A DNA stretch of 64,000 nucleotides, taken from NCBI GenBank assembly GCA_013314855.1, contig JABUEW010000002.1, positions 13,511 to 77,510 on the forward strand, in the 5' to 3' direction. The notes beneath the pieces were generated by a model. It was not told the origin of the DNA and searched no databases. It saw only the letters and a program-made list of their open reading frames with translations. A program made the position numbers and the translations under genes. This stretch comes from Bacillota bacterium (GTDB taxonomy: Bacteria > Bacillota > Clostridia > Acetivibrionales > DUMC01). This document shows positions 1 through 64,000 of this stretch, piece by piece (the stretch's first letter is position 1; every line of letters begins with the position of its first letter).

Positions 1-81
1 AAAGGAAAGAGCTTGTTTAATTGGGATGAGGAAGAATTAGAAACAGAAATTCAAACTATAGAAAAGCTTTTGAAGGAGTAA
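1..81 (+). CDS. C-terminal end of a UPF0175-like antitoxin, truncated by the window edge
   Basis: Open frame running off the 5' edge ends ...NWDEEELETEIQTIEKLLKE*, 4 nt before the PIN-like gene. This acidic tail resembles partners of DUF3368 proteins. Confidence 0.4.
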   Translation, partial: KGKSLFNWDEEELETEIQTIEKLLKE

Positions 82-85
82 GACA

Positions 86-568
86 ATGAAGGCAATTATT
101 AATTCGTCTCCTTTGATAGCACTGGGCGGTATTAAAAAGCTTGAGCTTTTACCGAAAATATTTTCTGAAATAGTTATTCCTCAAGAAGTATATAATGAGA
201 CGGTTGTTAATGGAAAAGATGATACAATATTTAAAGCTATAGATGGTAATGCAGGATTTAAGATTGTATCTGCAAATAACCTTATTCTTATTGAGTTTTT
301 GAATGATTATTTAGATAAAGGTGAAGCCGAGGTTATAGCTTTAGCGAAAGAACTTGGTATTAATAATGTAATTATTGATGAAGCAAAGGGTAGAAAAATA
401 GCAAAACGACATAGTCTTGATGTGATAGGAAGTCTTGGCATTCTGGTAATAGCAAAACATAAAGAGCTCATAAATAATGTTGGAGAACAAATTAAATTAA
501 TGATTCAAAACGGAATTAGAATTAGTGATGATGTAAAGCTAAAGATATTGGAGATGAGCGGTGAGTAA
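86..568 (+). CDS. DUF3368 / PIN-like nucleic-acid-binding protein (putative toxin)
   Basis: N-terminus INSSPLIALGGIKKLELLPKIFSEIVIPQEVYNE plus LDKGEAEVIALAKE...IIDE..GRKIA...L.V.GSLGIL follow the DUF3368 pattern. Tightly coupled to the upstream small ORF. Confidence 0.7.
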   Translation: MKAIINSSPLIALGGIKKLELLPKIFSEIVIPQEVYNETVVNGKDDTIFKAIDGNAGFKIVSANNLILIEFLNDYLDKGEAEVIALAKELGINNVIIDEAKGRKIAKRHSLDVIGSLGILVIAKHKELINNVGEQIKLMIQNGIRISDDVKLKILEMSGE

Positions 569-682
569 TGCTATTATAATTAATTACTCGTATTTATAAT
601 TTAAATTATTATTTAGTAACGTGCATATCTATACAATAATAGCATTTCTTCCGTAAAGGTCTTAAGGAGCCTGTAAATTCAC

Positions 683-3600
683 TTATGCCTTCTCAATTCT
701 TATTCTGCTGCCCAACCCATCGGCTGTAGGAGGCTCTACAATTAACCTCCTGTAGATGCGTTGCTTCATTTCGGGTACATGGCTTATCACCCCAATCACC
801 CTCTCTGTTGTGCTCAAGCGTTCAAGGGCGTCTATAACCATATCAAGGAGCTCCCTATCTAAAGTACCGAAGCCTTCATCAAGGAAAAAGAATTCCAGGG
901 GGCTTTGTCCCTTTAATTGTATTTGTTTTGATAGCGCAAGAGCAAGGCATAGGGAAGTAATAAAGGTTTCACCCCCCGATAATGAGTTAACCATCCTGTG
1001 TACCCCGCCATTTATATTATCCCTTATTACGAAACCTATATCCGGCTCTAATTCCAATGCATACCTGTACCTGGTCAATGTGCCCAATGTTTCCGAAGCT
1101 TCACGGGCAATATATCTTAATCTTTCTTCTGCTACAAAGTCAATAAAGTTATTTCCCCTTAACAGGCTTTTTATTTGTTCCAGCATATCCGCTTTCCGGG
1201 ATAATTCATTATTTTTATTGTTTAAAACCATCCACTCTTCATGCTTTTCCCGGGTCCTGTCAAAATTGCTCTTTGCTACTTCATACTGTGAGGATGCCTT
1301 ATCTTTTGTTTCAAGCTTTTCCCTGTATAATGCTTCTATTTTATGCCATTCTTCTTCTGTGATACTCCGTCCTCCTAATTTATGTAAAAGTATGTTTTTC
1401 TGTGCTGCAAGGTTTCTTTCAATCTTTTCATATTCATCAATTTCATCTTTCAGAGTCTTTTGAGCTTCTTTGCTCAACATGGATTTTTCCACATCCTGGA
1501 TGCTGTTGAAGCCTTTTTCTTTCAAAGCATTCTCAAATCTTTGAGATTCCCGCTGTAAATTCTCTTCGAATATTTTCACCTGGTTTTCCAGGGTGTTTTT
1601 TTGCATCTTCCGGTTGTTATATTGTTCTTCCAGGCTCTTTACCAGTTCAGACAGCATCTTTTCTTTTTTCCCCATGTCCAGTATTTTATTTTCAATAATC
1701 TTAATGTTTTCCTCTATTTCACTTATACCTATACCGGCATTGGACAATACATTAATACTACTTTCACCTAAAAGTTCCCTTACTTTGGATTCTTTTTCTT
1801 CCTTTATTTCTCTTGTATTTTTATAATTTGTATCCAGTTCGGCAAATTGGCTGCTCATCTGCCTTCTTTCTTCCTGCAGTTTGTCAAGCCTTTCTCTTGT
1901 TGTCTTTTGAAGTTCCTGCAGTTTTTTTATCTCTTTCTGCAGTCTATCAATTTCTCTTTCATTGCCAGAAATCCGTTCAAGTTCAAAAGAAGCACCTTTA
2001 ACATTATATTTATCCAAAAACTCTTTATATAATTTTTCTTTCTCGTTGAATATTTGTAAGGATTCCTCTGTTTCTCTTTTTGTTTGTTCCAGTGTTTCCC
2101 TATTCACCTGTAATTGAGATTTAATACTGCTTTCACTAACTTTAAAACCGTTTAATATGTCTTTTCCCTTTTTTATGTTATCATTTATGGCATTAAGCCT
2201 TTTTTCCCATTTATCAATTTCCCTTTTCTTATCCTCAGCCTGCATGTTTATCTTTTCAATTTCTTCTTCCATTGCTTCCACACTTAATGTGCGTATTTTA
2301 TCAGGCAGATTATCTATTAGCCTGTCCAACTCACCCCTTTTTGCCAGAATATCCTGCTTTAATTGCGTAATTTGCATTTCTGTATTACTTATCTGTCCGC
2401 TTATCTCAATGTGTCTTTTCTCTGCCTCCATAAAAGCAGCTTCAGCTTTTGAAAACAAATCTTCAGCCTCCCTTAGCATATCTTCCAGAATAAGCGTATT
2501 CTCCAGTTTAAGATTCCCTTTCTCATCTTTTACAGCATATTCTGATCCTGCATGTTCTGCATATTCTGATTGAAATGCCGGACTGGGATGATGTGTGGAC
2601 CCGCATACCGGGCAAGGCTCTCCTTCCCTTAAGCTTTTTGACAAAATATATGCGGTATCCTGTTCTATTCTCTTTCTGATGTTTTTTACTTCCTCATCCC
2701 TCTTTTCCATTTCAATTTTAATGGTATCTTTATAAGCCTGTGTCTTTTTCAGGTTTTCTTTGTATTTGCCAAGTGCCTCCATTTTTTCCTGGAGCCTTGA
2801 TTCCATGGTGTTTATATCTGCCGTTTTAGATTTGAGAGTATTTAAAGCAGATTTAAGTTTAAGATACTGCTCAATTATTTGGGTTAACTCCTCCCTTTCT
2901 CCAGGCTTAGCCTTTTCGTGCTCGGCAAGCTTGGCATCCAATAGTTTTAAATTCTCTTCCGCATTATTAGTATTTTTTATGATTTCAGCAAGTTCAGTTT
3001 CCAGCCTGCTTACTTTAGAAGCAAGATTATATTCCTTTTTTCTAAGAACCTCAATATTCTTTCCAGCAGCATTAAGCTCATTTTCAAGATTTACAGCCTT
3101 TTGCACTTCATTTTTATACTCCGGATCAACTTTTAAATTTTCAATTGTTAATTGGTACTTGCCGATATCTTCTTCCATAGCTGTGATTTTTATTTTTATG
3201 TTCCCTGCTTCCTTTTCTTTCAAAACAGCACTTCTTTTAACTTCCTCAATGCTGTTATGTAATATATTTATTCTATGTTCAAGCTGCTCAATTTCTTTCT
3301 TTATCTCCAGTGCATTTATAAGTTTTGTTTTATTTTCAAGCAGTCTTGGGGTCTCAATTTCCAGATTTTTGCGCTGCTTTTCCAGTTGCATTTTAGCGTC
3401 CGAAAGTTCTTTCTCTAAGTCCGGCAACCCGCTTATAACCTGGTCCAACTGTTTTTGAGTTTCCTCAAACCTTGTAACGGCATCTTTGTAACTGTTTATC
3501 ATGTCTATTAATCCTTCAGCTTTAATTGACCTATCCAATAAATCCTTTTTTCTATTGACAGTTTCCAAATTGGATAAATGGGCTTTTTCCTTTTTCTCAA

Positions 3601-4387
3601 CAAATTCCAGTTCACCAACAAGCTGCCAGACTTCTTTTGCTTCTTCAAACTTTTTTTCCAGATTCTTTAACTCATTCGCCGCCCTTTCCCTGGCCGCTTC
3701 AGCCTCTTTGAACTCCTCTTCAGCCTTGAATAGTGCTTCTTCAGAAGCGTCACCCAATGCAGATAAAGCTCCTTCCAGGTTTGATAGTTTTATTTTTGTT
3801 GCCGATATCTTTTCAGAAAGTTTCAGGTTAAGTTCCTTCCCGTATTCTTCCAGGTAAAAGATGCGCTCCAGCATATCTCTTTTCCTGGCTTTCTCCATCA
3901 GCAGAAATTCTTGAAACTTATTTTGCGGAAGCACCACAGCCCGGGTAAAATCATCATGCTTTAAACCCAGAAGTTCTTCAATTTTGCTGTTTACATCACC
4001 CAGTCTGTCAGCAATAGGTACTTCAACACTATCACATTCTTCTACAAGTCTCGCCAGTTTTGCCTCACAGGAGTTTTCAGAGCCTTTCTTCCTGTTATAT
4101 ACCCTTTCCACTCTATATGTTTTCCTCTCATTATCTTTCAGCAAATCAAACCTGAAGGTTACTTTAACTCTGTTGCAATCCGTGTTTATAATTCCCTGGG
4201 TTCCCATGTTTGCCCTGTGTACTTTGCCATAAAGAGCCAGGGTAATTGCATCAAGCACTGTTGATTTCCCACTTCCCGTCGGACCAAAAATACCAAAAAG
4301 CCCCGTTTCACTCAATTCATCAAAGTCAATTTTCTGCAATTGCTTAAAACTTTGCAAACCTTCTATTTCAAGATATCTGGGTCTCAT
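683..4387 (-). CDS. sbcC: SbcC/Rad50-type DNA repair ATPase
   Basis: Walker A FGPTGSGKST. Very long coiled-coil region with a central CPVCGSTHHP zinc hook. C-terminal LSGGE signature and FFLDEGFG Walker B. Start moved to MRPRYLEIEGLQSF (ATG at 4387), overlapping the sbcD end. Confidence 0.9.
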   Translation of the reverse strand: MRPRYLEIEGLQSFKQLQKIDFDELSETGLFGIFGPTGSGKSTVLDAITLALYGKVHRANMGTQGIINTDCNRVKVTFRFDLLKDNERKTYRVERVYNRKKGSENSCEAKLARLVEECDSVEVPIADRLGDVNSKIEELLGLKHDDFTRAVVLPQNKFQEFLLMEKARKRDMLERIFYLEEYGKELNLKLSEKISATKIKLSNLEGALSALGDASEEALFKAEEEFKEAEAARERAANELKNLEKKFEEAKEVWQLVGELEFVEKKEKAHLSNLETVNRKKDLLDRSIKAEGLIDMINSYKDAVTRFEETQKQLDQVISGLPDLEKELSDAKMQLEKQRKNLEIETPRLLENKTKLINALEIKKEIEQLEHRINILHNSIEEVKRSAVLKEKEAGNIKIKITAMEEDIGKYQLTIENLKVDPEYKNEVQKAVNLENELNAAGKNIEVLRKKEYNLASKVSRLETELAEIIKNTNNAEENLKLLDAKLAEHEKAKPGEREELTQIIEQYLKLKSALNTLKSKTADINTMESRLQEKMEALGKYKENLKKTQAYKDTIKIEMEKRDEEVKNIRKRIEQDTAYILSKSLREGEPCPVCGSTHHPSPAFQSEYAEHAGSEYAVKDEKGNLKLENTLILEDMLREAEDLFSKAEAAFMEAEKRHIEISGQISNTEMQITQLKQDILAKRGELDRLIDNLPDKIRTLSVEAMEEEIEKINMQAEDKKREIDKWEKRLNAINDNIKKGKDILNGFKVSESSIKSQLQVNRETLEQTKRETEESLQIFNEKEKLYKEFLDKYNVKGASFELERISGNEREIDRLQKEIKKLQELQKTTRERLDKLQEERRQMSSQFAELDTNYKNTREIKEEKESKVRELLGESSINVLSNAGIGISEIEENIKIIENKILDMGKKEKMLSELVKSLEEQYNNRKMQKNTLENQVKIFEENLQRESQRFENALKEKGFNSIQDVEKSMLSKEAQKTLKDEIDEYEKIERNLAAQKNILLHKLGGRSITEEEWHKIEALYREKLETKDKASSQYEVAKSNFDRTREKHEEWMVLNNKNNELSRKADMLEQIKSLLRGNNFIDFVAEERLRYIAREASETLGTLTRYRYALELEPDIGFVIRDNINGGVHRMVNSLSGGETFITSLCLALALSKQIQLKGQSPLEFFFLDEGFGTLDRELLDMVIDALERLSTTERVIGVISHVPEMKQRIYRRLIVEPPTADGLGSRIRIEKA

Positions 4388-5654
4388 ATTCAATCTCCCC
4401 CAATATTTCATCGCTACCCTCATCACTGCTGCCTTCGTTTAATACTTCAAGAAACACAGACATTAATTCCTCGGATATTTCAGTTCCTGTTCTCAATTTG
4501 TAAAATTCTCTGAAGAGCTGGTCAATTTTCCTGCCCTCTCTATTTTCAAAAGCAATCTCCTCAGTTATATCATTTTTTAGTACCGGTCTTATATTTATTA
4601 TCCCGGGATGTAATTGTCTGAGTTTTTTTTGTTCTTCCGCAGTAAATGGCCTATCTGTAATAATCTCAAGGTCTATCCATGCATTTTTGTCTCTTCCTGT
4701 TTCACACCATTCAAATGCCTGCATTATACCATCCCTGGCCTGCCACCTTTTTAAAGGCTTGCCGCAGTCCAGAAAAATCTCTTTTATATCCGCTTCTTTT
4801 CCAGGTTCCGCATCAATTATGTATAACGCCTTGCTGTAATCTGCTTCGGAAAAACTATAAGCTAATGGCGATCCTGAATAACATGCCGGACATGGCGCAT
4901 TTTTGACCCACTGGGGTCTGTGAAGATGTCCGAGAGCAACAAAATGGGCATTTGAAGGCAGTACAGAAGGGTCAACAGTAAACGCTCCTCCCACCTGGAT
5001 GGTCCTTTCGGATTCTGATTCTCTCCCCCCTCGCATGAATAAATGACTCATTGCAAGATTTATTGTATCCTTCCTGAAATTCTCCTTTAATCTTCCAAGC
5101 AGGTTTCCCACTTTATCTGAATAAGCTTTCTGAAGTAATTCTTCATCCGCTTCACGGGTTAGAACTTCCTCAAGACGCGCCTCGGATGGATAAGGCAAAG
5201 TTAATATTACCGCGCTTTCGTTACAATGTGCTATACCCAGTTCCAACCATCCGGGACCTGAATTGACAAGTTTTATATTATCCGTGTTAATTTTATATGT
5301 ACCAGGGTCACTTCCCGGATAACCCAAAAGAATAATTCCGTTTTTATATGCTAAGGGGCTTGCAGCGCATAGCCTTTCCGGATTGTCGTGATTCCCCGCA
5401 ATAACCACCACTGCTCTCCGTCCCCTTGCGTTAAGCTTGTCTACCGCATCGTAAAAAAGCTCTTCCGCTGCAGTTGGCGGATTATAGGTGTCATATACAT
5501 CCCCAGATACAAGCACAAGATCAATTCGTTCTTCTTCCACTATTTTACACAAGCACTCAATAAATTCCCGCTGTTCATCAATACGGTTTATTTGACGGTT
5601 TATTTGCTCTAGGGATTTACCCAGGTGCCAATCCGACGTGTGCAGTATTCTCAT
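4368..5654 (-). CDS. sbcD: SbcD/Mre11-type nuclease
   Basis: MRILHTSDWHLGK, SGDVYD, GNHD and GHLH phosphoesterase motifs. GGAGG 6 nt upstream of the ATG at 5654. The ORF-track start at 5672 is probably an extension. Confidence 0.9.
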   Translation of the reverse strand: MRILHTSDWHLGKSLEQINRQINRIDEQREFIECLCKIVEEERIDLVLVSGDVYDTYNPPTAAEELFYDAVDKLNARGRRAVVVIAGNHDNPERLCAASPLAYKNGIILLGYPGSDPGTYKINTDNIKLVNSGPGWLELGIAHCNESAVILTLPYPSEARLEEVLTREADEELLQKAYSDKVGNLLGRLKENFRKDTINLAMSHLFMRGGRESESERTIQVGGAFTVDPSVLPSNAHFVALGHLHRPQWVKNAPCPACYSGSPLAYSFSEADYSKALYIIDAEPGKEADIKEIFLDCGKPLKRWQARDGIMQAFEWCETGRDKNAWIDLEIITDRPFTAEEQKKLRQLHPGIINIRPVLKNDITEEIAFENREGRKIDQLFREFYKLRTGTEISEELMSVFLEVLNEGSSDEGSDEILGEIEYETQIS

Positions 5655-5841
5655 AAAACCCTCCACTATCAACTACAGTTATATAATTATAATATCACGA
5701 TAAATCCAATAATTACAAGTATGTCTTACATAACTTGGATTATGACCTATCTATATAGAATATGGAATATGGAATATGGAATACAGAATAGAATGGAATA
5801 AATACGAGGTAAATTAGATTGGTAAAGGAAACCAATAAAAC

Positions 5842-5893
5842 AAAAGGCAGGCAAAACGTGAAGATTTAACACCTATTCTGCCTGCCTTTTTTT
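5842..5893 (-). terminator. Hairpin terminator after the 695-aa gene, possibly bidirectional
   Basis: AGGCAGGC (5845-5852) pairs with GCCTGCCT (5880-5887). T-runs flank it on both strands. The large loop lowers confidence. Confidence 0.5.
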
Positions 5894-5950
5894 ATTCTTG
5901 CGGGGCTATACAAGCAGTGACTATACAAGCAATGACTTTATTAACAGTGA

Positions 5951-8038
5951 CTATATAAACAGATAAAGCATTCTGGTCTGAGGAATACTAATGCTCAGCC
6001 TGTTATCTTGAAAGCTGAAATCCACCTGAATACATTCACCTTCTATATCCTCCCCTGTAATCTTTTCAGGCTTTTTATCCATATTTATAACAATGCTACC
6101 TCTTGCAAGCTGATTGCAGTTACCTATAATGAACAGGTCATTTTCATTTTCACTAATCCATCGGCTGCATTTCAACCCCTCGCTCATGTAAAGTATACCC
6201 TCATCATCTGCATATCGTCTATTTATGATAAAGGAATTCAGCTTTCTTCTGAAACAAAGGGCCTTCCTTGCATACTCTCGAAGTTCTGCATTATCATCAA
6301 ATTTATATGTTACTCCAAGCCACATTACCGACCCTAAGAGCAGAGCTCTCTCCATGTCTTTATAAAACCTGTAAACCATTTCTTCGCCATGAAGTCCTGC
6401 TCTTGGGTTGACCATATTTACCTGGACATACTCGGGGAATGTGTATTTAAAAATATTGAAGTACTCATCATAAGGGTCCCCGTTCCAGGTGAGGCTCCCC
6501 CATACATAGCTTCCATATATGTCTCCACAATTCTCAATCATAATAAACGAATCCGGATTCAGTCTTTTTAATTTCTCATTCAATGTTTTGAGTACATATA
6601 GGTATCCTTTATTAAATTCACCAATGTTTCCATGACTGTGCTTTTCATTATAACACGGGTAAGGCTCTGCCGAACCCAGTTGGTCAAGATATATTCCCGT
6701 AGCACCATAACTTTTTACCATCCAGCAAGCTGTATCGATCAGAAGCTTCTGCCATCTTTCATCAGATGGACACATTACGGCAAATTTGACAGGGCTCCCA
6801 TACTGTTCGACAATGAAATCCCCATCTTCTTTTTTTATGGCCATCTCCTGACCAAGTGTGGGAAAAAACTCTGAGTCCATGTCAAATATTCTTGCATTTA
6901 TATAGAAGGTAACAAAACCCCCATTTTTATTTACATAACTGCATCCATTATATAAATCCATGGAAGTCCCCAGGTCCATATCCGGGTAATACTCTGCATA
7001 GTTACAGTCAAATCCCTTTCTGTTCCAGCTGGCTATAAACATATGCCTCAATCCGTATTCCATACCTCTGTCAAACAGATTGGGTATTTTATCGAACCTG
7101 TTCATGACTTTTCCATCTTTCTTAAAATTGTAACATTGATTTAAAGCATACTCATTTTTAAGATATGAGGGATTATTATCAAACATGAGGTATTGTTCAA
7201 TCCATTTTCTGTAAGTTTTTGCACCCCAATGCCAGTCCTCGCAGTTTACTGCAATGATATAAGGGTTTGATCTCCATTTTTCTCCATTCTTAATTCTTAG
7301 GTATTTTCTTATACCAAAACCCATCCATGGGTTTTTCGGTCCACCTGTCTCGACGCGCATCCCAGTTACCGGAAAATCACCGTCATTTGAGCTTATATAA
7401 AAACCGTTATTCTCGTCGTAGTAGTACATCCACATCATTGAGGCAAGACCACAATAGTTTATTTCCCTGTAATAAATGCCGTCCTTAATGTTTGTGTTGG
7501 CCCTCCAAAAATTCAAGTATCTATCCGTAACATACTCTTCAACCGGATTCTTCGTCTTCTCTCCCGCATGATGCGGATAAATAACCACATCATCCTTCCA
7601 GCTTTCGCCCAGATAAATACCGGTTATACGCGGAAATAGGACTTCCACAATATCATATTTTGTATCCCTGTTTTCCAGCTCAATGCTCCATTGGGTAGCA
7701 CAATCGTCTTTTAGTTCAATCAGGATTTTTACAACAATATCAACACTGTTTTCTACACTGTTTTCGGCACTGTTTTCTATACTCGAAAGCCCCTCGTAGT
7801 ATATCTCAGCCCTGTTGGTTCCCACATCCTGCGACATATTCACCACTCCTGCCGCAGAAGGAACAAACACTTCTTTTACCCCCTCCTGTTTTCTTATACA
7901 TGAAAGGGAAAAAATGGGGTATCCTGGGACAGTTTTGATATAATTATCGTTGGTAATTTTGTTTCTAATTTCTACCAGATTATTAATGCAACTATCAAAA
8001 GTCAGGTTCAAAAAATTGTTACCTAAAGTATGTAGCAT
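5951..8038 (-). CDS. Large cytoplasmic protein, glycoside-hydrolase-like, family not recognisable by eye
   Basis: Uninterrupted 695-aa ORF with no signal peptide, last gene of the GntR sugar operon. Segments such as GATGIYLDQLGS and FIASWNRKGFD resemble TIM-barrel glycosidase cores. Contains an in-frame ENSA/ENSV/ENSV repeat. Confidence 0.6.
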   Translation of the reverse strand: MLHTLGNNFLNLTFDSCINNLVEIRNKITNDNYIKTVPGYPIFSLSCIRKQEGVKEVFVPSAAGVVNMSQDVGTNRAEIYYEGLSSIENSAENSVENSVDIVVKILIELKDDCATQWSIELENRDTKYDIVEVLFPRITGIYLGESWKDDVVIYPHHAGEKTKNPVEEYVTDRYLNFWRANTNIKDGIYYREINYCGLASMMWMYYYDENNGFYISSNDGDFPVTGMRVETGGPKNPWMGFGIRKYLRIKNGEKWRSNPYIIAVNCEDWHWGAKTYRKWIEQYLMFDNNPSYLKNEYALNQCYNFKKDGKVMNRFDKIPNLFDRGMEYGLRHMFIASWNRKGFDCNYAEYYPDMDLGTSMDLYNGCSYVNKNGGFVTFYINARIFDMDSEFFPTLGQEMAIKKEDGDFIVEQYGSPVKFAVMCPSDERWQKLLIDTACWMVKSYGATGIYLDQLGSAEPYPCYNEKHSHGNIGEFNKGYLYVLKTLNEKLKRLNPDSFIMIENCGDIYGSYVWGSLTWNGDPYDEYFNIFKYTFPEYVQVNMVNPRAGLHGEEMVYRFYKDMERALLLGSVMWLGVTYKFDDNAELREYARKALCFRRKLNSFIINRRYADDEGILYMSEGLKCSRWISENENDLFIIGNCNQLARGSIVINMDKKPEKITGEDIEGECIQVDFSFQDNRLSISIPQTRMLYLFI
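7744..7779 (-). repeat. In-frame 12-nt x3 tandem repeat inside the 695-aa gene
   Basis: The plus strand reads cactgttttcta / cactgttttcgg / cactgttttcta, encoding ...ENSAENSVENSVD... Confidence 0.8.
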
Positions 8039-8148
8039 AACTGCACCCCTATTCTGCTTTTTCTTTTTGTTACGATTGTTGTTTTAAGTGTTCTATTGTT
8101 TTTTCATTCTACTCTTTATTTCTCTTTTACTCATTATTTTACTTGTTG

Positions 8149-8883
8149 TTATATTTCATAGGTTGAGAATTCCTCTGACACCCAAACATTTTTAAAATAC
8201 TTTTTCGCCTCAGAAAGATATTTCTCTCTTTTTTCTTCATACCAAAAATGTGTAAGTATAAGTTTGTTTACTCCTGATGAAGCTGCAACTCTGCCTGCCG
8301 CTCCCGCCGACATATGATGTGCCAGCCTGGTACCACCTGTTTTTTCGAGTACCGATGATTCACACAGGAAGAGGTCTGCCCCCTTTGCTGCTTCTGTAAT
8401 TTCATCACCAAAACATGTATCTCCTGAATAAACAAATCTCTTCTCGCCTTTTATAATTATGATTGCATAACTTTCAATTAGATGAGGGACTCTGGCAAAA
8501 GATATTTTTAATCCTCCTGCTGTAATTTCGGAATTTTCCATAATAAATTCGTGGTCAAATACATTATCCCTGCATATTTCTTCCGCCAATACCGAAGGGC
8601 GCATGGGAAGACAAAGTCTCATCCTCCTCATATTCTGGTTCATCCCAACTTTCGTCTCTATCGCATATTTCAGAGGGAAAATGTCAGCAATATGATCAAA
8701 ATGCAGGTGCGAAAGAATTATCATATCTATATCCTCTATCCTGCAATATCGCTGAAGCCTGCTTATAGTTCCATTTCCACAATCTATAAGTATCCTTGTG
8801 CTTTCATCCTGTATAAAATATCCGGAACAAGCCCCGTTAACTCCGGGGAAAGTGCCATAGTTGCCAAGTATTGTAAGTTTCAT
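8149..8883 (-). CDS. MBL-fold metallo-hydrolase
   Basis: HLHFDH (HxHxDH) motif and later SGDT / LTHF motifs. GGAG-type RBS upstream. Confidence 0.8.
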   Translation of the reverse strand: MKLTILGNYGTFPGVNGACSGYFIQDESTRILIDCGNGTISRLQRYCRIEDIDMIILSHLHFDHIADIFPLKYAIETKVGMNQNMRRMRLCLPMRPSVLAEEICRDNVFDHEFIMENSEITAGGLKISFARVPHLIESYAIIIIKGEKRFVYSGDTCFGDEITEAAKGADLFLCESSVLEKTGGTRLAHHMSAGAAGRVAASSGVNKLILTHFWYEEKREKYLSEAKKYFKNVWVSEEFSTYEI

Positions 8884-8937
8884 TCAATTCCACTCCCCAA
8901 ATTATTAATATCCCTTCCTATCATCAATATGTCTTTC

Positions 8938-9912
8938 TTACTTTAATAATATTATATCATTATAGCTCACTTCCAGGTTGTTAATAATTAAGTCATTGTA
9001 AATATCTATCCCTGCCTCCTTCATCGCAATCATCAGAGAGCCGACTGAGGGTTTAAATTTTGGGTTCCTGACATTTATATTGTTATTTCCTTTTTTTACA
9101 TACTCAATAAAAGGTTTTATTAAAAAATCTCCAAATTTAGTTACCCCACCTGTAAGTACGGCATCATATTCACCATCATACATGTTTAACCTCTTTGCCA
9201 TCCTTTTTACAAGAGAGGCAAGGTGTTTTGCAGCATCTTTAATTATACCTACTGAAACAGCATCGCCTTCAGCTGCTTCGCTATACACAATCTTACTTAT
9301 TTGTGATATCTTTAATCTGTCAAATTCACTGTTATAAACAAGGTGTCTTATTTCCGGAATTTCGCTTATACCAAAATATTCTTTCAGTTTTTCTGTAAGT
9401 GAAGTTTTTAAACTTCTATCTTCATATTCCCTGATTACGGCTTTTAAAGCAGAAAGGCCCATATAATATCCACTGCCTTCATCTCCAAGAACAGGGCCCC
9501 ATCCTCCCATCTCGGCACTTTCACCTTTCCTGTTTACACCCATTGCAAATGAACCGGTACCACTTAATACAACTATACCAAAAGGCTTTGCCAGCGCACT
9601 GTAAAATGCACTCAATTCATCTCCTGTAACACAAATATTACGTATTTCAGATGCATAATCTTCCTTTAATTCGTTTCCGTACTTTCTCATACCCGGAACA
9701 CAAATAGCCGCATAATCAAAAGTACCTTCGATTTGCCCACTGTATGCTGCTTCTCTAATGGATTGCCTTATTGCCTCCATGGCTACAGATTTATCAACAA
9801 AAAGCGGATTTGATGGGCCTCCGGTTCCTCTTCCTAATATAACACCATTTTCATTACAAATCAGGGTTTCGGTCTTTGTACCTCCCCCATCTACACCTAC
9901 AAACAGCATCAT
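8938..9912 (-). CDS. BadF/BadG/BcrA/BcrD-family sugar kinase (N-acetylglucosamine-kinase-like), copy 1
   Basis: VGVDGGGTKTE phosphate-1 motif, LSGTGS, GGWGPVLGDEGSG and LTGGV motifs. Its start shares one nt with the SIS stop (TAATG). Confidence 0.8.
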   Translation of the reverse strand: MMLFVGVDGGGTKTETLICNENGVILGRGTGGPSNPLFVDKSVAMEAIRQSIREAAYSGQIEGTFDYAAICVPGMRKYGNELKEDYASEIRNICVTGDELSAFYSALAKPFGIVVLSGTGSFAMGVNRKGESAEMGGWGPVLGDEGSGYYMGLSALKAVIREYEDRSLKTSLTEKLKEYFGISEIPEIRHLVYNSEFDRLKISQISKIVYSEAAEGDAVSVGIIKDAAKHLASLVKRMAKRLNMYDGEYDAVLTGGVTKFGDFLIKPFIEYVKKGNNNINVRNPKFKPSVGSLMIAMKEAGIDIYNDLIINNLEVSYNDIILLK

Positions 9913-10652
9913 TAATACAAACCTCTTATCCTTTCTCTGTATTTGCTTATATAATAAGCGTTATGCTCATCGCCTCCCGGTACATTTGCACTCATAAAAA
10001 CCGGTGGCTTTTTCCCTTTTTTCAGAAATTCATTAACAACACTAATAACCAGCTTCTGGGCTATGTAGATTCCCGCTATTGATGAAATTGCTCCAACCTT
10101 TTGCCCATATTCTTGAATCTCTATTGACGCATCATCTCCTTTTATGCAGTTATCAATAACATAATCGGCAATATCCATAAGTTTTTTACCAGATGCATGT
10201 CTTGGCTGCAGCGAACTTGACAGACTTACAGATGTGATGGCTATAACCTTCAGACTATTTTGCTTACAGAGAAGAGCCATCTCCACCGGTACTGAATTTA
10301 TCCCGGAGTTTGATATAATAAGAACGGGCTCTCCTTTCTTAAATCTTACGCTTTCAAAAACTCCAGCTGCATATCCTGAAAGACGCTCAACCTTTGTACT
10401 CTTGAAAGCTCCTTCATGAAGCATAAGTACAGGATCAAGTATGGGGTTTACCGGCACAAGTCCACCTGCTCTGTAGAACATTTCTTCCACAATCATATGG
10501 GAGTGCCCTGTAGAAAAAACATGCAGCAACCCTTCATTTTCTATAGCTTCACTTATTATCCTTCCTGCTTCTCTTATTACCTCGCTTTGTGTTCTTTCTA
10601 TTTCATTCAAAAGATCAATTACAACCACCTTGAACCTGCTTTCATCAATCAT
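9912..10652 (-). CDS. SIS-domain protein (single-SIS, UPF0309-like), copy 1
   Basis: HVFSTGHSHM...YRAGGL and ISNSGIN motifs. Start set at MIDESRF (ATG 10652) because a GGGGGG RBS lies 9 nt upstream and this RBS context is conserved in the decayed paralog at 13017. This gives 246 aa, the same as copy 2. Confidence 0.75.
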   Translation of the reverse strand: MIDESRFKVVVIDLLNEIERTQSEVIREAGRIISEAIENEGLLHVFSTGHSHMIVEEMFYRAGGLVPVNPILDPVLMLHEGAFKSTKVERLSGYAAGVFESVRFKKGEPVLIISNSGINSVPVEMALLCKQNSLKVIAITSVSLSSSLQPRHASGKKLMDIADYVIDNCIKGDDASIEIQEYGQKVGAISSIAGIYIAQKLVISVVNEFLKKGKKPPVFMSANVPGGDEHNAYYISKYRERIRGLY

Positions 10653-10773
10653 TATATTTACCCCCCTCTTAGTATACATTGATGGGTTCTTTTCAAAAAT
10701 ATTCACTTTATGTAATTTTTAATTCTTTTGTAAGGTTGTAACGAAAATTTTTTGCTATTCATAAAACTTTTAT

Positions 10774-10792
10774 TGGTATAAATATAATACCA
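10774..10792. promoter_or_regulatory. Inverted repeat TGGTAT-N7-ATACCA in the 368-nt gap inside the sugar locus; candidate GntR/HutC operator
   Basis: tggtataaatataatacca has perfect 6-nt arms. It lies upstream of the SIS1-kinase1-MBL-695aa sub-operon. TGGTAT also occurs in the two repeated motifs flanking the gntR gene. Confidence 0.35.
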
Positions 10793-11020
10793 CAAATACC
10801 CATATTAACCGCATTTCTACATTTGTAAGTATAACTCCAAGAATTTTATTGTAAATTTTTCATTTATACATATATTATCCCATAATCGTATTCTTCAGGT
10901 ATATATCTATATGGTGTAATTTTGTTTCTACTTAATGGGATACAGAGGCAGGGCAAAAATAACTTCAAACCCTTTACCTGGCACTATACTATCTGGAATT
11001 TGGAGAAAGATATCTACTTT

Positions 11021-11761
11021 CTAGTATCCATATTTCTCATAATTTTGCCAGGACTCGGTGTTAATTTTACCAGCATTTTCTATATGGTTGCTTACATATA
11101 CACTGGGCTTTTTGCCTCTTTCTAACATTCTTTCTACCACTTCCGCCTGTAATGCCCACATTATATAAGCAGCAGCTATACCACTGGATGGACATATAGA
11201 TTTGCCCAGTTCTTCTACTTCTACCAGTGTATCCCCAATATTACTGCAGTTATCGAGGACATAATCGCACACTTCGAATAATTTTTTCCCACTTGGGTGC
11301 TCTGCCTTAAGACTCTTTGAATACTCTATTGAAGTCAGCGCAATTGTATGCACTCCCATCTTCCTGGCTTCTAAGGCCATTTCCACAGGCAGTATGTTCT
11401 TTCCTGAGACAGAACCTATTAATAAAACATCTCCCGCCATAATGTTTGACTTAAAAAGAATAAATTTAGGAAGTCCTTCGATCTCATCCAGATAAACTTT
11501 CTTTTTACCAGTAATGGTTCTCGGCCTGGTCGGGTTGTTAACATCAACTGTTATATATACTGGCCTTACAGCCATCATTCCCCCGCTCCTGCCGATGCCT
11601 TCATGCATCAACATATGTCCCGTGTCAAGAAGGTGCCATACTCCATTATTGCAAAGCGATTCAGCTATAACCTCCGAGCACCTCTTTATAGTTTCAATTT
11701 GTGTCTTCTCTATCTTTTCCAGTACTTTTTTCATGTTTTCAAAGTATAGATTTGCAAGCAT
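11021..11761 (-). CDS. SIS-domain protein, divergent subfamily (copy 2)
   Basis: 246 aa. Same architecture (LLDTGHMLM..., GSVSGKN, HPSGKKL shared with copy 1) but much lower identity to copy 1 than the two kinases show to each other. Confidence 0.7.
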   Translation of the reverse strand: MLANLYFENMKKVLEKIEKTQIETIKRCSEVIAESLCNNGVWHLLDTGHMLMHEGIGRSGGMMAVRPVYITVDVNNPTRPRTITGKKKVYLDEIEGLPKFILFKSNIMAGDVLLIGSVSGKNILPVEMALEARKMGVHTIALTSIEYSKSLKAEHPSGKKLFEVCDYVLDNCSNIGDTLVEVEELGKSICPSSGIAAAYIMWALQAEVVERMLERGKKPSVYVSNHIENAGKINTESWQNYEKYGY

Positions 11762-11771
11762 CTTATCACCC

Positions 11772-12746
11772 TCAACTGTTAATCATATATTTTTTATAAG
11801 AATCATGCAGATTCTTTAAAATACTCTCACTTTCAATATTAATTCCCGATTCAATCATTGCAACCAGCAGTGAACCAACTGCAGGCCTTAACTTTGGAGT
11901 TCCTACATTTAGACAGTCACTGATTTTTTTTACTTCCTCTGTAAAAGGTTTCAAAATCAGTTCACCAAAGTTACTTATGCCACCTGTTAAGACAACATCA
12001 TACTCTTTATCATACATGTTTAACTTTTCTACTATAACTCTAACATATTCGGCAAGGTGTTTTGCTGCATTATTTATAATTTCAATTGCAACGACATCAC
12101 CGTCTCTTGCTGATTCGTGAACAATTTTACTAAGGCTGCTTATGATACTCCTGTTACATTCCTCGGAATAAACTTTTTTTCTTAATTCAGTTACTTCCTT
12201 AATACCAAAAAAGTCTAATACCTTAGGAGTAAGAGTAGTCTTCAAACCTGTCTCTTCATATTCCTTTATCACAGACTTCAAACACAAAATTCCTATGAAA
12301 TACCCGCTTCCCTCATCTCCAAGAATGGGGCCCCAGCCTCCTAATTTATGCTTTTTACCTTCTCTGTTGATTCCTAACGCAAAAGAACCAGTACCACTCA
12401 AGACAATTATCCCATATGGCTTTAAAAGCGCACTATAGAAAGCATTTAAATCATCACCGAAAATACCAACCTTTTTGCAGTATTTCAAATACTCTGATTC
12501 TACTTCACTTTTATATAGCTTTATCCCTGGAATACATACGGCGGCATACTCAATCTTTTTATCTCCGCCAATATCCTGAAAAGCTGAACCAGCCGATTCT
12601 CTTATTGTTTCCATTAACTTACTCTTTTCGGTAAAAAGAGGATTTGACGGTGCACCGACATATCTGCCTATTATATTACCTTCTTCATCACATATGAGGG
12701 TTTCTGTTTTTGTACCCCCACCATCAATACCTAGAAATAAACGCAT
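11772..12746 (-). CDS. BadF/BadG/BcrA/BcrD-family sugar kinase, copy 2
   Basis: 324 aa, the same length as copy 1 and apparently gap-free against it by eye. Motifs GIDGGGTKTE, LSGTGS, GGWGPILGDEGSG and LTGGI. Confidence 0.8.
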   Translation of the reverse strand: MRLFLGIDGGGTKTETLICDEEGNIIGRYVGAPSNPLFTEKSKLMETIRESAGSAFQDIGGDKKIEYAAVCIPGIKLYKSEVESEYLKYCKKVGIFGDDLNAFYSALLKPYGIIVLSGTGSFALGINREGKKHKLGGWGPILGDEGSGYFIGILCLKSVIKEYEETGLKTTLTPKVLDFFGIKEVTELRKKVYSEECNRSIISSLSKIVHESARDGDVVAIEIINNAAKHLAEYVRVIVEKLNMYDKEYDVVLTGGISNFGELILKPFTEEVKKISDCLNVGTPKLRPAVGSLLVAMIESGINIESESILKNLHDSYKKYMINS

Positions 12747-13017
12747 TAGTATAAACTCCTTATTTTCTTCTTATACTTTTCGATCAATTTGGCATTATGT
12801 TCATCTCCATCTAGATAAGACCGCCCGCCCTGTAGAAAAGCTCTTCAGCTATCATATGCGAGTTCCCGGTTGAAAAAACGTGCAAAACACCTTCATTGCT
12901 TAAAGCCTGACTTATTAACGCACCGGCCTTTTCTATATTTTCTCGCTGTGTAGTTTCTATCTCGTTTATCAGGTCTACTACTACATTGTTAAACTTGCCC
13001 TCATCAAATATATTTAA
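12746..13017 (-). pseudogene. Decayed third SIS gene: start codon lost, large internal deletion, frameshift
   Basis: The minus strand reads (no ATG) NIFDEGKFNNVVVDLINEIETTQRENIEKAGALISQALSNEGVLHVFSTGNSHMIAEELFYRAGGLI*. A different frame then reads DGDEHNAKLIEKYKKKIRSLY*, which matches the C-terminus of SIS copy 1 (GGDEHNAYYISKYRERIRGLY*). The TAATG junction with kinase 2 is retained. Confidence 0.8.
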
Positions 13018-13035
13018 CCCCCGGTTGTTATATTT

Positions 13036-13063
13036 ATGAAGAGCCCTTTTCAGAGCTCTTCAT
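13036..13063 (-). terminator. Hairpin after the SBP gene (attenuator or partial terminator)
   Basis: ATGAAGAGC / GCTCTTCAT form a 9-bp stem with a 10-nt loop. The downstream U-tract is weak. Confidence 0.35.
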
Positions 13064-13076
13064 AAAGGTTTATGGA

Positions 13077-14417
13077 CTATTCACCTGCCAGTATTTTATT
13101 TCCCTGTGTTTCAATTGCAGCTGCCACTTCATCTACACTCTTCTGGCCGGCAAACAGGAATTCCATTTCTTCTCTCCACATCTTGTAGAAAGCCGAACCA
13201 TATAACAACGTTCTGAAAGGAACTGCATATTCGAGTGAATCAATCAGGTGCTTATTATCAGGTCTTGCAGCAAGGAAACCGGATGTATCAACCTGCTTGC
13301 TGGCCGGCAAGCCCATTTTCTCATTGAGCACAATCTGCTGTCCTTCCTTGCCAGACAGGAACTCAAGCAATTTCCATGATGTCTTGGGATCCTTTACGCC
13401 CTTAGGCATGCACCATGTATTAACGAAAGCATGTGAAACCTTCTTGCCATCATTACTAACCGGAAGAGGAACTATTGCATATTCAACAGGAGGTGTAGCG
13501 GTATCAAAATCGAATGATGCTGAAAGACCTCCAATTGTCATTGCAACCTTTCCTGCAACTACCGGGGCAGTACCTGATGTTCCAAATTGCTCTGCTTCTG
13601 CAGCGGTAGGCATTACCTTGTATTTGAAAATCAAGTCATGCAGGAACTGCATTGCTGCTTTTGATTCTGGTGTGTTCATCATAACCTTCTTTCCATCTGC
13701 TGAAACATAGTCCCCCCCGAAAAGCAGGAACCAGTCATAAAAAGGATCAGGATACAGTTTGTTATAGTATCCCCACTGTACAGGTTTTCCATTCTCTACC
13801 TTTGTCATCTTTTTGCAAATGTCAAGGAAGTCGTTGACGGTCCAACCTGGCTGCGGTAGCGGTATACCTGCGTCATCAAACATCTTTTTATTGCAGAACA
13901 TAACCATTGTTGTTACGTCTCTTGCAACAGCGTAAAGCTTACCCTCGATTGTCAATGCATTCAGAACAAGAGGATAAAGGCTTGCTTTATATTCATCAGA
14001 GACATATGGAGTGAGGTCCTGAATTGCACCTGCATTTGCATATCTTGGTACCTGGTCCATCGCAAGCATCATTACATCCGGCATGTCTCCTCCGCCAGCA
14101 ATAAGTGTAATAACCTTGTCTGCATATCCTGAACCAATCTGAGTGAATTCGATTTTCATATTCGGATTCAGTTCTTCGAATTTAGCTTTTAGGTTCTGCA
14201 AAGCTGTAGACTTTGTGGCGTCCCACCATGAAAGCACCTTTACCGTTATTTTTTCAGCAGGCTGGCTGGTCGTGGCAGCAGCATTATCAGTTCTTCCTGT
14301 TGCTGCACTGTCATCTGTGTCAACCTTCTTTGACTGTTGTACACATCCAATTAATGTGAACAGCATAAAGCATACGAGCATTAAAGTTACAAGTTTTGTA
14401 AACAACCTTTGTTTCAT
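13077..14417 (-). CDS. CUT1-type sugar ABC transporter substrate-binding lipoprotein
   Basis: Signal peptide with lipobox LIGC followed by a Ser/Thr/Ala-rich linker. Family-1 SBP length and layout. Confidence 0.85.
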   Translation of the reverse strand: MKQRLFTKLVTLMLVCFMLFTLIGCVQQSKKVDTDDSAATGRTDNAAATTSQPAEKITVKVLSWWDATKSTALQNLKAKFEELNPNMKIEFTQIGSGYADKVITLIAGGGDMPDVMMLAMDQVPRYANAGAIQDLTPYVSDEYKASLYPLVLNALTIEGKLYAVARDVTTMVMFCNKKMFDDAGIPLPQPGWTVNDFLDICKKMTKVENGKPVQWGYYNKLYPDPFYDWFLLFGGDYVSADGKKVMMNTPESKAAMQFLHDLIFKYKVMPTAAEAEQFGTSGTAPVVAGKVAMTIGGLSASFDFDTATPPVEYAIVPLPVSNDGKKVSHAFVNTWCMPKGVKDPKTSWKLLEFLSGKEGQQIVLNEKMGLPASKQVDTSGFLAARPDNKHLIDSLEYAVPFRTLLYGSAFYKMWREEMEFLFAGQKSVDEVAAAIETQGNKILAGE

Positions 14418-14609
14418 ACAAATCCCCCTTTTAATTTAATTTTTTTGATTTGTTTTACTGCTTGGGCTTTATACAAATGCTCTACTCAACAAATGTGAAG
14501 ATGCTCTGTTATCGTTTTTGAGTATCGCCTTTTATACAAAGTCCCAGTAAAAGAGTTTTATAATAAACCCCATTAAGGGTTATTATCTGATTTCTTACCT
14601 ATTTAGGCT

Positions 14610-15464
14610 TTATTGTCCTCCCAATCCGGTATTTACAACTGTCCTTATAAAATATTTCTGGAAGACAAGGAATATTATAATTGTCGGAAGTATTGCTATC
14701 GTTGACCCCGCAAGCACTATGCCCCAGTTTGTATTTACAGAGCCCTTGAGATATTGGAGTCCTACCTGTATGGGCATTTTTTCATAGGTGTTCATTACAA
14801 TCATGGGCCACAGAAATTCATTCCACTTTCTGTTAAAGGACAGGATTGCCACCGTAGCCAATGCGGGTTTCGCATTAGGTAATATAATGTTCAAAAATAC
14901 CCTGAAACGTGAACATCCATCAATTATTGCAGCAGCCTCCAAATCCTTCGGTATTGATAGAAAATACTGTCTTAGAAAAAATATGTTAAATATATTACCA
15001 CCGCTCACCAGTGAAGGTACTATCAGGGCTTCATATTTGTCAATCCAGTGAAGTATACGCATGATTATAAAATTTGGGATTAGTGTTACATGTCCGGGAA
15101 TCATCATTGTGCCCAGGAGCATAAGAAAGATTATATTTTTCCCTTTAAAGTTTAGCCTTGCAAATGAATATGCGGCCATTGACGCCAGTATTATCTGCAA
15201 AACAGGCACAAAAGTTGATAAAAATAATGAGTTCAAAACAAATCTTCCAAATGGAAGCAGTTCCACAACTCTTTCATAATTGTAAGTGGTAATCGGATTT
15301 GGTATTAAATTAAAAGGATTGCCGTTATACAGCTGTGCCGTAGTTTTGAAAGAAGCGGTAACTCCCCATATAAACGGATAAATCATAGTAATGGATAAAA
15401 CAGTCATAACAGAATAAAATATTATACTCCCAACCTTTATTTTCAAAAAATTCACCTCCATCAA
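14610..15464 (-). CDS. Carbohydrate ABC transporter permease (MalG-like)
   Basis: Six predicted TM segments. EAA-loop-like LEAAAIIDGCSRFRVFLNIILP. Confidence 0.85.
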   Translation of the reverse strand: MMEVNFLKIKVGSIIFYSVMTVLSITMIYPFIWGVTASFKTTAQLYNGNPFNLIPNPITTYNYERVVELLPFGRFVLNSLFLSTFVPVLQIILASMAAYSFARLNFKGKNIIFLMLLGTMMIPGHVTLIPNFIIMRILHWIDKYEALIVPSLVSGGNIFNIFFLRQYFLSIPKDLEAAAIIDGCSRFRVFLNIILPNAKPALATVAILSFNRKWNEFLWPMIVMNTYEKMPIQVGLQYLKGSVNTNWGIVLAGSTIAILPTIIIFLVFQKYFIRTVVNTGLGGQ

Positions 15465-15493
15465 CAGGTTAATATTCTACATAAGCCATCTCA

Positions 15494-16441
15494 TCACTGC
15501 TGCTCTTTCTTCCTTCTCAGCCTGAACTGAATGAGAGTCAAAACGAACAGTATAGCAAATAATATCCATGCCAGAGCAGAGGCATATCCCATTCTATAAT
15601 ACTGAAAACCGTTATAATAAATATAGTACAGCAGTGTATTCGTAGAACCTGCCGGTCTTCCCTCAGTCATAACAAAAATTGCTTCGAAAATGTTAAACGC
15701 CTCTATTATTAACATAATGGTCACAAAAAACGTTGTATTAGAAAGCATGGGAACCGTAATATATCTGTATTTCTGCCACTTCCTGGCCCCATCAACTTCG
15801 GCCGCCTCATATAGAGTTTCGGGTATTGTTTGTAACCCGGCAAGGAACATTATCATATAATAGCCACACATCTGCCATATTCTCATAATGATAAGAGCAG
15901 GCTTTGCCCAAACCACGCTTTGAAGCCACATGGGTGTATTTGTTATGCCTATTAAGTGGAGCAGAGTATTTATCAGTCCATTGGTCGGGTTTAGAATCCA
16001 GAGCCATATCATCGATACAGCTATTGTAGATGTAATATTTGGTATGTAAAACGAAACCTTAAAGAAGCTGGTAAGTTTATTTACCTTTTGATTTATAGCT
16101 ATTGCTGTTAACATTGACAGTATAAGGACGGAAGGCACCAATCCTATAACAAAATAAACGGTGTTATACATGCACTGCCAGAAGGATTCATCCTTAAATA
16201 CCCTTATGTAATTCTGTATCCCTATAAAGACAGGCGGGGTTAATAGGTCCCATTTTGTAAGGGATATTACCAGAGAATATATTACAGACCCTGCAACAAA
16301 AACCAAAAACCCAATAAGTATTGGAAGAATAAACAGCCATCCAGTTATAGTCTCCTGTTTTTTTAGACTGATATGTATTTTGCCTGAAAGCCTTGGCGTA
16401 GTTGTAGTTACCCTACTATTTTCTCGGTTCAGCAGGCTCAT
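15494..16441 (-). CDS. Carbohydrate ABC transporter permease (MalF-like)
   Basis: EAA loop YEAAEVDGARKWQKYRYITVPML. Multiple TM segments. Confidence 0.85.
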   Translation of the reverse strand: MSLLNRENSRVTTTTPRLSGKIHISLKKQETITGWLFILPILIGFLVFVAGSVIYSLVISLTKWDLLTPPVFIGIQNYIRVFKDESFWQCMYNTVYFVIGLVPSVLILSMLTAIAINQKVNKLTSFFKVSFYIPNITSTIAVSMIWLWILNPTNGLINTLLHLIGITNTPMWLQSVVWAKPALIIMRIWQMCGYYMIMFLAGLQTIPETLYEAAEVDGARKWQKYRYITVPMLSNTTFFVTIMLIIEAFNIFEAIFVMTEGRPAGSTNTLLYYIYYNGFQYYRMGYASALAWILFAILFVLTLIQFRLRRKKEQQ

Positions 16442-16574
16442 AAAATTATCTGCCCCTCCTCAATTTTAGTTATAGGTTTTATTTACAGCCTTCACCTGAT
16501 AAGATCAATTTACTTTTTCATTAATAATTATATACTTAAAACTACCTTAAGCATATGGAAACTTTATACAGTTT

Positions 16575-16608
16575 ATTATGTTGTCATGGTATTATGTTAT
16601 TATAACAA
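16575..16608. promoter_or_regulatory. Candidate GntR operator/promoter motif, copy A (upstream of the transporter operon)
   Basis: attatgttgtcatggtattatgttattataacaa contains the palindrome TGTTATTATAACA (GT-N-AC type). On the minus strand it contains TGTTATAAT (extended -10). A near-identical 34-nt motif occurs at 17461-17494. Confidence 0.5.
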
Positions 16609-16688
16609 CTTTGTGTAAAAATTTTCTCTTTAAATACAATTGCTGGTTTCCATATGACAACGATAATTAACTCCTTTTTTTCATCCTC

Positions 16689-17423
16689 TCATCTATATAA
16701 GTCAACATAAAACTTATATTTATCTCCTCTGTAAACTGATTTTACATACTCAAGTGGTGTGTCATTAGATGTATATGTCACCCTTTCAATAATAAGAGCT
16801 TGTGTACCGGTCCTTACATTAAGAAGCTTTGCTGTTCTTTTATCAATAAACCCTGCCTCAATACTCTGCCTTCCTTTTTTGATAGAGATATTGTATTTTT
16901 CCTGTAAGATTTTATAAAGCGAGCCGGTTAAATCATTCTGCTCAATGTCGGGGCAAAGGAAAAAAGGTATAAATACATTTTCCAGAGAAAGAGCCTGCTT
17001 ATTAGCATATCGAACTCTCTCAATCGAATACACCTTGACGGAAAGATCAATATTAAGCTTTTCTGCAACATCGGACGACGGGTTGCATATTACCAGCGAC
17101 AGTAGTTTGGTACTCGGCTCCAATCCCTTACTTCTCATCTCCTCAGAAAAACCTTGAAGAGAATTCAGCTGCATATTCATTTTATTCATTTTTACATAAG
17201 AGCCTTTACCTTGCTTTTTAACTATATATCCTTTATTTGTTAACCCCTCCAATGCCTGTCTTGCAGTTATCCTGCTTACATTGAAAAAATTACAGATTTC
17301 CTGTTCTGTCGGAAGCTTGTCGCCTTCTTTTAACTCACCGCTATCAATCTTTTCTGCAAAATACTGTATTATTTGCAGATATCTAGGTGTAAGTTCGCTA
17401 ATATTTATACCGATTTTATTCAC
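16689..17423 (-). CDS. GntR-family regulator, HutC/NagR-like (wHTH + UTRA)
   Basis: N-terminal LPTEQEICNFFNVSRITARQALEGLTNKGYIVKKQGKGSYV wHTH. C-terminal effector domain of UTRA length. Confidence 0.8.
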   Translation of the reverse strand: MNKIGINISELTPRYLQIIQYFAEKIDSGELKEGDKLPTEQEICNFFNVSRITARQALEGLTNKGYIVKKQGKGSYVKMNKMNMQLNSLQGFSEEMRSKGLEPSTKLLSLVICNPSSDVAEKLNIDLSVKVYSIERVRYANKQALSLENVFIPFFLCPDIEQNDLTGSLYKILQEKYNISIKKGRQSIEAGFIDKRTAKLLNVRTGTQALIIERVTYTSNDTPLEYVKSVYRGDKYKFYVDLYR

Positions 17424-17460
17424 CCTCCATTGCTCTAAGATAGTTGCGTAAGAAAAAGTA

Positions 17461-17494
17461 ATTATGTTATTATGGTATTATGTTGTCATAACAA
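17461..17494. promoter_or_regulatory. Candidate GntR operator motif, copy B (upstream of gntR; autoregulation)
   Basis: attatgttattatggtattatgttgtcataacaa equals copy A with its two sub-sites swapped. Confidence 0.5.
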
Positions 17495-17650
17495 GTTGTC
17501 TTAAACTATACCTTATTTAAATGATAACACATCCGCATTCCGAAGTCAATAATTTTGTGTTAAATTTGTGTTAAAATTTTTGGCAAGCCTTCATTCCATT
17601 CTTTGGCAGGAGTGTTGTAAATCATTTTATTGCTCATAAGAATTCCCCTT

Positions 17651-20600
17651 TCAGCACTCTATTATTTCGCCGTTCCAAAATAAATAAATATACTTCTCCT
17701 TAACCTTTTTCTGCAGCAGTTTCTCCAGAACCATTGTGTAATACTGAATTTGCATTTTATATTGATCCTTTATCCGAATGATTGCATTTTGTCCGGCTCC
17801 GGATTGTATATAATCAGTCTTATAGTCTAACAACACCAGCCCATCGTTCTCTTCAAAAAAGCAGTCAACAACTCCCTGAAGAAGGACAGTTTCATCATCA
17901 TAAAAACTACCTTTCAGGTGAGTAAACAATTCGCTGCTGCTTATTTGAATGTTGAATGGTACTTCTCTATATATCTTCACGGAATCCAGCATTCTTTTGC
18001 CAAGGGTCGAATTAAAAAATCTGTAAATTTTTCGAATATCTATAGCCTTTGCCTGTTGTTCCGTTAATAATTCCTTTTCAACCATTCCATCAACCTGGCT
18101 TTTAATTTGTTCAATATCTTTCACCATTGTCAAATCAAGATGCTGCATTACAAAATGCATTGCTGTCCCAACCTGGGCTGCATTAAGCCCTCTGCTTTCT
18201 TCCAAGAAAGCAGGCTTTTTTATTAGCGTGGGAGTATATACTGAAAATGCCGGATACTCCTCTGAAGATTCAAAAGCAAATCTCCTTTTCAGCTCAGTAA
18301 CAGATACCTTAATCGGAATACGAGATGCGTCACTGTACTTATACTCCCAGTCCAGCCTTCTCTTTATCTCATCGTAATACATGCTTTGCCCTTTATCAAT
18401 TGTTGTTGTGCCAGCCTTTATTTTCTCAATACTTTCAAGAAATTCATTATTGGTTTGTTTTTCTTGTTCGTCACCTTTAATGATATCTCCTTTATGCCAC
18501 AACCTGATATCCCACAAAGAACCATTCATGTTTAACTCAGCATCGTCTTTATTTAAGACAAGAGAGACATGAGAACCGTCCCCTTTGTCTGTGTCTGTGC
18601 CTGCGTCTGTGTTTACGATATGAAAACCATTACCTTTGCATTGCCCCTTGTCTATCATAAGGGCAGGACAAATCCAATCAAGGTAATGTTTCCCTTTTAA
18701 AATAATGTATGCGGGAATTTTTTTACCATCAGTGGAAGCATATTCTCTCCAGCGTAAAATGCTTTTATTTAAATCCTTTACTGCCCCTGTTAATATTAGT
18801 TTTTCTCTTGCCCTGGTAAAACCTACATACAAAATCCTCATTTCTTCCGATAGGCTCTCTGCTTTGATTTGATACCGCAATGCCTGTTTTGCAAGTGTTG
18901 GATATGCTATCCTTTTTTCCACATCTACATAGTCAGGCCCAAAACCAAGTTCCTGGTGCAAAATTATGCTTTTATTCATATCCTGGAAGTTAAAACCCTT
19001 CCCGCAACCTGAGAGTATTACAACCGGAAATTCCAGCCCTTTACTTTTATGTATACTCATAATCCTTACCACGTTTTCATTTTCACCCAGGATTTTTGCA
19101 CTTCCCATGTCTCCCCTGCCGCTTCTAAGTTTATTTATAAAATTTATGAAATTGAAAAGCCCCTTATAACTGGTTTCTTCAAACTTCCTGGCCTGCTCAA
19201 AAAGCATTCTCAGGTTGGCTTGACGTTGTTCTCCTCCCGGCATAGCACCTGCGTAGCTGTAGAATCCTGTTTCTGTGTACAGGTACCATATAAGCTCATC
19301 AGTGGACATGTATAGTGCCTTATCCCTCCACTTTTCAAGTGTTTTAAGGAATTGGGCTGTTTTTTCTACAAGTTTTTTATTAAAGTGGATTTCTGCTTCC
19401 TTTTCTTTTTCTTTTTTTATACCTTTCTCCTCTTTCTGCTCAGCGTCATCGTCATCAACCCTTGCAATTTTCTTCAAAGCTTCATATAGAGGCGCTTCTT
19501 TATCCGCAAGCCTTATATCTGCCAGTTCATCGGGAGTGAACAGCACAATAGGTGAACGGAGCACTGCAAGCAAAGGTATATCTTGTAAAGGATTATCGAT
19601 GATTTGCAGTAATGATAGCATAATCTGCACTTCCACAGTTTTAAAAAACCCTGTACCGGTATCTGCATAAACAGGTATACCTTGAGCAGCAAGTTCTTCT
19701 ACAAAAACGTCCGCCCAGTTTCTGGTTGAACGGAGTAATATTACTATATCCCTGTATTCAATAGGCCTGTATTTCTTTTTTTGTTTATCATATACTTTGA
19801 AGATATCACCTGTGTTTTCACTTTCATTACAATGTTTTTTTTCACCAACCAATTCCTTTATTCTTTTGGCCACTATTCTTGCTTCGCATTGGATAATGTC
19901 AAGGGATTCATCTTCCTCGTCCCCTTTATATTCCACGCCATTTTCTCCTCCATCTTCTTCTCCATATTTTATCTCCTCTCCGGTATCTACTTCTTTCCTA
20001 CCTTCTCCTTCTCCTGCTTCCCGTCTCGCTTCTGCTTCAATTATATGCAATTCTGTAGGCCCTCCTACAATAACTTTACCCATGGTTTCCTCAAATTGTT
20101 TCTCCTCTTCGGGGTCTTCATACACCGCGCCCGGGTTTAAAGCCTCTTCCTCATTATAATCCAGTTCTCCTACATATTCGGACATTATCCGGCTAAAAAT
20201 GAAATTTACACTATCAATAACTTCCTTACGGCTTCTGAAATTCTTGTAAAGCTGAATTTTTCTGTATTTTTCTCTCTTTTCTCGTGAATAAGTATTATAT
20301 TTCTCCAGGAAAAGCTCTGGCCTTGCCTGCCTGAACCTATATATACTCTGTTTTACATCCCCTACCATAAATATGTTGGGGGTGCCCAGATCCTTTCTCG
20401 ACACCACATTAAGAATAATTTCCTGGACCAGGTTGCTGTCCTGGTATTCATCCACAAGAATTTCTTCAAACCTCTCTTTATATTCCATTGCAACACTGGA
20501 AGGTGAAAATCCCCCATTCTCCTTCCTTTCAGTAAGTATATCCAGGCAAAAGTGTTCTAAGTCGTTAAAGTCGAGAACGGACCTTTCTCTTTTCTTTTCT

Positions 20601-21664
20601 GTGTACTTCCTATCAAATTCTATTACCAGCTCTGAGAGGTATTTTAGCAAAGGATAAAGGCGGTTTAACTCTTCTATAACCTCATTCGAAGAAGCTGCAA
20701 ATATGTTGCTCTTAAGCTTACTGATCCTATCCTTTACCTCATTCCTGACGGATTTCACATGTTCCTGCGCACTTTTATCTACATCTTTTTTACAGTTCGG
20801 AAGCCTCTTAAACTCAAAAGAGGAAAAGGCATTATAGATGCTGTCCCAGGTGGTATCTCTACATAATTTTACCAACGAATCAATACCTGTAATTTCTTCC
20901 CGGAAATTGGGAAGGTATGGATCCAAACCTTCTGAAGTCTCAATTATTGAAAGTGCCTTTTCCATCATTGCCTTTAGGCTTTCAAGTTCAATGGCAGCAT
21001 TTTTTAAAAGCAGTTCTCCCCACCTGGTTTTTGCAAAATCTTCCCCAGGGCTCAGATTGAAATACTCTGTTTTTCCCTTAAGCCAGTCTTCCGGCCAAGG
21101 AAAGCTGTGAATAAATTCATATAAGGAAAAGACCAGATCTTTTAAGGACTGGTCATCCCTGTTACCTCCATAGCATTCAAGGAGTTCAAAGAATTCTTCT
21201 TTTAGTTTTTCTTGTTCATATATCTCTTCAAAGAGGTCGTCTAAAGTTTCCATTTTTATTAATAAGGCTTCGGTCTCGTCGGCAATCCTGAATCCGGGGT
21301 TTAAGCCTATATAGTGAAAGTTGTTTTTGATAACCTCAAGGCAAAAAGAGTGTATTGTTGTTATATTAGCTTTATTTAAAAGGGCTAACTGTCTTTGAAG
21401 CAGTTTTGACCCGGGGTTTTCGTCAAGGGCTTTTGAAATTGCGTCGGCTATCCGTTCTCTCATTTCGGTAGCGGCAGCATTGGTAAAGGTTACAATAAGG
21501 AGCCTGTCTATATCTACAGGATTCTCTTCACATGTTATCTTCCTGATTATTCTTTCAACTAAAACCGCAGTTTTTCCGGCACCAGCTGCTGCCGCTACCA
21601 AAAGGTTGCAATCCTTCTCAGTTATCGCCTCCAGTTGTTCGTCGCTCCACTTGGTTTCTTCCAT
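17651..21664 (-). CDS. addA: ATP-dependent helicase/nuclease AddA
   Basis: UvrD-type motifs AAAGAGKT, VDEYQDSN and C-terminal RecB-nuclease LLDYKTD. Translationally coupled to addB. Confidence 0.9.
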   Translation of the reverse strand: MEETKWSDEQLEAITEKDCNLLVAAAAGAGKTAVLVERIIRKITCEENPVDIDRLLIVTFTNAAATEMRERIADAISKALDENPGSKLLQRQLALLNKANITTIHSFCLEVIKNNFHYIGLNPGFRIADETEALLIKMETLDDLFEEIYEQEKLKEEFFELLECYGGNRDDQSLKDLVFSLYEFIHSFPWPEDWLKGKTEYFNLSPGEDFAKTRWGELLLKNAAIELESLKAMMEKALSIIETSEGLDPYLPNFREEITGIDSLVKLCRDTTWDSIYNAFSSFEFKRLPNCKKDVDKSAQEHVKSVRNEVKDRISKLKSNIFAASSNEVIEELNRLYPLLKYLSELVIEFDRKYTEKKRERSVLDFNDLEHFCLDILTERKENGGFSPSSVAMEYKERFEEILVDEYQDSNLVQEIILNVVSRKDLGTPNIFMVGDVKQSIYRFRQARPELFLEKYNTYSREKREKYRKIQLYKNFRSRKEVIDSVNFIFSRIMSEYVGELDYNEEEALNPGAVYEDPEEEKQFEETMGKVIVGGPTELHIIEAEARREAGEGEGRKEVDTGEEIKYGEEDGGENGVEYKGDEEDESLDIIQCEARIVAKRIKELVGEKKHCNESENTGDIFKVYDKQKKKYRPIEYRDIVILLRSTRNWADVFVEELAAQGIPVYADTGTGFFKTVEVQIMLSLLQIIDNPLQDIPLLAVLRSPIVLFTPDELADIRLADKEAPLYEALKKIARVDDDDAEQKEEKGIKKEKEKEAEIHFNKKLVEKTAQFLKTLEKWRDKALYMSTDELIWYLYTETGFYSYAGAMPGGEQRQANLRMLFEQARKFEETSYKGLFNFINFINKLRSGRGDMGSAKILGENENVVRIMSIHKSKGLEFPVVILSGCGKGFNFQDMNKSIILHQELGFGPDYVDVEKRIAYPTLAKQALRYQIKAESLSEEMRILYVGFTRAREKLILTGAVKDLNKSILRWREYASTDGKKIPAYIILKGKHYLDWICPALMIDKGQCKGNGFHIVNTDAGTDTDKGDGSHVSLVLNKDDAELNMNGSLWDIRLWHKGDIIKGDEQEKQTNNEFLESIEKIKAGTTTIDKGQSMYYDEIKRRLDWEYKYSDASRIPIKVSVTELKRRFAFESSEEYPAFSVYTPTLIKKPAFLEESRGLNAAQVGTAMHFVMQHLDLTMVKDIEQIKSQVDGMVEKELLTEQQAKAIDIRKIYRFFNSTLGKRMLDSVKIYREVPFNIQISSSELFTHLKGSFYDDETVLLQGVVDCFFEENDGLVLLDYKTDYIQSGAGQNAIIRIKDQYKMQIQYYTMVLEKLLQKKVKEKYIYLFWNGEIIEC

Positions 21665-24600
21665 TAACTATTACTCCTTTCTTCCCCACAGCACAGTTCC
21701 ATTAACTTCCAGATTTCCTCATCACTGTTGTCTGTTAAAATCCGGTACCTGTTATCTCTTAAAACAGGGTCAAATTGACATATGGAAGTATAGTTACAAT
21801 ATTGGCATGAAGTAATCTTTTTATTCTTGTAGGGCTTAATTGAAATATCGCCTTTCAACATTTCCATTCCTAAGTTTTCAAGGAGCTTTCTTACATATTT
21901 ACATAATGTATTAAATTGCTCAATAGTCGCTGCAGAAGAAGCCTTCCCTAAAACATCCCCCTTATTTATTCTTGCAGGTATTATCAGAGAATCTCCATCT
22001 ATTGTTTTATCCATCTCTTTTATTACTTTGACATCTGCAAGGAGAAGCCCTCTCATTTTAAGCTCCTTCATAATGGCTTTTTCAATGTCCTTTTCCGTTA
22101 GTTCTTTTTTATTCCTTATTATAGGGTCGTCAATTTTAAAGTAAAGAATACCACCTGGCATTATCGGGAGTTTTAGTTTTTCGCCCATTGTTTTCCTTAT
22201 TGTTTCCCCTTCTCCCCATAGGGCATAGAGGTAGGCAATTAATTGTATCTGCACTCCATAATATACATTAGAAAGACTAAATTCCTCACTTCCGGACTTA
22301 TAGTCTATAATCCTTATATAAGTTTTATCTCCCGTCTCCAATGCATCTACCCTGTCGACCCGTCCCGTAAGTTTGATAACTTCCCCTGTAGGAAGTTCTA
22401 TATTTATAGGGGGCAAGCCATCCTTGCTACCAAAGTCTATTTCATAACCAACAGGTTCAAAACTGCTCCTTTTTATATGCTCAACTATCAACCAAATAGC
22501 CCTGAAAAGCACCCTATCAAGTCTTTTTACAATAATTTTATACCGTTTTGTCCCATTTTTAATTGGCCCGCCCTGCATGTTTTCCAGTAACCTATCCGAT
22601 ATTTCGGCAACCTTTTTGGCACACCAATCTCTGTCAATATCCCGCCATGATATGCCATTTTCGGCCACATATCTTGAAAACTCTTCAAGTACTCCATGGA
22701 GAAATGTCCCTATATCGGGATGAGTAAGGTTAAATATTCTTCTTTCTTTTGCTTTCAACCCATATTGTATGTAATATGCAAAAGGACAGGATGCATATTT
22801 TTCAAATCTGGATACACTGGAATACACCGGATTTCCATATAATTTACGCACTTTTTCTTTTTCAATTGGAGCCACCAGGTTGGTATAAGTCAAGGCTAAC
22901 TGTGCGGCCGTGCACTTATCCCGCCATTCTCTGCGGCTTACATACCAGAGGTAGACATCCTGCCACAGGGACTTTATATCATGGCCTTCCATGGCTTTTC
23001 TCATTGCAGAAAGCAGTTCATTATATGTTGGCGATCTACCTGAAATAAGCTCCAATTCCTCTTTGTCTTCACCAGAATATACAATATTGCCGGTTTCTAA
23101 TATATTGGGGAATAGTTTCCTTATTCTTGAAATCGTTATTGAGGGTCTAAGGGTCCTTCCTTCATGATCTGCTATGGGTACGCTCAGTCTCAAGTATTTC
23201 CTCGCAGTGGTTAATACAGAATATACCATATACTGGTCCTCGAAAGCTTTAGTGCGTGTATCGCTCGCAAGCTCCAGGCCAAGGGACTGTAGTACGCCCC
23301 TGTCTTTATCGGATAAAATTTTCTCCCCGGTATCTGGTACCGGAAATACCCCATCGTTTACTCCAAGTATGTAAAGGGCTTCCACTTCATGGGTCTTTGA
23401 GCGTTCAATGTTTCCAACCAGTACCTGGTCCAGGGCAGGAGGGATAAGCCCTGTTTTATGCTCACCAAACCCTATTTTTAAAATATTTAGAAACCTTTCC
23501 AGGCCCATCCTTTCACTTCCCATCAATTCTACAGCCTGGTCCAGTATTTCCATTGTAATATTCCATATCTGTCCGTATTCACCTGCAAGGTTTAGCTCTC
23601 CCTCTTCCTTAAATTTATCTATATACATATCCATTCGCTTGGGTACTTCTAAAACACATAGCAAGTCGAACAAGGCCTCACATATTTCCCTGGCCGTTTT
23701 TCTCCCTGCAGCGCGGCTGTGAAATTCCATCAAGGGGGTAATTATCTGTCTTCGGATATCATTTATCTTCATTAATAAATCCTGGTATTCCTGCTTCTTT
23801 TCATCATCCCATACCATTTCGGGTATGTATTCCCAATATTCCTCTTTTGCCCATTTATTTCCTCTTATTCCGCAGGCCAGGACATAATTTTCAATTAAAT
23901 CAATATCTTCCCTGGGTATACCGGTAAGGCCGGTTTTCAAATATCTGAAAACCGCTTCGTAAGACCAGTTGTAGATAAATATCTCAAATACGGATATTAT
24001 TAGCTGCACAAGGGGATGTTTAGTTACTTCCCTTTTTTTATCAATAAAGCAGGGTATATCATATTCTGCAAGTATGACCCTTATAAGCTTTTCATATACA
24101 TCCAGGTCACCGCATACAACTGTAATATCCCTATATCTTAAACCCCTGTCCCTGCAAAGCCTTATAATATCCCTTGCCGTACATTCAATTTCAGTATATA
24201 TATTGGATGCTGTAAAAATGGTTATATCTTTTGTTTTATCAAAGTTTCCATCTCCTGTATATCGCTTGTAAGGAAACGAGAAAAAGTATCTTTCCAGGTG
24301 CTCTAATTCAGGGCTATCTTTAAACCTGTAGAGACGCCTCCCATCCTTATTATTTAAATTATGCTCCTCCACTATTACAGGAGGTTCAACAGGTATATTT
24401 GACTCCTTTGCTATTTGCATCAATTTTTTAACTACATTTTTTACAGGGGAAAAAACATCCGTATAGTCAATATATCCATATCCATATCCATAACTATAAG
24501 CTGCCTGTGCGGCATCATCTATCAGGCAGTCGGTACAAAGGCTTACATTAACCCTATAGGCTTTATCCATAAGTTTTGCAATAACTTTATATTCTTGGGA

Positions 24601-25236
24601 TGTAAACCCTGAAAATTCGTCAATCCATATTTCTGCCCCATTAAACATTGCAGTTTTATCAAGTTTTTCACATAGAATTGTAAGGTCGTCGTCAGCATCC
24701 CGGTACTTTTCATGTATAGTGTTTTCATATTCCCGGTATATCAAAGCAAGTTCTTTTAATTTCTCTTTCAATAAAGAATTATTTGCATGGTTTGTTTCCA
24801 TATTTTTATATCCTTTTTCCAGGTCTTCAGGCATAACATTATATCTTTTAAACTCCGCAATCATATCTGAAATTGCGTTTACAAACCCTTGCTGCCCGAC
24901 AGATTTTGAAAATATCCTAAGATCATCTTTCATGTTTTCAAGTATTTTATGTATAACCATGCATTTACCTGCAGAATTTATACGGGTATAAGTAAGGCCT
25001 CCCACCTCGTTAAATACCCTGTAAGCCATACGTTTAAAACTTAAAACTTCCGCTTTGATAATTCCACCGGTCCCTATTGTTTTCACCAGGTTTCTTTCGG
25101 CCTGCAAGGAAAACTGTTCCGGTACCAGCAATATAAGGGAGTTGGTTTTACCACTGTCTATCCTTGATTTTATTTCATTCAGGCAATAATAGCTCTTGCC
25201 GCTGCCGGCCCTTCCGTATATAAACCGCAAGCTCAT
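21664..25236 (-). CDS. addB: ATP-dependent helicase/nuclease AddB
   Basis: GRAGSGKS Walker A at the true N-terminus MSLRFIYGRAGSGKSYYC (GGAGGG RBS upstream of the ATG at 25236). C-terminal Fe-S cysteines CPFAYY ... CQYCNYTSIC. Confidence 0.9.
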   Translation of the reverse strand: MSLRFIYGRAGSGKSYYCLNEIKSRIDSGKTNSLILLVPEQFSLQAERNLVKTIGTGGIIKAEVLSFKRMAYRVFNEVGGLTYTRINSAGKCMVIHKILENMKDDLRIFSKSVGQQGFVNAISDMIAEFKRYNVMPEDLEKGYKNMETNHANNSLLKEKLKELALIYREYENTIHEKYRDADDDLTILCEKLDKTAMFNGAEIWIDEFSGFTSQEYKVIAKLMDKAYRVNVSLCTDCLIDDAAQAAYSYGYGYGYIDYTDVFSPVKNVVKKLMQIAKESNIPVEPPVIVEEHNLNNKDGRRLYRFKDSPELEHLERYFFSFPYKRYTGDGNFDKTKDITIFTASNIYTEIECTARDIIRLCRDRGLRYRDITVVCGDLDVYEKLIRVILAEYDIPCFIDKKREVTKHPLVQLIISVFEIFIYNWSYEAVFRYLKTGLTGIPREDIDLIENYVLACGIRGNKWAKEEYWEYIPEMVWDDEKKQEYQDLLMKINDIRRQIITPLMEFHSRAAGRKTAREICEALFDLLCVLEVPKRMDMYIDKFKEEGELNLAGEYGQIWNITMEILDQAVELMGSERMGLERFLNILKIGFGEHKTGLIPPALDQVLVGNIERSKTHEVEALYILGVNDGVFPVPDTGEKILSDKDRGVLQSLGLELASDTRTKAFEDQYMVYSVLTTARKYLRLSVPIADHEGRTLRPSITISRIRKLFPNILETGNIVYSGEDKEELELISGRSPTYNELLSAMRKAMEGHDIKSLWQDVYLWYVSRREWRDKCTAAQLALTYTNLVAPIEKEKVRKLYGNPVYSSVSRFEKYASCPFAYYIQYGLKAKERRIFNLTHPDIGTFLHGVLEEFSRYVAENGISWRDIDRDWCAKKVAEISDRLLENMQGGPIKNGTKRYKIIVKRLDRVLFRAIWLIVEHIKRSSFEPVGYEIDFGSKDGLPPINIELPTGEVIKLTGRVDRVDALETGDKTYIRIIDYKSGSEEFSLSNVYYGVQIQLIAYLYALWGEGETIRKTMGEKLKLPIMPGGILYFKIDDPIIRNKKELTEKDIEKAIMKELKMRGLLLADVKVIKEMDKTIDGDSLIIPARINKGDVLGKASSAATIEQFNTLCKYVRKLLENLGMEMLKGDISIKPYKNKKITSCQYCNYTSICQFDPVLRDNRYRILTDNSDEEIWKLMELCCGEERSNS

Positions 25237-25394
25237 TTGCAGTCCCTCCAAAATACAAAATACCATCATTGGTGCTGCAATACTTATTATTATTATAACA
25301 TTAAAACAAAGTGCATCAAGTAACAATTCTTTTTTATTTGTCGAATTGTGCCGAATTATTATACTTGAAATTATAATAATTTCTGTTATAATAA

Positions 25395-26096
25395 GATGAA
25401 CCAAACTTTCTGCTCCATCGAGAAGTGTCGGAGGTGGGAAGCTACTTTTCAATTATCAAAACAATCGCCGCTGGAAATCAAAAGCTTTCTAAAATAGCGG
25501 CAACCTTAGAACTTAAGCAAACAGATCTTACAAAATATCTTAATACACTCATAAACCTTGATATATTGGAAAGGGTAGTTCCGGTAACAGAGAGCAACCC
25601 GGAAAAAAGCAAGCGAGGGCTTTATAAAATCAAAGATAACTTTTTGTTATTCTGGTTTAAGTTTATCTTTCCAAACTTGAGCTTCATCGAGTCAGGCAAT
25701 GAGGAATTAGCAATGAAAATAATCCGCAAAAACTTGGTAGACGGGCATATAAGCTTCGTATACGAGGATGTATGCATCGAGGAAATGTGGAGGCTCAATG
25801 CCGAGGATATATGGTATTTCCACTTTGATAAGGTGGGACGCTGGTGGAATGGCAGGACCGAAATCGATATCGTGGCACTTGACAGTACAGGTACCAACAT
25901 TATCTTTGGTGAGTGCAAATATTTAGAAAATAAAGTAGGTATCAATGTACTAACTGCCCTTGAAGAAAAGGCAAAAGCGGTTGAATGGAAGAGAGATAGG
26001 CGAAAAGACCATTTCGTCCTGTTTTCCATCAATGGATTTACAGATGATTTGATAAAGCTTGCTGAAACAAGAGAAGACCTGCTGCTCTGCCGGTAA
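25395..26096 (+). pseudogene. 5'-truncated DUF234/archaeal-type ATPase gene; only the wHTH + DUF234 C-terminal half remains
   Basis: The frame opens right after a stop with DEPNFLLHREVSEVGSYFSIIKTIAAGNQKLSKIA...PEKSKRGLYKIKDNFLLFWFKF...IDIVALD...GECKY. The AAA/Walker N-terminal half is absent and addB lies immediately upstream. Confidence 0.65.
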
Positions 26097-26180
26097 GTAA
26101 TCAATGTCGGCGGTATCCTCCCCTTGATAAGGCATAGGCTGCGAAAAGAGTTACAAAAAGGTTTAACTTAGCTACTAAAC

Positions 26181-26634
26181 TCAATATTTTACCATTACCG
26201 GCTGCCTTATTTTTGCCGATTCAATAACGGCACATAATGCAAGGGAGGTATTTGCGGCATCTTCAAGAGTTACATAAAACTCCTTCCCGTCAATCAGCCT
26301 GTCTATAAAATGCCTTATGCTTTCAAAAGCAAATCCTTTTGGTTTACCATGGACAAAATTACTTACCAGTATGTCAGGAGTATCTGCCTTCGATTCGGTA
26401 AACTTCTGAATTAGGTTGTGATTGCTGGCATCAATGCTTATCATACCCTTTTGTTCCCAGGATATTGAACTTAATATCATTTATATTGGTATTACCATTC
26501 GGGGTAATCCAGCCATTTTCCATTTGTGCGATACCACCGTGTTTGAACTCGATAGTAGTAAGATAAACATCAATAGTATCTACTCCAAGGCCTTTTAATA
26601 CGCCCTCCCTTGATACTGAATACACTCTTTCCAC
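26181..26634 (-). pseudogene. Gfo/Idh/MocA oxidoreductase remnant: C-terminal domain only, frameshifted
   Basis: Two overlapping ORFs (26431-26634 and 26181-26480) together read as a Gfo/Idh/MocA C-terminal dimerisation domain. The Rossmann N-terminal part is missing. Confidence 0.6.
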
Positions 26635-26801
26635 TTCATCATTGAATTCACCCTGATCTTATTCACATTTATTCAATAATATGCTATATTATAAAAGTAA
26701 TTATATATGTTTTAAATCATGGACCGTATTAGTTTAATTTTTTATCTAGAGTCGTTATAAGATTGCTTGCATCTTTTTAAGATGTCCGGGGTGGTGTGTT
26801 T

Positions 26802-27290
26802 ATGCGAAAATTTTTATATTATATAGAAGTTATTATAATTCTTACGATATTTTGGATAATCATTAATGAAAAAATTACTCCCATACAAATTATTGTCGGT
26901 ATTTTTTTAGGTTTTCTTGCAGTCATTTTTACTGAGAAATACTTATTGCTGGGGGATTATAAACATACTTATATTATTAGTCCGAAGATTCTTATAAAGT
27001 ATCTTATTTATCTATTCATTGAAATTTATATGTCAGGTTTTACGGCTATTTACAGGATACTCAGCCATAAAGTTAATGTAGGGGTTATTGAATATGAAAG
27101 CAATCTTGACAACGACTTTTTAGTGTGCATACTTGCTAATTCAATCACCTTAACTCCAGGGACAGTAACTATTGATAAAAAGGGCAAAAAATTAAAAATA
27201 TTATGTTTGAGCTGTCCGGAAGATGGCAAAAACTCATTACAGGCAAGTGTAAGGGCTAAATTTGAGAATATATTGAAGGGAGGTAATTAA
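26802..27290 (+). CDS. mrpE: Na+/H+ antiporter subunit E (MrpE/MnhE; MbhA-like)
   Basis: Conserved ANSITLTPGTVTID motif. First gene of a tightly packed seven-gene cluster. Confidence 0.8.
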   Translation: MRKFLYYIEVIIILTIFWIIINEKITPIQIIVGIFLGFLAVIFTEKYLLLGDYKHTYIISPKILIKYLIYLFIEIYMSGFTAIYRILSHKVNVGVIEYESNLDNDFLVCILANSITLTPGTVTIDKKGKKLKILCLSCPEDGKNSLQASVRAKFENILKGGN

Positions 27291-27550
27291 TGGGTTTTAA
27301 TCAGATTGTTCTTCTAATAATAGCAATTCTTGGGTTGGCAGCGCTTGTGAGGACAATTTTAGGGCCGACTATATGGGATAGAATTCTGGGTTTAAATCTT
27401 CTATCTTCAAAGGTTATAATGTCCATTGTAGTATTTGCCTTTTCACTTAATAAATCGTATTTATTAGATATTGCAATTATATATGCGCTATTTGGCTTTA
27501 TTAGCATTGTAATGATCGCAAGATTCATTGAAAAAAGAGGTGACTTATGA
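27290..27550 (+). CDS. mrpF: Antiporter subunit F (MrpF/MnhF; MbhB-like)
   Basis: 86 aa with 3 TM segments and the RTILGPTIWDRILG motif. Its start overlaps the mrpE stop. Confidence 0.8.
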   Translation: MGFNQIVLLIIAILGLAALVRTILGPTIWDRILGLNLLSSKVIMSIVVFAFSLNKSYLLDIAIIYALFGFISIVMIARFIEKRGDL

Positions 27551-27840
27551 GGGAACAAATTGGAAATATTCTGATTGTCACAGCATTAATATTTATATTT
27601 TTTGGAGTATATGGCATTTTCAAGTTTAAAGATTTCTATCCTCGGATTTTAATATCATCCAAGGTAGATACTGTAGGATTAATTACATTAATGCTTGGAA
27701 TTATTGTTAAATCGGGTATTAACTTTTTCAGTCTTAAAGTACTTATAATACTATTGCTGGTTATTATTACGAATCCCCTTTCAACACATTCAATAGCAAG
27801 ATCCGCATATATAAGCGGTTATAAAGTTAAAAAGGAGTAG
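27547..27840 (+). CDS. mrpG: Antiporter subunit G (MrpG/MnhG; MbhC-like)
   Basis: 97 aa with NPLSTHSIARSAY near the C-terminus. 4-nt overlap with mrpF. Confidence 0.8.
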   Translation: MREQIGNILIVTALIFIFFGVYGIFKFKDFYPRILISSKVDTVGLITLMLGIIVKSGINFFSLKVLIILLLVIITNPLSTHSIARSAYISGYKVKKE

Positions 27841-27851
27841 TTAAGGAGTTT

Positions 27852-28409
27852 ATGATTATAAAGATTTTTCTTGGAGTAATGACTGTATTTGCATTATTAG
27901 CAGTCCAGACTCATCAATTGAGAAGGGCAGTAATCTATCTGGGGGTTTTCTCCTTGATAAACTCCTTTGCATATGTGTTCTACGGTGCGCCTGATGTTTC
28001 TTTAGCTGAAGCAATAATAGGAAGCACATTAGTAACGGTTCTATATTTAATTGCCCTTAAAAAATATAAGCCCCTACCAACACGTTATACTATAACAACA
28101 CATTATACTTATAGACAAAACACGTTCAGTATAATCAAGGTGTTTGGCAAAAGCCGCAAATTGGTATTAGCCGGCTTCTGTGCTGTTATTGCATTTTTAA
28201 CTCTAAGTACTTATATTAATACTATTGAACTAACAGGGACACCCGCATGGGACTATTATGTGAAATTTTTCAAGCAGGATACAGGTGCAAATAATGCGGT
28301 AACGGCAATTTATTTAAATTATCGGGTTTTTGATACCTTATTTGAAGCGCTATTACTTCTGATTAGCGTAATTGCAGTAATTTATTTTTCATGGAGGAGC
28401 GAGGGATAG
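27852..28409 (+). CDS. DUF4040 (MbhD-like) fused to an MbhE/MnhB-N-like segment
   Basis: GAPDVSLAEAIIGSTL (DUF4040) at the N-terminus. C-terminal GANNAVTAIYLNYRVFDTLFEALLL matches the MrpA-C/MnhB-type motif. Confidence 0.7.
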   Translation: MIIKIFLGVMTVFALLAVQTHQLRRAVIYLGVFSLINSFAYVFYGAPDVSLAEAIIGSTLVTVLYLIALKKYKPLPTRYTITTHYTYRQNTFSIIKVFGKSRKLVLAGFCAVIAFLTLSTYINTIELTGTPAWDYYVKFFKQDTGANNAVTAIYLNYRVFDTLFEALLLLISVIAVIYFSWRSEG

Positions 28410-28415
28410 AAAGCT

Positions 28416-28823
28416 GTGATTAACAGGAAAACAATGAACAGTAATAATTCCGAAGTTGTATCTAAAATAACAGGCTCACTTTATCCATTTATAATCATGT
28501 ATGGTTTCTACATAATTATAAACGGTCATATTACTCCAGGAGGAGGTTTTCAGGGAGGTACCGTCCTTGCTGCGGTATTTATAAGCCGCTATCTTGCCTT
28601 CCCTGTTTTCGATATCCGTATTAGTACCTTGCAAACCCTTGAAAAGATCTTTTTTATATGTATTCTTTCAATACCTGTATTATTTATTTTTCATGAGTGG
28701 AGCTTTAAGAATGACCTATTTAATTCAATTTATCTTGTACTTATGAATACTTTAATTGGGTTCAAAGTCTGCTGTGGTATATCAATAATATTTTTTAGAT
28801 TTATGTTTTATGAAGGAAAGTAA
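28416..28823 (+). CDS. mrpB: Antiporter subunit B (MrpB/MnhB; MbhF-like)
   Basis: NGHITPGGGFQGGTVLAA motif. Confidence 0.8.
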   Translation: MINRKTMNSNNSEVVSKITGSLYPFIIMYGFYIIINGHITPGGGFQGGTVLAAVFISRYLAFPVFDIRISTLQTLEKIFFICILSIPVLFIFHEWSFKNDLFNSIYLVLMNTLIGFKVCCGISIIFFRFMFYEGK

Positions 28824-28873
28824 ACCGAAAGTTTATTCAGGAGGTTTCGAAAAAAGAAGGAGCGGTGGTTTTA

Positions 28874-29215
28874 ATGTTGTTAACCGGTGAAATTGTAAGT
28901 ATTCTGGTATTTTTTATCGGCCTATATGGGTTAATTGCTAAAAGGAATATTATAAAATCCATAATTTCTATTGGAATTATGGACACCGCAGTAATACTGT
29001 ATTTTATTTCATGCAGTTTTAAGGAAGGGCGTCTCCCCCCAATTGGTGATATTTTGCCACAAGAAATGGTCGACCCTCTTCCCCAGGCTCTCATGATAAC
29101 GGCTATTGTAATAGGAGTAGGAGTTACAGCTATAGCTTTAACCATGTATATTCACTTGTACCGCAAGTATGGTACGGATAATTGGAAAAAAGTTATGAAG
29201 AAAAGGATGAAATAA
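28874..29215 (+). CDS. mrpC: Antiporter subunit C (MrpC/MnhC, NuoK-like; MbhG-like)
   Basis: IGLYGLIAKRNIIKSIISIGIMD and DPLPQALMITAIVIG motifs. The start could be GTG 28865 or ATG 28874. Confidence 0.8.
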   Translation: MLLTGEIVSILVFFIGLYGLIAKRNIIKSIISIGIMDTAVILYFISCSFKEGRLPPIGDILPQEMVDPLPQALMITAIVIGVGVTAIALTMYIHLYRKYGTDNWKKVMKKRMK

Positions 29216-30829
29216 ATGATACCTTTATATATACTTATACTTTCCCCCATATTCTTTGGAGGATTAAGTTTTATAACATTAGACAAATATTCAAGACATG
29301 TCGCTATAGTCTTCCAGTGCCTGCTTATCTTTGTATCGTTAAACAACTTTATACATCTGAAGAACTCTGTCAGCTATACATATATGGAGAAGTTGGGAGG
29401 GTGGAGTAATACTATTGGAATCTCCTTGAAACTAGATTTAATATCAGCTGTATTGGTGATTTTGACTACAGTTTTGTTTATGGCAATGCTTGTTTTTAAC
29501 CTCAAAAGCGCTTATGTTAATAAGCTGTTTTTATTCCTGTTCCTTGTTCTTGAAGGCTTAATAATAGGTATATTTGTCTCCCATGACTTTTTCAATGTTT
29601 TTGTTTTATATGAAGTATCAACTGTTATTGTAAGTATATTGATCATGTTTAAGAAGGATAAGCAGTCAATATACGATGGAATGCTGTATTTGCTTATAAA
29701 TATAGTTGCAATGGTTTTTTTCCTGTTTGGAACCGGTATTCTTTACAGGATATTTGGTGTTCTTGATTTTGCAGTTATACATGATAGAATGCTGCTTTTA
29801 AAAAATCCGCGCAGTTTGATTTTGCCTTACACATTTATTATTACTGCTGTAAGTCTTAAAACCGCTCTTATGCCTCTTTTCAGCTGGCTTCCCAAAGCTC
29901 ATGGTACACCCAGTGCACCTTCTATCATATCTGCAATACTATCAGGATTGTATGTTAAAAATGGTGTCTACCTGTTTTTGAGAGTTCAGAAAGTTTTTGA
30001 ACCTCACATTGATACAACGGATATCTTTCTTTTGATGGGCTTTTTAACGGCAATTGCCGGTTTTATACTTGCAATTTCCCAAAAAGATATAAAACTTATT
30101 TTAGCTTATCATACCGTTTCCCAGATTGGTCTTATCATGATGGGACTTAATATGGACAACGAACAGGCCTTTTGGGGAGCTGTTTACCATATAATTAACC
30201 ATGCTTTTTTTAAGTCTGTACTTTTCCTTACAGCAGGTATAATGATAGAGGAATACGGCACAAGAAATATATATGAAATACGAGGGACATTGAAACGTAT
30301 GCCTTCTGTTTCTATTGCAACAATTTTTGCTATTCTCGGTATTACCGGTGCTCCATTTTTTAACGGAAGCATGTCCAAGTACTGGATTGCATATGGAGCA
30401 AAAGACTCCCTTCTGGAAGTAGGTCTTATTATTGTAAATCTTGGTACAATAATATCCTTTGTAAAATACTCCACGGTATTCTTTGCACGGTCGGATACAC
30501 CCCCGGCAGTTACCCCGAATGTGCCTTTGTTACGTAAGATTACAGTCATGGGTATGGGAATTATATGTCTTGCCGGTGGTGTTTTTGCCAAACAGCTTAT
30601 AGGCTTTTTCTTCAATCAGCATTTGCCGGTAGAGCCAATTTCTTATATGGGGAAAGCCGGAATATTTATAATAAGCCTTTTCATAGGAAGTCTTATCTAT
30701 TTTAGGATTATCAAGAATCTTAAGCTGTTTTACAAATCAAAATCCGTAGAACTATCTTTTAATGATATATGTCTAACTATTTTCCTATTTTTTTCGTTTA
30801 TGCTTATATATTTGAAGATAAAATACTAG
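29216..30829 (+). CDS. mrpD: Antiporter-like subunit D (MrpD/MnhD, NuoM/N-like; MbhH-like)
   Basis: 537 aa and polytopic, with a proton-pumping-subunit core (WLPKAHGTPSAPSIISAILSG..., HIINHAFFKS). Confidence 0.85.
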   Translation: MIPLYILILSPIFFGGLSFITLDKYSRHVAIVFQCLLIFVSLNNFIHLKNSVSYTYMEKLGGWSNTIGISLKLDLISAVLVILTTVLFMAMLVFNLKSAYVNKLFLFLFLVLEGLIIGIFVSHDFFNVFVLYEVSTVIVSILIMFKKDKQSIYDGMLYLLINIVAMVFFLFGTGILYRIFGVLDFAVIHDRMLLLKNPRSLILPYTFIITAVSLKTALMPLFSWLPKAHGTPSAPSIISAILSGLYVKNGVYLFLRVQKVFEPHIDTTDIFLLMGFLTAIAGFILAISQKDIKLILAYHTVSQIGLIMMGLNMDNEQAFWGAVYHIINHAFFKSVLFLTAGIMIEEYGTRNIYEIRGTLKRMPSVSIATIFAILGITGAPFFNGSMSKYWIAYGAKDSLLEVGLIIVNLGTIISFVKYSTVFFARSDTPPAVTPNVPLLRKITVMGMGIICLAGGVFAKQLIGFFFNQHLPVEPISYMGKAGIFIISLFIGSLIYFRIIKNLKLFYKSKSVELSFNDICLTIFLFFSFMLIYLKIKY

Positions 30830-30972
30830 CGTTACATCGAATTTTTGTTCAAATTGTTTCCGGGTTTATTTGCCCCCGAAGTGAATTACACGTTCTATAA
30901 GCCTATAGCATCATTTCCGGAATATAATTCGTCATGGGAGGAAAATGTGCCCATAGTCTTTTATAGACTTCC

Positions 30973-32244
30973 TTATAAAAATTTGCTGTTTCCCCTAAAT
31001 CGTTTGACCAGATTCTTCAATATGCTGTAATTCTCGTAATAGTCAATATTATATGTAACTTCGTTTTCTCTTGGTATAATGAGAACTCCAAGGTCATTTA
31101 TACCTTCAGGGTAACATTTGTATTCATATTTCTTTTCTTTTCCGTCAGTACCAATAACCTCAACCCAAATAAAAGTGGGAAAACTCCCTAGCGCCTCTGC
31201 CATCCCCTCTTCTGTCTGCACATCCTTCCCATTTATACTCATTATAATATCCCCTCTTTTCATTCCCATCTTAAAGGCATGGCTTTCAGGTGGTACATCC
31301 AGTACTCTTACACCTCTGCGCACAGGTACAAACATAGGTATACCATGCCGTTCCCTGTAACGGCTATATAATACTATAGCTTCATGAGCTGCTATGGCAA
31401 AAACAGTCCCGATAACACTAAAAATATAAACATACCTGGCCGTTATTGCCAGTAAAAAAAGTAATACGCTATACAATAGAAACTGTATTCCCATTTCATG
31501 GCTTTTCTTCTCAGGCTGCCTTGTTATTGCCATGTCGGTATAACATAAAACTGAAATGGCACAATCTAGGCCAAATGCTATTGTCCCTGCTTCCACTGTT
31601 ACAGGATTAAAGAGAGTCCACCAGTCCACAGTAATACTTTCTGTTATAATATTTGTGTACTCTTGGGCAAGAAATGTAAGAAAAATAAGCGGCACCGGCC
31701 AAAACCTCCTGGTTAAAAAAGCTCCGGCAATTCCATGTTCGCTCCTTATATATATAGGAATGCAGTCCTTTCCTGCACCGGCATATACCATTATACCTTC
31801 AAAAAAGTGTACTATAGCCACCATGGCCAGTATTGAAGCAACGCTAATTCCGGGAATTTTAAAAACAAGACTTATAAATGCCAGTATTCCTCCCGCATAA
31901 GACAGACAAATATATCTAATATTAAATAGAATCAGGAAAGCCATAATAATGAGTAAATATTCAAAAACCTTTGTGTCCAAAGTAACGCCTACGGATACTA
32001 TTAAAAAACCGGAAACAAATCCGGCAACTACCCCAAAAAATATAGTTTCCTGGAATATTTCCCAAAGCTCTTTTTGAGTTTTTCCGTCATTACCGATATT
32101 AAATCCCCTATGCCTTATATACTGTGTTTTAACAAGCAGTACAATAATTATATAAACGGGAATAAGCTTATAGTTTAAAATAAACGCCGCCAGCAATTCC
32201 CGGGCAACAGCAGAAAGTATTTTTAATACAGGCAAATCATTCAT
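30973..32244 (-). CDS. Polytopic membrane protein with a C-terminal PDZ domain
   Basis: About 300 aa of TM segments, then GVRVLDVPPESHAFKMGMKRGDIIMSINGKDV (PDZ). No HExxH motif, so not called an M50 protease. Confidence 0.7.
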   Translation of the reverse strand: MNDLPVLKILSAVARELLAAFILNYKLIPVYIIIVLLVKTQYIRHRGFNIGNDGKTQKELWEIFQETIFFGVVAGFVSGFLIVSVGVTLDTKVFEYLLIIMAFLILFNIRYICLSYAGGILAFISLVFKIPGISVASILAMVAIVHFFEGIMVYAGAGKDCIPIYIRSEHGIAGAFLTRRFWPVPLIFLTFLAQEYTNIITESITVDWWTLFNPVTVEAGTIAFGLDCAISVLCYTDMAITRQPEKKSHEMGIQFLLYSVLLFLLAITARYVYIFSVIGTVFAIAAHEAIVLYSRYRERHGIPMFVPVRRGVRVLDVPPESHAFKMGMKRGDIIMSINGKDVQTEEGMAEALGSFPTFIWVEVIGTDGKEKKYEYKCYPEGINDLGVLIIPRENEVTYNIDYYENYSILKNLVKRFRGNSKFL

Positions 32245-32464
32245 CTCCTGTTATATTCAAATTAAGTGCATATCAAACTCATACATTGTTTTATTCTTTT
32301 TTTATAGTATAATTATAGCATATATTATCCAATAAAATATTAAAATTCGATAAAAGGGGTGCATTTTTTAAAAGTGAAGAAATATATTCGCTGATGACAT
32401 AAAATCATCTCTGGGATATAATACATATGTATATGTAATATATGCATAAAAGGAGAGATTTTTT

Positions 32465-34276
32465 TTGCCAGGATCTATCACGGATTTTATTAAAGAAAGT
32501 CCATATGTGCTTGCCGATGGGGCAATGGGAACCTATTTTGCGAAGTTGAGCGGAATAAGTGTAGATAGATGTGAGTTTTCCAATATTGAGGCACCGGGTA
32601 TAATAAAACGGATACACCAAGAATATATTGCAGCAGGAGCCCAGATTATAAAGACAAATACTTTTGCCGCAAATACAATTTCCCTTAAAACAGATTTAAG
32701 TACTATCAAAGATATAGTTAGTAAAGGATTTGAAATAGCAAGCAGAGCTGCTGAAGGGAAAAAGGTATATGTGCTTGGCGATATTGGGCCCATTCCGGAA
32801 GTAGAAGGGCATGATACTTTTTCAGAATACAAGGTTATTGTTGATACATTTATTGATTTAGGAGTCGAAGGTTTTATCTTCGAAACATTTAGCTCCTTTG
32901 ACAAGCTTCTTGACATCTGTAAATATATTAAACTTAAGGATGGCAAAGCTTTTATCCTTACCCAATTCGCAGTAACTCCAGAAGGTTTTACCAGAAAGGG
33001 AATTTCAGGTAAAAGAATCATAGACGCTGTCGCCAACTCTGGCGTAATAGATGCTTATGGATTTAATTGCTTATCAGGACCCATGCACCTGTTAAAATAT
33101 GTAAAAGGTTTTAATATAGCTGCTAAAATTAATACACATGAAAATAATAATTTAATATTGTCTGTAATGCCCAATGCAGGGTATCCTACTATCGAAAATG
33201 AGCGCACCCTTTATATGGATAATCCGGAGTATTTTGCAAATATTATGTCGGAGATAAGGAACCTGGGTGTAAAAATACTTGGAGGCTGTTGCGGCACCAC
33301 ACCCCGGCACATAAAAGAAATGGCGAAAATTCTAGGAGACAATAGAAAGATATACTCTTTTATAGAAACAGGAAAAAGGCCAAAAACCTACCCTGTTTTT
33401 GTCAAAAATAAATTTATGGAAAAGCTTGTCAGCGGTGAAATGGTATTAGCAGTAGAACTTGATCCACCTGCCGATGCACATATTGAAAATATGATTGAAG
33501 GAGCAAAAGCTATCAGGGAATGTGGGGCGGATATAATAACAATTGCCGATTGTCCCCTTGGAAGGGCAAGGGTTGACAGCTCTATCCTCGCTGCAAAAAT
33601 TAAAAGGGAAGCAAACATTGATACCCTCCCCCATATAGCCTGCAGAGACAGAAATTTGAATGCAATAAAGGCATTATTATTAGGTTTGCACATTGAAGGC
33701 ATACGAAATGTACTTGCAGTTACAGGAGACCCAATACCTGAAGCTGAAAGGAATCAAATAAAAGGGGTGTTTAATTTTAACTCGTATATGCTTATTGAAT
33801 TCATAAAAGAGTTAAATCATAATGAGTTTACCGGAGACGGTCTTTTTATCGGCGGGGCGCTTAATGTAAACTCCACAAACTTTGATGTGGAGCTTAAAAG
33901 GGCAAAAACCAAAATACAAAAGGGTGCCGGATACTTTTTAACTCAACCGGTTTTCAGTGATAAGGGAATAAATGCTTTAAAAGAAGCGAAAAATACCCTT
34001 GATGCAAAAATTCTGGGTGGTATACTTCCAATAGTAAGTTACCGCAATGCCAACTTTTTGAATAATGAGATTCCGGGAATAATGGTACCTGAAAGTATTA
34101 TAAAGCAATTTGAAGGAAAAGGCCGGGAAGAAGCGGAAGTAACAGGCATTAGCTTTGCTGTTGAAATGTGTAGTAGAATTATACCTTATGTGGATGGAAT
34201 TTATCTTATAACACCTTTTAACAGGTGGCAGATGATATGTAAAATCATTAAAGAGATTAAATCCCGTCTTACTTGA
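32465..34276 (+). CDS. yitJ: Bifunctional homocysteine S-methyltransferase / 5,10-methylenetetrahydrofolate reductase (YitJ-type)
   Basis: N-terminal HMT domain with Zn-site GGCCGTTPRHI. C-terminal MetF-like domain (LAVTGDP..., YFLTQPVF). TTG start 8 nt after AAGGAGAG. Confidence 0.8.
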   Translation: MPGSITDFIKESPYVLADGAMGTYFAKLSGISVDRCEFSNIEAPGIIKRIHQEYIAAGAQIIKTNTFAANTISLKTDLSTIKDIVSKGFEIASRAAEGKKVYVLGDIGPIPEVEGHDTFSEYKVIVDTFIDLGVEGFIFETFSSFDKLLDICKYIKLKDGKAFILTQFAVTPEGFTRKGISGKRIIDAVANSGVIDAYGFNCLSGPMHLLKYVKGFNIAAKINTHENNNLILSVMPNAGYPTIENERTLYMDNPEYFANIMSEIRNLGVKILGGCCGTTPRHIKEMAKILGDNRKIYSFIETGKRPKTYPVFVKNKFMEKLVSGEMVLAVELDPPADAHIENMIEGAKAIRECGADIITIADCPLGRARVDSSILAAKIKREANIDTLPHIACRDRNLNAIKALLLGLHIEGIRNVLAVTGDPIPEAERNQIKGVFNFNSYMLIEFIKELNHNEFTGDGLFIGGALNVNSTNFDVELKRAKTKIQKGAGYFLTQPVFSDKGINALKEAKNTLDAKILGGILPIVSYRNANFLNNEIPGIMVPESIIKQFEGKGREEAEVTGISFAVEMCSRIIPYVDGIYLITPFNRWQMICKIIKEIKSRLT

Positions 34277-34301
34277 ATTGGCCTTTGAAATATAGACGTT
34301 A

Positions 34302-35135
34302 TTATATTATCTCAACAATTTTTTTAATAAGCTTTACAAGCTTGCTGGCAACAGTGTTTGCCGTATCTACCACATCCCTGTGATTTAGAGGTTTGCCAAG
34401 CACTCCTGCAGCCATATTTGTTATACAGGAAATACCCAATACATTAATTCCTCCATGGTTTGCGACAATAACTTCAGGTACTGTAGACATACCTACGGCA
34501 TCTGCTCCTATTATTCTTAAATACCTTATTTCAGCCGGTGTTTCATAGCTGGGTCCTGTTAGAGCGGCATAAATTCCTTTTCGTAATTCTATAGAAAGGC
34601 TTCTAGCAGCTTCTTCAGCTTTTCTTCCAAGTTCCCTGTCGTAAGCCTCGGACATGTCCGGGAACCTTGGGCCGAAGCTCTCAATGTTTTCCCCTATTAG
34701 GGGATTCACACCCATAAGGTTTATATGGTCTTCTATAAGCATTAGGTCCCCCGGTTTAAATTCTATATTAATCCCCCCTGCAGAATTAGTTACAATAAGC
34801 TTTGATATTCCAAGCTTTTGCATAACCCTTACAGGATAAGTAACTTGATATATACTGTAGCCTTCATAGTAGTGAAATCTCCCCTGCATGCAGATAACAG
34901 GTTTCCCTGATAGTTCACCCAAGACAAGCTGCCCTTTGTGGCCTTCTACCGTAGATACGGGGAAGTGAGGAATATTTATATAAGGTATAACTACCATATC
35001 CTCTATTGCTTCTGCCAGCACTCCGAGCCCAGAACCCAAGATAAGCCCAATTTCCGGACCGGTTTCAGAGCTTATTCCTGCCTGTTCTTTTATATACTTG
35101 ATGGTATCATTTATCTTCCGGTTTAATAGTATCAT
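34302..35135 (-). CDS. punA: Purine nucleoside phosphorylase (PunA/PNP family)
   Basis: GLILGSGLG, STVEGHKGQLVLG, QGRFHYYEGY and VGMSTVPEV motifs. Confidence 0.85.
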   Translation of the reverse strand: MILLNRKINDTIKYIKEQAGISSETGPEIGLILGSGLGVLAEAIEDMVVIPYINIPHFPVSTVEGHKGQLVLGELSGKPVICMQGRFHYYEGYSIYQVTYPVRVMQKLGISKLIVTNSAGGINIEFKPGDLMLIEDHINLMGVNPLIGENIESFGPRFPDMSEAYDRELGRKAEEAARSLSIELRKGIYAALTGPSYETPAEIRYLRIIGADAVGMSTVPEVIVANHGGINVLGISCITNMAAGVLGKPLNHRDVVDTANTVASKLVKLIKKIVEII

Positions 35136-35446
35136 CAGTCACTGCTCCCTCCTTTCTTTCTTCATACTACCACCCAAGAATCCTACGGTTTAGTCGTTTG
35201 GAGTGTCAATCTGTTGCATAATTATCAAAATAGCCTTGGATCAATACTATTGGAGTGCCTTATTCTGTCCACTTTTTACATTTCAGAATAAGTATACACT
35301 AATATAATCCACCAGTCAAAAGTTTTTTATATAAAAATGTTTAAAAGTATGATATGGTGGCATATATAAGTCATATACGTAATTACTGGTTAATTCTATT
35401 ATATTTATTTTAATAAATAATATCATTTTACAGGAGGTTGTTTTTA

Positions 35447-36040
35447 ATGAAATCACTAAAAGGCACAAAAACTGCCGAGAATCTTTTAAAAGCTTTTGCC
35501 GGCGAATCCCAGGCCAGGAACCGTTATACATTTTATGCATCGGTTGCCGACAAGGAGGGATATAAGCAGATTAAGAATATTTTCATTGAAACTGCCGATA
35601 ATGAAAAGGAACATGCTAAAAGATTTTATAAGTTCCTGTTGGAAGGCTTAAAGGAAGAGTTGCCTGCAACAGTTGAAATTAATGCAGCTTATCCCGTTGC
35701 TCAGGGCACAACGCTGGACAACCTTAAAGCAGCAGCCAGCGGTGAGAATGAAGAATGGTCGGAACTTTATCCTGCTTTCGCAAAAGTTGCTGAAGAAGAG
35801 GGATTCCCGGAAATAGCAAATGTATTTAGAATGATTGCTTCTGTAGAAAAAAGGCACGAAACCAGGTATCAGAAGCTGGCAGACAATATTGTTAATAACA
35901 AGGTGTTTAATAAAGACAATAAAATTCTCTGGAAATGCGGCAACTGCGGTTATGTACATGAAGGCACAAGCGCACCCGAAATTTGTCCTGCCTGCGCGCA
36001 TCCACAGGCTTTCTTTGAAGTGTTTGTTGAAGCATATTAG
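35447..36040 (+). CDS. rbr: Rubrerythrin
   Basis: [24 protein letters not shown] ferritin-like di-iron domain plus a C-terminal rubredoxin CGNCG...CPAC. GGAGG 9 nt upstream of the ATG at 35447. Confidence 0.9.
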
Positions 36041-36097
36041 CAGTAAATCGGATTCACATGTAAATTTCCCCTATGGCCTTTAAGTCATTCCATTTCG

Positions 36098-36148
36098 GAA
36101 ACCAGGGGGTATTTCTGTTTAATTTTAAACTCCTGGTTTCTTTTATTA
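36098..36148 (+). terminator. Rho-independent terminator after rbr
   Basis: GAAACCAGG / CCTGGTTTC stem followed by TTTTATTATTT. The loop is long. Confidence 0.5.
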
Positions 36149-36318
36149 TTTCTGCCAAGCCAGCTGGTTCTCGTTCTTTTCTTAGTTTATAAACTTCAAT
36201 ATGATCTGCTTATAAAACTGCACATGCTATGCTGCACATTACGAATCTAACTCCTCAGAGCTGGGTTATGAATTTGGTAATTGAGAGGAATAAATTTACG
36301 TGCGTCATCCAGTCCCAA

Positions 36319-37527
36319 TTATTTCTTATACAGGATTTTACCGCCAACTATAGTCATTTCAACGTTTATATTTTCATCAAATATTACAATATCAGCATCT
36401 TTTCCAGGTACTATACTGCCCTTATTATTGCTTACACCAATAATTGACGCTGGAGTTAGAGTCATCATCTTGACCGCATCTATAAGGGAAACACCTGCTA
36501 AATTAACCATATTCCGCACCAGTCGGTCAGCAGTCGCCACACTGCCTGCAAAGGCTGTCCTATCGGGAAGCTTTGCAACCCCATCTTCAACAATAACCCG
36601 CATGCCGTTTTCCAAACTTCCGATAATGCTTTCACCTTCAGGTAGTCCGGCAGCGCGCATAGAATCCGTTACTAAAGCAATACGGTCTGCACCTTTAATT
36701 TTATATATGAGTTTTAAAAGGCTTGCAGGCAGGTGAGAACCATCAGCAATTATTTCGACAGTCATCTCATCAATCAAATAAGCTGCCTCTACAACCCCGG
36801 CATACCTGTATGCATTTATTCTCCTTACCATGGATGTAGCTGAGTACAAATGGGTAATATGGGTAAACCCATTTTCAAAAGCCTCCAATACTTGTTCATA
36901 AATAGCATCAGTGTGAGCTATTGAAGCAAGAATACCCCTTTTCTTTAAATACCTGCCGAACTTCAGAGCACCTTCCAATTCGGGGGCTGCACTCCACCTG
37001 ATTATATCATCGGTCCAGCTTAATATCTCCTTATATTCTTCAGGTTTCGGATTCCTTATAAATCTTGGATCCTGTGCACCTTTCTGGGCCATGGAAAAAT
37101 AAGGACCCTCCAGGTGCAAGCCCAAAAACTGTGAGCCTCTTTTGTTTTCCAGTTTAGCCTTTCTATAAACCTCAAAAGTTTTCTTTAATTCTTCATTTGT
37201 GCTTGTAGTGGTAGTAGGTACCATGGCAGTTGTGCCATGCTGTACATGCTTTTCTGCAGCTCCAAGATATGCTTCAACCGTACCATCGAGGAAATCGTGT
37301 CCTCCTCCCCCATGTGTATGAATATCTATAAACCCGGGTGCTACATACTTGCCTTCTGCATCCACTATTTCGCAACAGCCATTGTTTGTTTTACAATAAC
37401 TATCGTTTACTTCACTCTCTTCTTCTCCTACCTTAATTATTTCCCCTTCTTCTATTAATACACAACTGTTCTTAATAATCCTAAAAGGTGTTATCACATT
37501 TGCATTAACAATCATCATTTTTCCCAT
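36319..37527 (-). CDS. nagA: N-acetylglucosamine-6-phosphate deacetylase
   Basis: PGFIDIHTHGGGGHDF, LHLEGPY and IAHTDA motifs. Confidence 0.85.
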   Translation of the reverse strand: MGKMMIVNANVITPFRIIKNSCVLIEEGEIIKVGEEESEVNDSYCKTNNGCCEIVDAEGKYVAPGFIDIHTHGGGGHDFLDGTVEAYLGAAEKHVQHGTTAMVPTTTTSTNEELKKTFEVYRKAKLENKRGSQFLGLHLEGPYFSMAQKGAQDPRFIRNPKPEEYKEILSWTDDIIRWSAAPELEGALKFGRYLKKRGILASIAHTDAIYEQVLEAFENGFTHITHLYSATSMVRRINAYRYAGVVEAAYLIDEMTVEIIADGSHLPASLLKLIYKIKGADRIALVTDSMRAAGLPEGESIIGSLENGMRVIVEDGVAKLPDRTAFAGSVATADRLVRNMVNLAGVSLIDAVKMMTLTPASIIGVSNNKGSIVPGKDADIVIFDENINVEMTIVGGKILYKK

Positions 37528-37657
37528 ACAGCCACACTCTCACTTTCTAAACATGTAGTTTTTTATATGCATACAAGTATATCTGCATTTGCTTGACTCT
37601 GTCACAGCAAAGCCACGGGATTCTTGAGAAGTTTGGCGATGTTTTGCCAAGGTATTT

Positions 37658-37978
37658 CTACTTGGGCCAGTTTGCAAAATACAGATACTCCAGGTTTTCT
37701 TCCGAAATACACGTCATATTATGTCTCTTGTTCCTTGGTACATAAGCAACCATACCAGGACCCACTTCCTGTTTCTCATCTCCAACCATAAGTATTGCCC
37801 GTCCTTTAAGTATAACATATATTTCTTCTTCATCATCATGTATATCAATTTTTGTGGAATTCCCGCTCTCTACCTGTACATATCCCAATGCAATAGTTTC
37901 TGTTTCCTCTCTTTTTACTAAAAGCCTGTTTATTGCTCCTGCTATTTCGCCTTCTTCCCATATTTTTCTTACCAACAT
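37658..37978 (-). CDS. Cupin-domain protein
   Basis: 106 aa with cupin_2-like IHDDEEEIYVILKG...GDE...GPG..AYVP...H. Sits between nagB and nagA. Confidence 0.65.
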   Translation of the reverse strand: MLVRKIWEEGEIAGAINRLLVKREETETIALGYVQVESGNSTKIDIHDDEEEIYVILKGRAILMVGDEKQEVGPGMVAYVPRNKRHNMTCISEENLEYLYFANWPK

Positions 37979-38079
37979 GTTAATATCCTCCTTTCAATGA
38001 ACCATAATTTGTTCCATTACAACTATTGATAAAAATACCAATATCTATTTTCTTAATAACCTCTTTTATAATACATTTT

Positions 38080-38850
38080 TTATAATACATTTCTTCCGCT
38101 GTCCTTATCAATATAAAGTATTGCATTATCATGCTTCCTCAAAATAGATGCAGGGCATTCTTCACTAATTCTGCCCTTAATTGTATTGGTAACGGCTTCT
38201 GTTTTCGTGTTTCCCGGAACCATACAAAAAATATATTTTCCTGCCATAAGAGCCGGTATTGTGAGTGTTATCGCATACTTGGGCACATCGTCCAGTGTTT
38301 TGAAACATCCGTCATTTACCTGTTGTTGCCTGCATTTTTCCTCCAATTCTACAACCTTTACAAGTTTCTTATCGTTAAAATCCGCAACAGGAGGATCGTT
38401 AAAAGCGATATGTCCATTCTCTCCTATACCCATACATACAATATCAGTAGGGTATTGCTTTAATAGAGTGGAATACCTTTCACATTCCTTTTCCGTGTCT
38501 TCGGCACTTAAATCAATATAGTTTACCGATTTGAAGCTTACTTTGCCGAATATCCTCTCTTTAAGAAAATTTCCAAAAGCCTGTGGTGCATCTTTAGATA
38601 TTCCTACATATTCATCCATATGGAAAGCATTAATCCTGCTCCAGTCAATATCCTTTTCTTTTACCAGCGAAGCTAAAAATTCGTTCTGAGAAGGAGCAGC
38701 AGCAAAAATAATATTAATCTCCTGCTTTTCCTGAAGAAGCTCCCTGATTTTAACGGCTGCTTCTTTTGCAGCTTCTTCTCCCAGGGCCTGTCTTGAGTCA
38801 AATACCTTAACAATTAAACTGTCAACTTTCATTTCTTTAATTTTACTCAT
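38080..38850 (-). CDS. nagB: Glucosamine-6-phosphate deaminase (NagB/6-PGL family)
   Basis: IIFAAAPSQNEFL, HMDEYVG and MGIGENGHIAFNDP motifs. Confidence 0.85.
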   Translation of the reverse strand: MSKIKEMKVDSLIVKVFDSRQALGEEAAKEAAVKIRELLQEKQEINIIFAAAPSQNEFLASLVKEKDIDWSRINAFHMDEYVGISKDAPQAFGNFLKERIFGKVSFKSVNYIDLSAEDTEKECERYSTLLKQYPTDIVCMGIGENGHIAFNDPPVADFNDKKLVKVVELEEKCRQQQVNDGCFKTLDDVPKYAITLTIPALMAGKYIFCMVPGNTKTEAVTNTIKGRISEECPASILRKHDNAILYIDKDSGRNVL

Positions 38851-38994
38851 TTAATATAACCTCCTATATTTCAGTGTTTTGCTTATCATTAATACAATTT
38901 TTTGTAATTTATATGCTTTATAACTATCGACATTAATAAACGTTTCTTCTGCCCATTGTCACTGCTCCAAATCATATGTGAATAAGTATTTAGT

Positions 38995-39008
38995 AGTAAT
39001 CGTTTACT
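38995..39008. promoter_or_regulatory. cre-like / LacI-type palindrome upstream of nagB
   Basis: AGTAATCGTTTACT is a near-perfect palindrome. Extended by one base, the minus-strand 15-mer (38994-39008) differs from the WTGNAANCGNWNNCW cre pattern at one position. About 145 nt upstream of the nagB start. Confidence 0.3.
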
Positions 39009-39133
39009 ATATTAAGTTTACATCAAAATTACTGAAATGGCAAGTAATATAAAATAATAAATCCTTTTGAACCGGAAGACTAACTGCCTCCTATGCATTC
39101 AAACGGATTTTATAAAAAATCTTCTTGAATATC

Positions 39134-39162
39134 TTGAATATATAATATAGATATGATATAAT
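39134..39162 (+). promoter_or_regulatory. Sigma-A type promoter for the small zinc-ribbon gene
   Basis: TTGAAT (39134-39139), 17-nt spacer, TATAAT (39157-39162), preceded by TG (extended -10 TGATATAAT). Confidence 0.55.
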
Positions 39163-39202
39163 TCCTTTATTAGTATAGATTTAATTAACCTATAGACCTT
39201 AT

Positions 39203-39262
39203 CCTCCTTAATTAATTTGGAGATAATAGTCAAGTTAATTAAATCTCCAATTATTAAGGAGG
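39203..39262 (+). promoter_or_regulatory. 5'-UTR hairpin sequestering the Shine-Dalgarno sequence
   Basis: CCTCCTTAATTAATTTGGAGAT (39203-39224) pairs with ATCTCCAATTATTAAGGAGG (39243-39262): 20 bp with two single-nt bulges and an 18-nt loop. The 3' arm is the AAGGAGG SD, 7 nt before the ATG at 39270. Confidence 0.65.
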
Positions 39263-39269
39263 TGTTTGT

Positions 39270-39461
39270 ATGGCAGATAAGACTCTTATTTGCAAGGATT
39301 GCAATAGTGAATTTGTTTTTACCGAAGGAGAACAGGCCTTTTACAAAGAAAAGGGCTTTCAGAACGAACCGCAAAGGTGTCCTGAGTGTAGAAGAGCAAG
39401 AAAACAGCAAAGAAGAAATAATGCTGGCTTCGGTTCTCGTAGATTTGGTGAAAACAGGTAA
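39270..39461 (+). CDS. Small zinc-ribbon protein (zf-trcl-like, CxxC...CxxC) with a basic tail
   Basis: MADKTLICKDCNSEFVFTEGEQAFYKEKGFQNEPQRCPECRRARKQQRR... The gene has its own promoter, SD and terminator. Confidence 0.75.
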   Translation: MADKTLICKDCNSEFVFTEGEQAFYKEKGFQNEPQRCPECRRARKQQRRNNAGFGSRRFGENR

Positions 39462-39484
39462 AATTAATTGCCACATTATTAAAT

Positions 39485-39518
39485 AAAGGAGAGTGTATAC
39501 TCTCCTTTATTTAGTTTT
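39485..39518 (+). terminator. Rho-independent terminator
   Basis: AAAGGAGAGT-GTAT-ACTCTCCTTT forms a perfect 10-bp stem, followed by ATTTAGTTTT. Confidence 0.8.
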
Positions 39519-39655
39519 GGAATACTTCAATCAATTATTGGATCGGGAATACATACGGGAATACATAAAAATTACATGTTCACATTTCTTAATATATATT
39601 ATATTATTAAATATATTAAATATATATTTATATATATTTAATATTTATATAATAC

Positions 39656-39702
39656 TAATATTGCAATGTTTAATATTGGTTTAATATTGTAATGTTTAAT
39701 AC
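39656..39702 (+). repeat. Direct repeat TAATATTG(C/T)AATGTTTAATA x2 just upstream of the acyl-CoA ligase RBS
   Basis: The copies start at 39656 and 39682 (26-nt period) and end 3 nt before GGGAGG. Candidate operator. Confidence 0.4.
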
Positions 39703-39719
39703 TCGGGAGGTGAATAATT

Positions 39720-41441
39720 ATGAAAAATATTCCTCTTTACGACGTGAGACCCATTAGAAACTTGAAGGATATGATTAATTCAAGTGTAGATATTTTTGGA
39801 GAAAAAACCGCATTTTTAGTAAAGAATAAGTCCGGCAACGACAATAATTACAGTCCTATAACCTATAAACAGTTTAAGTATGACTTGGATGCAATAGGGA
39901 CTGCACTTTTAAATTTAGGTTTAAAAAATAAAAGAATCGCCTTAATCGGTGAAAACAGGTATGAATGGGCAATATCGTATCTAGCAGTTGTGAATGGGAC
40001 AGGAGTTGTTGTCCCTCTGGATAAAGACCTTCCGCAGAACGAAATTGAGAATCTCCTCAGAAGGTCCGAAGCAAATGCAATCATTTTCTCAGGCAGTATT
40101 TATCCTCAAATAAAGGAAATAATCAGAAATAACAACTCTGTAGAATATTACATAAACATGGACGGCATAGAAGATGATGACAGTATTCTTGCATTCAACA
40201 AGTTGCTTGAAAAAGGGAAAGAACTTCTGGATAAAGGAGATAAAAGTTTTATTGATGCAGAAATTGATGAAAAAGTCATGAATATTCTATTATTTACTTC
40301 CGCAACAACCGATAAATCCAAAGCGGTAATGCTGTCTCACGAAAATATATGCACCAATCTTATGGCCATGAGTTCAATGACATATATTGATCCTACGGAT
40401 ATTTTCCTATCAGTACTACCTATACATCATACATACGAGTGTACCTGCGGATTTCTATGCCCCCTCTACAGAGGAGCCGCAATTGCTTACTGCGAGGGCT
40501 TAAGGCATATACTAAAGAATCTCCAGGAATCAAAAGCTACAGTAATGCTCGCAGTCCCATTAATTTTTGAAGCCATATATAAAAGAATATGGGAACAAGC
40601 TGCAAAAAGCGGATCAGCCAATAAACTTAAAACAGGAATAAAAATAAGTAATTTTTTGCGTAAGTTAGGTATAGATATTACAAAAAGGTTATTTGCACCC
40701 ATATATAATAATTTTGGTGGTAATATAAGGCTGTTTATAAGTGGGGCTGCTCCTATTGATCCCTATGTTTCAAAAGGCTTCAGGGACTTTGGTTTAACAT
40801 TTATACAAGGGTATGGACTTACCGAGTGCAGCCCGATAGTTACACTAAATAGAGATGTGTACTTCAAAGATGACGCAGCCGGCCTTCCCCTTCCCGGATT
40901 AGAAGTAAAAATTGATAATCCTAATGAAGAAGGAGTGGGTGAAATCATAGTTAAAGGAAAAAATGTTATGTTGGGTTATTATCAGGATGAAGAAGCAACA
41001 TCAAAAGCTTTGAAAGACGGGTGGTTTTATACCGGCGATCTGGGATATATTGATACAGACGGATTTATACATATTACAGGAAGGAAGAAGCATGTTATAG
41101 TTACAAAAAACGGTAAAAATATTTACCCGGAAGAAATTGAAATCCTTTTGAATAGAAGCCCATATATTAAAGAATCTTTAGTTTACGGAAAAAATGATGA
41201 AGTTTACGGTGATGTCGTAGTTTCAGCGGTAATAGTCCCCGACATGGACAAAATACAGGAAGATTTTAAAGACCAGGCCCTCTCCGACGAAGAAATTTAT
41301 AATTTAATAAAAAAAGAAGTTAAAGAAGTAAATAAAAAACTTGTAATGTATAAATATATTAGAGACTTTAGTTTGCGTGAAAATGAATTTGCAAAGACTA
41401 CAACGAAGAAAATAAAGCGCTATATGGAAAAAATGAATTAA
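39720..41441 (+). CDS. AMP-binding long-chain-fatty-acid--CoA ligase family enzyme
   Basis: LLFTSATTDKSKAVMLSHENI (AMP-binding motif I variant), GYGLTEC, YTGDLGYID and GRKKHVIVTKNGKNIYPEEIE. Confidence 0.8.
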   Translation: MKNIPLYDVRPIRNLKDMINSSVDIFGEKTAFLVKNKSGNDNNYSPITYKQFKYDLDAIGTALLNLGLKNKRIALIGENRYEWAISYLAVVNGTGVVVPLDKDLPQNEIENLLRRSEANAIIFSGSIYPQIKEIIRNNNSVEYYINMDGIEDDDSILAFNKLLEKGKELLDKGDKSFIDAEIDEKVMNILLFTSATTDKSKAVMLSHENICTNLMAMSSMTYIDPTDIFLSVLPIHHTYECTCGFLCPLYRGAAIAYCEGLRHILKNLQESKATVMLAVPLIFEAIYKRIWEQAAKSGSANKLKTGIKISNFLRKLGIDITKRLFAPIYNNFGGNIRLFISGAAPIDPYVSKGFRDFGLTFIQGYGLTECSPIVTLNRDVYFKDDAAGLPLPGLEVKIDNPNEEGVGEIIVKGKNVMLGYYQDEEATSKALKDGWFYTGDLGYIDTDGFIHITGRKKHVIVTKNGKNIYPEEIEILLNRSPYIKESLVYGKNDEVYGDVVVSAVIVPDMDKIQEDFKDQALSDEEIYNLIKKEVKEVNKKLVMYKYIRDFSLRENEFAKTTTKKIKRYMEKMN

Positions 41442-41497
41442 CACAACAAGTTGAGTTAACATAATTAGTTAAGTTAAGTTAAGTTTTTTGTTACAAC

Positions 41498-41514
41498 ATA
41501 CCCATATGGGGTAT
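41498..41514. promoter_or_regulatory. Palindrome ATACCCATATGGGGTAT abutting an extended -10 (TGTATAAT, 41517-41524)
   Basis: Perfect 10-nt core CCCATATGGG. The position is typical of a repressor operator for the glutaredoxin-like/S41 genes. Confidence 0.4.
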
Positions 41515-41551
41515 ATTGTATAATAACCGAAATTTTTTAGGAGGTAATTAT

Positions 41552-41782
41552 ATGAAAGTTAAAGTATATTCAACACCCACATGCCCCTGGTGTACAGTGG
41601 CCAAAAAATATCTTGCTTCAAAAAACGTAGTTTTTGAAGATTTAGACGTATCGGCAGATAGGAATGCTGCCATAGAAATGGTCCAAAAATCCGGTCAAAG
41701 AGGGGTACCGGTAATTGATATTGACGGCAATATAGTAGTGGGCTTTAACCAGGATGCTATTGATAAATTATTAAAGTTGTAG
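41552..41782 (+). CDS. Glutaredoxin-like protein (YruB/NrdH-like)
   Basis: MKVKVYSTPTCPWCTVAKKYL (CPWC redox motif) and GVPVIDIDG. AGGAGG 7 nt upstream of the ATG at 41552. Confidence 0.8.
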   Translation: MKVKVYSTPTCPWCTVAKKYLASKNVVFEDLDVSADRNAAIEMVQKSGQRGVPVIDIDGNIVVGFNQDAIDKLLKL

Positions 41783-41805
41783 CAGGTTTTAGGAGAGAGG
41801 TTATA

Positions 41806-42735
41806 TTGAAGAAAAAAATATTAACTACCGAAGATAAATTAAAGAAATATAAAAAAAGGTTTTTTATTTTACTGGTAATTTTTATTTTATTTATTGGTTT
41901 CATAAGTATTTATATATACTTAAACTATGATTACCTGGTTTTTAAACACTTTATTACACAGCATTATATATATACCGATACCCTGGATAAATTATATAAT
42001 GATGAGTTGAAAAGAGATGTAAGAGGTCGGTATTTTAATTATTTTGATGATGTAGTGATATCTGTCGTTACAAAAAGAATACAAGAAATAGGCAATGACC
42101 GTTATACATACCTTTATACCCCTGAACACTATAAAAAATATAAAGAAGAAGAAAAAGAAGAAGCCTTACAGTCACAATTAAAGGTTTTGGATAATCACAC
42201 TGTTTATCTTCATATAACCAATTTCTCCATCCATACCAGGAAGTTTATAGAAGACAACATCGAAGAAATAAAAAAATATCCTAACCTTATAATAGATTTA
42301 AGAAGTAATTACGGTGGTGATACCTTTGCAATGTATGCAATGGCCGATTTATTCCTTCCCAAGGGCAGTGTTATAGCCACCGACAGAATGAGACTTTTTT
42401 CAAAAACCGTTAAAGCAAAGAAAGGGAAAATCCTTTCTAACAATAAAATAGTTATACTCCAGGATAAAAATACGGCCAGTGCATCAGAAAACTTTATAGC
42501 AGCATTACATGATAACCTGGATAATGTAATTCTGATAGGCGATAAAACTTTCGGCAAAGGCATAGGACAGTTTACCATGCCCTTAAAAAAAGGTTTTGCT
42601 GTTAAAGCCACCACTATGCTTTGGTATACTCCCAATGGAACAAATATCCAGGGGCAAGGAATAAGCCCGGATATTTACTATACCAACGAAGATATAATAG
42701 ATTTTGCCGTTAAAAAATTTGATCAATGGGATTAA
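41806..42735 (+). CDS. S41-family peptidase (membrane-anchored)
   Basis: N-terminal TM anchor. LIIDLRSNYGGD, TASASE and GDKTFGKG motifs. TTG start after GGAGAGAGG. Confidence 0.7.
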   Translation: MKKKILTTEDKLKKYKKRFFILLVIFILFIGFISIYIYLNYDYLVFKHFITQHYIYTDTLDKLYNDELKRDVRGRYFNYFDDVVISVVTKRIQEIGNDRYTYLYTPEHYKKYKEEEKEEALQSQLKVLDNHTVYLHITNFSIHTRKFIEDNIEEIKKYPNLIIDLRSNYGGDTFAMYAMADLFLPKGSVIATDRMRLFSKTVKAKKGKILSNNKIVILQDKNTASASENFIAALHDNLDNVILIGDKTFGKGIGQFTMPLKKGFAVKATTMLWYTPNGTNIQGQGISPDIYYTNEDIIDFAVKKFDQWD

Positions 42736-44156
42736 CTTTTTTTACCTGAAGGAATTTGCCTCCATCCATGGGGATATAGATTTTTTAACATTTTTCCCGT
42801 TTGCTTTGCCCATCCTACAGTAAACCCGTCAACACACACACCAATAAGCCCTTTTTCTCCTCCAACCAATAACGTTTCACCTTTTAAATATTTAATTATT
42901 TCGGTAGACTCTGACGGGAAATCCGCAACATTTTTGAGGTCTCCCTTCCTTAAGGACATAATCATGGAGTGTGAGGGTTCAAACATATTCTTTAAATTAT
43001 TTGTACCCATTAAACTCTTCGAAAATCTACCCAGATACCATCCAAATTTTACCACTTTTATGCCATTTAAATCAGGCAATGGTACTGAGAGACAATATAA
43101 ATTATTGCCTGTCAGGGTAAAGTGACCTTCAATTTCCATGTTAAGATTATTATGCATAAATTCTTTAAAAATTTCCAGGTATTCTTTTGACAACATTTTC
43201 TTAAGTTCATCATGCTTTTCTTGAATAGATAAATAATTTTCGTTTTGGCCTTTTTTGGCTAATAGGACAACAAAATGCCCTTCTCCCCTAACCTTATGGG
43301 GCCAAAGGCGTATAGCCTTAGCTATCCTTTCGTCTCCACCGGCCCACTCAGGCCTTCCTCTCTCTGCACCCTCAGGCAAAGGCACTTCAAGCAGTTCATA
43401 GTTATCATGCTTTTTTAAGAAACTTGATATCACCTCTTCATTTTCTTCAAGTGAAAAAGTGCAGGTGGAATAAACAAGCCTGCCACCCGGCTTTAGCATC
43501 TTATCGGCAGACTCCAGTATATCCTTTTGAATATCGAAACAATCTTCACACTTATATTTTCCCCAACTTTTTACGGCATTTTCATCTTTACGGAACATTC
43601 CCTCTCCTGAACATGGAGCATCTACAAGTATTTTATCAAAAAATTCCGGAAACTTAACGGCAAGATTGCAGGGCAGTTCATTTGTAACTATCGCATTTCT
43701 TATACCACAAAGCTCAATATTTTTTACCAGGACTTTTACCCGGGCGGGATTTGAATCATTTGCCACCAGTAGCCCTTCCCCCATCATTCCCGCAGCGATT
43801 TGTACAGTCTTTCCCCCAGGTGCGGCACAAAGGTCAAGTATATATTCGCCTGGCTTTGCATCCAATACTTCCGCAGGAAGCATGGCGCTGGGTTCCTGTA
43901 TATAATAGAGACCTGCATGGTAAAAAGGATGTTTTCCCGGATTATCTCCTTCATTATAGTAAAATCCATCTTTGGTCCATGGTACTTTTTCAAGCTTGAA
44001 GGGAGATATTTCTATAAAACGGCTAACACTTGTTTTTAAAGTGTTAACCCTGAGCCCGTAATGCCTGGGCATATCAAAAGATAAAACAAATTCTTCGTAT
44101 TCTTTTTCATTCATAAGAGCTTTCATTTTTTCTAAAAACTCATCCGGTAATTTCAT
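42732..44156 (-). CDS. rsmF: RsmF/RsmB-family rRNA (cytosine-C5) methyltransferase
   Basis: DLCAAPGGKT SAM motif, DAPCSGEGMFRK and STCTFSLEENE catalytic Cys motifs. Its stop codon overlaps the stop of the convergent S41 gene (TTAA at 42732-42735). Confidence 0.8.
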   Translation of the reverse strand: MKLPDEFLEKMKALMNEKEYEEFVLSFDMPRHYGLRVNTLKTSVSRFIEISPFKLEKVPWTKDGFYYNEGDNPGKHPFYHAGLYYIQEPSAMLPAEVLDAKPGEYILDLCAAPGGKTVQIAAGMMGEGLLVANDSNPARVKVLVKNIELCGIRNAIVTNELPCNLAVKFPEFFDKILVDAPCSGEGMFRKDENAVKSWGKYKCEDCFDIQKDILESADKMLKPGGRLVYSTCTFSLEENEEVISSFLKKHDNYELLEVPLPEGAERGRPEWAGGDERIAKAIRLWPHKVRGEGHFVVLLAKKGQNENYLSIQEKHDELKKMLSKEYLEIFKEFMHNNLNMEIEGHFTLTGNNLYCLSVPLPDLNGIKVVKFGWYLGRFSKSLMGTNNLKNMFEPSHSMIMSLRKGDLKNVADFPSESTEIIKYLKGETLLVGGEKGLIGVCVDGFTVGWAKQTGKMLKNLYPHGWRQIPSGKKS

Positions 44157-44566
44157 AGCGGCAGTATGTTGTTCAAAGCTTCCTTTCTTATATTTCTGTA
44201 TGCATAGAAATCGGAATCCAAGGTAATTATATCCCTAATATTTTCAATCTCCGATATCACAATCATTGTCGCATCTGCAAAATCCATAGGCATATCTCTA
44301 TACTTTTCAGATAGTTCAATAATTTTAGAAATATGGTCTTTTGTTATAGGATATATTTTTAAAGCACCGCGTTCAATCCACTTTAAAAAATCTAATTGCA
44401 CATTTACATTGAAATCGAGTAGGTGCAACACTTCAGTTATAACCGGCAAAGAAGTTACTAGCCTTCCCTCTAATGTCTTAAAAAAGCTTTTTACTTTATC
44501 ATGATAACTGTCGTCTTTATCAAAAAGGGCTATTAATGGTCCTGCATCAATGAGGTATTTTTTCAC
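44153..44566 (-). CDS. vapC: PIN-domain toxin (VapC-like)
   Basis: MKKYLIDAGPLIALFDKDD (first acidic residue), later E and D residues (TEVLH, DFADAT, LDSDF). 20-nt overlap with the antitoxin and 4-nt overlap with the rsmF start. Confidence 0.75.
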   Translation of the reverse strand: MKKYLIDAGPLIALFDKDDSYHDKVKSFFKTLEGRLVTSLPVITEVLHLLDFNVNVQLDFLKWIERGALKIYPITKDHISKIIELSEKYRDMPMDFADATMIVISEIENIRDIITLDSDFYAYRNIRKEALNNILPL

Positions 44567-44795
44567 GGATTTTCTCCTTTACTTTTTCTTTGTATTCTTT
44601 TGATAAATTACCTTTACCACTCCCATATTTGCCAAAAAGCTCCTTCCCTAATTCATAGGGGTGCTGTTGTTTTTCTAAATCAGTTAAATAAATTTCCCGT
44701 GCTTCCTTAATAATTTCAGACTTAGACTTATTTTCTCTTTTGGAAGCAAGGTTTAATTTGTTTTCTAATTTTTCTCCCAATCTTATACTTGTCAT
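44547..44795 (-). CDS. vapB: Ribbon-helix-helix (CopG-type) antitoxin (VapB-like)
   Basis: MTSIRLGEKLENKLNLASKRENKSKSEIIKEAREIYL is an RHH fold pattern. GGAG RBS upstream of the ATG at 44795. Confidence 0.7.
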   Translation of the reverse strand: MTSIRLGEKLENKLNLASKRENKSKSEIIKEAREIYLTDLEKQQHPYELGKELFGKYGSGKGNLSKEYKEKVKEKIREKIPH

Positions 44796-44884
44796 AGTAT
44801 CACTCCTGTAATGCAATTTGTATTACAAGTGTATCTTATTTTAAAATCGATGTCAAGGTTACGTAGTATAAATAAAAATTTCTG

Positions 44885-44913
44885 TTGAAATAATCTTCGT
44901 GCCATGCTATAAT
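44885..44913 (+). promoter_or_regulatory. Near-consensus sigma-A promoter of the tRNA gene
   Basis: TTGAAA (44885-44890), 17-nt spacer, TATAAT (44908-44913). The tRNA 5' end is at 44936. Confidence 0.7.
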
Positions 44914-44935
44914 GTTTTTGTGAATAAAATAAAAT

Positions 44936-45011
44936 GGCCCATTGGTCAAGAGGCCTAAGACACCGCCCTCTCACGGCGGAAACAGGGGTTCGAATCCCCT
45001 ATGGGTCACCA
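44936..45011 (+). tRNA. tRNA-Glu, anticodon CUC, CCA encoded
   Basis: Folded by hand: acceptor GGCCCAT/ATGGGTC, anticodon stem CCGCC/GGCGG with loop CTCTCAC, T arm AGGGG-TTCGAAT-CCCCT, discriminator A + CCA. Colinear with classical tRNA-Glu. Confidence 0.85.
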
Positions 45012-45030
45012 TCAGAAGGTCACAATTACA

Positions 45031-45077
45031 ACAGCAAAATAGCCAAGGTTAAATACCTTGGCTATTTTGCTGTTTTC
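45031..45077 (+). terminator. Strong terminator, possibly serving the convergent PfkB gene too
   Basis: ACAGCAAAATAGCCAAGG-TTAAATA-CCTTGGCTATTTTGCTGT forms a perfect 18-bp stem, followed by TTTC. Confidence 0.8.
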
Positions 45078-45125
45078 AGCTAGTAGCTTACTTTATTAAT
45101 CATTGTGTATTCCGGCATATACCCT

Positions 45126-46064
45126 CTATTCATATTTTGCCATAAAAGCCTTTATTTCTTCCATACTCTTTATGCCCGTGGATGCTCCTACTGCCATGAC
45201 GCAGTGTGTACCAACAGCATTGGCAAATTTCCCGCATTCATAAAGGCTCCAACCTTTTGAAATTCCTGTTAAGAAGCCTGCAGCAAAAGAATCCCCCGCC
45301 CCTGTTGTATCAACAGGTTTTATATCGGTATATGTAGGTATCTTGTGTTTTTCCCCACCTGAATCTTTAATAAAACACCCATCTTTACCAAGCTTTACAA
45401 CAGCTGTTTTGACTCCCATGGAAAGGAAAACGTCCGCAATATCTTCAGGTTCCTCTTTACCGCTTAGCTGGACTGCTTCTTCATAACTGGGCATAAACAA
45501 ATCTATATATTCCATGCATGGTTCAAGAACTTTCATCCAACGTCCCTTTGAATCCCATGCAGTGTCCAGTGCTGTATATTTACCCATCTCCTTTGACTTT
45601 TTCAATACCCTGGCGCAAGGTTCCCCATCGAAGTTCGGCATTAACATAGTACCTGCAATAAATACTATCTTTGACTTTTCAATTATATTAAAATCTACAT
45701 CAGTATCAGTAAATTCAGCATTTGCACCAAGACAATGCAAAAAAGACCTTTCACCGCCTGAATCCACCAACACCACTGAAGCTGATGTGCTGGAGTTTGG
45801 GCCAATCACCAGGCCATCTACATTTACTTTTTCTTCCTTGAGAGTATTATAAATAAATTTGCCGAATCCATCATTGCCAATCTTACCGATAACAGCCACA
45901 TTAAGCCCTACTCTGGCCATGGCTATACCTGAATTTACAGCACACCCCCCGGTGTACAAGTCCAGTTGATCTACCAGATTAAGTTTTCCCCTTGCCGGCA
46001 ACTTATCAACCGTCTTCGCTATTGCGTCTGCAACAAGTATTCCAACACATGCTACATCATACAT
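45126..46064 (-). CDS. PfkB-family carbohydrate kinase
   Basis: GGCAVN near the N-terminus and the DTTGAGDSFAAGF signature near the C-terminus. Confidence 0.8.
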   Translation of the reverse strand: MYDVACVGILVADAIAKTVDKLPARGKLNLVDQLDLYTGGCAVNSGIAMARVGLNVAVIGKIGNDGFGKFIYNTLKEEKVNVDGLVIGPNSSTSASVVLVDSGGERSFLHCLGANAEFTDTDVDFNIIEKSKIVFIAGTMLMPNFDGEPCARVLKKSKEMGKYTALDTAWDSKGRWMKVLEPCMEYIDLFMPSYEEAVQLSGKEEPEDIADVFLSMGVKTAVVKLGKDGCFIKDSGGEKHKIPTYTDIKPVDTTGAGDSFAAGFLTGISKGWSLYECGKFANAVGTHCVMAVGASTGIKSMEEIKAFMAKYE

Positions 46065-46217
46065 TTTAAGCGCCCCCTATCCATGTTTTATTACTGCACA
46101 ATACCTGCCAATTGTTTTATTTATATTCTATTTTACCATAAGCATTATTACAATGCATAGGCATTTATAGTTTAATTTTAGTTTACTTATATGGTATTTT
46201 GCATTTTAGCGGCATTT

Positions 46218-47225
46218 TTACGCCATCGTCTCCAGCATTTTCAGTGTCACACTGTACTTCAGCTCTTTACCCTCCACATAACGTATAAATTCTTCTACAA
46301 TATAGCATCCCATCCTTTCAACTTCTCTGCCCATGCTGCCGGCTATGTGAGATGTGAGAATTACATTCTCCATTTTTCGAAGTTCACTGTCAAGTGCTGG
46401 AGGCTCAGGATCAGTCACGTCAAGAACAGCCGTCCTTGTGGGTACTGCTTTCAATGCCTCGATTAAATCCTTCTCTACTACCTGGGCGCCCCGTCCGGTA
46501 TTTATAAATGTGGCGTTCGGCAGCATGTTGCTGAAATGCTCCCTATTGAGCATTCCTACTGTGGCTGGAAGGTTTGCTATGTGGTTTGATATTGTCTGGC
46601 ATTGGGAGAAAATCTCAACCAGAGTGCATTTCCTCACTCCCAGTTTCTCTGCCCTTTCATCGGAAAGAAACGGATCGTATACCAGTACTTCGATGTTAAA
46701 ATGCCTTAAAAGCTCTATGACCTTTGTTCCTATCATACCTGCCCCTAGTATTCCCACTTTGGCAAAATAATTGCCAGTGAACATCTCCGAATACTTCTTT
46801 GCTGAATGAAAATCCTTTTTTGTTTTGAGGGCATTCTGGAAAAAGCCCTTGTTTGCCAATAGGATCTGCGCCAGCGTATACTCGGCAACCGGTACTGCAT
46901 TTGCTACCCATGCGCTTACTATGGTTATACCTTTACTAAGGAACGGGCGGGCAAAGTGTTGGACGCTACCTGCTGCATAGAACACTGCCTTCAGCTCGGG
47001 AAGGTATTGCTCAATTTCTTCTTCCGATAGCACAGGCATACCCCATGTCGAAAATACAACCTCCACGTCCTTGAGGTACTCTTTGTGATCCCCCAGGTTT
47101 TCCTTCGCAACCAACTCAGGGTATATTACTGCATATTTACTTATCTTACTTATACTTTCCCGGGTGTAGACCCTGTCTATCAATTCCCTGTTACGCCCTT
47201 GCGACATGAACACTGCTTTTACCAT
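46218..47225 (-). CDS. D-isomer-specific 2-hydroxyacid dehydrogenase family, NAD-binding
   Basis: GILGAGMIGTKV (GxGxxG), FINTGRG and LTSHIAG catalytic-His region. Confidence 0.75.
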   Translation of the reverse strand: MVKAVFMSQGRNRELIDRVYTRESISKISKYAVIYPELVAKENLGDHKEYLKDVEVVFSTWGMPVLSEEEIEQYLPELKAVFYAAGSVQHFARPFLSKGITIVSAWVANAVPVAEYTLAQILLANKGFFQNALKTKKDFHSAKKYSEMFTGNYFAKVGILGAGMIGTKVIELLRHFNIEVLVYDPFLSDERAEKLGVRKCTLVEIFSQCQTISNHIANLPATVGMLNREHFSNMLPNATFINTGRGAQVVEKDLIEALKAVPTRTAVLDVTDPEPPALDSELRKMENVILTSHIAGSMGREVERMGCYIVEEFIRYVEGKELKYSVTLKMLETMA

Positions 47226-47496
47226 AGGATTCCTCCTATCTCAATAAATTATCCGGTTACACTTTTTCTGATATTGTTAATATAATGATAACATAACAAA
47301 TCAAAGTATGTAAACTTTAGGCTATTAACTTTTATTACCATATTTTATTTTATATAATTTTAAAAGAAGGTTGCCTTCTCTAAATAAGTTGAATAACACT
47401 ATCAAAGTTGTTATAATTTTTATAGGTAAATATTAAATAATTTCGATTATCTGGTAAGCAAACAATGTCATTTTAAGAAAAGGAGATGTGTTGCAA

Positions 47497-47871
47497 ATGG
47501 AAATGAATGTTGGTGCAAAAGTGTGGTTTGTGCCCGATTGTTATTACCCTTCAACAAGCACTGGAAATCTTAAGAGTCATGAAGCTATATGCGTGCTGAA
47601 CCCCGGAAAAAAGGATGCCAATATCGAAATAACCTTATACTTTGAAGACAGGGATTGTATGCGGGGTTTTAAAGCTGTTTGCAAGGCTGAAAGAACAAAT
47701 CATATCAGGATGGATAAGTTAAAGAACGAAAATGGTGAAGGTGTACCCATGGATGTACCTTACGCAATGATGGTAATGAGTGATGTGGAAATAATTGCCC
47801 AGTATAGCAGAATGGATACCTCCCAGGCAGAGATGGCTTTAATGACAACAATGGCTTTCCCGTTCAAGTAA
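47497..47871 (+). CDS. ASRT-family protein (sensory rhodopsin transducer fold, PF07100-like)
   Basis: The pattern SHEAICVLNPGKKDANIEITLYFED...AERTNHIRMDKL...YSRMDTSQAEMALMTTMAF parallels the Anabaena ASRT / Thermotoga TM1070 family (recalled from memory). AGGAG 11 nt upstream. Confidence 0.6.
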   Translation: MEMNVGAKVWFVPDCYYPSTSTGNLKSHEAICVLNPGKKDANIEITLYFEDRDCMRGFKAVCKAERTNHIRMDKLKNENGEGVPMDVPYAMMVMSDVEIIAQYSRMDTSQAEMALMTTMAFPFK

Positions 47872-47892
47872 GAAGGCGAATTAATAGCAACA

Positions 47893-47940
47893 GGGGGACG
47901 CATTAAGCTCAAATAAAAAATGTGCGTCCCTATTTCTTTA
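47893..47940 (+). terminator. Terminator after the ASRT-family gene
   Basis: GGGACGCA (47895-47902) / TGCGTCCC (47923-47930), followed by TATTTCTTT. Confidence 0.45.
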
Positions 47941-48053
47941 AACTTCTCTACTTTTTTTGCAAATGCAATGGTCTTTCTTACTTCGGGACCAAAGGTATCC
48001 GTTCCTTCCTGGATATTCCATGGCCCTACTGAAAATTTAAACTGAGATTTCAT
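47928..48053 (-). pseudogene. N-terminal stub (about 42 codons) of a xylose-isomerase-like TIM-barrel gene
   Basis: MKSQFKFSVGPWNIQEGTDTFGPEVRKTIAFAKKVEKFKEIG resembles XylA/sugar-isomerase N-termini. The frame then runs into the ASRT terminator and gene with no further similarity. Confidence 0.5.
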
Positions 48054-48263
48054 ATATAACCCGTACCTACTATTCCTGCTTTTATCTTCCTCATTCGGAT
48101 TCCCCTTTAAATGAATGCGAGGCTTTAGGTTATAACCTCATGTTTTCATCAGAGTATTGATTGATTAGCCTTTATCGGAATAGCCCACGGCAGGCAGAAG
48201 AAACAGTCTGTACCTTGGGACAATGGTATCGTTTGCCTGGATGCAGAGATATCAATAAAGCTT

Positions 48264-49103
48264 TTATAAAAGCGGCATTTCAGTCATGCGGAGGTTTGTG
48301 CAGCCGTAAGGGATAAGCCGGAGTTCTTCTTCTTCATTGGAAACCCGATCCATTCCAGGGTAGGGGGCAGCACAACCGTTTTTCTTGTCCCAATCTACCT
48401 TTTTACCACGAACATGGGCTACTACCGGGGCTCCCCCGGGAGAAAAGGGACAGTCTCCTATAGGAAGTTCCTCAAACCGGATGCCGGATTCTGGATTATT
48501 TTTATCAAGACACAGGCCATAATTCCACGGTGTAGCAGGATATATTTCGTAATCACAGTGAGGAGGCTCGCGGCCTGGGATATCCCGGTTAATTCTTACC
48601 CAGCGTTCCGCAATGGGAAGCGAGTATACCAGAGGACCCCGGGTTACGGCATAGAGATTATTGGGCCGGCTTACAATACGGGGATGCATTGGGAAGTGAA
48701 GAGTAAAGGAGGTTTCCCCACTCCATACTTGCTCAAGACGGTAATAATCTCCATTCTTCAAGGAAATTGAGCGCCCCCCGATTTTTAGACAGGCACCTTC
48801 AGCCCATCCAGGCACTCTCAGCCATAGTGCAAATCCAGTCTCACGGTCAACCGTTACCTTAAAATCCAGGGATTCGCGGAAAGGGTACCCGGTATCTAGG
48901 GTTATAGAAACCTTTGCATTGTTTACTGAAGTTTTTACTGTACAGGGTGCGTAGATTGGAACAGCCAGTCCGTCCTGGCTTTGCATAAAAATAGACATGG
49001 CAAGCTTTGGCCAGGGTTGGCTGAGGTTTGCCGTGCAGCATCCATAATTTGGTTCAAGCCCGAATATGTTTGATTCTCCTCCGTTGGTGCGGTAAAAGCA
49101 CAT
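48264..49103 (-). pseudogene. C-terminal part of a GH127/DUF1680-type (beta-L-arabinofuranosidase-like) gene
   Basis: The frame opens mid-domain at ...LEPNYGCCTANLSQPWPKL (CC motif of the GH127 Cys/Zn site), followed by beta-sandwich-like C-terminal domains. The N-terminal catalytic part is missing. Confidence 0.55.
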
Positions 49104-49330
49104 TTCTTAAATTTTGCAGCCATTTAATCAGTCCCACCGTTGGTACTATAACCTTCAAAGACAAAAGTATTACCGAATACAGCCCTACGGAATTGAGGAA
49201 AAGGATAGTATATTGTTTCCAAACACCTTATCTTTTTGGTGATACAGTAATAGAAAACATCAACTTCCCTTTTTCTATAAGAAATGTAAAACCTGATACC
49301 GAAAAGATAAATGAACTGTTTTCAATGTTT
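49085..49330 (+). pseudogene. ABC-transporter ATPase fragment starting inside Walker A
   Basis: ...CGKSTFLKFCSHLISPTVGTITFKDKSITEYSPTELRKRIVYCFQTPYLFGDTVIENINFPF... The N-terminus, signature and Walker B are absent. It abuts the GH127 fragment on the opposite strand. Confidence 0.55.
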
Positions 49331-49450
49331 CATAGGTATGTTGTTTTCTGTAAAGTAGAGGATTATTTTATCAAAGTTGTTTACATCCCTTGAACTACTT
49401 ACCTTTACAATATTCTCATCAATCTCTACACTTGAAACACCATCTATTTT
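49330..49450 (-). pseudogene. Possible C-terminal fragment of an ABC-2-type ATPase
   Basis: The minus-strand frame reads KIDGVSSVEIDENIVKVSSSRDVNNFDKIILYFTENNIP, a pattern typical of the C-terminal domain of drug-type ABC ATPases. Confidence 0.35.
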
Positions 49451-49587
49451 GCAGTTTTACCGGTTAATACAAGCAATGTTTTACCAGTCTATATGAATGA
49501 TGATAATGAAATTTTCATTTCCAGGGGCTTTATCTGGGAATTTCCTTATAGCGGAGGCATTGATTTGATAAAATGAGTTGGGAGATC

Positions 49588-49648
49588 CAAAAAATTAAGA
49601 TAAAAGCTTTAATGTCAAATTATATCAATGCCACCACCCATTAAAGCT
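49588..49648 (-). terminator. Terminator after the GH20 gene
   Basis: AGCTTTAATG (49605-49614) / CATTAAAGCT (49639-49648). On the minus strand it is followed by TTTATCTTAATTTTTT. Confidence 0.45.
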
Positions 49649-49673
49649 CCCTTTATATTTCTACATTATATCT

Positions 49674-51575
49674 CTACATGAATGAATAGAAAGTCGTTAT
49701 AGATATCCGGCTGGGAGATGGCATCCTGTTATAAACATTACACTGAACCAAGCCTTCCACCCCATTAAAGTAAAGCCTTTCATGCTCCAGTTCCTCTATC
49801 CGGTCTATCTTACCCTGCAGATAGTCGTTAATTCTCGCTATGGCAGTATCAAGCCTCATAAGCAGTGCACCATACCTGAGATCAAGTATCTCCCATCCAG
49901 ATGGTTTGTTGATCATCATCCATAAACTTCTGTGATATTCTCTTAAGTTCTTCACCCTTTTTATCAGTTCAGGTAGCTCTTTTTGGGCTAACTCCTCAAG
50001 TACCACGTTATTTTTATTTCTGTAGGCATTTGTTATCCTTATCCCCATTTCAGCCTTTAGTTCCAATACTAGACTTACTCTTCTCAAATACTCAAAAACA
50101 AAATTTAAATCCCCATTCCTTCCAGCATACACGCTTAGCTTTTTCGCTAAATCATTGTAATGACTGCTTAAGGGTAACCCCTCAATATTCTTGTCAAATA
50201 GGCCAAGGAGAACATCCTGCCACATAAGGTATTTACTCGTGTTCCTGTTATTAGTGTTGCCATTTTGGGTTCCAGGTACCTCGTCAATGTATTTAACGCT
50301 TATGAAGTCATCATAGTCTGTCCCCGTACAGAATTTGAACCTTTTCTTCAATTTCTCTTCATCCAGCACTTTGGAATACCCATGTTCGGCAAAAAGCTGT
50401 AACCCTACCATGTTGGTATATATATTGCACTCGGTAGTATCATCGCCCCATATTGTTGCAAATACCTCTTTTATTCCCTGCTTCTTGCAAGCGTTGAGTG
50501 CAGCATTTGTGTTAGCATAGGTTATACCATAATTAAGTGTGAAACCTGTCCAGCTCCATAGACCTCCTGCGAATATTGGATCAGACCCAAACTCCCTGTG
50601 CCTCTTTATCCACTCGTTGTAAAAATCCTCATCCGAGTGGTAGTAATCCCAGTAAACAAGCTGAACCCCTTTTGGTACCATGTCAATCACTTCTTTTGGT
50701 ATAACAGAGTTTATGTCATAATAGTCCCCTGTTCTGGATGCTGCTCTGAAATACATGTCGCTCCATATCATCGGCTTCAACCCGTATTTTTCTGTTATCT
50801 TAAGCACATACGTAAGATGTTCGTTCATTATGTCAAATTTATTGCGATAGCCGTTTAACTTGAGGTAGTTTCCCTGTCCAAGTTTCCATGCTTCATCCAT
50901 GCCTATATGGATCCTTTTTGTCCTAAAAGGTTCGCATGCTGCAGCTATCATTTTTTCAATAAACTCGTAAGTCTTTTCATAACCTACCAAGAGTGTATCG
51001 TCATCTTCTTTAATATCGTTGTAACATCCCCACTTTAAAACATCTATCAAATGTGCAAGTGTCTGTATGCACGGTATTACCTCAATTCCGAAAGCATAAG
51101 CATAGTCGTCTATCTCTTTCATCTCTTCATAGCTGTATTTTGATCTCATATATCCAAAATATGGTTGATCCTTTATCTCATAACTGTCTTCAGAGTACAG
51201 CATAAGCATATTCAGGCCCATGGCTGCCATATATCTGATTATCTTTTTTACATTATCAATATTTATTACGGCATTACCCTGTGATACATCGAACATAACA
51301 CCATTCATAGTAAACTGAGGCTCTTCCTGTATCTCAAAAGTATCTGCTTCCTGGAAGGCTTCTATCAACAGTCCAAGAGCTCTGAAAAAATAAATTCTTT
51401 CTTTATACTTAATAACTGCAGACTTTCCCTTTTTTACAACACTTATAAGATTATTCTGAACCTTTTCTACATTAATCTCAAGACCTTCCGGGCATACTTC
51501 AAAACCAAACATGCCGGAAAATATTTCAATCCCTTTATTAAGACCAGAAATATCTCCTTTAAATGAAAGCTTCAT
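49674..51575 (-). CDS. GH20 beta-N-acetylhexosaminidase (cytoplasmic)
   Basis: RIHIGMDEAWKLG (GH20 H-x-G-x-D-E catalytic pair) and a TIM-barrel core. No signal peptide. Confidence 0.75.
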   Translation of the reverse strand: MKLSFKGDISGLNKGIEIFSGMFGFEVCPEGLEINVEKVQNNLISVVKKGKSAVIKYKERIYFFRALGLLIEAFQEADTFEIQEEPQFTMNGVMFDVSQGNAVINIDNVKKIIRYMAAMGLNMLMLYSEDSYEIKDQPYFGYMRSKYSYEEMKEIDDYAYAFGIEVIPCIQTLAHLIDVLKWGCYNDIKEDDDTLLVGYEKTYEFIEKMIAAACEPFRTKRIHIGMDEAWKLGQGNYLKLNGYRNKFDIMNEHLTYVLKITEKYGLKPMIWSDMYFRAASRTGDYYDINSVIPKEVIDMVPKGVQLVYWDYYHSDEDFYNEWIKRHREFGSDPIFAGGLWSWTGFTLNYGITYANTNAALNACKKQGIKEVFATIWGDDTTECNIYTNMVGLQLFAEHGYSKVLDEEKLKKRFKFCTGTDYDDFISVKYIDEVPGTQNGNTNNRNTSKYLMWQDVLLGLFDKNIEGLPLSSHYNDLAKKLSVYAGRNGDLNFVFEYLRRVSLVLELKAEMGIRITNAYRNKNNVVLEELAQKELPELIKRVKNLREYHRSLWMMINKPSGWEILDLRYGALLMRLDTAIARINDYLQGKIDRIEELEHERLYFNGVEGLVQCNVYNRMPSPSRISITTFYSFM

Positions 51576-51660
51576 TATAATCCCCCTAACTATTAATCCT
51601 GTATTAAAATTAATATTAGCATTAAAATAATAACCAAAGTACAGCAGCTGAACAATTGAA

Positions 51661-52020
51661 CTAATATTTCCCGAATTCCCGCCCAGCCTCTACCATTGCA
51701 ATCATATTTTCTTCCGGAGTCATCCTGGGAATCATTTCTCCACTGTTGAATATATATCCACCATTCCTGCCACCAGCTTCAATAATTCTTTTCGCCTCTT
51801 CCTTAACTTTTTCCGGAGTGCCATTCATCAGTACATTAATAGGGTCAATATTCCCTATCAAACATACTTTGTCTCCAACAGCCTGCTTTACGTCAGCTAT
51901 ATCAACGCCTGGTCCCACACTTAATGCACTGATACCTGTTTGAGCTTGGACTTTAATATGTTCAATTTTGTGCTCACTTGCATGGTAAAAGCTGTAGCCT
52001 CTACACCCTTATAAGCCATA
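51661..52020 (-). pseudogene. Uroporphyrinogen-decarboxylase (URO-D/MtaA-like) family remnant
   Basis: The C-terminal third reads ...FYHASEHKIEHIKVQAQTGISALSVGPGVDIADVKQAVGDKVCLIGNIDP...GGYIFNSGEMIP... An intact GGAGG + ATG (52018-52020) lies just upstream but in another frame. Confidence 0.55.
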
Positions 52021-52688
52021 ATAACCCCTCCAAACCTAAATTTAGTACAACCATTATTAAACCAGGTACACCAAAATCCTAAAATTATATGTCATGGCCT
52101 TTCTTGTATGCACAGGTCTACAACTTGGAAACCCTGGGCGGATTATTCATCAAATCCTCAGGCATTATTTGAGCAGTTTTTTTCTCATCACCCGGTTTTC
52201 GCTTTCTTGTATACGGATATAACTCACATTTCTTATATTAGAACTTTAGTTAAAACTTTAGCTTCCATAGAGCTTTTAAGACTACCTGCTTATTTAACCT
52301 TTCTAGTTCGTGCTATAAACCAACGCTTATTAATTACTTAAATTTAATATTTTATTTGTTGCATAAAATAATAAGATAATTATATTATATTTGTTATACT
52401 ATTATCTGTCAATGTGATTTTTTTATAGTTATGGTTGTGCAGCAATTTAGATTAACCCAAACTGCAGATGTGCTTTAGAAAATGCTGCAAATCATCAGCT
52501 TATAGACAATCATAGGCTTGTAGCCAGGTTTTATTGAGGAATTTGAGCTGCCACTCTAATTCTTATTTCATCAAGGTCATCACCTGATGCGTTAACTATT
52601 ATTAACATCCTCTGGTAATTATATAGTCCATGGAAAGGGGAGATATTGCATAAGTAAAACAAAAGTCTTTTAGTTGAATAATTCTTCT

Positions 52689-53564
52689 TTACTCCTTTAC
52701 ACTGCCGCTTAAAATGCCCGCTATAAAATATTTCTGCAAGCATATAAATAGAACGTATATTATAAAGCTGGACACAACTGTTGCAGCCATGAGCTGGTTC
52801 CATATAATCTCTGCTTCATCCCTGAACATTGTAAGAGCTATTTGAACAGTTTTCATGCTGTCAGAGTTGGTCATTATAAGTGGCCATGTATATTCATTCC
52901 ATGTTCCTGTAAATTTTAGTATACCCAGCGATGCCAGGATTGGTTTAGAAAGAGGCAGATATATTCTAACAAACGTCATAAACCTGCTGCACCCATCAAT
53001 CCTGGCCGAATTATCAATATCTTGAGGAAAAGTTATATAAAACTGCCGGCAAAGAAAAACACCGAAAGAGCCGGCAATAAACGGTATTATAAGCCCGGCG
53101 TATGTGTTTATTAATCCCCTTCCGCCTATACCTAATATATTGTTCCCGCCTGCAAGGGGAAATCTTTTCATCATAATAAAAAGCGGGACCATTGTAACCT
53201 GGGGTGGAATCATCATACCTATGAGCAGCAGCACAAATAATAAATGTCTGCCCTTAAATTTGATGCGGGCAAAAACATATCCTGTCATGGAATTGATGAA
53301 AAGGCTTATAATAACTACAATTATAGTAATATATATACTGTTAAAGAAGTATCTGCCCCAAGAACCATTTGTCATTGCTTTAATATAGTTAATGAATTGG
53401 GGTTTTTGGGGAAATAACAACAACTCCGGCGAATATATCTCTTTCATTGTCTGAAGAGATGCCGAAATCATAATAAAAAACGGTATTCCTATGATAATGG
53501 TAAACAGCAATACCACAAGCCAGGTTAACAATTTATATATGGTGTCTTTCATTTCTGTTGTCAA
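52689..53564 (-). CDS. Carbohydrate ABC transporter permease (MalG-like)
   Basis: EAA-like DNSARIDGCSRFMTFVRIYLP. Six TM segments. Confidence 0.85.
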   Translation of the reverse strand: MTTEMKDTIYKLLTWLVVLLFTIIIGIPFFIMISASLQTMKEIYSPELLLFPQKPQFINYIKAMTNGSWGRYFFNSIYITIIVVIISLFINSMTGYVFARIKFKGRHLLFVLLLIGMMIPPQVTMVPLFIMMKRFPLAGGNNILGIGGRGLINTYAGLIIPFIAGSFGVFLCRQFYITFPQDIDNSARIDGCSRFMTFVRIYLPLSKPILASLGILKFTGTWNEYTWPLIMTNSDSMKTVQIALTMFRDEAEIIWNQLMAATVVSSFIIYVLFICLQKYFIAGILSGSVKE

Positions 53565-54448
53565 TCCTCCTGCTCTTTTCCTTCTCCAATGCGCATATTT
53601 AAAAGGGTAATTCCAAAAATAATTACCAAAAGTACTATGGACATTGCCGATGCATACCCCATTTTATACTCGCTAAAAGCGCGCATATATATTTGATGAA
53701 CAATTGTCGTAGTGCTGTTGATTGGCCCCCCGCCAGTCATAATCCGTACCTGTTCAAAGGTTTTAAAGGATTCGATACAAGTTGTAACAAATATAAAAAA
53801 GGAAATTGGTGATACCATGGGTACGGTAATTTTGAATAGCATTGCAAATTGCGAAGCACCGTCAACTTTGCCTGCTTCATATAAGCTTGCAGGAATATTT
53901 GCAAGCCCTGCCAGGTAAATTATCATCACATATCCTATATTTTTCCAGATATTCATAATAATAAGGCATGGTAATGCCAGGTGTTCATCAAATAACCACT
54001 TTAAAGGTTGAAATCCTAAAGCTATAAGTATTTTGTTAAATATTCCCGTTGTAGGTTCGTACATATAAAGCCATACCATGGACACTGCAACCATGGAGGT
54101 CACATAAGGAAATATATAAAGCGCTCTTACCATATAAAATACTTTTGACATCCCGTTAACTGCAACTGCGGCAATAAAGCCAAAAACCATGAGAGGCACT
54201 ACACTAAATGCTGCGTAAATTAAAGTATTCCATATGGAACGGAGAAAGTCCTTATCACTGAATAATTTAATATAGTTATTCAAGCCAACAAAATCCCTTG
54301 TTTTTCCAAGGTCGTAGTTTGTAAAACTATTTATAAAATTAGTAACTATAGGCACCAATACAAAAAGGATAAAAAAGGCAAAAAAGGGTGTTATCATGGC
54401 ATATGCTTCTATATCATCGCTTCTGATTTTGATCTTTTTTTTGGTCAT
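53561..54448 (-). CDS. Carbohydrate ABC transporter permease (MalF-like)
   Basis: YEAGKVDGASQFAMLFKITVPM EAA loop. The start is probably MTKKKIKI (54448) rather than the ORF-track 54517. Confidence 0.8.
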   Translation of the reverse strand: MTKKKIKIRSDDIEAYAMITPFFAFFILFVLVPIVTNFINSFTNYDLGKTRDFVGLNNYIKLFSDKDFLRSIWNTLIYAAFSVVPLMVFGFIAAVAVNGMSKVFYMVRALYIFPYVTSMVAVSMVWLYMYEPTTGIFNKILIALGFQPLKWLFDEHLALPCLIIMNIWKNIGYVMIIYLAGLANIPASLYEAGKVDGASQFAMLFKITVPMVSPISFFIFVTTCIESFKTFEQVRIMTGGGPINSTTTIVHQIYMRAFSEYKMGYASAMSIVLLVIIFGITLLNMRIGEGKEQED

Positions 54449-54546
54449 ATGTGCATACCTGCACTTTAGTCCGGTGTAATTCCATGTTATGCCAAGTTTT
54501 CTTGATACACCCTTCATTGCCCTCTCCTTTTACTGTTTCATTTCTT

Positions 54547-54601
54547 TATATCTTATCATCTCTGCTTATATCTTATCATCTCTTTATGTCTTATCATTTT
54601 T
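54547..54601. repeat. Three tandem copies of an 18-20-nt unit at the SBP/permease junction
   Basis: tatatcttatcatctct (54547), tatatcttatcatctct (54567) and tatgtcttatcattttt (54585). The third copy overlaps the SBP stop codon (54594). Confidence 0.75.
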
Positions 54602-55865
54602 TTATATCTTCCAGTAATTTGTTTTGTGCTTCATTTAAAGCCTCTTCAATTGATACCTTTGAATAAAGCACTTTTTGTACCATTTCATTCCTCAAGGTCT
54701 GGAACCTGGGAGACCAGGTAGTCCTGGGCATGCCTATACCAACCTCAACACATTCGGCCCTTACCGAATTGTATGGATCCAGCTTTGCGAATTCGTCAAC
54801 AAGGGATTTCCTCGTAACAGGTATATTTAGCCTTTTACTGCGTTCAAGCACCTGTTCCTTCGTTAAAGCCATTTCAATGAATTTCCATGCCTCATCTCTA
54901 TTTTTACATCCGGAGCCCATAAAGAGCATGTTACACCCACAGAATGATGCCTTCTTTTTGTTATACGGCGGTACAGCGATAGCCACTTTCTCTTTCAAAT
55001 CGGCATCTTCCAGCATAGGCCGCAAAGCAACGTTATTTATCAGTGTCATGGCAGCATTTCCTTTAATAAAAGGATTTACTTCATTGCTGTTGTACGGGAT
55101 ATTTACTTCGTCAATAAAGCTCTTCAAAAACTCGAAAGCTTCTGCTTTTTCAGGTGTATTAATTATAGGCATGCCATCGTCATCAACATATTTACCGCCG
55201 TTGCCGAAAACAAAAACATCGAATTCAACAAAATTTCCTGCTGCCATTGGAAATGCAAAACCTGCCCGAGTTATCCTGTCACCTTCCTTTACAGTCAGAA
55301 GCCTGGCATAATCTCTTAGCTCATCCCATGTTCTTGGTGGTTTTTCGGGGTCAATGCCGGCTTCTTCAAACATATCCTTGCGATATGCAAAGACAAACGG
55401 TGTGGTAGAATATGCAAGACCATATATTTCGCCCTTATAGGTACCATTGGCAAGTACACTTTCCATTATATCGTCCTTGCCTTCCCATTTTGAATAGTAA
55501 TCCGTAATAGGCTGATAATGACCTGCTTCAACCCTGTTTGCTACAGAAATAATACCATGCCCGATAATATCAGGACCTGCACCTCCTGCAAAAAGTGTGT
55601 TAAGTTTGGTTTCCATGGGTTCACCTATCGCAGCATCATCATATTGGATTTTGATATTTGGGTTCTTTAATTCGAATTCTTTGATAAGAGATTTCCAATA
55701 ATCCGCTTCAGGTGTATCGTTACCTATACGTAAAAAGGTTAATGTTACTATATCTTTATTATAATTATTATCATTTTTGCTTCCACAAGAGGAAAAAAGT
55801 ATTAAATTTGCTAAAACCATCATAATTACTAATGATACTGTTATTATTCTCTTTATTTTCTTCAT
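54594..55865 (-). CDS. CUT1-type sugar ABC transporter substrate-binding lipoprotein
   Basis: Signal peptide with lipobox LFSSCGS. Family-1 SBP size. Confidence 0.85.
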   Translation of the reverse strand: MKKIKRIITVSLVIMMVLANLILFSSCGSKNDNNYNKDIVTLTFLRIGNDTPEADYWKSLIKEFELKNPNIKIQYDDAAIGEPMETKLNTLFAGGAGPDIIGHGIISVANRVEAGHYQPITDYYSKWEGKDDIMESVLANGTYKGEIYGLAYSTTPFVFAYRKDMFEEAGIDPEKPPRTWDELRDYARLLTVKEGDRITRAGFAFPMAAGNFVEFDVFVFGNGGKYVDDDGMPIINTPEKAEAFEFLKSFIDEVNIPYNSNEVNPFIKGNAAMTLINNVALRPMLEDADLKEKVAIAVPPYNKKKASFCGCNMLFMGSGCKNRDEAWKFIEMALTKEQVLERSKRLNIPVTRKSLVDEFAKLDPYNSVRAECVEVGIGMPRTTWSPRFQTLRNEMVQKVLYSKVSIEEALNEAQNKLLEDIKK

Positions 55866-55949
55866 TTTTTGTCCTCCTTCTCTTCTCTAAACGGATTTTC
55901 GGGGATAGTCCGGTAAAAACCATCCTTACTTACTCATCAATTTTGCTTA

Positions 55950-57047
55950 TTACCACACAACAGACGGATGGCCGTGGATGTTAGGCAACCTGTTGGGCCG
56001 TACTAGTGCGCCGCCTTCTTCATAAGAAGTTATTGCAGCAAATGTATATTCCAGTGTTGCCAAAGCATCCCTGCCTGATGCCCTTATAAATTCCTTTGGC
56101 ACCCCGTTCGTAATATCTTCAAGGAATGCATGGAGCCTTGTGGGGAAGGTTGAGTTAAAATCGGTAATTCCCGTATTGAAAACTTCAGGAGCCGGCGCTT
56201 CCTTCTCCCCAGGCTTTGGCGATGCCCAGAAGGTAAGTTTTTCAACACAGTTTTCAATACAAAAAGTGCCTTTTGTACCTGCCATTTCAAAGCTCCACCA
56301 GCCTCCCAGGCCAAACATCGCATCACCGCGCTGGGACAGTAAATATCCTACACTTCCGTTTTCAAAGCGGACATGTATGCTGTTGATAGAAAGCATCAGG
56401 TCATCTGCGCTTTTCCTTACACCGGGTTTATTCATAAATGCCTGTACATGCGTAATATCTCCGCAAAAATAGCGCATAACACTAAAAGGATGGGCAAGAA
56501 ACGCCTTTACATGGGAATACGGGCGCTGCCACCTTGGGCTTCCTACTCCTCCATAAGTTGCCTCCCCGCCGTTAAAGCCCATTTTATGAAGGCAATATAC
56601 CGGCTCACCAACTTTTCCCTCTTTTATATATTGTTTCGCTTTATCTGCCGGCTGGGTGAAATAGTGGTTTAAATTACATCCAAGGTAAACATCCTTTTCT
56701 GCCGCAAAGCGTACCATTTCCCTTGCTTCACTAATATCATTGGATATGGGTTTTTCTACCAGGACATGCTTTCCTGCATCAATAGCTTCCATAACAGGAA
56801 CATAGTGCCAGCTGCCATTTTCATAACCGCTGGTGGTAACATCAATAATATCTAACTCAGGATGGGCTTTCAGCATTTCCTTCAAGCTGTAGTATGCCTT
56901 AACCCCATGCCTTTCAGCAGCAGCATCTGCCTTTTCTTTTATAATATCGCATACTGCCGTAAGCTCTGCGAGAGGGTCTTTGTTATAACACTCAGCATGG
57001 AGATTTCCTATGCCGCCCATTCCTACTATACCTATTTTTAGAGCCAT
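55950..57047 (-). CDS. Gfo/Idh/MocA-family oxidoreductase (365 aa)
   Basis: IGIVGMGGIGNLHA Rossmann motif and VLVEKP motif. Paralogous to 58077-59087. Confidence 0.85.
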   Translation of the reverse strand: MALKIGIVGMGGIGNLHAECYNKDPLAELTAVCDIIKEKADAAAERHGVKAYYSLKEMLKAHPELDIIDVTTSGYENGSWHYVPVMEAIDAGKHVLVEKPISNDISEAREMVRFAAEKDVYLGCNLNHYFTQPADKAKQYIKEGKVGEPVYCLHKMGFNGGEATYGGVGSPRWQRPYSHVKAFLAHPFSVMRYFCGDITHVQAFMNKPGVRKSADDLMLSINSIHVRFENGSVGYLLSQRGDAMFGLGGWWSFEMAGTKGTFCIENCVEKLTFWASPKPGEKEAPAPEVFNTGITDFNSTFPTRLHAFLEDITNGVPKEFIRASGRDALATLEYTFAAITSYEEGGALVRPNRLPNIHGHPSVVW

Positions 57048-57129
57048 ATAAAATTCCCACCTTTCAAAATATAGTTAAAAATATATATATTGACTTCGTA
57101 AATAAATTTTTAATTCTAGGAAATAAATT

Positions 57130-57996
57130 TTAATTTTCTTCATTTTTACGAAATACTGTAGGTGAAACACCCACAACTTGCTTAAATTGCCGTGAAAAAT
57201 TGCTTATATCACCAAATCCTGCACTCCTTGCAATCTCCGCAACAGGCATATTTGTTGTTTTAAGTTTTTCCATGGCCTTTGCAATTCTGTAATTACGCAA
57301 GTATTCAACAGGAGATAAACCCACTGCATTTTTAAATTGACGCGATATATAGTCAGGTGATAATTTGACCATGCTTGCCATTTCTTTCATTAAGAAATCC
57401 CGCTGGTAGTTCTCCTCCATAAACTTTAAAGCGTTATAAATATGAGGCAAGTACACTTTGTTATTTACATTTGTACCGGAATAATGGTTGCTGTATAGTC
57501 TTGAGTACAATACCAAAAAACTTACCAAAAGGCTTTTCATATTAAGTTCCCATCCAATACCGCGGTTAACCTGTTCCCACTTCATTTTTTCAAGGCAAAG
57601 TAAAACTTCACGCCTTTCAGCAAAATCCAAATGAAGTTTTTCCCATTTAGACTGCCGTTCGCCCAGTATCTGGCTCATACCGGGTAGTTTAACGATTTCT
57701 GAAGAAAATCCGTCTAAAGCCTCCATATAAAACAGGCAATTGTATAAATAGGTATGATGGGCGCTTATATATGCATGTACTTCACCGGGCCTTATGGTAA
57801 ATAAATCGCCGGATGTAAGGATGGTTGTTTCATCATTGCATGAATGCATGGAAAAACCTTTGTCAATATAAACTATTTCAAAGAAGGAATGGCTGTGCAA
57901 CCATACCTTGCCATGATGTTCCGTATCCATAATTGCAATAGGAAAGTCTCTATCTTCAAAATCCAGGATGTTTTCTTCTTTTCCCAAAACAGCCAT
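57130..57996 (-). CDS. AraC-family regulator (cupin sensor + 2x HTH)
   Basis: N-terminal cupin-like HSHSFFEIVYI..G. C-terminal LSPDYISRQFK...GVSPTVFR HTH_18 pattern. Embedded between the two oxidoreductase genes. Confidence 0.85.
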   Translation of the reverse strand: MAVLGKEENILDFEDRDFPIAIMDTEHHGKVWLHSHSFFEIVYIDKGFSMHSCNDETTILTSGDLFTIRPGEVHAYISAHHTYLYNCLFYMEALDGFSSEIVKLPGMSQILGERQSKWEKLHLDFAERREVLLCLEKMKWEQVNRGIGWELNMKSLLVSFLVLYSRLYSNHYSGTNVNNKVYLPHIYNALKFMEENYQRDFLMKEMASMVKLSPDYISRQFKNAVGLSPVEYLRNYRIAKAMEKLKTTNMPVAEIARSAGFGDISNFSRQFKQVVGVSPTVFRKNEEN

Positions 57997-58076
57997 TATC
58001 CTTCACTTGCTCCTTTTTCTTCTCTTTTCTCTTTTCTCTTTTTCTTTAACGTTTGTTAATAACTTAATAGTTTCCA

Positions 58077-59087
58077 CTATCTCTTAACAGTTTCTACCTT
58101 AATGGGTAGCCCTGTTTTAATAGATTCTATAGCTGCATGAATTACACGGCTTGCCTCAAGGCCATGTTCACCGGAGCCATCAATATCTTCAGGCCTATCG
58201 CCCCTTGCCACTTGGTTTACAAAGCAGGTAATCCTATCGCGAAATGTATCATAGAAGTCACGGAATCCTCCAAATACAGGATTGGTGTAAACCTGCTTTA
58301 CAAGGCTGTCAGCAGGATAAAGGACAGCCTCCCTCCACATATCCTCAAGTACTGCACGCCCTTTTGTACCTGCAACCTCGCAACGTTCCATCGGGTGTCC
58401 CCGCTTTATGTCATATGAGCTTGTCAAATGGCCAACAGCTCCATTCTTAAATTTAACGTTTATAGAAGCGGTTGACCAGATATCCCTGCCCGGTGCCTTG
58501 GTTGCAAAGCAGTGGACGGTATCAACATCACCGCCAAAATAGCGCATGATATCCACACTATGTGGGTTAAGGGCTTTGAGGTGATAATATTCGGAGTCAA
58601 AAGAGGGATCAAACCTTCCTATCCATAATGCCATATTTATAAACAGCAGGTGCCCCAAATGCCCTTCATCCTGCCACTGTTTTACAATGCGCGCTGCAGG
58701 AGTAAACCGATGGTTTAAGTTGATGGCAAAGCACCTGTTTAACCTTTTTGCCGTATCCACCATTATTTGTGCCTTTTCAAGGTCATTGCAAATAGGCTTT
58801 TCACATAATACGTGGCAACCTGCTTCAAGAGCCTGTATTGTGGGCAGATAATGATCACTTGAATATTCGAATCCTCCTGTAGTGACACTGCAGATATCCG
58901 GTTTTAATTCATTAAGCATTTTTTCCGCATCCGGATACCAGGGAACACCAAACTTTTTGCCGGCAGCTTCCGCCCTCTCCCGGATGATATCACAGACACC
59001 TACGAGTTCAACGTCTTTACACTCTGTATAAACACTTGCGTGGGTGTTTCCTATGTTACCCATTCCGATAACACATACTCTTAGCAT
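58077..59087 (-). CDS. Gfo/Idh/MocA-family oxidoreductase (336 aa)
   Basis: VCVIGMGNIGNTHA Rossmann motif and VLCEKP motif. Confidence 0.85.
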   Translation of the reverse strand: MLRVCVIGMGNIGNTHASVYTECKDVELVGVCDIIRERAEAAGKKFGVPWYPDAEKMLNELKPDICSVTTGGFEYSSDHYLPTIQALEAGCHVLCEKPICNDLEKAQIMVDTAKRLNRCFAINLNHRFTPAARIVKQWQDEGHLGHLLFINMALWIGRFDPSFDSEYYHLKALNPHSVDIMRYFGGDVDTVHCFATKAPGRDIWSTASINVKFKNGAVGHLTSSYDIKRGHPMERCEVAGTKGRAVLEDMWREAVLYPADSLVKQVYTNPVFGGFRDFYDTFRDRITCFVNQVARGDRPEDIDGSGEHGLEASRVIHAAIESIKTGLPIKVETVKR

Positions 59088-59134
59088 TTATAGTCCTTCT
59101 TTCATTTTTATTGACCTTTATTTATATTAACATT

Positions 59135-59177
59135 GATATTCACTCGGATATTCACTCGCAATTATTCATAATTATTC
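59135..59177. repeat. Two adjacent direct-repeat pairs between the sulfatase-like and oxidoreductase genes
   Basis: gatattcactcg x2 (59135-59146 and 59147-59158), then aattattc x2 (59160-59167 and 59170-59177). Confidence 0.75.
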
Positions 59178-59195
59178 CCGCTTCCGTCACAAAAA

Positions 59196-60590
59196 CTAAT
59201 CCTTTTTCTGGGCAAGCATAGCCTGAAGTTTTTTTGCAGCCTCAGGGTCGCCTATGTGAAGAGCATCATATGCCTGCTGTGATGTCTTAAAAGGCCCGCA
59301 CCCTTTTCCATGCCAATCAAGATTGTTATACATGGGATTTTCCCTTCCGGTTTCCTTTTCACGTTTTGCTATATGTTGAAACATACGTTCCTCAAGCATC
59401 TTTACAACTCCAGGTTCTTTTTCAGCAACATTATTATTTTCTTCCGGGTCCTTAATTAAATTATAAAGCTCTACTTCAGGCTTGAAGTGGAAATCCGGCT
59501 CCAAGGCACGGATAAGTTTCCATTCGGGAGTTCTCCAACCATGCTTTCTCATCCATGTACATTCGGTGATATAGAATTCCGGTTCCGGCTCCCTATACTC
59601 ACCCCTTGTTAAAGGCATAAGACTTCTTCCATCGAAACGAATACCGGTATCAATTCCCAGGATCTCCAAAATTGTAGGCATAATATCCTTAAGCTGGCAA
59701 TAATCCGTATACCTCTTCCCTTCAGGAAGTTTTCCCGGGAAACGCAGCACCAAGGGGACAGTCAACGTACAATCATAAAGTCCGTGATGATCAAAGTAAC
59801 AGTCATGGTCATAGAGAGTTTCCCCATGGTCGGATGTAATAACAACCAGGGTTTCGCCTTCAATGCCCAAAGCTTCCAGTTTGGTTAGGATATTCTGTAT
59901 GCAGGCATCCATATAAGCAATTGCACCATCGTACTGGGCAATTATATAATCCTTATCGGTGCATCCCGGTGGGAACCAGGTCAAGAAATAGTCCCTGAAA
60001 GGCTTAAACTGATATACAGGTTCAAGGGATTTATTATTTGGGTCAAACTCATTTCCGCCATAGAATATTCTGTGAAATGGTTCTGGAGGAAGATATGGAG
60101 AATGAGGGTCCATGTGGCGCATAAAAAGGAAGAACGGTTTGTCTTCCTTTGCAAGGCGTTCCAATTCGGGAATAGCTACCTTGTTGAGATTTTCAGCTTT
60201 TGGTGAGCGTCCCTTTTCCCAGGAACCCCAGGCCTCATATTCAATATACTTGCCAAAGCCACGGGATGCAGGATTACCGCCAAATCCAATACATGTGGAA
60301 TTGTACCCGTTTTCATTAAGTACCTCTGCCAGAGTTTTTATTCCATCTGCAATTCCGCCTTTATGTCTTAAAGCTACAATATTTGTTCCGAAGCAATCCA
60401 TACCGGTAAGCATAGAGCCATAACCTGATGTAGTAGGTACACTAGGGCTAAAACAGTGCTCAAACACTATACCTCCCTGGGCATATTTATCTATATGGGG
60501 TGTAGTAAGGTGCTCATAGCCGTAAAGGCTCATATGGTCAGACCTTAGGCTGTCAATTCCGAATAACACTAAATTAGGTTTTTTAGCCAT
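59196..60590 (-). CDS. Alkaline-phosphatase-superfamily 'sulfatase-like' enzyme lacking the C/S-x-P-x-R formylglycine motif
   Basis: Sulfatase-fold motifs PNLVLFGIDSLRSDH, HMDPHSPY and ITSDHGE. At the nucleophile site the sequence is FSPSVPTTSGYGSMLTG instead of C/S-x-P-S-R-xxx-LTG. No signal peptide. Start at MAKKPN (60590) after AAAGGAG. Confidence 0.75.
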   Translation of the reverse strand: MAKKPNLVLFGIDSLRSDHMSLYGYEHLTTPHIDKYAQGGIVFEHCFSPSVPTTSGYGSMLTGMDCFGTNIVALRHKGGIADGIKTLAEVLNENGYNSTCIGFGGNPASRGFGKYIEYEAWGSWEKGRSPKAENLNKVAIPELERLAKEDKPFFLFMRHMDPHSPYLPPEPFHRIFYGGNEFDPNNKSLEPVYQFKPFRDYFLTWFPPGCTDKDYIIAQYDGAIAYMDACIQNILTKLEALGIEGETLVVITSDHGETLYDHDCYFDHHGLYDCTLTVPLVLRFPGKLPEGKRYTDYCQLKDIMPTILEILGIDTGIRFDGRSLMPLTRGEYREPEPEFYITECTWMRKHGWRTPEWKLIRALEPDFHFKPEVELYNLIKDPEENNNVAEKEPGVVKMLEERMFQHIAKREKETGRENPMYNNLDWHGKGCGPFKTSQQAYDALHIGDPEAAKKLQAMLAQKKD

Positions 60591-60609
60591 ACTTATATCT
60601 CCTTTCATT

Positions 60610-61407
60610 TTATCTTGCTCCAAGTATTTTAAGACATGCATTCATATACCCATAACTTTCAGCCGCAATAATGGATGCAGCAATCATGTCCTGTCCAGGG
60701 CCGATAACTTCCAGGCAAACAGGCCCATCATATCCGGCATCCACCATTGCTTTAAAATAACCAAACAGGTTTATATCACCTCTGCCGCATGCTTGCAATG
60801 CAGGTTCACCCGGACTGGGACCCCGGCCTTTACAATCACGGATATGTATATGCTTTACCCTGCTTATTACTTGGGGCAGTGCTTCTTCCGGAAACTCTCC
60901 CGCACGGTAAATGTGACTTGGGTCCATGTCAATACCAAAAGCAGGACTTTTTATATAACCCATAGCTTTAAGCGTTGTAGGAGTATTATATATTGCTGCA
61001 CCTACATGGGCTTTTACGCAAAGAGTAACACCGAATTCTTCAGCTTTTTCAGACATTTTTGCAATGGTGTCAAGGCTTGCTTTAAGACTCTCTTCATCGT
61101 CAGCTTTTCCTCCCGGCCCGATGTTAATAACCGGGATACCTATTTCCTTGGCTGCTTCAAATGCCTTCATAAGCCTGTCTTCGTCAAGGGAGGCTACCTC
61201 GGATGACAACATCATGAGTCCGAATTCTTCCATAACTGCCTTAATATCTTCCTTTTGTGCTTTCCAATTATCAAGGTTTAAATGCTCGCACATACCTTTA
61301 ATAGCAGAAATCTCCAGACCATCATAACCTGCTGCTTTGATCGCTTTTGCCGCCTCTTTAAGAGAATACGCTTTGAAAAGTACAGTATTTACTCCAAGTT
61401 TTATCAT
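60610..61407 (-). CDS. Xylose-isomerase-like TIM-barrel protein (sugar phosphate isomerase/epimerase family)
   Basis: AP_endonuc_2-type pattern: MIKLGVNTVLF, GYDGLEIS, VKHIHIRD and VCLEV. Confidence 0.8.
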   Translation of the reverse strand: MIKLGVNTVLFKAYSLKEAAKAIKAAGYDGLEISAIKGMCEHLNLDNWKAQKEDIKAVMEEFGLMMLSSEVASLDEDRLMKAFEAAKEIGIPVINIGPGGKADDEESLKASLDTIAKMSEKAEEFGVTLCVKAHVGAAIYNTPTTLKAMGYIKSPAFGIDMDPSHIYRAGEFPEEALPQVISRVKHIHIRDCKGRGPSPGEPALQACGRGDINLFGYFKAMVDAGYDGPVCLEVIGPGQDMIAASIIAAESYGYMNACLKILGAR

Positions 61408-61857
61408 CGTTCTCACCCTTTTGGGCATTCACTCCTTTCAAATTAAATTATTTATAATCCTTTCTTTATCCTTCCTTTTTTCCCTGAAACATAATGTCTT
61501 TTATTGAAATCCAACAACTGAGAGTATTTTATTAAAGATATTTAAAGAAAGGACAAAATTCAAATTTTTAATTAATATTATGCATCCATTAATAATGCCA
61601 TCTTAATTATACAGCGAATAAAATTACTCTTCAATTAAATTACTTGATTTGTTCTAATATCGTTACGGAATATGCATAATCCATTATGTTTTTGCAAAAT
61701 AATATTGAGAACTTATTATGGACAAAATACAAAGAAAATAGATAGTGATGTTGTCGAGTCTGACCATCCGGTAGTCCGGGAATCGGCAAATTACATTAAG
61801 TAACAAAGCGTTAAAGCTATAAAGTAATATAGCGTAATTAAATTTAGCTTATATGAA

Positions 61858-61894
61858 CCGGGAGTACAAGGCTAAATAAGCTTTGTACTCCCGG
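61858..61894 (-). terminator. Hairpin after the citrate synthase gene
   Basis: CCGGGAGTACAA / TTGTACTCCCGG form a 12-bp stem. The U-tract is weak. Confidence 0.45.
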
Positions 61895-61905
61895 TAGTTT
61901 AAAAA

Positions 61906-63282
61906 TCATTGTCTCTCATCCAAAGGTATATATTTTTTAGGCGCAGCTACATTCCTGTAAGCAGGCCTTATTATTTTGCTTCCGTCAACCAGCTCTTCTA
62001 TCCTGTGGGCACACCATCCAGCAACCCTGGCAATAGCAAAGATCGGTGCATATAATTCCACAGGAATATCCAGCATTTTATATACAAAGCCGGAATAAAA
62101 GTCTACATTTGCACACATGGGTTTATTTGTATTTTTAGCCTTGTGGAAAACTTTTGGCGATAATTTCTCAACCCTTTCAAAAAGTCTGAATTCTTCTTCA
62201 AAACCTTTTTCCATTGCAAGTTCTTCAGCTTTTTTCTTTAATATTACCGCCCTCGGGTCAGAAAGTGTATATACTGCATGGCCCATACCATAAATTAATC
62301 CTGATTTGTCAAAAGCCTCTTTATTAATAATCTTTTCCAGGTATCTTTCGAGTTCTTCTTCATCTTCCCAGTCTTTTACATTATTCTTAATGTCATCCAT
62401 CATCATCATTACTTTTATGTTTGCTCCACCATGTTTTGGACCCTTAAGAGAACCTAAACCGGCAGCTATGGCAGAATAAGTATCTGTCCCTGTAGAGCTT
62501 ACAACATGGATTGTAAAGGTTGAATTATTGCCTCCTCCATGTTCTGCATGGAGCACAAGGGCAAGGTCAAGAATTTCAGCTTCACTTTGTGTATATTTGC
62601 TATCAGGCCTTATCATATGCAGTATGTTCTCAGCAGTGCTTAAATGACGTTGTGGTTTATGAATATAAAGGCTTTTACCTTTGTAATAATGGGCCAGGGC
62701 TTGATATCCATAAGCTGCAAGAGTAGGAAACTGTGCTATTAACTCTATGCTTTGGCGTACCACATTGGTTATACAGGTATCATCGGGATTTTCGTCATAA
62801 GAATAAGCCGCAAGGACACTTCTTGCCAACTTGTTCATTATATCTTTACTAGGGGCTTTTAAAATCAAGTCTCGAGTGAATCCATTGGGGAGTTCTCTAT
62901 GCTCCGCCAACAACCATTTGAATTCTTCGAGCTCCTCTCTTTTCGGAAGCTCTCCAAACAACAAAAGATAACAGCATTCTTCAAATCCGAATCTTTTTTC
63001 TTTTTGAAAACCCTCTACCATTTCGCTGATATCAATACCTCTATAAATAAGTTTCCCTTCAACAGGTATTTTTTTATTATCCTCCATCACATACGCGTGG
63101 ACATCACCTATCTCAGTTAACCCAACAAGCACGCCTGTACCATCACTGTTTCTTAACCCAATTTTCACATTATGCTTCCCGTATAATTCAGGATCTATTC
63201 GATTGTTTTTTTCTGCCAAAGTAGCCAAATTATTTATGATGTTTTTAATTTTGACTTCATCTGTTAACTTATTATATACCAT
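61906..63282 (-). CDS. Citrate synthase family enzyme
   Basis: GLIYGMGHAVYTLSDPRA signature, HAEHGGGNNSTF and VDFYSG. Confidence 0.85.
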   Translation of the reverse strand: MVYNKLTDEVKIKNIINNLATLAEKNNRIDPELYGKHNVKIGLRNSDGTGVLVGLTEIGDVHAYVMEDNKKIPVEGKLIYRGIDISEMVEGFQKEKRFGFEECCYLLLFGELPKREELEEFKWLLAEHRELPNGFTRDLILKAPSKDIMNKLARSVLAAYSYDENPDDTCITNVVRQSIELIAQFPTLAAYGYQALAHYYKGKSLYIHKPQRHLSTAENILHMIRPDSKYTQSEAEILDLALVLHAEHGGGNNSTFTIHVVSSTGTDTYSAIAAGLGSLKGPKHGGANIKVMMMMDDIKNNVKDWEDEEELERYLEKIINKEAFDKSGLIYGMGHAVYTLSDPRAVILKKKAEELAMEKGFEEEFRLFERVEKLSPKVFHKAKNTNKPMCANVDFYSGFVYKMLDIPVELYAPIFAIARVAGWCAHRIEELVDGSKIIRPAYRNVAAPKKYIPLDERQ

Positions 63283-63297
63283 TAATTACTCCTCCTT

Positions 63298-63996
63298 CTA
63301 TGTTTTTTCATCTTTATTACATTCATACTTTCCTTTTTTCATAAGATTAATTGTTGCATTTTTAACATGCTCTGTCGTAAGCCGTTCTGCCAATTCAGGT
63401 TCTCTTGCTGCTAAGGCCTGAAAAATAGCTTTATGCTCTTCAAAAGTTTTCTGTGATCTTCCCGGAATTTCTAAAGAAGCGCCTCTGGCTCGTTGGGCAT
63501 AATGGTGGAAAGTGCTTAAAATATACATAAGCGGCCTGCTTTTACTGGCTCTGAATAGTATATCATGGAACCTTGAATCCAATTTGAGTAGATTGCTTGT
63601 GTTTCTACCTTTTAAAGTGTAAAACTCTTCAAGTTCCAGTATTTCTTTTAACTCTTCTAATTCCTCCTGCGTAATATTTTCTGCAGCCCATCTGGCAGCA
63701 AGCCCTTCTATCATCATTCGTATTGTATAAATATCTTCAATATCTTTGTTAGATATTCCCTGTACCACTACTCCTTTACCAGGTATAGATTTAACAAGGC
63801 CTTCGAGCTCAAGCTGTTTTAATGCCTCTCGTATTGGAGTTCTGCTTACGCCAAGTTCTTTAGACAGCTTTGTTTCTACTAAATAATCTCCGGGCTGGTA
63901 CTTTCCGTTAATAATGTCGTTCTGAAGCCGCTTGAAAACCCTTGCACCAAGCGGATTCCCAGCATCACTGTCATCATTATATTCAATTTTAAGCAT
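63298..63996 (-). CDS. GntR-family regulator, FadR/FCD subfamily
   Basis: LSKELGVSRTPIREALKQLELEGLV wHTH and an all-helical FCD-like C-terminal domain. 15 nt upstream of citrate synthase on the same strand. Confidence 0.8.
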   Translation of the reverse strand: MLKIEYNDDSDAGNPLGARVFKRLQNDIINGKYQPGDYLVETKLSKELGVSRTPIREALKQLELEGLVKSIPGKGVVVQGISNKDIEDIYTIRMMIEGLAARWAAENITQEELEELKEILELEEFYTLKGRNTSNLLKLDSRFHDILFRASKSRPLMYILSTFHHYAQRARGASLEIPGRSQKTFEEHKAIFQALAAREPELAERLTTEHVKNATINLMKKGKYECNKDEKT

Positions 63997-64000
63997 AATC

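What the first reader, a model, noticed from the sequence alone, without database searches (positions are those of the whole stretch)
5951..17423. GntR(HutC)-controlled sugar locus with duplicated BadF-kinase/SIS modules, an MBL hydrolase and a 695-aa glycosidase-like protein of unrecognised family
Minus-strand order is gntR, permease, permease, SBP, SIS remnant, kinase 2, SIS 2, a 368-nt gap, SIS 1, kinase 1, MBL hydrolase and the 695-aa protein.

The two BadF-type kinases are both 324 aa and align without obvious gaps by eye, with clearly high identity. The two intact SIS proteins are both 246 aa but are far more divergent from each other.

Kinase + SIS pairs are the core of amino-sugar and Amadori catabolism (MurK/MurQ, FrlD/FrlB logic). 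However, these SIS proteins are single-domain UPF0309-like, not MurQ or FrlB. The MBL hydrolase and the large cytoplasmic protein have no assigned role in those pathways.

Two kinase/SIS sets behind one transporter suggest a hetero-disaccharide (or glycoside) whose two halves are phosphorylated and processed separately. nagA/nagB and a GH20 enzyme elsewhere in the window fit an amino-sugar theme. I could not assign this to a described pathway.
Basis: partly seen in the sequence, partly recalled or inferred. Interest (0 to 1): 0.66.

Follow-up and report, generated by a model that had tools for sequence, protein, structure and literature searches.

The report
Uncharacterised amino-sugar glycoside catabolic operon
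This is a real, widely conserved but biochemically uncharacterised sugar-utilisation operon. Its "duplicated" kinase/SIS modules are the leftover of two copies of the same operon merging, not two processing arms. Its gene content fits breakdown of alpha-linked N-acetylglucosamine units from a phosphodiester-bridged cell-wall polymer.

Summary
The minus strand carries gntR, two permeases, an SBP, a decayed SIS gene, kinase 2, SIS2, a 368-nt gap, SIS1, kinase 1, an MBL hydrolase and a 695-aa protein.

The 695-aa protein is not family-less. It is Pfam DUF6259, and its model has the fold of retaining alpha-HexNAc/HexN-ases (GH36, GH129, GH101).

In 46 well-covered related loci the canonical set is GntR, ABC transporter, SIS1, one kinase, SIS2, DUF6259 and often MBL. 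None has two kinases.

The window locus is a mosaic. Its transporter half resembles one lineage and its enzyme half another. The SIS remnant is the redundant SIS1 copy in decay. The "hetero-disaccharide, two arms" reading is therefore not supported.

SIS1 keeps every catalytic residue of NagS. SIS2 has a fixed alternative set. True MurQ replaces SIS1 in four loci.

Related loci embed secreted phosphodiesterases, interchangeable cytoplasmic phosphoesterases and two unrelated glycerate kinases. My hypothesis is catabolism of Clostridioides-type lipoteichoic acid repeats (GlcNAc-α1,3-GlcNAc-α1,2-glycerate, 6-P-6 bridged). This is inferred, not shown. No described pathway was found.

The parts
17461..17497 (-). 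Operator-like 37-nt motif upstream of gntR (probable autoregulation site), overlapping promoter-like hexamers
   Evidence: Direct repeat family D6, 86% identical to 16575-16611. Promoter-like sites at 17549-17521 and 17489-17461. The same TTGTTATGACAACATAAT core lies upstream of perm1 and gntR in related locus L001.
16689..17423 (-). HutC-subfamily GntR regulator (244 aa)
   Evidence: Pfam GntR plus UTRA domains. 72% identical to the L001 regulator.
16575..16611 (-). Operator-like 37-nt motif upstream of the transporter genes; contains the perfect palindrome TGTTAT-T-ATAACA
   Evidence: overlaps TTTACA-17-CATAAT. Conserved in L001.
15494..16441 (-). ABC permease 1 (CUT1 type, 315 aa)
   Evidence: BPD_transp_1. 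80% identical to L001 perm1.
14610..15464 (-). ABC permease 2 (278-284 aa)
   Evidence: BPD_transp_1. 80% identical to L001 perm2.
13077..14417 (-). Extracellular solute-binding lipoprotein (446 aa), followed by a stem-loop at about 13040-13070
   Evidence: SBP_bac_1 and SBP_bac_8. Only generic CUT1 relatives in the PDB. Stem-loop read from the sequence.
12746..13008 (-). Pseudogene: SIS1-type gene with about 160 codons deleted, a frameshift, a lost start codon and catalytic His->Asn
   Evidence: 74% identical to L001 SIS1, 65% to window SIS1 and 59% to L085 SIS1.
11772..12746 (-). BadF-type sugar kinase 2 (324 aa, intact); the extra copy
   Evidence: PF01869. 53% identical to kinase 1. Only 52-53% identical to the kinases of either parental lineage.
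11021..11761 (-). SIS2-type UPF0309 protein (246 aa)
   Evidence: SIS_2 and NF002805. Family signature H53, R64, D179, with E94->D, N228->H and S91->V/I.
10653..11020 (.). 368-nt non-coding junction between the two mosaic halves. It carries a promoter-like site and no GntR operator motif.
   Evidence: TTTACA-16-TATACT at 10855-10828. Identity gradients on either side.
9912..10652 (-). SIS1-type UPF0309 protein (246 aa) with the full set of NagS catalytic residues
   Evidence: 82% identical to L085 SIS1.
8938..9912 (-). BadF-type sugar kinase 1 (324 aa); orthologue of the single kinase of the closest relatives
   Evidence: PF01869. Best PDB match is MurK, 8zo3. 75% identical to the L085 kinase.
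8149..8883 (-). Cytoplasmic MBL-fold hydrolase (244 aa, HLHFDH motif), YhfI/BA1088-like probable phosphodiesterase
   Evidence: Motif read from the translation.
5951..8038 (-). DUF6259 protein (695 aa), cytoplasmic, with an alpha-glycosidase-like three-domain fold. Candidate catalytic pair D452/E502.
   Evidence: Pfam PF19773. Invariant residues. Model pLDDT 90.8. Foldseek matches to GH36, GH129 and GH101.

Best explanation
**What the locus is.** It is one member of a conserved catabolic operon family: GntR, CUT1 ABC importer, SIS1, one BadF kinase, SIS2, DUF6259, and often an MBL hydrolase.

**Shown**
- The gene set and its conservation across 46 well-covered related loci.
- The single-kinase, two-SIS canon.
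- The mosaic origin of the window's extra kinase and its SIS pseudogene.
- The alpha-glycosidase fold of DUF6259.
- The NagS/MurQ-type active-site signatures of the two SIS families.
- The conserved operator motif.

**Inferred mechanism**
1. An oligomeric glycoside is imported.
2. DUF6259 acts as a cytoplasmic retaining alpha-glycosidase (probably an alpha-N-acetylhexosaminidase) and frees the aglycone and a reducing end.
3. The MurK/NagK-like kinase makes the 6-phosphate.
4. SIS2 and SIS1 ring-open the sugar 6-phosphate. By MurQ/NagS-type C2 enolisation and C3 beta-elimination or hydration they remove a 3-O substituent and yield GlcNAc-6-P for NagA/NagB.
5. The MBL enzyme hydrolyses a phosphodiester or phosphomonoester left on the imported fragment.
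6. The HutC repressor sits on the 37-nt operators until a sugar phosphate releases it.

**Most specific inference.** The natural substrate is a fragment of a phosphodiester-bridged Gram-positive surface polymer. [quoted passage not shown]

**Window-specific point.** The second kinase and the SIS remnant are relics of recombination between two divergent copies of this operon. They are not a second functional arm.

**Confidence.** The 0.6 applies to the general statement. The specific lipoteichoic-acid substrate carries about 0.3.
For: **Conservation**
- 46 loci with adequate flanks: kinase in 44 (always one copy), SIS2 in 44, SIS1 in 41, SBP in 44, permeases in 42-43, GntR in 34, MBL in 21.

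**Mosaic origin**
- GntR, perm1, perm2, SBP and the remnant are 72, 80, 80, 64 and 74% identical to L001.
- SIS1, kin1, MBL and DUF6259 are 82, 75, 66 and 78% identical to L085. L085 has the canonical order SBP-SIS1-kin-SIS2-MBL-Metallophos-DUF6259.
- The arrangement is reproduced in a second assembly.

**DUF6259**
- pLDDT 90.8.
- Foldseek E 1e-27 to GH36 alpha-galactosaminidase 9ayu; target-normalised TM-score 0.72 to GH129 alpha-GalNAc-ase 5wzp; also matches GH101.
- D452 and E502 are invariant.

**SIS proteins**
- PDB matches 3cvj and NagS 9eol.
- SIS1 keeps H53, R64, E94 and N228 in 55 of 55 sequences and D179 in 54 of 55.
- SIS2 has E94D in 55 of 63 and N228H in 61 of 63.
- Bona fide MurQ (TIGR00274, 350-374 bits against a cut-off of 302) is present in four loci, none of which has a SIS1 gene in the DNA held.
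- Distant NagS homologues are inactive on plain GlcNAc-6-P (PMC12680351).

**Kinase**
- Best PDB hit is MurK, 8zo3.

**Phosphate theme**
- Secreted Metallophos/beta-propeller, NPP/purple-acid-phosphatase/CBM6 or alkaline-phosphatase proteins lie in or next to 17 of 46 loci. In L004, L012 and L085 the gene sits between MBL and DUF6259.
- The Metallophos domain is nearest to the phosphodiesterases Rv0805/Icc.
- AP_endonuc_2, His_Phos_1 or PHP genes occur almost only where MBL is absent (11 of 12 loci, Fisher p = 0.003).
- One variant has DUF6259-PHO4-GH4.

**Glycerate theme**
- GlxK-type kinases with a CdaR regulator, or MOFRL-type glycerate kinases, occur in 9 of 46 loci. One overlaps the end of the MBL gene.

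**Polymer structure**
- Taken from PMC13558421 and PMC10642750.

**Operator**
-.
Against: - No enzyme activity is known for any DUF6259 protein or for any Firmicute UPF0309 protein.
- The fold does not fix the sugar or even the anomer.
- The window itself has no secreted phosphoesterase and no glycerate kinase. The substrate inference therefore rests on relatives.
- Glycerate kinases are present in only 9 of 46 loci and about four lineages, so they could be neighbours by chance.
- AP_endonuc_2 proteins are more often sugar isomerases or epimerases than phosphoesterases.
- If DUF6259 were a plain exo-alpha-GlcNAc-ase, NagA/NagB would suffice and the two SIS enzymes would be unexplained.
- Kinase 2 is intact, so a new specialised role cannot be excluded.
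- There is no operator in front of SIS1-kin1-MBL-DUF6259, so co-regulation of that half is unproven.
- The counts are not corrected for phylogenetic relatedness.
Confidence: 0.6

Rival explanations
1. First reader's model. There are two parallel kinase+SIS modules behind one transporter. Each phosphorylates and processes one half of an imported hetero-disaccharide.
For: - Two intact kinases, both with the DGGGTKT motif, that have diverged to 53% identity.
- Two intact SIS genes of different type.
- Kinase 2 shows no sign of decay.
Against: - None of 46 well-covered related loci has two kinases, and 41 have both SIS types with one kinase.
- The closest relatives (78% identical DUF6259) are canonical.
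- The SIS gene originally coupled to kinase 2 is a pseudogene.
- The two halves of the locus trace to different lineages.
Confidence: 0.08
2. A peptidoglycan or wall-polymer linkage-unit salvage system. The imported fragment contains MurNAc carrying a C6 phosphodiester to alpha-GlcNAc-1-P (the teichoic-acid or secondary-polymer linkage unit). DUF6259 'uncovers' MurNAc-6-P, and the SIS enzymes act as MurQ-like etherases.
For: - The kinase is nearest to MurK.
- The SIS family is related to MurQ (PMC12680351).
- True MurQ is embedded in four loci.
- The phosphodiesterase theme.
- An alpha-HexNAc-ase-like fold.
Against: - No amidase, NagZ or muramidase genes recur in the clusters.
- Glycerate kinases and the CdaR regulator are unexplained.
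- Most loci use SIS1 rather than MurQ.
Confidence: 0.15
3. Catabolism of a glycosyl-glycerate compatible solute such as mannosylglycerate or glucosylglycerate. DUF6259 is the alpha-glycosidase, the kinase acts as a hexokinase, and the SIS proteins are hexose-6-P isomerases.
For: - Glycerate kinases of two families lie next to the cluster.
- An alpha-glycosidase fold.
- The second-best PDB match of the kinase is a broad-specificity hexokinase, 2e2n.
- His_Phos_1 neighbours.
Against: - It does not explain the large secreted polysaccharide-binding phosphodiesterases embedded in the operon.
- It does not explain the cytoplasmic phosphoesterases.
- It does not explain the NagS/MurQ-type catalytic residues or the MurQ replacement.
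Confidence: 0.1
4. Amadori or Heyns product (fructosamine-type) catabolism, following FrlD/FrlB logic.
For: A kinase plus SIS pairing under a HutC/GntR regulator. PRK11402-type regulators score moderately.
Against: - No PfkB-type FrlD and no double-SIS FrlB.
- A large glycosidase and phosphoesterases have no role in that pathway.
- The secreted phosphodiesterases of relatives do not fit.
Confidence: 0.03

Closest known systems
MurK/MurQ N-acetylmuramic acid salvage (Clostridium acetobutylicum MurK; MurNAc-6-P etherase MurQ)
   Same: - A BadF-type 6-kinase whose best solved relative is MurK.
- It is followed by a SIS enzyme of the MurQ-related branch.
- The expected chemistry is on a 3-O-substituted GlcNAc-6-P.
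- True MurQ substitutes for SIS1 in four related loci.
   Different: - The SIS proteins are single-domain UPF0309 (NF002805), not TIGR00274 MurQ.
- There are two paralogous SIS types.
- A DUF6259 glycosidase, an MBL hydrolase and an ABC importer replace the MurP PTS, amidase and NagZ context.
NagS (SCO4393), the GlcNAc-6-P dehydratase of Streptomycetaceae (PDB 9eol; PMC12680351)
   Same: - Same family and fold (E 9e-37).
- SIS1 keeps H53, R64, E94, D179 and N228.
   Different: - NagS orthologues share at least 58.7% identity, are restricted to Streptomycetaceae and sit next to dmdR1.
- Clostridium and Paenibacillus homologues tested in that paper had negligible or no activity on GlcNAc-6-P.
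- Here the gene sits in a transporter/glycosidase operon.
GH36, GH129 and GH101 retaining alpha-glycosidases (FpGalNase 9ayu, NagBb 5wzp, EngBF 2zxq)
   Same: - The three-domain architecture: N-terminal beta-sandwich, (beta/alpha)8 barrel, C-terminal beta-sandwich.
- An invariant Asp at the end of barrel strand 4, and a Glu about 50 residues later.
   Different: - Only 9-13% sequence identity.
- No Pfam, NCBIfam or PDB sequence match to any GH family.
- An invariant Cys/His cluster (C462, H467, H469) that I cannot relate to a known feature of those families; their residues were not compared here.
YhfI/BA1088-type MBL phosphodiesterases (PDB 6kns, 1zkp)
   Same: - 244-aa single-domain MBL with an HxHxDH motif.
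- E 6e-34 to 6kns.
   Different: - Scores 138 bits against the 400-bit cut-off of NF041851.
- It is embedded in a sugar operon.
- In relatives it appears interchangeable with PHP, His_Phos_1 or AP_endonuc_2 genes.

Membership tests
Pfam DUF6259 (PF19773) | Score above the gathering threshold of the family model | tested here: met
   106.4 bits against a cut-off of 28.7, residues 261-519. All 120 listed homologues carry PF19773.
GH36/GH129/GH101-type alpha-glycosidases | Three-domain fold with a central (beta/alpha)8 barrel | tested here: met
   Foldseek probability 1.00, E 1e-27 to 1e-19; target-normalised TM-score up to 0.72, on a model with pLDDT 90.8.
GH36/GH129/GH101-type alpha-glycosidases | Sequence membership in a curated GH family model | tested here: not met
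   No GH family in Pfam or NCBIfam. No PDB sequence hit better than E 0.9. CAZy/dbCAN was not available.
GH36/GH129/GH101-type alpha-glycosidases | Asp nucleophile after strand 4 and an acid/base carboxylate; alpha-glycosidase activity | tested here: inconclusive
   D452 (YLDQLG) and E502 (ENCGD) are invariant and lie at strand ends. No residue-level superposition or assay was possible.
UPF0309 / NF002805 (PRK02947) SIS proteins | Score above the curated cut-off of NF002805 | tested here: met
   SIS1 290.6 bits and SIS2 207.6 bits against a cut-off of 135.
NagS GlcNAc-6-P dehydratase | Catalytic residues H53, R64, E94, D179 (plus S91, N228) | tested here: met
   SIS1 has all of them, with S91 as T. 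SIS2 has H, R and D179 but E94D, N228H and S91V.
NagS GlcNAc-6-P dehydratase | Orthology: at least 58.7% identity, Streptomycetaceae only, adjacent to dmdR1 (PMC12680351) | tested here: not met
   Distant match only (130 bits). A Bacillota metagenome-assembled genome. The neighbours are a kinase and a transporter.
NagS GlcNAc-6-P dehydratase | Dehydration of GlcNAc-6-P to 6P-chromogen I | not testable with these tools
   Published assays of Clostridium and Paenibacillus homologues gave negligible or no activity.
MurQ MurNAc-6-P etherase | TIGR00274 equivalog score | tested here: not met
   No MurQ model among the hits of either window SIS protein. Genuine MurQ in L011, L016, L023 and L081 scores 350-374 bits.
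BadF/BadG/BcrA/BcrD-type sugar kinases (NagK/MurK group) | PF01869 domain with an N-terminal DGGGTKT ATP motif | tested here: met
   134.5 and 123.4 bits. Motif read. Best PDB hit is MurK, 8zo3.
NagK_SO3507 GlcNAc kinase equivalog | NF046058 score of at least 370 | tested here: not met
   122 and 113 bits.
HutC subfamily of GntR regulators | N-terminal GntR wHTH plus C-terminal UTRA domain | tested here: met
   GntR 63 bits and UTRA 138.8 bits.
FrlB/FrlD Amadori pathway | PfkB kinase FrlD and double-SIS deglycase FrlB | tested here: not met
   The kinases are BadF type. The SIS proteins are single-domain SIS_2.
YhfI-type cyclic-nucleotide/phosphodiester MBL hydrolase (NF041851) | Equivalog cut-off of 400 bits | tested here: not met
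   137.6 bits. The MBL fold and HLHFDH motif are present.

The most novel reading that the evidence does not exclude
The DUF6259 operon family is a dedicated utilisation system for clostridial (Clostridioides-type) lipoteichoic acid.

1. Secreted phosphodiesterases cut the 6-P-6 bridges.
2. DUF6259 founds a new glycoside hydrolase family that removes glycerate from alpha-GlcNAc.
3. The MurK-like kinase phosphorylates the reducing GlcNAc-alpha1,3-GlcNAc.
4. The SIS2/SIS1 pair, possibly a heterodimer, then breaks the alpha-1,3 glycosidic bond by MurQ-type beta-elimination and rehydration. This would be a non-hydrolytic way of cleaving a neutral HexNAc disaccharide.
Probability: 0.2. Interest if true: 0.8.

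Novelty: new variant of a known kind. Interest (0 to 1): 0.55.

Why it matters
- The operon occurs in gut and anaerobic-digester Bacillota, Anaerolineae, Spirochaetales and Acholeplasmatales. Cultured carriers include Clostridium tertium, Gemmiger formicilis, Ruthenibacterium lactatiformans and Paenibacillus species.
- None of its three signature enzymes has a known activity: DUF6259, the Firmicute UPF0309 SIS pair, and the MBL hydrolase.
- Assigning them would add a glycoside hydrolase family. It would give a substrate to the NagS homologues that were recently shown not to use GlcNAc-6-P.
- If the lipoteichoic-acid idea holds, it would reveal how commensals consume a major surface polymer and vaccine antigen of Clostridioides difficile.
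- For the window itself, the lesson is cautionary. The striking "duplication" is evolutionary debris, not pathway logic.

Tried and rejected
- Full-text searches for DUF6259 and UPF0309 returned nothing.
- Searches for teichoic-acid utilisation loci, alpha-GlcNAc-ases linked to lipoteichoic acid, and new GH families found no description of this system.
- A PDB sequence search with the 695-aa protein gave no meaningful hit.
- The SBP matched only generic CUT1 binding proteins, so it gives no ligand clue.
- No third operator copy lies in the 368-nt gap. In the exact-match scan the 13-nt palindrome of the transporter-side operator was found only in the window's own second assembly. A related motif is present in L001.
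- tblastn of the secreted phosphoesterases, glycerate kinases, PHP, AP_endonuc_2 and His_Phos_1 proteins of relatives against the window found nothing.
- Base composition shows no anomaly over the locus, so recent foreign origin cannot be argued from GC content.
- The Amadori and plain chitobiose/NagA-NagB readings were considered and rejected on gene content.
- An assembly artefact was rejected as the cause of the duplication, because an independent assembly has the same order.

Full report
**1. The observation**

The region 5951-17423 carries, on the minus strand:
- a GntR/UTRA regulator,
- two BPD_transp_1 permeases,
- an SBP_bac_1 binding protein,
- a BadF-type kinase,
- a SIS_2 protein,
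- a 368-nt gap,
- a second SIS_2 protein,
- a second BadF kinase,
- an MBL-fold hydrolase,
- a 695-aa protein.

The two kinases are 324 aa each and 53% identical over 317 residues without a gap. The two SIS proteins are 33% identical.

SIS1 starts at the ATG at 10652 behind a strong ribosome-binding site, which gives 246 aa. An independent gene call agrees.

Between the SBP gene and kinase 2 lies a decayed SIS1-type gene at 12746-13008:
- 66 N-terminal codons are 65% identical to SIS1.
- About 21 C-terminal codons lie in another frame.
- About 160 codons are missing.
- The start codon is lost and the catalytic His is changed to Asn.
- Its stop still overlaps the kinase-2 start (TAATG), the same one-base overlap as at the SIS1/kinase-1 junction.

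The two 37-nt motifs at 16575 and 17461 are real. They are 86% identical and overlap promoter-like hexamers.

The same gene order is found in a separate assembly of a public sequencing run (L084), so it is not an assembly artefact. The window matches a Bacillota metagenome-assembled genome.

**2. What the individual proteins are**

*The 695-aa protein.* It belongs to Pfam DUF6259 (106 bits). It has no NCBIfam family and no sequence relative in the PDB.
- An AlphaFold model built on 36 homologues has mean pLDDT 90.8.
- It shows an N-terminal beta-sandwich, a (beta/alpha)8 barrel and a C-terminal beta-sandwich.
- Foldseek matches it with probability 1.0 to retaining alpha-glycosidases that act on GalN, GalNAc and Gal. 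These are GH36 FpGalNase (E 1e-27), GH129 NagBb (TM-score 0.72 normalised by target length), ZgGH129, and GH101 endo-alpha-GalNAc-ases.
- D452 (YLDQLG, end of strand 4) and E502 (ENCGD) are invariant. They are my candidates for nucleophile and acid/base. This is inference.

*The SIS proteins.* They exceed the cut-off of NF002805 (UPF0309). They match PDB 3cvj and NagS (SCO4393).
- NagS is the only characterised member of the family. It is a GlcNAc-6-P dehydratase related to MurQ.
- The same paper reports that homologues from Clostridium and Paenibacillus have negligible or no activity on GlcNAc-6-P (PMC12680351).

*The kinases.* They are closest to MurK (8zo3), then to a broad-specificity hexokinase and to NagK enzymes.

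*The MBL protein.* It resembles YhfI/BA1088 phosphodiesterase-type enzymes and has the HLHFDH metal motif.

**3. Comparative genomics changes the reading**

A scan of one genome per species returned 80 loci encoding DUF6259 relatives. I called ORFs and searched them with the window proteins.

In the 46 loci with at least 7 kb upstream and 3 kb downstream:

| Component | Loci (of 46) |
|---|---|
| Kinase, always exactly one copy | 44 |
| SIS2 | 44 |
| SIS1 | 41 |
| SBP | 44 |
| Permeases | 42-43 |
| GntR | 34 |
| MBL | 21 |

The usual order is GntR-perm-perm-SBP-SIS1-kinase-SIS2-DUF6259-(MBL). The conserved unit is therefore one kinase with two different SIS proteins, not kinase/SIS pairs.

The two SIS types are stable subfamilies:
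- SIS1 keeps NagS residues H53, R64, E94 and N228 in 55 of 55 sequences, and D179 in 54 of 55.
- SIS2 keeps H53, R64 and D179.
- SIS2 has E94D (55 of 63), N228H (61 of 63), a hydrophobic residue at S91 and a two-residue deletion at S54.

NagS builds each active site from both subunits. A SIS1/SIS2 heteromer is therefore possible, but I did not test it.

**4. Origin of the duplication**

The closest relatives (DUF6259 78% identical) have the canonical order SBP-SIS1-kinase-SIS2-MBL-[secreted Metallophos protein]-DUF6259 (L004, L085).

The identities show that the window is a mosaic:

| Window gene | L001 type | L085 type |
|---|---|---|
| GntR | 72% | not available |
| perm1 | 80% | not available |
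| perm2 | 80% | 65% (C-terminal part only) |
| SBP | 64% | 56% |
| SIS remnant | 74% | 59% |
| SIS1 | 59% | 82% |
| Kinase 1 | 53% | 75% |
| MBL | 58% | 66% |
| DUF6259 | 62.5% | 78% |
| Kinase 2 | 53% | 52% |

The simplest account is recombination between two divergent copies of the same operon, joined in the 368-nt gap. That left a redundant SIS1, now a pseudogene, and a spare kinase.

The whole locus lies between addAB and sbcDC homologues.

**5. Regulation**

The operator-like motif occurs before gntR and before the transporter genes. The core TTGTTATGACAACATAAT recurs at the equivalent two positions of L001, whose regulator is 72% identical. This supports a real GntR site.

No copy lies in the 368-nt gap, which has only a promoter-like hexamer pair. 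Control of the SIS1-kin1-MBL-DUF6259 half is therefore unproven. It could be read-through or constitutive.

**6. Clues to the substrate from relatives**

*(a) Secreted phosphoesterases* are embedded in or adjacent to 17 of 46 loci.
- An approximately 1190-aa Metallophos plus beta-propeller protein, sometimes with a GH114-associated domain, sits between MBL and DUF6259 in L004, L012 and L085.
- There is also a 1730-aa NPP-phosphodiesterase / purple-acid-phosphatase / CBM6 protein, and an alkaline-phosphatase / Exo_endo_phos protein.
- The Metallophos domain is nearest to the phosphodiesterases Rv0805/Icc.

*(b) Cytoplasmic phosphoesterase-like genes look interchangeable.*
- AP_endonuc_2, His_Phos_1 or PHP genes occur in 12 loci, 11 of which lack MBL (Fisher p = 0.003, not corrected for phylogeny).
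- Kinase-less variants read GntR-DUF6259-PHP-SIS1-SIS2.
- One relative has DUF6259-PHO4 phosphate permease-GH4.

*(c) Glycerate kinases of two unrelated families flank 9 of 46 loci.*
- The GlxK type comes with a CdaR-type regulator in place of GntR.
- The MOFRL type overlaps the end of the MBL gene in Gemmiger.

*(d) Genuine MurQ* sits in four loci, none of which has a SIS1 gene in the DNA held for it.

**7. Proposed mechanism**

The components are an alpha-HexNAc-ase-like glycosidase, a MurK/NagK-like kinase, MurQ/NagS-like enzymes, phosphodiesterases and glycerate kinase. Together they match the parts list of the Clostridioides difficile lipoteichoic acid PS-III.
- After loss of glycerate and 6-phosphorylation, the reducing residue is a 3-O-substituted GlcNAc-6-P. 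That is a formal analogue of MurNAc-6-P and a natural substrate for beta-elimination.
- This would also explain why plain GlcNAc-6-P is a poor substrate for such homologues.

This assignment is inference from gene content. I give it about 0.3 within an overall 0.6 for the more general statement: catabolism of an alpha-linked HexNAc-type glycoside derived from a phosphodiester-bridged polymer.

The window itself has none of the accessory genes. It does encode nagA-like and nagB genes about 20 kb away.

**8. Rivals**

- The two-arm hetero-disaccharide model is contradicted by the single-kinase canon and by the pseudogene.
- A peptidoglycan/linkage-unit salvage model shares most features. It leaves glycerate kinases unexplained, and it lacks amidase and NagZ partners.
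- Glycosyl-glycerate solute catabolism explains glycerate kinase but not the secreted phosphodiesterases or the MurQ-type chemistry.
- The Amadori pathway fails on enzyme families.

**9. Novelty and score**

No paper in the searchable library mentions DUF6259 or UPF0309, or describes this operon.

DUF6259 is a sizeable family. It has 1937 representative clusters at E <= 1e-3 and 147 at E <= 1e-30.

The kind of system is familiar: a repressor-controlled ABC/glycosidase/kinase/SIS sugar operon. The enzymes and the substrate are not. I rate it a new variant of a known kind, with moderate interest.

Noticed in passing
window 683-5672 and 17651-25452: The sugar locus sits between sbcC/sbcD homologues (683-5672) and addA/addB-like helicase-nuclease genes (17651-25452), all on the minus strand. 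From memory, these two DNA-repair operons are adjacent in Bacillus subtilis. If so, the 11.5-kb locus may be an insertion into a conserved block.
   Followed up: partly
window 5906-5961: Three tandem copies of a 15-nt unit (CTATACAAGCAGTGA-like) lie immediately downstream of the DUF6259 stop codon (family D2). Their function is unknown.
   Followed up: no
window 36319-38850: A nagA-like amidohydrolase (36319-37527) and a nagB-type glucosamine-6-P isomerase (38080-38850) lie about 20 kb from the locus. They could take GlcNAc-6-P onward.
   Followed up: partly
window 48264-60641: A second carbohydrate locus is present: a GH127-like fragment, a GH20 hexosaminidase (49674-51575), another CUT1 ABC transporter (52689-55865), two GFO/IDH/MocA oxidoreductases, an AraC regulator and a sulfatase with an SGSH_C domain (59196-60641). 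This suggests use of a sulfated HexNAc glycan.
   Followed up: no
window 45126-47225: A PfkB-family sugar kinase (45126-46064) lies next to a D-2-hydroxyacid dehydrogenase (46218-47225). The latter family includes glycerate dehydrogenases, but no link to the locus was tested.
   Followed up: no
L011 3794-4738; L016 2902-3840; L023 4000-4911; L081 4752-5675: Bona fide MurQ etherase genes (above the TIGR00274 cut-off) sit inside DUF6259 clusters in which no SIS1 gene is found in the DNA held. MurQ appears to stand in for SIS1.
   Followed up: yes
L058, L061, L063, L071, L079: A kinase-less variant of the cluster reads GntR-DUF6259-PHP-SIS1-SIS2. In L058, L061, L063 and L079 it lies next to a secreted alkaline-phosphatase/Exo_endo_phos protein of about 955 aa. 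This suggests the sugar may enter already phosphorylated.
   Followed up: partly
L086 2134-6563: In a relative with 65% identity, DUF6259 is followed by a PHO4-family phosphate permease whose start overlaps its stop, and then by a GH4 glycosidase.
   Followed up: no
L001 12154-13419: A 422-aa NAT_N/GNAT_C N-acyltransferase-like protein lies directly downstream of DUF6259 in the L001 lineage. It might re-acetylate GlcN residues. This was not tested.
   Followed up: no
L003, L009, L040, L044, L053: MgtC-family membrane proteins recur next to the MBL or Metallophos genes in five loci from Paenibacillus and Oscillospiraceae. Their role is unexplained.
   Followed up: no

Follow-up and report, generated by a model that had tools for sequence, protein, structure and literature searches.

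A probable two-state translational gate in the leader of a clostridial PF13451 zinc-ribbon gene

Introduction

Why would a small gene with a promoter close to consensus and a nearly perfect ribosome-binding site carry a leader that hides that site in a long hairpin? The question is raised by a locus in the window, that is, the whole 64,000-nt stretch of clostridial DNA analyzed here, where a preliminary description had noticed that the Shine-Dalgarno (SD) sequence of a 63-aa zinc-ribbon gene is paired to an upstream anti-SD. That description proposed a thermometer-like or stress-gated switch in which the hairpin melts or is opened. The analysis of this leader and of its homologs points to another arrangement, the 5′ UTR (about 39170-39269) being probably a conserved two-state translational gate.

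Results

The transcription unit and its product

The gene is a self-contained unit, with its own near-consensus promoter and its own strong terminator. The sigma-A-type promoter (39134-39162, + strand) is formed by a -35 element TTGAAT at 39134-39139, a 17-nt spacer, and an extended -10 element TGaTATAAT at 39154-39162, in which the sequence of the window places TG at 39154-39155 and TATAAT at 39157-39162. It is the top promoter-like site between 38800 and 39800, with 10 of 12 matches plus the TG, and all the elements named in the preliminary description are seen in it. Moreover, a TTGnnn-17-TGnTATAAT promoter lies 5′ of 53 of the 54 homologous leaders, the end of the -10 element being at a median of 29 nt from the first helix of the leader (P1, described below). 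Since this predicted and conserved promoter is 5′ of the entire structure, it counts against a transcription start located downstream of 39224, which had been raised as a way in which the anti-SD arm would not be transcribed. Also, the combination of a near-consensus promoter with a near-perfect SD indicates a control exerted after transcription.

The ORF (39270-39461, + strand) starts with an ATG at 39270, separated from the SD by a 7-nt spacer, and translates to 63 aa, as had been described. The product contains a CxxC...CxxC zinc ribbon or treble clef followed by a basic Gly/Arg-containing tail, and matches Pfam PF13451 (zf_Tbcl) over residues 2-48, with an E value of 7.5e-26 and a score of 90.3 bits (cut-off 24). 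This family is very strongly conserved; 1395 PF13451 homologs were found, and a comparison of 40 of them shows 24 invariant columns, among them C8/C11 and C37/C40. The AF2 model of the protein has a pLDDT of 74.5. For the 63-aa protein, no NCBIfam family scored above its cut-off, no sequence relative was present in the PDB, and a Foldseek search against the PDB gave nothing significant; neither the literature, nor the PDB, nor the structure searches returned anything relevant on the function of PF13451. Small zinc proteins of Methanosarcina show a CxxC-x17-CxxC spacing (PMC12704099), which differs from the x25 spacing of the PF13451 protein, and they were left aside here. Judged by its residues, a basic zinc ribbon with a Gly/Arg-rich tail is suggestive of a protein that may bind RNA, in this case its own leader.

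Downstream of the ORF there is an intrinsic-terminator-like hairpin (39478-39518, + strand), consisting of a 17-bp palindrome at 39478-39515 and a U-rich tail, with a predicted folding energy of -27.6 kcal/mol (z = -7.8). The 10-bp terminator reported before is present, but it corresponds only to the G+C-containing core (39485-39494 with 39499-39508, then ATTTAGTTTT), the whole palindrome being longer and stronger than was stated. The Rfam matches to MIR529 and L20_leader (E = 0.089) fall on this palindrome, far below threshold, and were discarded as noise.

The CLOSED fold sequesters the Shine-Dalgarno sequence

Two arms form the SD hairpin. The anti-SD arm CCTCCTTAATTAATTTGGAGAT (39203-39224, + strand) has its core, CCTCCTT, at 39203-39209 and lies one base to the left of the position implied by the preliminary description, whereas the SD arm ATCTCCAATTATTAAGGAGG (39243-39262, + strand) carries the SD core AAGGAGG at 39256-39262, including GGAGG at 39258-39262. 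Both were recovered as inverted repeats in the repeat search, with a loop of 18 nt (39225-39242) between them. In the RNAfold prediction for 39165-39290, this hairpin is the minimum-free-energy fold, with -29.9 kcal/mol (z = -2.87), none of 200 shuffles folding as well. The base of the hairpin is a perfect CCUCCUU/AAGGAGG helix, and the stem has an AU-rich middle part with bulges. The window has 63 SD-plus-start sites, with a median predicted accessibility of 0.48, and at 0.0013 the SD of this gene is the least accessible of them all; the next most sequestered one, before a start at 60139, comes from a spurious ORF that runs antisense to a gene of 481 aa.

This fold, hereafter CLOSED, is conserved. 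For the 10 pairs at or next to the SD, pairing reaches 88.6% over 55 distinct leaders, and the 40 double-change cells compare with 17.2 ± 3.1 for shuffled data (0 of 500 shuffles as high), in an alignment that was not fitted to the CLOSED helix; slid controls reach at most 0.154, against 0.292 observed. The central claim of the preliminary description, that the SD is paired to an upstream anti-SD, stands: the arms are in place, the proposed hairpin comes out of the folding as the most stable one, and the pairing of both arms is kept and covaries in homologous loci, at the level of the RNA. Also sustained is the view that the hairpin is not a terminator, because what follows GGAGG in the aligned homologs is mostly A-rich (UAA...) and no terminator-like site was called in the window; a transcription terminator or attenuator at the SD hairpin was rejected on the same grounds.

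A competing OPEN fold with an internal SD mimic

The length of the loop had been given correctly, as 18 nt; however, this loop is not passive, being the 3′ strand of P1, the closing helix of a conserved competing fold (hereafter OPEN). The 5′ strand of P1/P2 (39177-39197, + strand) comprises AGATTTAATTAAC at 39177-39189 and GAC at 39195-39197, and was identified by folds, repeat search, covariation, and the cognate test described below. The 3′ strand (39229-39246, + strand), identified by folds, covariation, and repeat search, comprises GTC at 39229-39231 and GTTAATTAAATCT at 39234-39246. When P1 is formed, the anti-SD is predicted to pair with an internal SD mimic (or anti-anti-SD), the GGAG at 39219-39222 (+ strand), and the real SD is left free. 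The RNAalifold consensus gives P1 plus CUCC:GGAG, and the pairing of the SD mimic with the anti-SD (alignment columns 41-44 with 66-69) is 90.9% paired.

Taken over the whole OPEN fold, pairing reaches 87.8%, and there are 95 double-change cells where shuffles give 37.8 ± 4.8 (0 of 500 as high); these figures come from an alignment fitted to the OPEN structure. A plain MAFFT alignment of the 55 upstream regions was poor on the 5′ side, and covariance-model-guided alignments were used instead. When leaders were cut before the SD and folded locus by locus, a closed domain of 65-78 nt was obtained in most of the 80 loci. P1a (GAUUUAA/UUAAAUC) consists of A-U pairs except for one G-C pair and is largely conserved in sequence in the main class, much of the covariation stemming from P1b/P2 and from divergent classes. 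A U.G pair is kept at columns 12-95, where 31 of the 55 leaders have UG. The OPEN domain is rod-like, and inspection of the alignments shows most of the conserved positions to be paired in one fold or the other. In one leader subclass, the SD mimic is separate from TTGGAT, the partner of ATCCAA.

The internal GGAG was also considered as the ribosome-binding site of a leader peptide. In the window and in those main-class leaders that were read by eye, no ATG, GTG, or TTG was seen at SD spacing after the GGAG, and on this reading a mechanism of ribosome-stalling attenuation on a leader peptide was rejected.

Exclusivity, energies, and order of folding

P1 and the SD hairpin cross each other and have in common a 4-nt hinge (39243-39246) as well as the anti-SD arm, so that OPEN and CLOSED would largely exclude one another. 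Nonetheless, a partial pseudoknot in which P1 remains intact and a 7-bp anti-SD:SD helix is formed is sterically conceivable, and for this reason the two states may not be strictly exclusive.

Both pairings were also put to a test that depends little on the alignment. Cognate P1 strands pair with -10.2 kcal/mol, against -7.6 kcal/mol for non-cognate ones, and the corresponding values for the anti-SD and SD arms are -16.2 and -12.0 kcal/mol; in neither case did any of 10000 permutations reach the cognate mean. With unrelated segment pairs, used as control, cognate and non-cognate values show no difference, and the result was replicated on a second set, overlapping the first, to which metagenome leaders had been added. 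In the predicted fold of the window's own hairpin, the AUG is also sequestered, through an extension in which the spacer and the first codons pair with the 5′ strand of P1. This extension, although present in the window, was rejected as a part of the motif because it is not conserved: cognate strands did not pair better than non-cognate ones (7349 of 10000 permutations).

The conserved, covarying pairings act at the RNA level and on the sense strand. A comparison of G.U with A.C on this strand gives 114 against 33 in OPEN and 55 against 15 in CLOSED, and the covariance model scores 76.7 bits on the + strand against 37.5 bits on the - strand.

The energies, the barrier, and the order of folding are nearest-neighbor predictions that leave pseudoknots aside. 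According to them, CLOSED is preferred by a median of 5.6 kcal/mol when 25 nt of coding sequence are included, or 3.7 kcal/mol when only the leader is folded, and is the preferred state in 82% of the leaders at 37 °C; in a few leaders (L004, L005, L048, and L074) OPEN is predicted to be more stable. The refolding barrier would be about 21 kcal/mol, a value to be read as an upper bound because the estimate ignores pseudoknotted strand-exchange routes. When folding is predicted for successively longer transcripts, those ending at 39243-39259 have the OPEN domain as their minimum-free-energy fold, and CLOSED takes over only with transcripts that extend to 39263 or further.

Distribution of the leader

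Conservation and covariation of both folds extend over some 60-80 homologous leaders, and approximately 60 of the 80 loci selected through their proteins match the leader model at E < 0.01. Moreover, a metagenome scan with a DNA pattern containing neither SD, ATG, nor coding sequence returned 68 stretches, 19 of which score as the motif, and in 19 of these 19 a PF13451 homolog adjoins directly downstream. Paralogs and tandem copies (second, third) have their own leaders. In Rfam 15, the leader (39165-39270) has no match even at E ≤ 10, the leaders of seven homologous loci have none at E ≤ 1, and at the gathering score the whole window yields only a tRNA. Within the window, a further covariance-model match at 41480-41554 (E = 0.17) corresponds to a small unrelated hairpin and an SD before a glutaredoxin-like ORF, and was set aside as a chance match. 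Altogether, the leader is conserved upstream of the PF13451 gene in many Clostridia and is probably a previously undescribed translational switch.

Discussion

Two folds are present in this leader, both conserved, covarying, and crossing one another; the motif is specific to PF13451 genes and a strong promoter lies upstream. As a gate, the leader would work as follows. In OPEN, P1 (39177-39197 with 39229-39246) would close a domain of about 70 nt, at the tip of which the anti-SD CCUCC would be paired to the GGAG of the SD mimic, and both the AUG and the real SD would be single-stranded. In CLOSED, the anti-SD arm (39203-39224) would pair instead with the SD arm (39243-39262), displacing P1, whose 3′ strand would become the loop except for the 4 nt common to both folds. 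The anti-SD arm would then be the toggling element, moving between the SD mimic and the real SD, and the switch would be a toggle rather than a simple melting. Since the OPEN domain is predicted to be complete before the SD is transcribed, each mRNA would be born translatable, and subsequently it would fall, or be driven, into the more stable CLOSED fold.

If this gate is right, the trigger that is tentatively favored is an autogenous feedback, in which the zinc-ribbon protein would bind or remodel its own leader and favor CLOSED. A purely kinetic or cold-dependent persistence of OPEN, placed second, and the action of another trans-acting factor (helicase, RNase, sRNA, or CsrA-like protein) would each be a less likely trigger, and a small molecule or ion a rather improbable one. 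Autogenous operators are known for RNA-binding proteins, such as the leaders of the ribosomal proteins L20 and S15, thrS, and infC. The leader described here resembles them in that it is found only before the controlled gene and travels with its paralogs, and also in having a structure-occluded SD and a small basic product; in the case of PF13451, however, RNA binding and the mimicry of a cellular target are only candidate features. A wider proposal, which is possible although speculative, is that these leaders represent an undescribed and widespread class of cis-regulatory RNA, present in Clostridia and in some Cloacimonadota, based on an anti-SD/SD-mimic/SD toggle that would start from the open state and be kinetically trapped. 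The gene product, a universally conserved zinc-ribbon protein, would catalyze or stabilize the closure of this toggle; it would then be an RNA-binding or remodeling factor (possibly recognizing SD:anti-SD-like helices) that measures its own activity through the leader.

Among the rival readings, the least improbable, although unlikely, is a kinetic switch of the cspA type, favored by cold and with no dedicated ligand, in which a metastable OPEN state would last longer at low temperature or when remodeling is slow. Translation would then increase in the cold and, in the warm, fade with the age of the mRNA. The predicted formation of OPEN before a more stable CLOSED, the large predicted refolding barrier, the single G-C pair among the A-U pairs of P1a, and the promoter and SD that point to post-transcriptional control are all in line with this reading. 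However, the barrier was estimated with pseudoknotted strand-exchange routes left aside, and the sequence conservation of P1a and the hinge goes beyond what a purely physical sensor would need. Also, although a DEAD-box helicase gene is found within 3 kb in 5 of the 80 loci, this association is weak and comes partly from related species, and linkage to cold-shock genes was rejected, only 1 of 80 loci having a csp gene in its vicinity. The 5′ UTR of the E. coli cspA mRNA (RF01766) was reportedly presented by Giuliodori and colleagues in 2010 as a cold sensor with alternative folds. It is similar to the present leader in having alternative folds, one of them exposing the SD and the start codon, in a translatable fold that is favored early or co-transcriptionally, which for the present leader is a prediction from sequential folding, and in a strong promoter with post-transcriptional control. 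They differ in that there is neither sequence or structure homology nor an Rfam match between them, the product is here a zinc ribbon and not a cold-shock domain, and no conserved equilibrium trend with temperature is predicted. Kinetically trapped leaders are also known from the 5′ UTR of the phage MS2 maturation gene and from the metastable hairpins of hok mRNA, where, as predicted here, a transient co-transcriptional fold sets translation and relaxes to a closed equilibrium fold. Those systems belong to a phage and a plasmid and have other architectures, whereas the present leader is chromosomal and widespread and has an explicit SD-mimic decoy.

It is less likely that a trans-acting factor other than the product opens or locks the gate. 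Such a factor could be an RNase III-type enzyme that cuts P1 or the 20-bp hairpin, a helicase of the DEAD-box family, an sRNA directed at the anti-SD arm, or a CsrA-like protein that connects the GGA sites at 39219 and 39258. The long, near-perfect helices are typical of substrates of double-strand-specific RNases, the two GGA motifs are 39 nt apart with one of them within the SD, and there is a helicase gene near some loci; nonetheless, nothing specific favors any one of these candidates, and a motif tied to one gene family is less expected for the target of a global regulator.

A riboswitch for a small molecule or ion, in which the P1-closed domain would be an aptamer and the ligand would stabilize OPEN and turn translation ON, is improbable. 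In its favor, the leader has a structured, conserved domain closed by a helix that competes with the SD sequestrator, the balance between folds is roughly temperature-compensated, and with a zinc protein as product a metal ligand is conceivable. Against this, the domain is a rod-like hairpin without a multi-stem junction, most of the conserved nucleotides are, by inspection, paired in one fold or the other, and the motif is tied to a single non-metabolic gene family (19 of 19) and has no Rfam relative. In translational ON riboswitches, such as the adenine riboswitch of Vibrio vulnificus add, a P1-closed 5′ domain competes with an SD-sequestering helix. This competition, the near-equal energies of the states, and the co-transcriptional order of folding are shared with the leader, which differs in showing no evident junctioned aptamer or ligand pocket, in being a rod tipped by an anti-SD:SD-mimic helix before one non-metabolic gene family, and in its lack of Rfam homology.

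The thermometer-like melting of the preliminary description is not supported by the folds predicted at several temperatures. A simple RNA thermometer, in which heat would melt the SD hairpin and turn translation on, fits the sequestration of the SD (and, in the window, of the AUG) and the AU-rich, bulged middle of the stem. However, the base of the hairpin is perfectly paired, and the SD helix of the window leader is predicted to remain shut, the unpaired probability of the SD rising only from 0.001 at 37 °C to 0.005 at 60 °C and to 0.013 at 70 °C. Moreover, in the 55 leaders the predicted OPEN/CLOSED balance goes up with temperature in 28 and down in 27, with a median change of 0.0 kcal/mol between 15 and 60 °C. 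The predicted absence of melting at physiological temperatures, together with the absence of a conserved trend, makes a simple RNA thermometer very unlikely; it would also give no account of the SD mimic or of the conserved helix P1. Equilibrium thermosensing in either direction was rejected, given this lack of a trend. In Acetivibrio thermocellus, whose leader lies in CP013828.1, the predicted accessibility of the SD is 0.43 at 37-50 °C and drops to 0.13 when the temperature is raised to 70 °C, which is again contrary to a thermometer. This species alone looks cold-ON, and the window leader leans the opposite way. The leader shares with the ROSE and fourU thermometers a 5′ UTR hairpin that pairs the SD; however, its helix is predicted to be far too stable for physiological melting, shows sequence conservation and covariation across many genera, and has a conserved competing fold.

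Finally, a DNA-level operator, in which the inverted repeats would bind a dimeric transcription factor with no RNA structure involved, is suggested by the palindromic arms just 3′ of the promoter but is very hard to sustain, given the approximately 3.5-fold excess of G.U over A.C in both helices, the strand asymmetry of the covariance model (76.7 against 37.5 bits), the fact that the SD itself is one arm, and arm sequences that vary while complementarity is kept.

The presence of a dedicated, covarying two-state leader says that the dosage of the PF13451 protein would be tightly controlled at translation. The leader is a clean and compact case of an SD-mimic decoy architecture and a candidate for a new Rfam family. 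It also offers an experimental handle on the function of PF13451, because whatever flips the leader would hint at the role of the protein. Its variants amount to about 80 natural sequences, one of them in the genetically tractable A. thermocellus.

A sequestered ribosome-binding site ahead of a zinc-ribbon gene

The feature, one of a conserved family of leaders, occupies 39134-39518 of the forward strand and is larger than first noted. The elements named in the preliminary description, that is a promoter, anti-Shine-Dalgarno (anti-SD) and SD arms, an ORF and a terminator, are all present in the window sequence. The promoter (TTGAAT, 39134-39139, and TGaTATAAT, 39154-39162, with a 17-nt spacer) is the top promoter-like site of the neighbourhood. 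The anti-SD arm CCTCCTTAATTAATTTGGAGAT (39203-39224) is followed by an interval of 18 nt (39225-39242), the SD arm ATCTCCAATTATTAAGGAGG (39243-39262) and, after a 7-nt spacer, the ATG at 39270 of a 63-aa ORF ending at 39461, which matches PF13451 (zf_Tbcl, E = 7.5e-26). Downstream of the ORF, positions 39478-39515 form the terminator, a 17-bp palindrome (-27.6 kcal/mol, z = -7.8) flanked at either end by A-rich and U-rich stretches, so that it could act bidirectionally; its stem also contains an SD-like string, AAAGGAGAG.

Folding of 39165-39290 with RNAfold returns the hairpin originally described as the minimum free energy (MFE) structure, at -29.9 kcal/mol (z = -2.87), and none of 200 shuffled sequences is as stable. 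Moreover, the SD of this gene has the lowest predicted accessibility among the 63 SD-plus-start sites of the window, being 0.0013 against a median of 0.48. In this closed fold the pairing is predicted to extend over the AUG, a trait for which no conservation is observed across homologous leaders. Right behind the AUG, codons 2-8 (39273-39293, GCAGAUAAG...CUUAUUUGC) are predicted to form a 9-bp hairpin whichever fold the leader adopts.

A second fold competes for the anti-SD

A comparison of the upstream regions of 80 genomic loci with homologue genes reveals a common motif, GATTTAA..GAC..CCTCCTT..TTGGAG..GTC..GTTAAATCCAAA..AAGGAGG-ATG. Conservation thus extends to the 18-nt "loop" of the hairpin, a stretch complementary to a segment 5' of the anti-SD. 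In the window this long-range helix (P1) has an outer part, AGATTTAATTAAC (39177-39189) with GTTAATTAAATCT (39234-39246), and an inner part, GAC (39195-39197) with GTC (39229-39231). Inside the domain closed by P1, the anti-SD CCUCC pairs with an SD mimic, GGAG (39219-39222), leaving the SD free (open fold). When the loci are folded one by one, most leaders that end before the SD fold into this P1-closed domain (65-78 nt), and the SD hairpin is the usual fold of full-length leaders. P1 plus CUCC:GGAG is also the structure chosen by RNAalifold for 23 leaders, and the architecture is kept with different sequences in GC-richer relatives (for example, L058, L061, and L080).

The helices cross: the 3' strand of P1 falls within the loop of the SD hairpin, and the 5' strand precedes the hairpin. 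Both folds compete for the anti-SD, and the hinge at 39243-39246 is common to them. Full-length P1 and the full-length SD hairpin would be unable to coexist, since nothing separates the SD arm from the 3' strand of P1; a partial pseudoknot of P1 with a 7-bp anti-SD:SD helix is a possible, sterically conceivable alternative. The window leader also carries a self-complementary octamer, TTAATTAA, three times (39181-39188, 39208-39215, and 39235-39242), which creates additional alternative pairings specific to the window, such as 39208-39219 with 39231-39242 (92% complementarity).

Both folds covary at the RNA level

A covariance model (R1) was made from the P1/CUCC:GGAG structure, and in most loci its matches sit directly upstream of the gene; the Acetivibrio thermocellus motif scores 53.3 bits. 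Because the closed helix is absent from this model, the alignment A5 (60 clean leaders, 55 distinct) is not fitted to it. Standard pairs fill 87.8% of the cells for the open fold and 88.6% for the closed helix. Double changes are found in 95 cells for the open fold (37.8 +/- 4.8 when shuffled) and in 40 for the closed helix (17.2 +/- 3.1), values attained by 0 of 500 shuffles in either case. The covariation scores are 0.309 for the open fold (shuffled, 0.182; slid controls, 0.034-0.112) and 0.292 for the closed helix (shuffled, 0.186; slid controls, 0.154 or less).

A test depending less on alignment compared the pairing energy of a leader's own strands with that of strands exchanged between leaders. 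Cognate P1 strands pair at -10.2 kcal/mol versus -7.6 when swapped, and anti-SD and SD arms at -16.2 versus -12.0, the cognate mean being attained by 0 of 10000 permutations for each. Unrelated segment pairs, used as control, show no such difference, and the result recurs in a second, overlapping leader set that includes metagenome leaders. For every A.C there are about 3.5 G.U in the helices of either fold, and R1 scores 76.7 bits on the sense strand versus 37.5 on the antisense strand. This places the pairing in the RNA and disfavours a DNA operator. Two crossing folds are conserved and covary, one hiding the SD and the other freeing it through an anti-SD decoy.

Predicted order of folding and effect of temperature

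The closed fold is predicted to lie below the open fold by a median of 5.6 kcal/mol (56 leaders); for the leader alone at 37 °C it is preferred in 82% of leaders (median advantage 3.7 kcal/mol). For the open-to-closed transition, nested paths give a predicted barrier of about 21 kcal/mol, an upper bound that ignores pseudoknots. In sequential folding of the window transcript, the anti-SD pairs with the SD mimic once nucleotide 39223 emerges, P1 closes at 39243-39247, and the open fold stays the MFE structure until the complete SD emerges at 39263 or beyond. These predictions suggest that the open fold, with the SD free and the anti-SD held by the mimic, would form first during transcription, and that the closed fold, with the SD occluded, would be the equilibrium state, with no melting in the physiological range.

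This bears on the earlier proposal of a thermometer-like switch, of which SD sequestration and gating hold. A thermometer that melts on heating is disfavoured: predicted SD opening in the window rises just from 0.001 at 37 °C to 0.013 at 70 °C, and from 15 to 60 °C the balance of the folds shows no common trend (median change 0.0, falling in 27 leaders and rising in 28). In A. thermocellus (L149, CP013828.1, 2899-3003), predictions give the two folds almost equal energies and an SD whose accessibility drops with heating (0.43 at 37-50 °C, 0.13 at 70 °C), an inverse (cold-ON) pattern that is not general to the leader family.

Distribution and neighbourhood of the leader

When metagenomes were scanned gene-blind, using a DNA pattern limited to the P1, anti-SD, and hinge elements, 68 stretches were returned. 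Nineteen score as the motif (E of 3.7e-7 or better), all 19 with a PF13451 homologue immediately downstream, and the remaining 49 have neither motif nor PF13451 gene. Its occurrence is specific to this gene. Further gene copies come with leaders of their own, both the tandem copies of Cloacimonadota loci and the second copy of Clostridium aciditolerans. That a Clostridia-type motif occurs in a second phylum suggests that leader and gene were transferred horizontally as a unit. The Cloacimonadota loci (L006, L028, L032, and L040, from metagenome-assembled genomes) hold 2-3 tandem gene copies; in L006 (2594-3627), a separate leader is found ahead of at least one downstream copy.

A promoter, TTGnnn-17-TGnTATAAT, lies upstream of 53 of 54 leaders, its -10 end a median of 29 nt from P1, so the whole motif would be expected in the transcript; this argues against an untranscribed anti-SD arm, the case in which the original proposal would fall. 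Gene neighbourhood shows no conservation beyond local synteny at the 80 loci. At L008 (1843-1957), hinge and SD are separated by an insertion of about 113 nt that has CTACAGCGGCAAT/ATTGCCGCTACAG as terminal inverted repeats and a GC-rich hairpin inside. It appears to be a MITE-like element that has parted the motif from the gene, which retains its own SD.

The protein and possible triggers

The search found 1395 homologues. Forty aligned sequences fit MADKTLxCKDCxxEFxFxEGEQxFYxEKGFxNEPxRCPxCR, with 24 invariant columns and a variable Gly/Arg/Asn-rich tail that frequently ends in RW. The AF2 model (pLDDT 74.5) has a β-hairpin, a helix, and a second helix beginning at the second CxxC; no relative is found in the PDB by sequence or by fold. 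Charge and tail suggest that the protein would bind nucleic acid.

Among triggers, we favour autogenous feedback by the zinc-ribbon protein on its own leader, since one gene family alone has the motif, which moves with paralogues, the P1a helix and hinge are more conserved in sequence than pairing needs, and the product is small and basic. Also, a near-consensus promoter and SD imply that control should be post-transcriptional. The second choice is an open fold that persists for kinetic reasons or in the cold and so sets the balance. Next comes another trans-acting factor, such as RNase III-type cleavage, a helicase, an sRNA, or a CsrA-like protein bridging two GGA sites. Five of the 80 loci (L044, L047, L049, L053, and L059) have a DEAD-box helicase gene within 3 kb, on the same strand in four, a weak hint of an RNA-remodelling link, some of these loci being from related species; a csp gene is nearby in one of 80. 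A small molecule or ion ranks last.

The leader, which we class among SD-sequestering two-state leaders, would act in the manner of a translational ON riboswitch's expression platform, or of cspA mRNA, and shares a gene-specific distribution with autogenous operators, but is predicted to be too stable for the marginal stability that defines RNA thermometers. It falls in no Rfam family, and neither the motif nor PF13451 function is described in the literature searched, although publication elsewhere is possible. A tRNA at 44936-45008 is the sole Rfam gathering-score match across the 64-kb window. A weak covariance-model match at 41480-41554 (E = 0.17), 5' of a glutaredoxin-like ORF, consists of a small hairpin (ATACCC-catat-GGGGTAT) and a strong SD, and was judged a chance match. 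Finally, the intergenic region 39544-39701, preceding an acyl-CoA ligase gene (39720 onwards), contains an exact direct repeat of CGGGAATACATA (two copies, 39544-39567) and several AT-rich repeats in tandem, among them a 26-nt unit present in about 2.4 copies (39640-39701); all these repeats may be operator or UP-like elements.

What the first reader, a model, noticed from the sequence alone, without database searches (positions are those of the whole stretch)
52689..61428. AraC-associated operon pairing two Gfo/Idh/MocA oxidoreductases, a xylose-isomerase-like TIM barrel and a non-canonical sulfatase-fold enzyme with a CUT1 transporter, but no glycoside hydrolase
Eight co-directional minus-strand genes run from 61407 down to 52689. 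In order they are a TIM barrel, a sulfatase-like enzyme, a Gfo/Idh/MocA oxidoreductase, AraC, a second Gfo/Idh/MocA oxidoreductase, an SBP and two permeases.

The SBP and permeases imply uptake of an oligosaccharide or glycoside, yet the operon has no recognisable glycosidase. The combination 'Gfo/Idh/MocA + XI-like TIM barrel + second Gfo/Idh/MocA' is the enzyme logic of known oxidation / beta-elimination / reduction routes. Examples are C-glycoside cleavage (DgpA-DgpBC), levoglucosan catabolism (LgdA/LgdB/LgdC) and the Bacteroides BT2156-BT2160 3-keto-glycoside pathway.

Adding an alkaline-phosphatase-superfamily enzyme without the sulfatase formylglycine motif is not part of any of those described systems, as far as I know. 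My hypothesis is a cytoplasmic, hydrolase-independent pathway that cleaves or de-esterifies a substituted (sulfated or phosphorylated) glycoside through a keto-sugar intermediate. An alternative reading is an inositol(-phosphate)-type pathway using IolG/IolE-like enzymes.
Basis: partly seen in the sequence, partly recalled or inferred. Interest (0 to 1): 0.72.

Follow-up and report, generated by a model that had tools for sequence, protein, structure and literature searches.

The report
Conserved keto-sugar module with threonine-type sulfatase-fold enzyme
The eight genes are real and form one copy of a widespread, strongly conserved and uncharacterised bacterial gene module, in which sugar or cyclitol dehydrogenases and an isomerase-like barrel work beside a sulfatase-shaped enzyme whose catalytic residue is threonine instead of formylglycine, and which elsewhere sits next to sulfate-activating and sulfate-removing genes.

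Summary
Eight intact, co-directional minus-strand genes lie at 61407-52689: TIM barrel, sulfatase-fold protein (APL), Gfo1, AraC, Gfo2, a CUT1 binding protein and two permeases.

APL has Thr where sulfatases have formylglycine. It has also lost three cationic sulfate-binding residues. Thr is present in all 85 copies examined.

The module is not a local oddity. Of 52 non-redundant loci from many phyla, 50 keep TIM next to APL, 50 keep a Gfo1-type gene, and 43 keep the full quartet. The proteins are about 65-75% identical across phyla.

None of the four enzymes reaches any curated family cut-off (IolG, IolE, LgdA, BT2158, BT2159), and nothing was found in the literature.

Sulfur genes recur in 38 of the 52 loci. 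They include a PAPS-type sulfotransferase (fused to APL in one genome), APS kinase, ATP sulfurylase, cytoplasmic Cys-type sulfatases and TauE.

The GH20 gene 1.1 kb downstream is absent from all relatives. The closest solved binding protein binds a monosaccharide, so the lack of a glycosidase is not anomalous.

Best reading, with moderate-to-low confidence: cytoplasmic processing of an imported anionic (probably sulfate-esterified) monosaccharide or cyclitol through keto intermediates. The substrate is unknown.

The parts
61606..61634 (-). Promoter-like site (TTGAAG-17-TATAAT) about 200 nt upstream of the TIM start, in the 0.5-kb gap after the citrate synthase gene
   Evidence: Consensus scan only. 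Not evidence of function.
60610..61407 (-). Xylose-isomerase-like TIM barrel, 265 aa (the ORF extends to 61428). It is a universal partner of APL.
   Evidence: PF01261, E=1e-25. P0121 is 100% identical and 265 aa long. AF2 pLDDT 96. Best PDB profile hit is IolI 1i60, E=7e-14. Foldseek neighbours are generic: epimerases, dehydratases and a hydratase at 14-20% identity. Present in 50 of 52 loci.
59196..60590 (-). APL: a cytoplasmic S1-sulfatase-fold, alkaline-phosphatase-superfamily protein with Thr at the formylglycine position (the ORF extends to 60641)
   Evidence: PF00884 plus PF16347. Below every NCBIfam cut-off. The motif SVPTTSGYGSMLTG aligns to CxPxR. Thr is present in 85 of 85 copies. 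65-89% identical across phyla. The Foldseek top 50 are all S1 sulfatases or PMH, from a low-confidence model.
58077..59087 (-). Gfo1: a Gfo/Idh/MocA NAD(P) oxidoreductase that always follows APL (or APL plus the sulfotransferase)
   Evidence: PF01408, PF22725 and PF02894. Best full-length PDB profile hits are inositol dehydrogenases 3ezy and 3cea. IolG scores 117 bits against a cut-off of 355. A Gfo1-type gene is present in 50 of 52 loci.
57130..57996 (-). AraC-family regulator with a cupin sensor domain, embedded in the operon
   Evidence: PF12833, PF00165 and PF02311. It holds the same position in L005, L006, L040, L085, L086 and L088.
55950..57047 (-). Gfo2: a second Gfo/Idh/MocA oxidoreductase, 36% identical to Gfo1. 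It forms its own orthologue group at 62-90% identity across phyla.
   Evidence: Pfam. tblastn maps. Best PDB profile hit is DgpA, N-terminal domain only.
54594..55865 (-). CUT1 solute-binding lipoprotein
   Evidence: PF01547 and PF13416. The closest solved structure is 5CI5, 119 bits, whose ligand is alpha-D-tagatose (PMC8938411, Table 1).
53561..54517 (-). ABC permease (MalF/UgpA type)
   Evidence: PF00528. UgpA scores 154 bits, below its cut-off.
52689..53564 (-). ABC permease (MalG/UgpE type). TTG start, overlapping the previous gene by 4 nt.
   Evidence: PF00528. Overlap.
51661..51918 (-). Relic of a URO-D family gene: the C-terminal 85 aa only. Intact URO-D genes accompany the module in some anaerobes.
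   Evidence: PF01208, E=1e-19, profile positions 269-345 of 346. 37% identical to the URO-D that follows Gfo1 in L004. Intact URO-D genes are seen in L001, L004, L047, L077 and L088.
47488..47871 (+). ASRT-family small protein, a recurrent accessory neighbour of the module
   Evidence: PF07100, E=4e-46. 73% identical to the ASRT gene beside the same cluster in L088. ASRT also occurs in the Bacillus-group and Planctomycetota loci.

Best explanation
The window carries one reduced copy of a widespread, uncharacterised cytoplasmic module. Its core is TIM barrel - APL - Gfo1 plus a second Gfo enzyme.

Proposed working, all steps inferred:

1. AraC senses the substrate and switches on the operon.
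2. The CUT1 ABC system imports a monosaccharide-sized, probably anionic (sulfate- or possibly phosphate-esterified) sugar or cyclitol.
3. One Gfo enzyme oxidises a ring hydroxyl to a ketone.
4. The IolI-like TIM barrel moves or epimerises the carbonyl through an enediol, or catalyses an elimination.
5. APL removes or transfers the ester group. It would use a metal-activated Thr and a covalent intermediate, as phosphoryl-transfer members of the alkaline phosphatase superfamily do, and not the formylglycine mechanism.
6. Gfo1 reduces the product to an ordinary metabolite.

In other lineages the same core is extended with cytoplasmic Cys-type sulfatases, a second Thr-type paralogue, a PAPS-type sulfotransferase and PAPS-synthesis genes. 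The chemistry therefore revolves around a sulfuryl group.

Shown here: gene content, conservation, the Thr substitution and the remodelled active site, and the sulfur-gene association. Not shown: the substrate, the order of steps and the reaction catalysed by APL.
For: Conservation:
- Quartet in 43 of 52 loci, TIM in 50 and a Gfo1-type gene in 50, with fixed TIM-APL-Gfo1 order across at least six phyla.
- Each core protein is about 60-90% identical across phyla.

APL active site:
- Thr replaces formylglycine in 85 of 85 copies.
- Three residues are lost: the Arg of CxPxR, the Lys of the GKxxH signature and the C-terminal Lys. Asp13, His163 and Asp254-His255 are kept.
- There is no signal peptide (sequence).

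Sulfur context:
- At least one of sulfotransferase, APS kinase, ATP sulfurylase, Cys-type sulfatase or TauE occurs in 38 of 52 loci.
- L068 encodes a single 789-aa sulfotransferase-APL fusion.
- Close relatives of the window's arrangement (L030, L031, L040, L057) carry a signal-less CxPxR sulfatase immediately after Gfo2.

Keto-sugar or cyclitol chemistry:
- The TIM barrel's best sequence-profile match is the inosose isomerase IolI.
- Gfo1's best full-length matches are inositol dehydrogenases.

Substrate size and charge:
- The closest solved binding protein binds alpha-D-tagatose.
- The Opp-type binding protein in Mahella is closest to 5ipw and SPH1118. From my own recollection, not checked here, SPH1118 binds acidic pectin oligosaccharides.
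Against: - No experiment or characterised orthologue exists. Every enzyme is below all curated cut-offs.
- Every precedent I know of for a Thr nucleophile in this superfamily is phosphoryl transfer, not sulfuryl transfer, so the ester could be a phosphate.
- A PAPS-consuming sulfotransferase does not fit naturally into a catabolic de-esterification route.
- The window's own copy has no sulfatase, sulfotransferase or APS kinase.
- The APL structure model is poor around the active site (pLDDT 62), so the metal count and geometry are unknown.
- The role of the TIM barrel (isomerase, epimerase, dehydratase or lyase) cannot be told apart by fold.
Confidence: 0.35

Rival explanations
1. The transporter imports a glycoside or oligosaccharide. 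A Gfo enzyme makes the 3-keto-glycoside, the TIM barrel cleaves the glycosidic bond by beta-elimination (as in DgpA-DgpBC, LgdA-B-C or BT2156-2160), the second Gfo reduces the product, and APL removes a sulfate or phosphate substituent.
For: - No glycosidase is conserved with the module.
- Gfo2's best PDB profile hit is DgpA.
- A second TIM barrel accompanies the module in 13 loci, recalling lyase-plus-hydratase pairs.
- The 2-hydroxy-3-keto-glucal hydratase AtHYD is among the TIM barrel's structural neighbours, at rank 39.
- NAD-dependent glycosidases with a Gfo-like fold exist, for example GH188 (PMC10755693).
Against: - The DgpA match covers only the NAD-binding domain.
- LgdA, BT2158 and BT2159 models score 34-71 bits against cut-offs of 650-750.
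- The TIM barrel is closer in sequence to IolI than to any eliminase.
- The nearest solved binding protein binds a monosaccharide.
- Some loci do carry glycosidases: GH4 in L027, L028 and L040, GH2 in L040, and GH20 in the window.
Confidence: 0.15
2. A cyclitol (inositol-type) interconversion and catabolism module. Gfo enzymes oxidise and reduce inositol isomers or derivatives such as O-methyl-inositols, inosamines or inositol phosphates. The TIM barrel is an inosose isomerase, and APL is a Thr-type phosphatase for an inositol phosphate. URO-D (anaerobes) or PhyH (aerobes) would remove a methyl group.
For: - All the Gfo proteins hit IolG first or second among NCBIfam models.
- Gfo1's best full-length PDB matches are inositol dehydrogenases.
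- The TIM barrel's best profile match is IolI, followed by IolE-like proteins.
- A Thr nucleophile fits phosphoryl transfer.
- URO-D and PhyH never co-occur and split by oxygen lifestyle, as alternative demethylases would.
- From my own recollection, the rhizopine moc genes (MocA Gfo-type, MocC TIM-type, plus a demethylating oxygenase) offer a loose precedent.
Against: - Scores are far below the IolG, IolE and IolI equivalog level.
- No other iol genes (iolB, C, D, J) were seen.
- This model does not explain the sulfotransferase fusion, APS kinase, ATP sulfurylase, Cys-type sulfatases or TauE.
Confidence: 0.2
3. A PAPS-dependent sulfation module. The Gfo and TIM enzymes tailor an imported sugar or cyclitol, which the sulfotransferase then sulfates. 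APL would serve the sulfation step, for example by hydrolysing the inhibitory by-product PAP, or PAPS or APS, through a nucleotidyl- or phospho-Thr intermediate.
For: - The sulfotransferase sits directly between APL and Gfo1 in 21 of the 52 well-flanked loci, about 33 loci in all, and keeps its PAPS-binding motifs.
- L068 carries a sulfotransferase-APL fusion with no TIM or Gfo genes nearby.
- ATP sulfurylase, an SLC13-type transporter and APS kinase follow the module in two Bacillus-group genomes without a PAPS reductase.
- APS kinase is translationally coupled to the Thr-type paralogue in Paenibacillus.
- Thr-type enzymes of this superfamily are known to act on nucleotide phosphates (NPP family, my own knowledge).
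Against: - APL is universal, whereas the sulfotransferase and APS kinase are optional. The window and all Clostridia-type, Mahella and Spirochaete loci have APL, TIM and Gfo genes but no sulfotransferase or APS kinase.
- AraC or DeoR control, ABC importers and cytoplasmic sulfatases look catabolic.
Confidence: 0.15
4. The window copy is a decaying remnant with no current function.
For: The flanks hold gene relics: a URO-D C-terminal fragment, a GH127 fragment and an ABC ATPase fragment. The copy also lacks the accessory sulfur genes seen elsewhere.
Against: All eight ORFs are full length against their orthologues and have no internal stops. The same minimal eight-gene set is intact in L005, L006, L085, L086 and L088.
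Confidence: 0.03

Closest known systems
S1 (formylglycine-dependent) sulfatases and phosphonate monoester hydrolases of the alkaline phosphatase superfamily (e.g. PDB 4uph, 3ed4, 2vqr)
   Same: Same two-domain fold, with PF00884 plus SGSH_C. The best sequence and structure matches belong here. The first metal-binding Asp, the PHxP His and the D-H pair are conserved.
   Different: The nucleophile is Thr, not Cys or Ser converted to formylglycine. The Pro and Arg of CxPxR, the Lys of the GKxxH signature and the C-terminal Lys are all replaced. The protein is cytoplasmic and always sits beside a TIM barrel and a Gfo oxidoreductase.
Thr-nucleophile phosphoryl-transfer enzymes of the same superfamily (EptA/MCR phosphoethanolamine transferases, LtaS, NPP)
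   Same: They have a Thr nucleophile next to a metal site with a D-H pair. There are weak local NCBIfam and Pfam hits over that D-H region.
   Different: APL has no membrane domain. Its overall fold and best matches are S1 sulfatases, not these families. Sequence hits to them cover only about 50 residues.
Keto-sugar oxidation / elimination / reduction cassettes: DgpA-DgpBC, LgdA-LgdB-LgdC, BT2156-BT2160
   Same: The component classes match: Gfo/Idh/MocA dehydrogenases plus one or more xylose-isomerase-like TIM barrels, often with an ABC importer.
   Different: None of the curated models is reached. None of those systems includes an alkaline-phosphatase-superfamily enzyme, a sulfotransferase or PAPS genes. 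The TIM barrel here is closer in sequence to IolI.
Inositol pathway enzymes IolG / IolI / IolE (and, from my own recollection, rhizopine MocA / MocC)
   Same: Gfo1 aligns full length to inositol dehydrogenases. The TIM barrel's best sequence-profile hit is the inosose isomerase IolI.
   Different: Scores are 30-117 bits against cut-offs of 290-355. No other iol genes are present. The sulfur-gene context has no counterpart in inositol catabolism.

Membership tests
S1 formylglycine-dependent sulfatase | The C/S-x-P-x-R motif that is converted to formylglycine | tested here: not met
   The aligned position reads T-T-S-G-Y. Thr is present in 85 of 85 family members.
S1 formylglycine-dependent sulfatase | Sulfate-binding cationic residues: the Lys of the G-x-x-x-G-K-x-x-H signature and the C-terminal Lys | tested here: not met
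   In alignment A8 with co-located canonical sulfatases, GK becomes GF and DKH becomes DHH.
S1 formylglycine-dependent sulfatase | The sulfatase fold (N-terminal alpha/beta domain plus C-terminal subdomain) with metal-binding Asp and D-H/N residues | tested here: met
   PF00884 plus PF16347. The Foldseek top 50 are all S1 sulfatases or PMH, but the model has pLDDT 62. Asp13 and Asp254-His255 are invariant.
Phosphoethanolamine transferase / LtaS type | An N-terminal multi-pass membrane domain followed by a periplasmic catalytic domain with a Thr nucleophile | tested here: not met
   Thr is present, but the protein starts directly with the catalytic domain (MAKKPNLVLFGIDS). There is no hydrophobic N-terminus.
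myo-Inositol catabolism (IolG, IolE) | A score above the NCBIfam equivalog cut-offs TIGR04380 (355) and TIGR04379 (290) | tested here: not met
   Gfo1 scores 116.9 bits, Gfo2 99.4 bits and the TIM barrel 30.3 bits.
Levoglucosan (LgdA) and Bacteroides 3-keto-glycoside (BT2158/BT2159) dehydrogenases | A score above the NCBIfam cut-offs (650, 750, 650) | tested here: not met
   Gfo1 scores 57.6, 34.4 and 45.9 bits. Gfo2 scores 71.2, 39.6 and 47.2 bits.
DgpA-DgpBC C-glycoside cleavage | A DgpA-like oxidoreductase together with a heteromeric DgpB/DgpC TIM-barrel lyase pair | tested here: inconclusive
   DgpA is the top PDB profile hit for Gfo2, but over the NAD domain only. The window has one TIM barrel. 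No structure labelled DgpB or DgpC appeared among the profile hits or the top 50 structural neighbours of the TIM barrel.
CUT1 carbohydrate ABC importer | An SBP_bac_1 binding protein plus two MalF/MalG-type permeases (the ATPase is often encoded elsewhere) | tested here: met
   PF01547 and two PF00528 proteins. There is no ATPase gene in the cluster.
AraC/XylS regulators | An N-terminal cupin/AraC_binding domain plus two C-terminal HTH_AraC motifs | tested here: met
   PF02311, PF12833 and PF00165.
NAD-dependent glycosidases with a Gfo-like fold (GH109, GH188) | A tightly bound catalytic NAD and net hydrolysis of a glycoside | not testable with these tools
   The precedent comes from PMC10755693. 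No protein named as a glycosidase or sulfoquinovosidase appeared among the PDB hits for Gfo1 or Gfo2.

The most novel reading that the evidence does not exclude
APL and its paralogue APL2 define formylglycine-independent, Thr-nucleophile enzymes in the S1 sulfatase fold that carry out sulfuryl-group chemistry on keto-sugar or cyclitol intermediates. That chemistry could be hydrolysis, transfer to or from PAP/PAPS, or elimination.

They would work in obligate partnership with a TIM barrel and Gfo dehydrogenases, and in many phyla with a PAPS-type sulfotransferase that is fused to APL in one genome. That would be a new way for cytoplasmic enzymes to handle sugar sulfate esters without formylglycine maturation.
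Probability: 0.2. Interest if true: 0.85.

Novelty: new variant of a known kind. Interest (0 to 1): 0.66.

Why it matters
Sulfated and otherwise esterified sugars are a large carbon and sulfur pool in soils, sediments, guts and digesters. The known route to remove sulfate needs formylglycine sulfatases and their maturation enzymes.

It is unusually conserved across distant phyla, yet it has no curated family and nothing was found in the literature held here.

If the Thr-type sulfatase-fold enzyme handles the ester group of a keto-sugar or cyclitol, it would:
- add a new catalytic solution to the alkaline phosphatase superfamily;
- add a new branch to the growing set of oxidation-driven sugar pathways;
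- provide a useful genomic marker for a so far invisible substrate.

The link to PAPS synthesis and a sulfotransferase is puzzling in its own right. Cultured carriers exist, so the question can be tested directly.

Tried and rejected
**Literature.** Seven full-text searches found nothing on this module. They combined sulfatase, threonine nucleophile, Gfo/Idh/MocA, xylose isomerase, sulfotransferase, PAPS, sulfoquinovose and desulfation. One further search failed on a syntax error.

**Sulfoquinovose pathway.** Considered because of TauE, a lactonase-like gene and a PhyH dioxygenase. Nothing specific supports it: no known sulfoquinovose gene was recognised (a GH31 sulfoquinovosidase was not searched for specifically), and no sulfoquinovosidase structure appeared among the PDB hits for Gfo1 or Gfo2.

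**APL structure.** The prediction from 14 close homologues gave a poor model around the active site (pLDDT 62). Only the fold assignment was used.

**Fold search with the TIM barrel model.** It gave only generic superfamily neighbours, so it could not separate isomerase, epimerase, dehydratase and lyase.

**Pooled Pfam scan.** A scan of 102 unclustered neighbour proteins found no further strongly recurrent family.

**Source contig.** Looking up the contig of the 100% identical TIM protein P0121 failed, because it is not on record.

**GH20C gene.** Rejected as part of the unit. It is absent from all 80-plus related loci, and in the window it is separated from the cluster by pseudogene debris.

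**Energy-conserving idea.** I considered sulfate transfer from the substrate to PAP, followed by reversal of APS kinase and ATP sulfurylase. From my own knowledge, it is thermodynamically implausible for ordinary sugar sulfates.

Full report
**1. The observation**

ORF listing and Pfam confirm eight co-directional minus-strand genes:

| Gene | Coordinates | Family |
|---|---|---|
| TIM barrel | 60610-61428 | PF01261 |
| Sulfatase-fold protein (APL) | 59196-60641 | PF00884 + SGSH_C |
| Gfo1 | 58077-59087 | Gfo/Idh/MocA |
| AraC | 57130-57996 | AraC family |
| Gfo2 | 55950-57047 | Gfo/Idh/MocA |
| Binding protein | 54594-55865 | SBP_bac_1 |
| Permease | 53561-54517 | BPD_transp_1 |
| Permease | 52689-53564 | BPD_transp_1 |

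- Gaps between the genes run from -4 to 108 nt.
- A database protein 100% identical to the TIM barrel is 265 aa long.
- That protein is labelled as coming from a 'Firmicutes bacterium' metagenome-assembled genome. The best related locus, at 89% APL identity, is a Clostridiaceae genome of the same kind.
- The rest of the window is ordinary chromosome, with SbcCD, AddAB and citrate synthase.

**2. The non-canonical sulfatase claim**

APL was aligned to the phosphonate monoester hydrolase/sulfatase 4uph. It was also aligned to canonical Cys-type sulfatases that sit beside APL orthologues in other genomes (alignment A8).

- The C-x-P-x-R formylglycine motif reads T-T-S-G-Y in APL.
- The Lys of the second sulfatase signature (GKxxH) is Phe.
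- The C-terminal active-site Lys (DKH) is His.
- The first metal-binding Asp, the PHxP His and the D-H pair are kept.
- Thr is present at this position in 85 of 85 APL copies examined.
- The protein starts directly with the catalytic domain, so it is cytoplasmic.
- No NCBIfam model is reached. The best, arylsulfatase PRK13759, scores 161 bits against a cut-off of 481.
- The AlphaFold model is weak around the active-site loops (pLDDT 62). Its fold is nevertheless clearly that of an S1 sulfatase, since the top 50 Foldseek hits are all S1 sulfatases or PMH.

APL is therefore an S1-fold protein with a remodelled active site that cannot use the formylglycine mechanism.

**3. Conservation**

- APL has more than 5000 homologues at E below 1e-20. 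The best 120 are all at least 69% identical, although they come from Bacillota, Planctomycetota, Lentisphaerota, Kiritimatiellota and Armatimonadota.
Eighty loci were fetched.
- tblastn maps and protein clustering show a fixed TIM-APL-Gfo1 order, plus at least one further Gfo enzyme.
- That further Gfo belongs to one of three orthologue groups: Gfo2, Gfo3 and a third group labelled c7 in the clustering.
- Among the 52 non-redundant loci with at least 3 kb on both sides of APL, TIM is present in 50, a Gfo1-type gene in 50 and the quartet in 43.
- TIM, Gfo1 and Gfo2 orthologues are themselves 53-90% identical across phyla.
- The exact eight-gene order of the window recurs in L005, L006, L085, L086 and L088, and in L040 with an extra sulfatase.

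**4. What travels with the module**

Transporters vary: CUT1, Opp-like SBP_bac_5 and a sodium:solute symporter. Regulators vary too: AraC and DeoR. Both point to a portable catabolic cassette.

The striking recurrent theme is sulfur:

1. A roughly 240-aa PF13469 sulfotransferase lies directly between APL and Gfo1 in Chloroflexota, Verrucomicrobiota, Planctomycetota, Armatimonadota and one Clostridiaceae locus. It has intact PAPS-binding motifs, GRGHSGTR and RDPRD.
2. The Caldilineaceae locus L068 has a single 789-aa ORF. It encodes the sulfotransferase, a linker and APL as one fusion protein.
3. In Paenibacillus, APS kinase is translationally coupled to a second Thr-type paralogue, APL2. This includes the cultured P. 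cellulositrophicus megaplasmid.
4. In two Bacillus-group genomes, ATP sulfurylase, an SLC13-type transporter and APS kinase follow the module.
5. Signal-less canonical CxPxR sulfatases occur in 16 of the 52 loci. In L030, L031, L040 and L057, which share the window's arrangement, this sulfatase lies immediately after Gfo2.
6. A TauE/SafE exporter is present in two Chloroflexota loci.

At least one of these sulfur genes occurs in 38 of the 52 loci.

Two pairs of genes never occur together:
- The sulfotransferase and APL2 co-occur in 0 of 52 loci.
- The PhyH dioxygenase, found in aerobes, and URO-D, found in anaerobes, also co-occur in 0 of 52 loci.

Other recurrent accessories are a second TIM barrel, the small ASRT protein, M20 peptidases in the Clostridia type, and lactonase-like genes.

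The window's own copy is the minimal form. It has no sulfatase, sulfotransferase or APS kinase. What remains is an ASRT gene at 47488-47871 and the C-terminal relic of a URO-D gene at 51661-51918.

**5. The glycosidase question**

- A GH20C-type hexosaminidase (49674-51575) lies 1.1 kb downstream on the same strand.
- The intervening DNA is pseudogene debris, with a perfect sigma-70-like site at 52412-52384.
- No related locus has a GH20 gene there. Close relatives have an M20 peptidase gene instead. I treat the GH20 gene as a local neighbour, not a member.
- The premise that a CUT1 transporter implies an oligosaccharide is weak. The closest solved binding protein, 5CI5 at 119 bits, was crystallised with alpha-D-tagatose (PMC8938411, Table 1).
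- Gfo-fold enzymes can themselves be NAD-dependent glycosidases (GH188; PMC10755693). No such structure appeared among the PDB hits for Gfo1 or Gfo2.

**6. Relation to known pathways**

- None of the four enzymes reaches a curated equivalog. IolG scores 117 and 99 bits against 355, IolE 30 against 290, LgdA 58 and 71 against 650, and BT2158 and BT2159 34-47 against 650-750.
- Profile searches of the PDB put the TIM barrel nearest to the inosose isomerase IolI, at E=7e-14.
- Gfo1 is nearest, over its full length, to inositol dehydrogenases 3ezy and 3cea.
- Gfo2's top hit is DgpA, but only over the NAD-binding domain.
- The high-confidence TIM model (pLDDT 96) has only generic structural neighbours at 14-20% identity. 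These include ketose 3-epimerases, UlaE, a dehydroshikimate dehydratase, IolE and a keto-glucal hydratase.

The proteins are not members of any of them. If anything they lean towards cyclitol-type enzymes.

**7. Most likely working**

I commit, at about 0.35 confidence, to a cytoplasmic route in five steps:

1. An AraC-induced ABC importer brings in a monosaccharide-sized anionic sugar or cyclitol ester.
2. A Gfo enzyme makes a keto intermediate.
3. The TIM barrel isomerises or epimerises it, or eliminates from it.
4. The Thr-type APL removes or transfers the ester group through a covalent Thr intermediate.
5. Gfo1 reduces the product.

The comparative sulfur context makes sulfate the more likely ester. 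The Thr nucleophile and the loss of the cationic sulfate-binding residues make phosphate, or a PAP/PAPS-type nucleotide, a serious alternative.

The rivals are:
- a cyclitol pathway with APL as a phosphatase (0.2);
- a PAPS-dependent sulfation module in which APL services the sulfotransferase (0.15);
- a decaying remnant (0.03).

The sulfotransferase-APL fusion and the mutual exclusion of the sulfotransferase and APL2 are not explained well by any simple catabolic scheme. They are the most interesting loose ends.

**8. Novelty and verdict**

Seven literature searches and two curated HMM libraries give no description of this module. NCBI's annotation pipeline names the genes only generically in a cultured Paenibacillus.

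I rate it a new variant of a known kind. It is a keto-sugar or cyclitol oxidoreductase/TIM cassette. What it adds is a Thr-type sulfatase-fold enzyme family and a link to PAPS and sulfate metabolism. Interest is 0.66.

The finding is real, widespread and testable in cultured strains. Its substrate and chemistry remain inferred.

Noticed in passing
L068:9017-11386 (Caldilineaceae genome DAOUCA010000183.1): A single 789-aa ORF fuses the PAPS-type sulfotransferase (residues 6-269) through a low-complexity linker to a full APL domain (residues 329-785). No TIM or Gfo genes lie within 10 kb.
   Followed up: partly
52 related loci (L001-L084): Two pairs of accessory genes never co-occur. The sulfotransferase and the second Thr-type paralogue APL2 are found together in 0 of 52 loci, and so are the PhyH dioxygenase (aerobes) and URO-D (anaerobes). 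Each pair may provide the same step by different chemistry.
   Followed up: partly
L044:8555-11395 and L071:8535-11392 (Brocadiaceae genomes): Both loci carry tandem duplicated APL genes. Both copies keep the IPTT motif, and the upstream copy is 57-62% identical to the window protein.
   Followed up: partly
window 47700-49700 and 51576-52689: These stretches hold several gene relics: the C-terminal 279 aa of a GH127-like protein (48264-49103, minus strand), an ABC ATPase-like fragment (49028-49393, plus strand), an unassigned 97-aa ORF (47760-48053, minus strand) that overlaps the ASRT gene, and the last 85 aa of a URO-D gene (51661-51918). The flank of the cluster is decaying.
   Followed up: partly
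window 45126-47225: A PfkB sugar kinase (45126-46064) and a D-2-hydroxyacid dehydrogenase (46218-47225) lie on the minus strand just beyond the ASRT gene. They might process the product of the module.
   Followed up: no
window 13077-16441: A second, unrelated CUT1 ABC system is present. Its binding protein is 26% identical and its permeases are 31-38% identical to those of the cluster.
   Followed up: no
window 5951-8038: A 695-aa protein whose only Pfam match is DUF6259.
   Followed up: no
window 32465-34276: A single 603-aa ORF combines a homocysteine S-methyltransferase domain with a methylenetetrahydrofolate reductase domain.
   Followed up: no
L089 (Paenibacillus cellulositrophicus KACC 16577 plasmid NZ_CP045296.1, 836456-848524): A cultured strain carries the full extended module on an 897-kb plasmid: CUT1 transporter, Gfo, TIM, APL, Gfo, cysC, APL2, AraC and a canonical sulfatase. 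A two-component system sits just upstream and a recombinase gene follows.
   Followed up: partly
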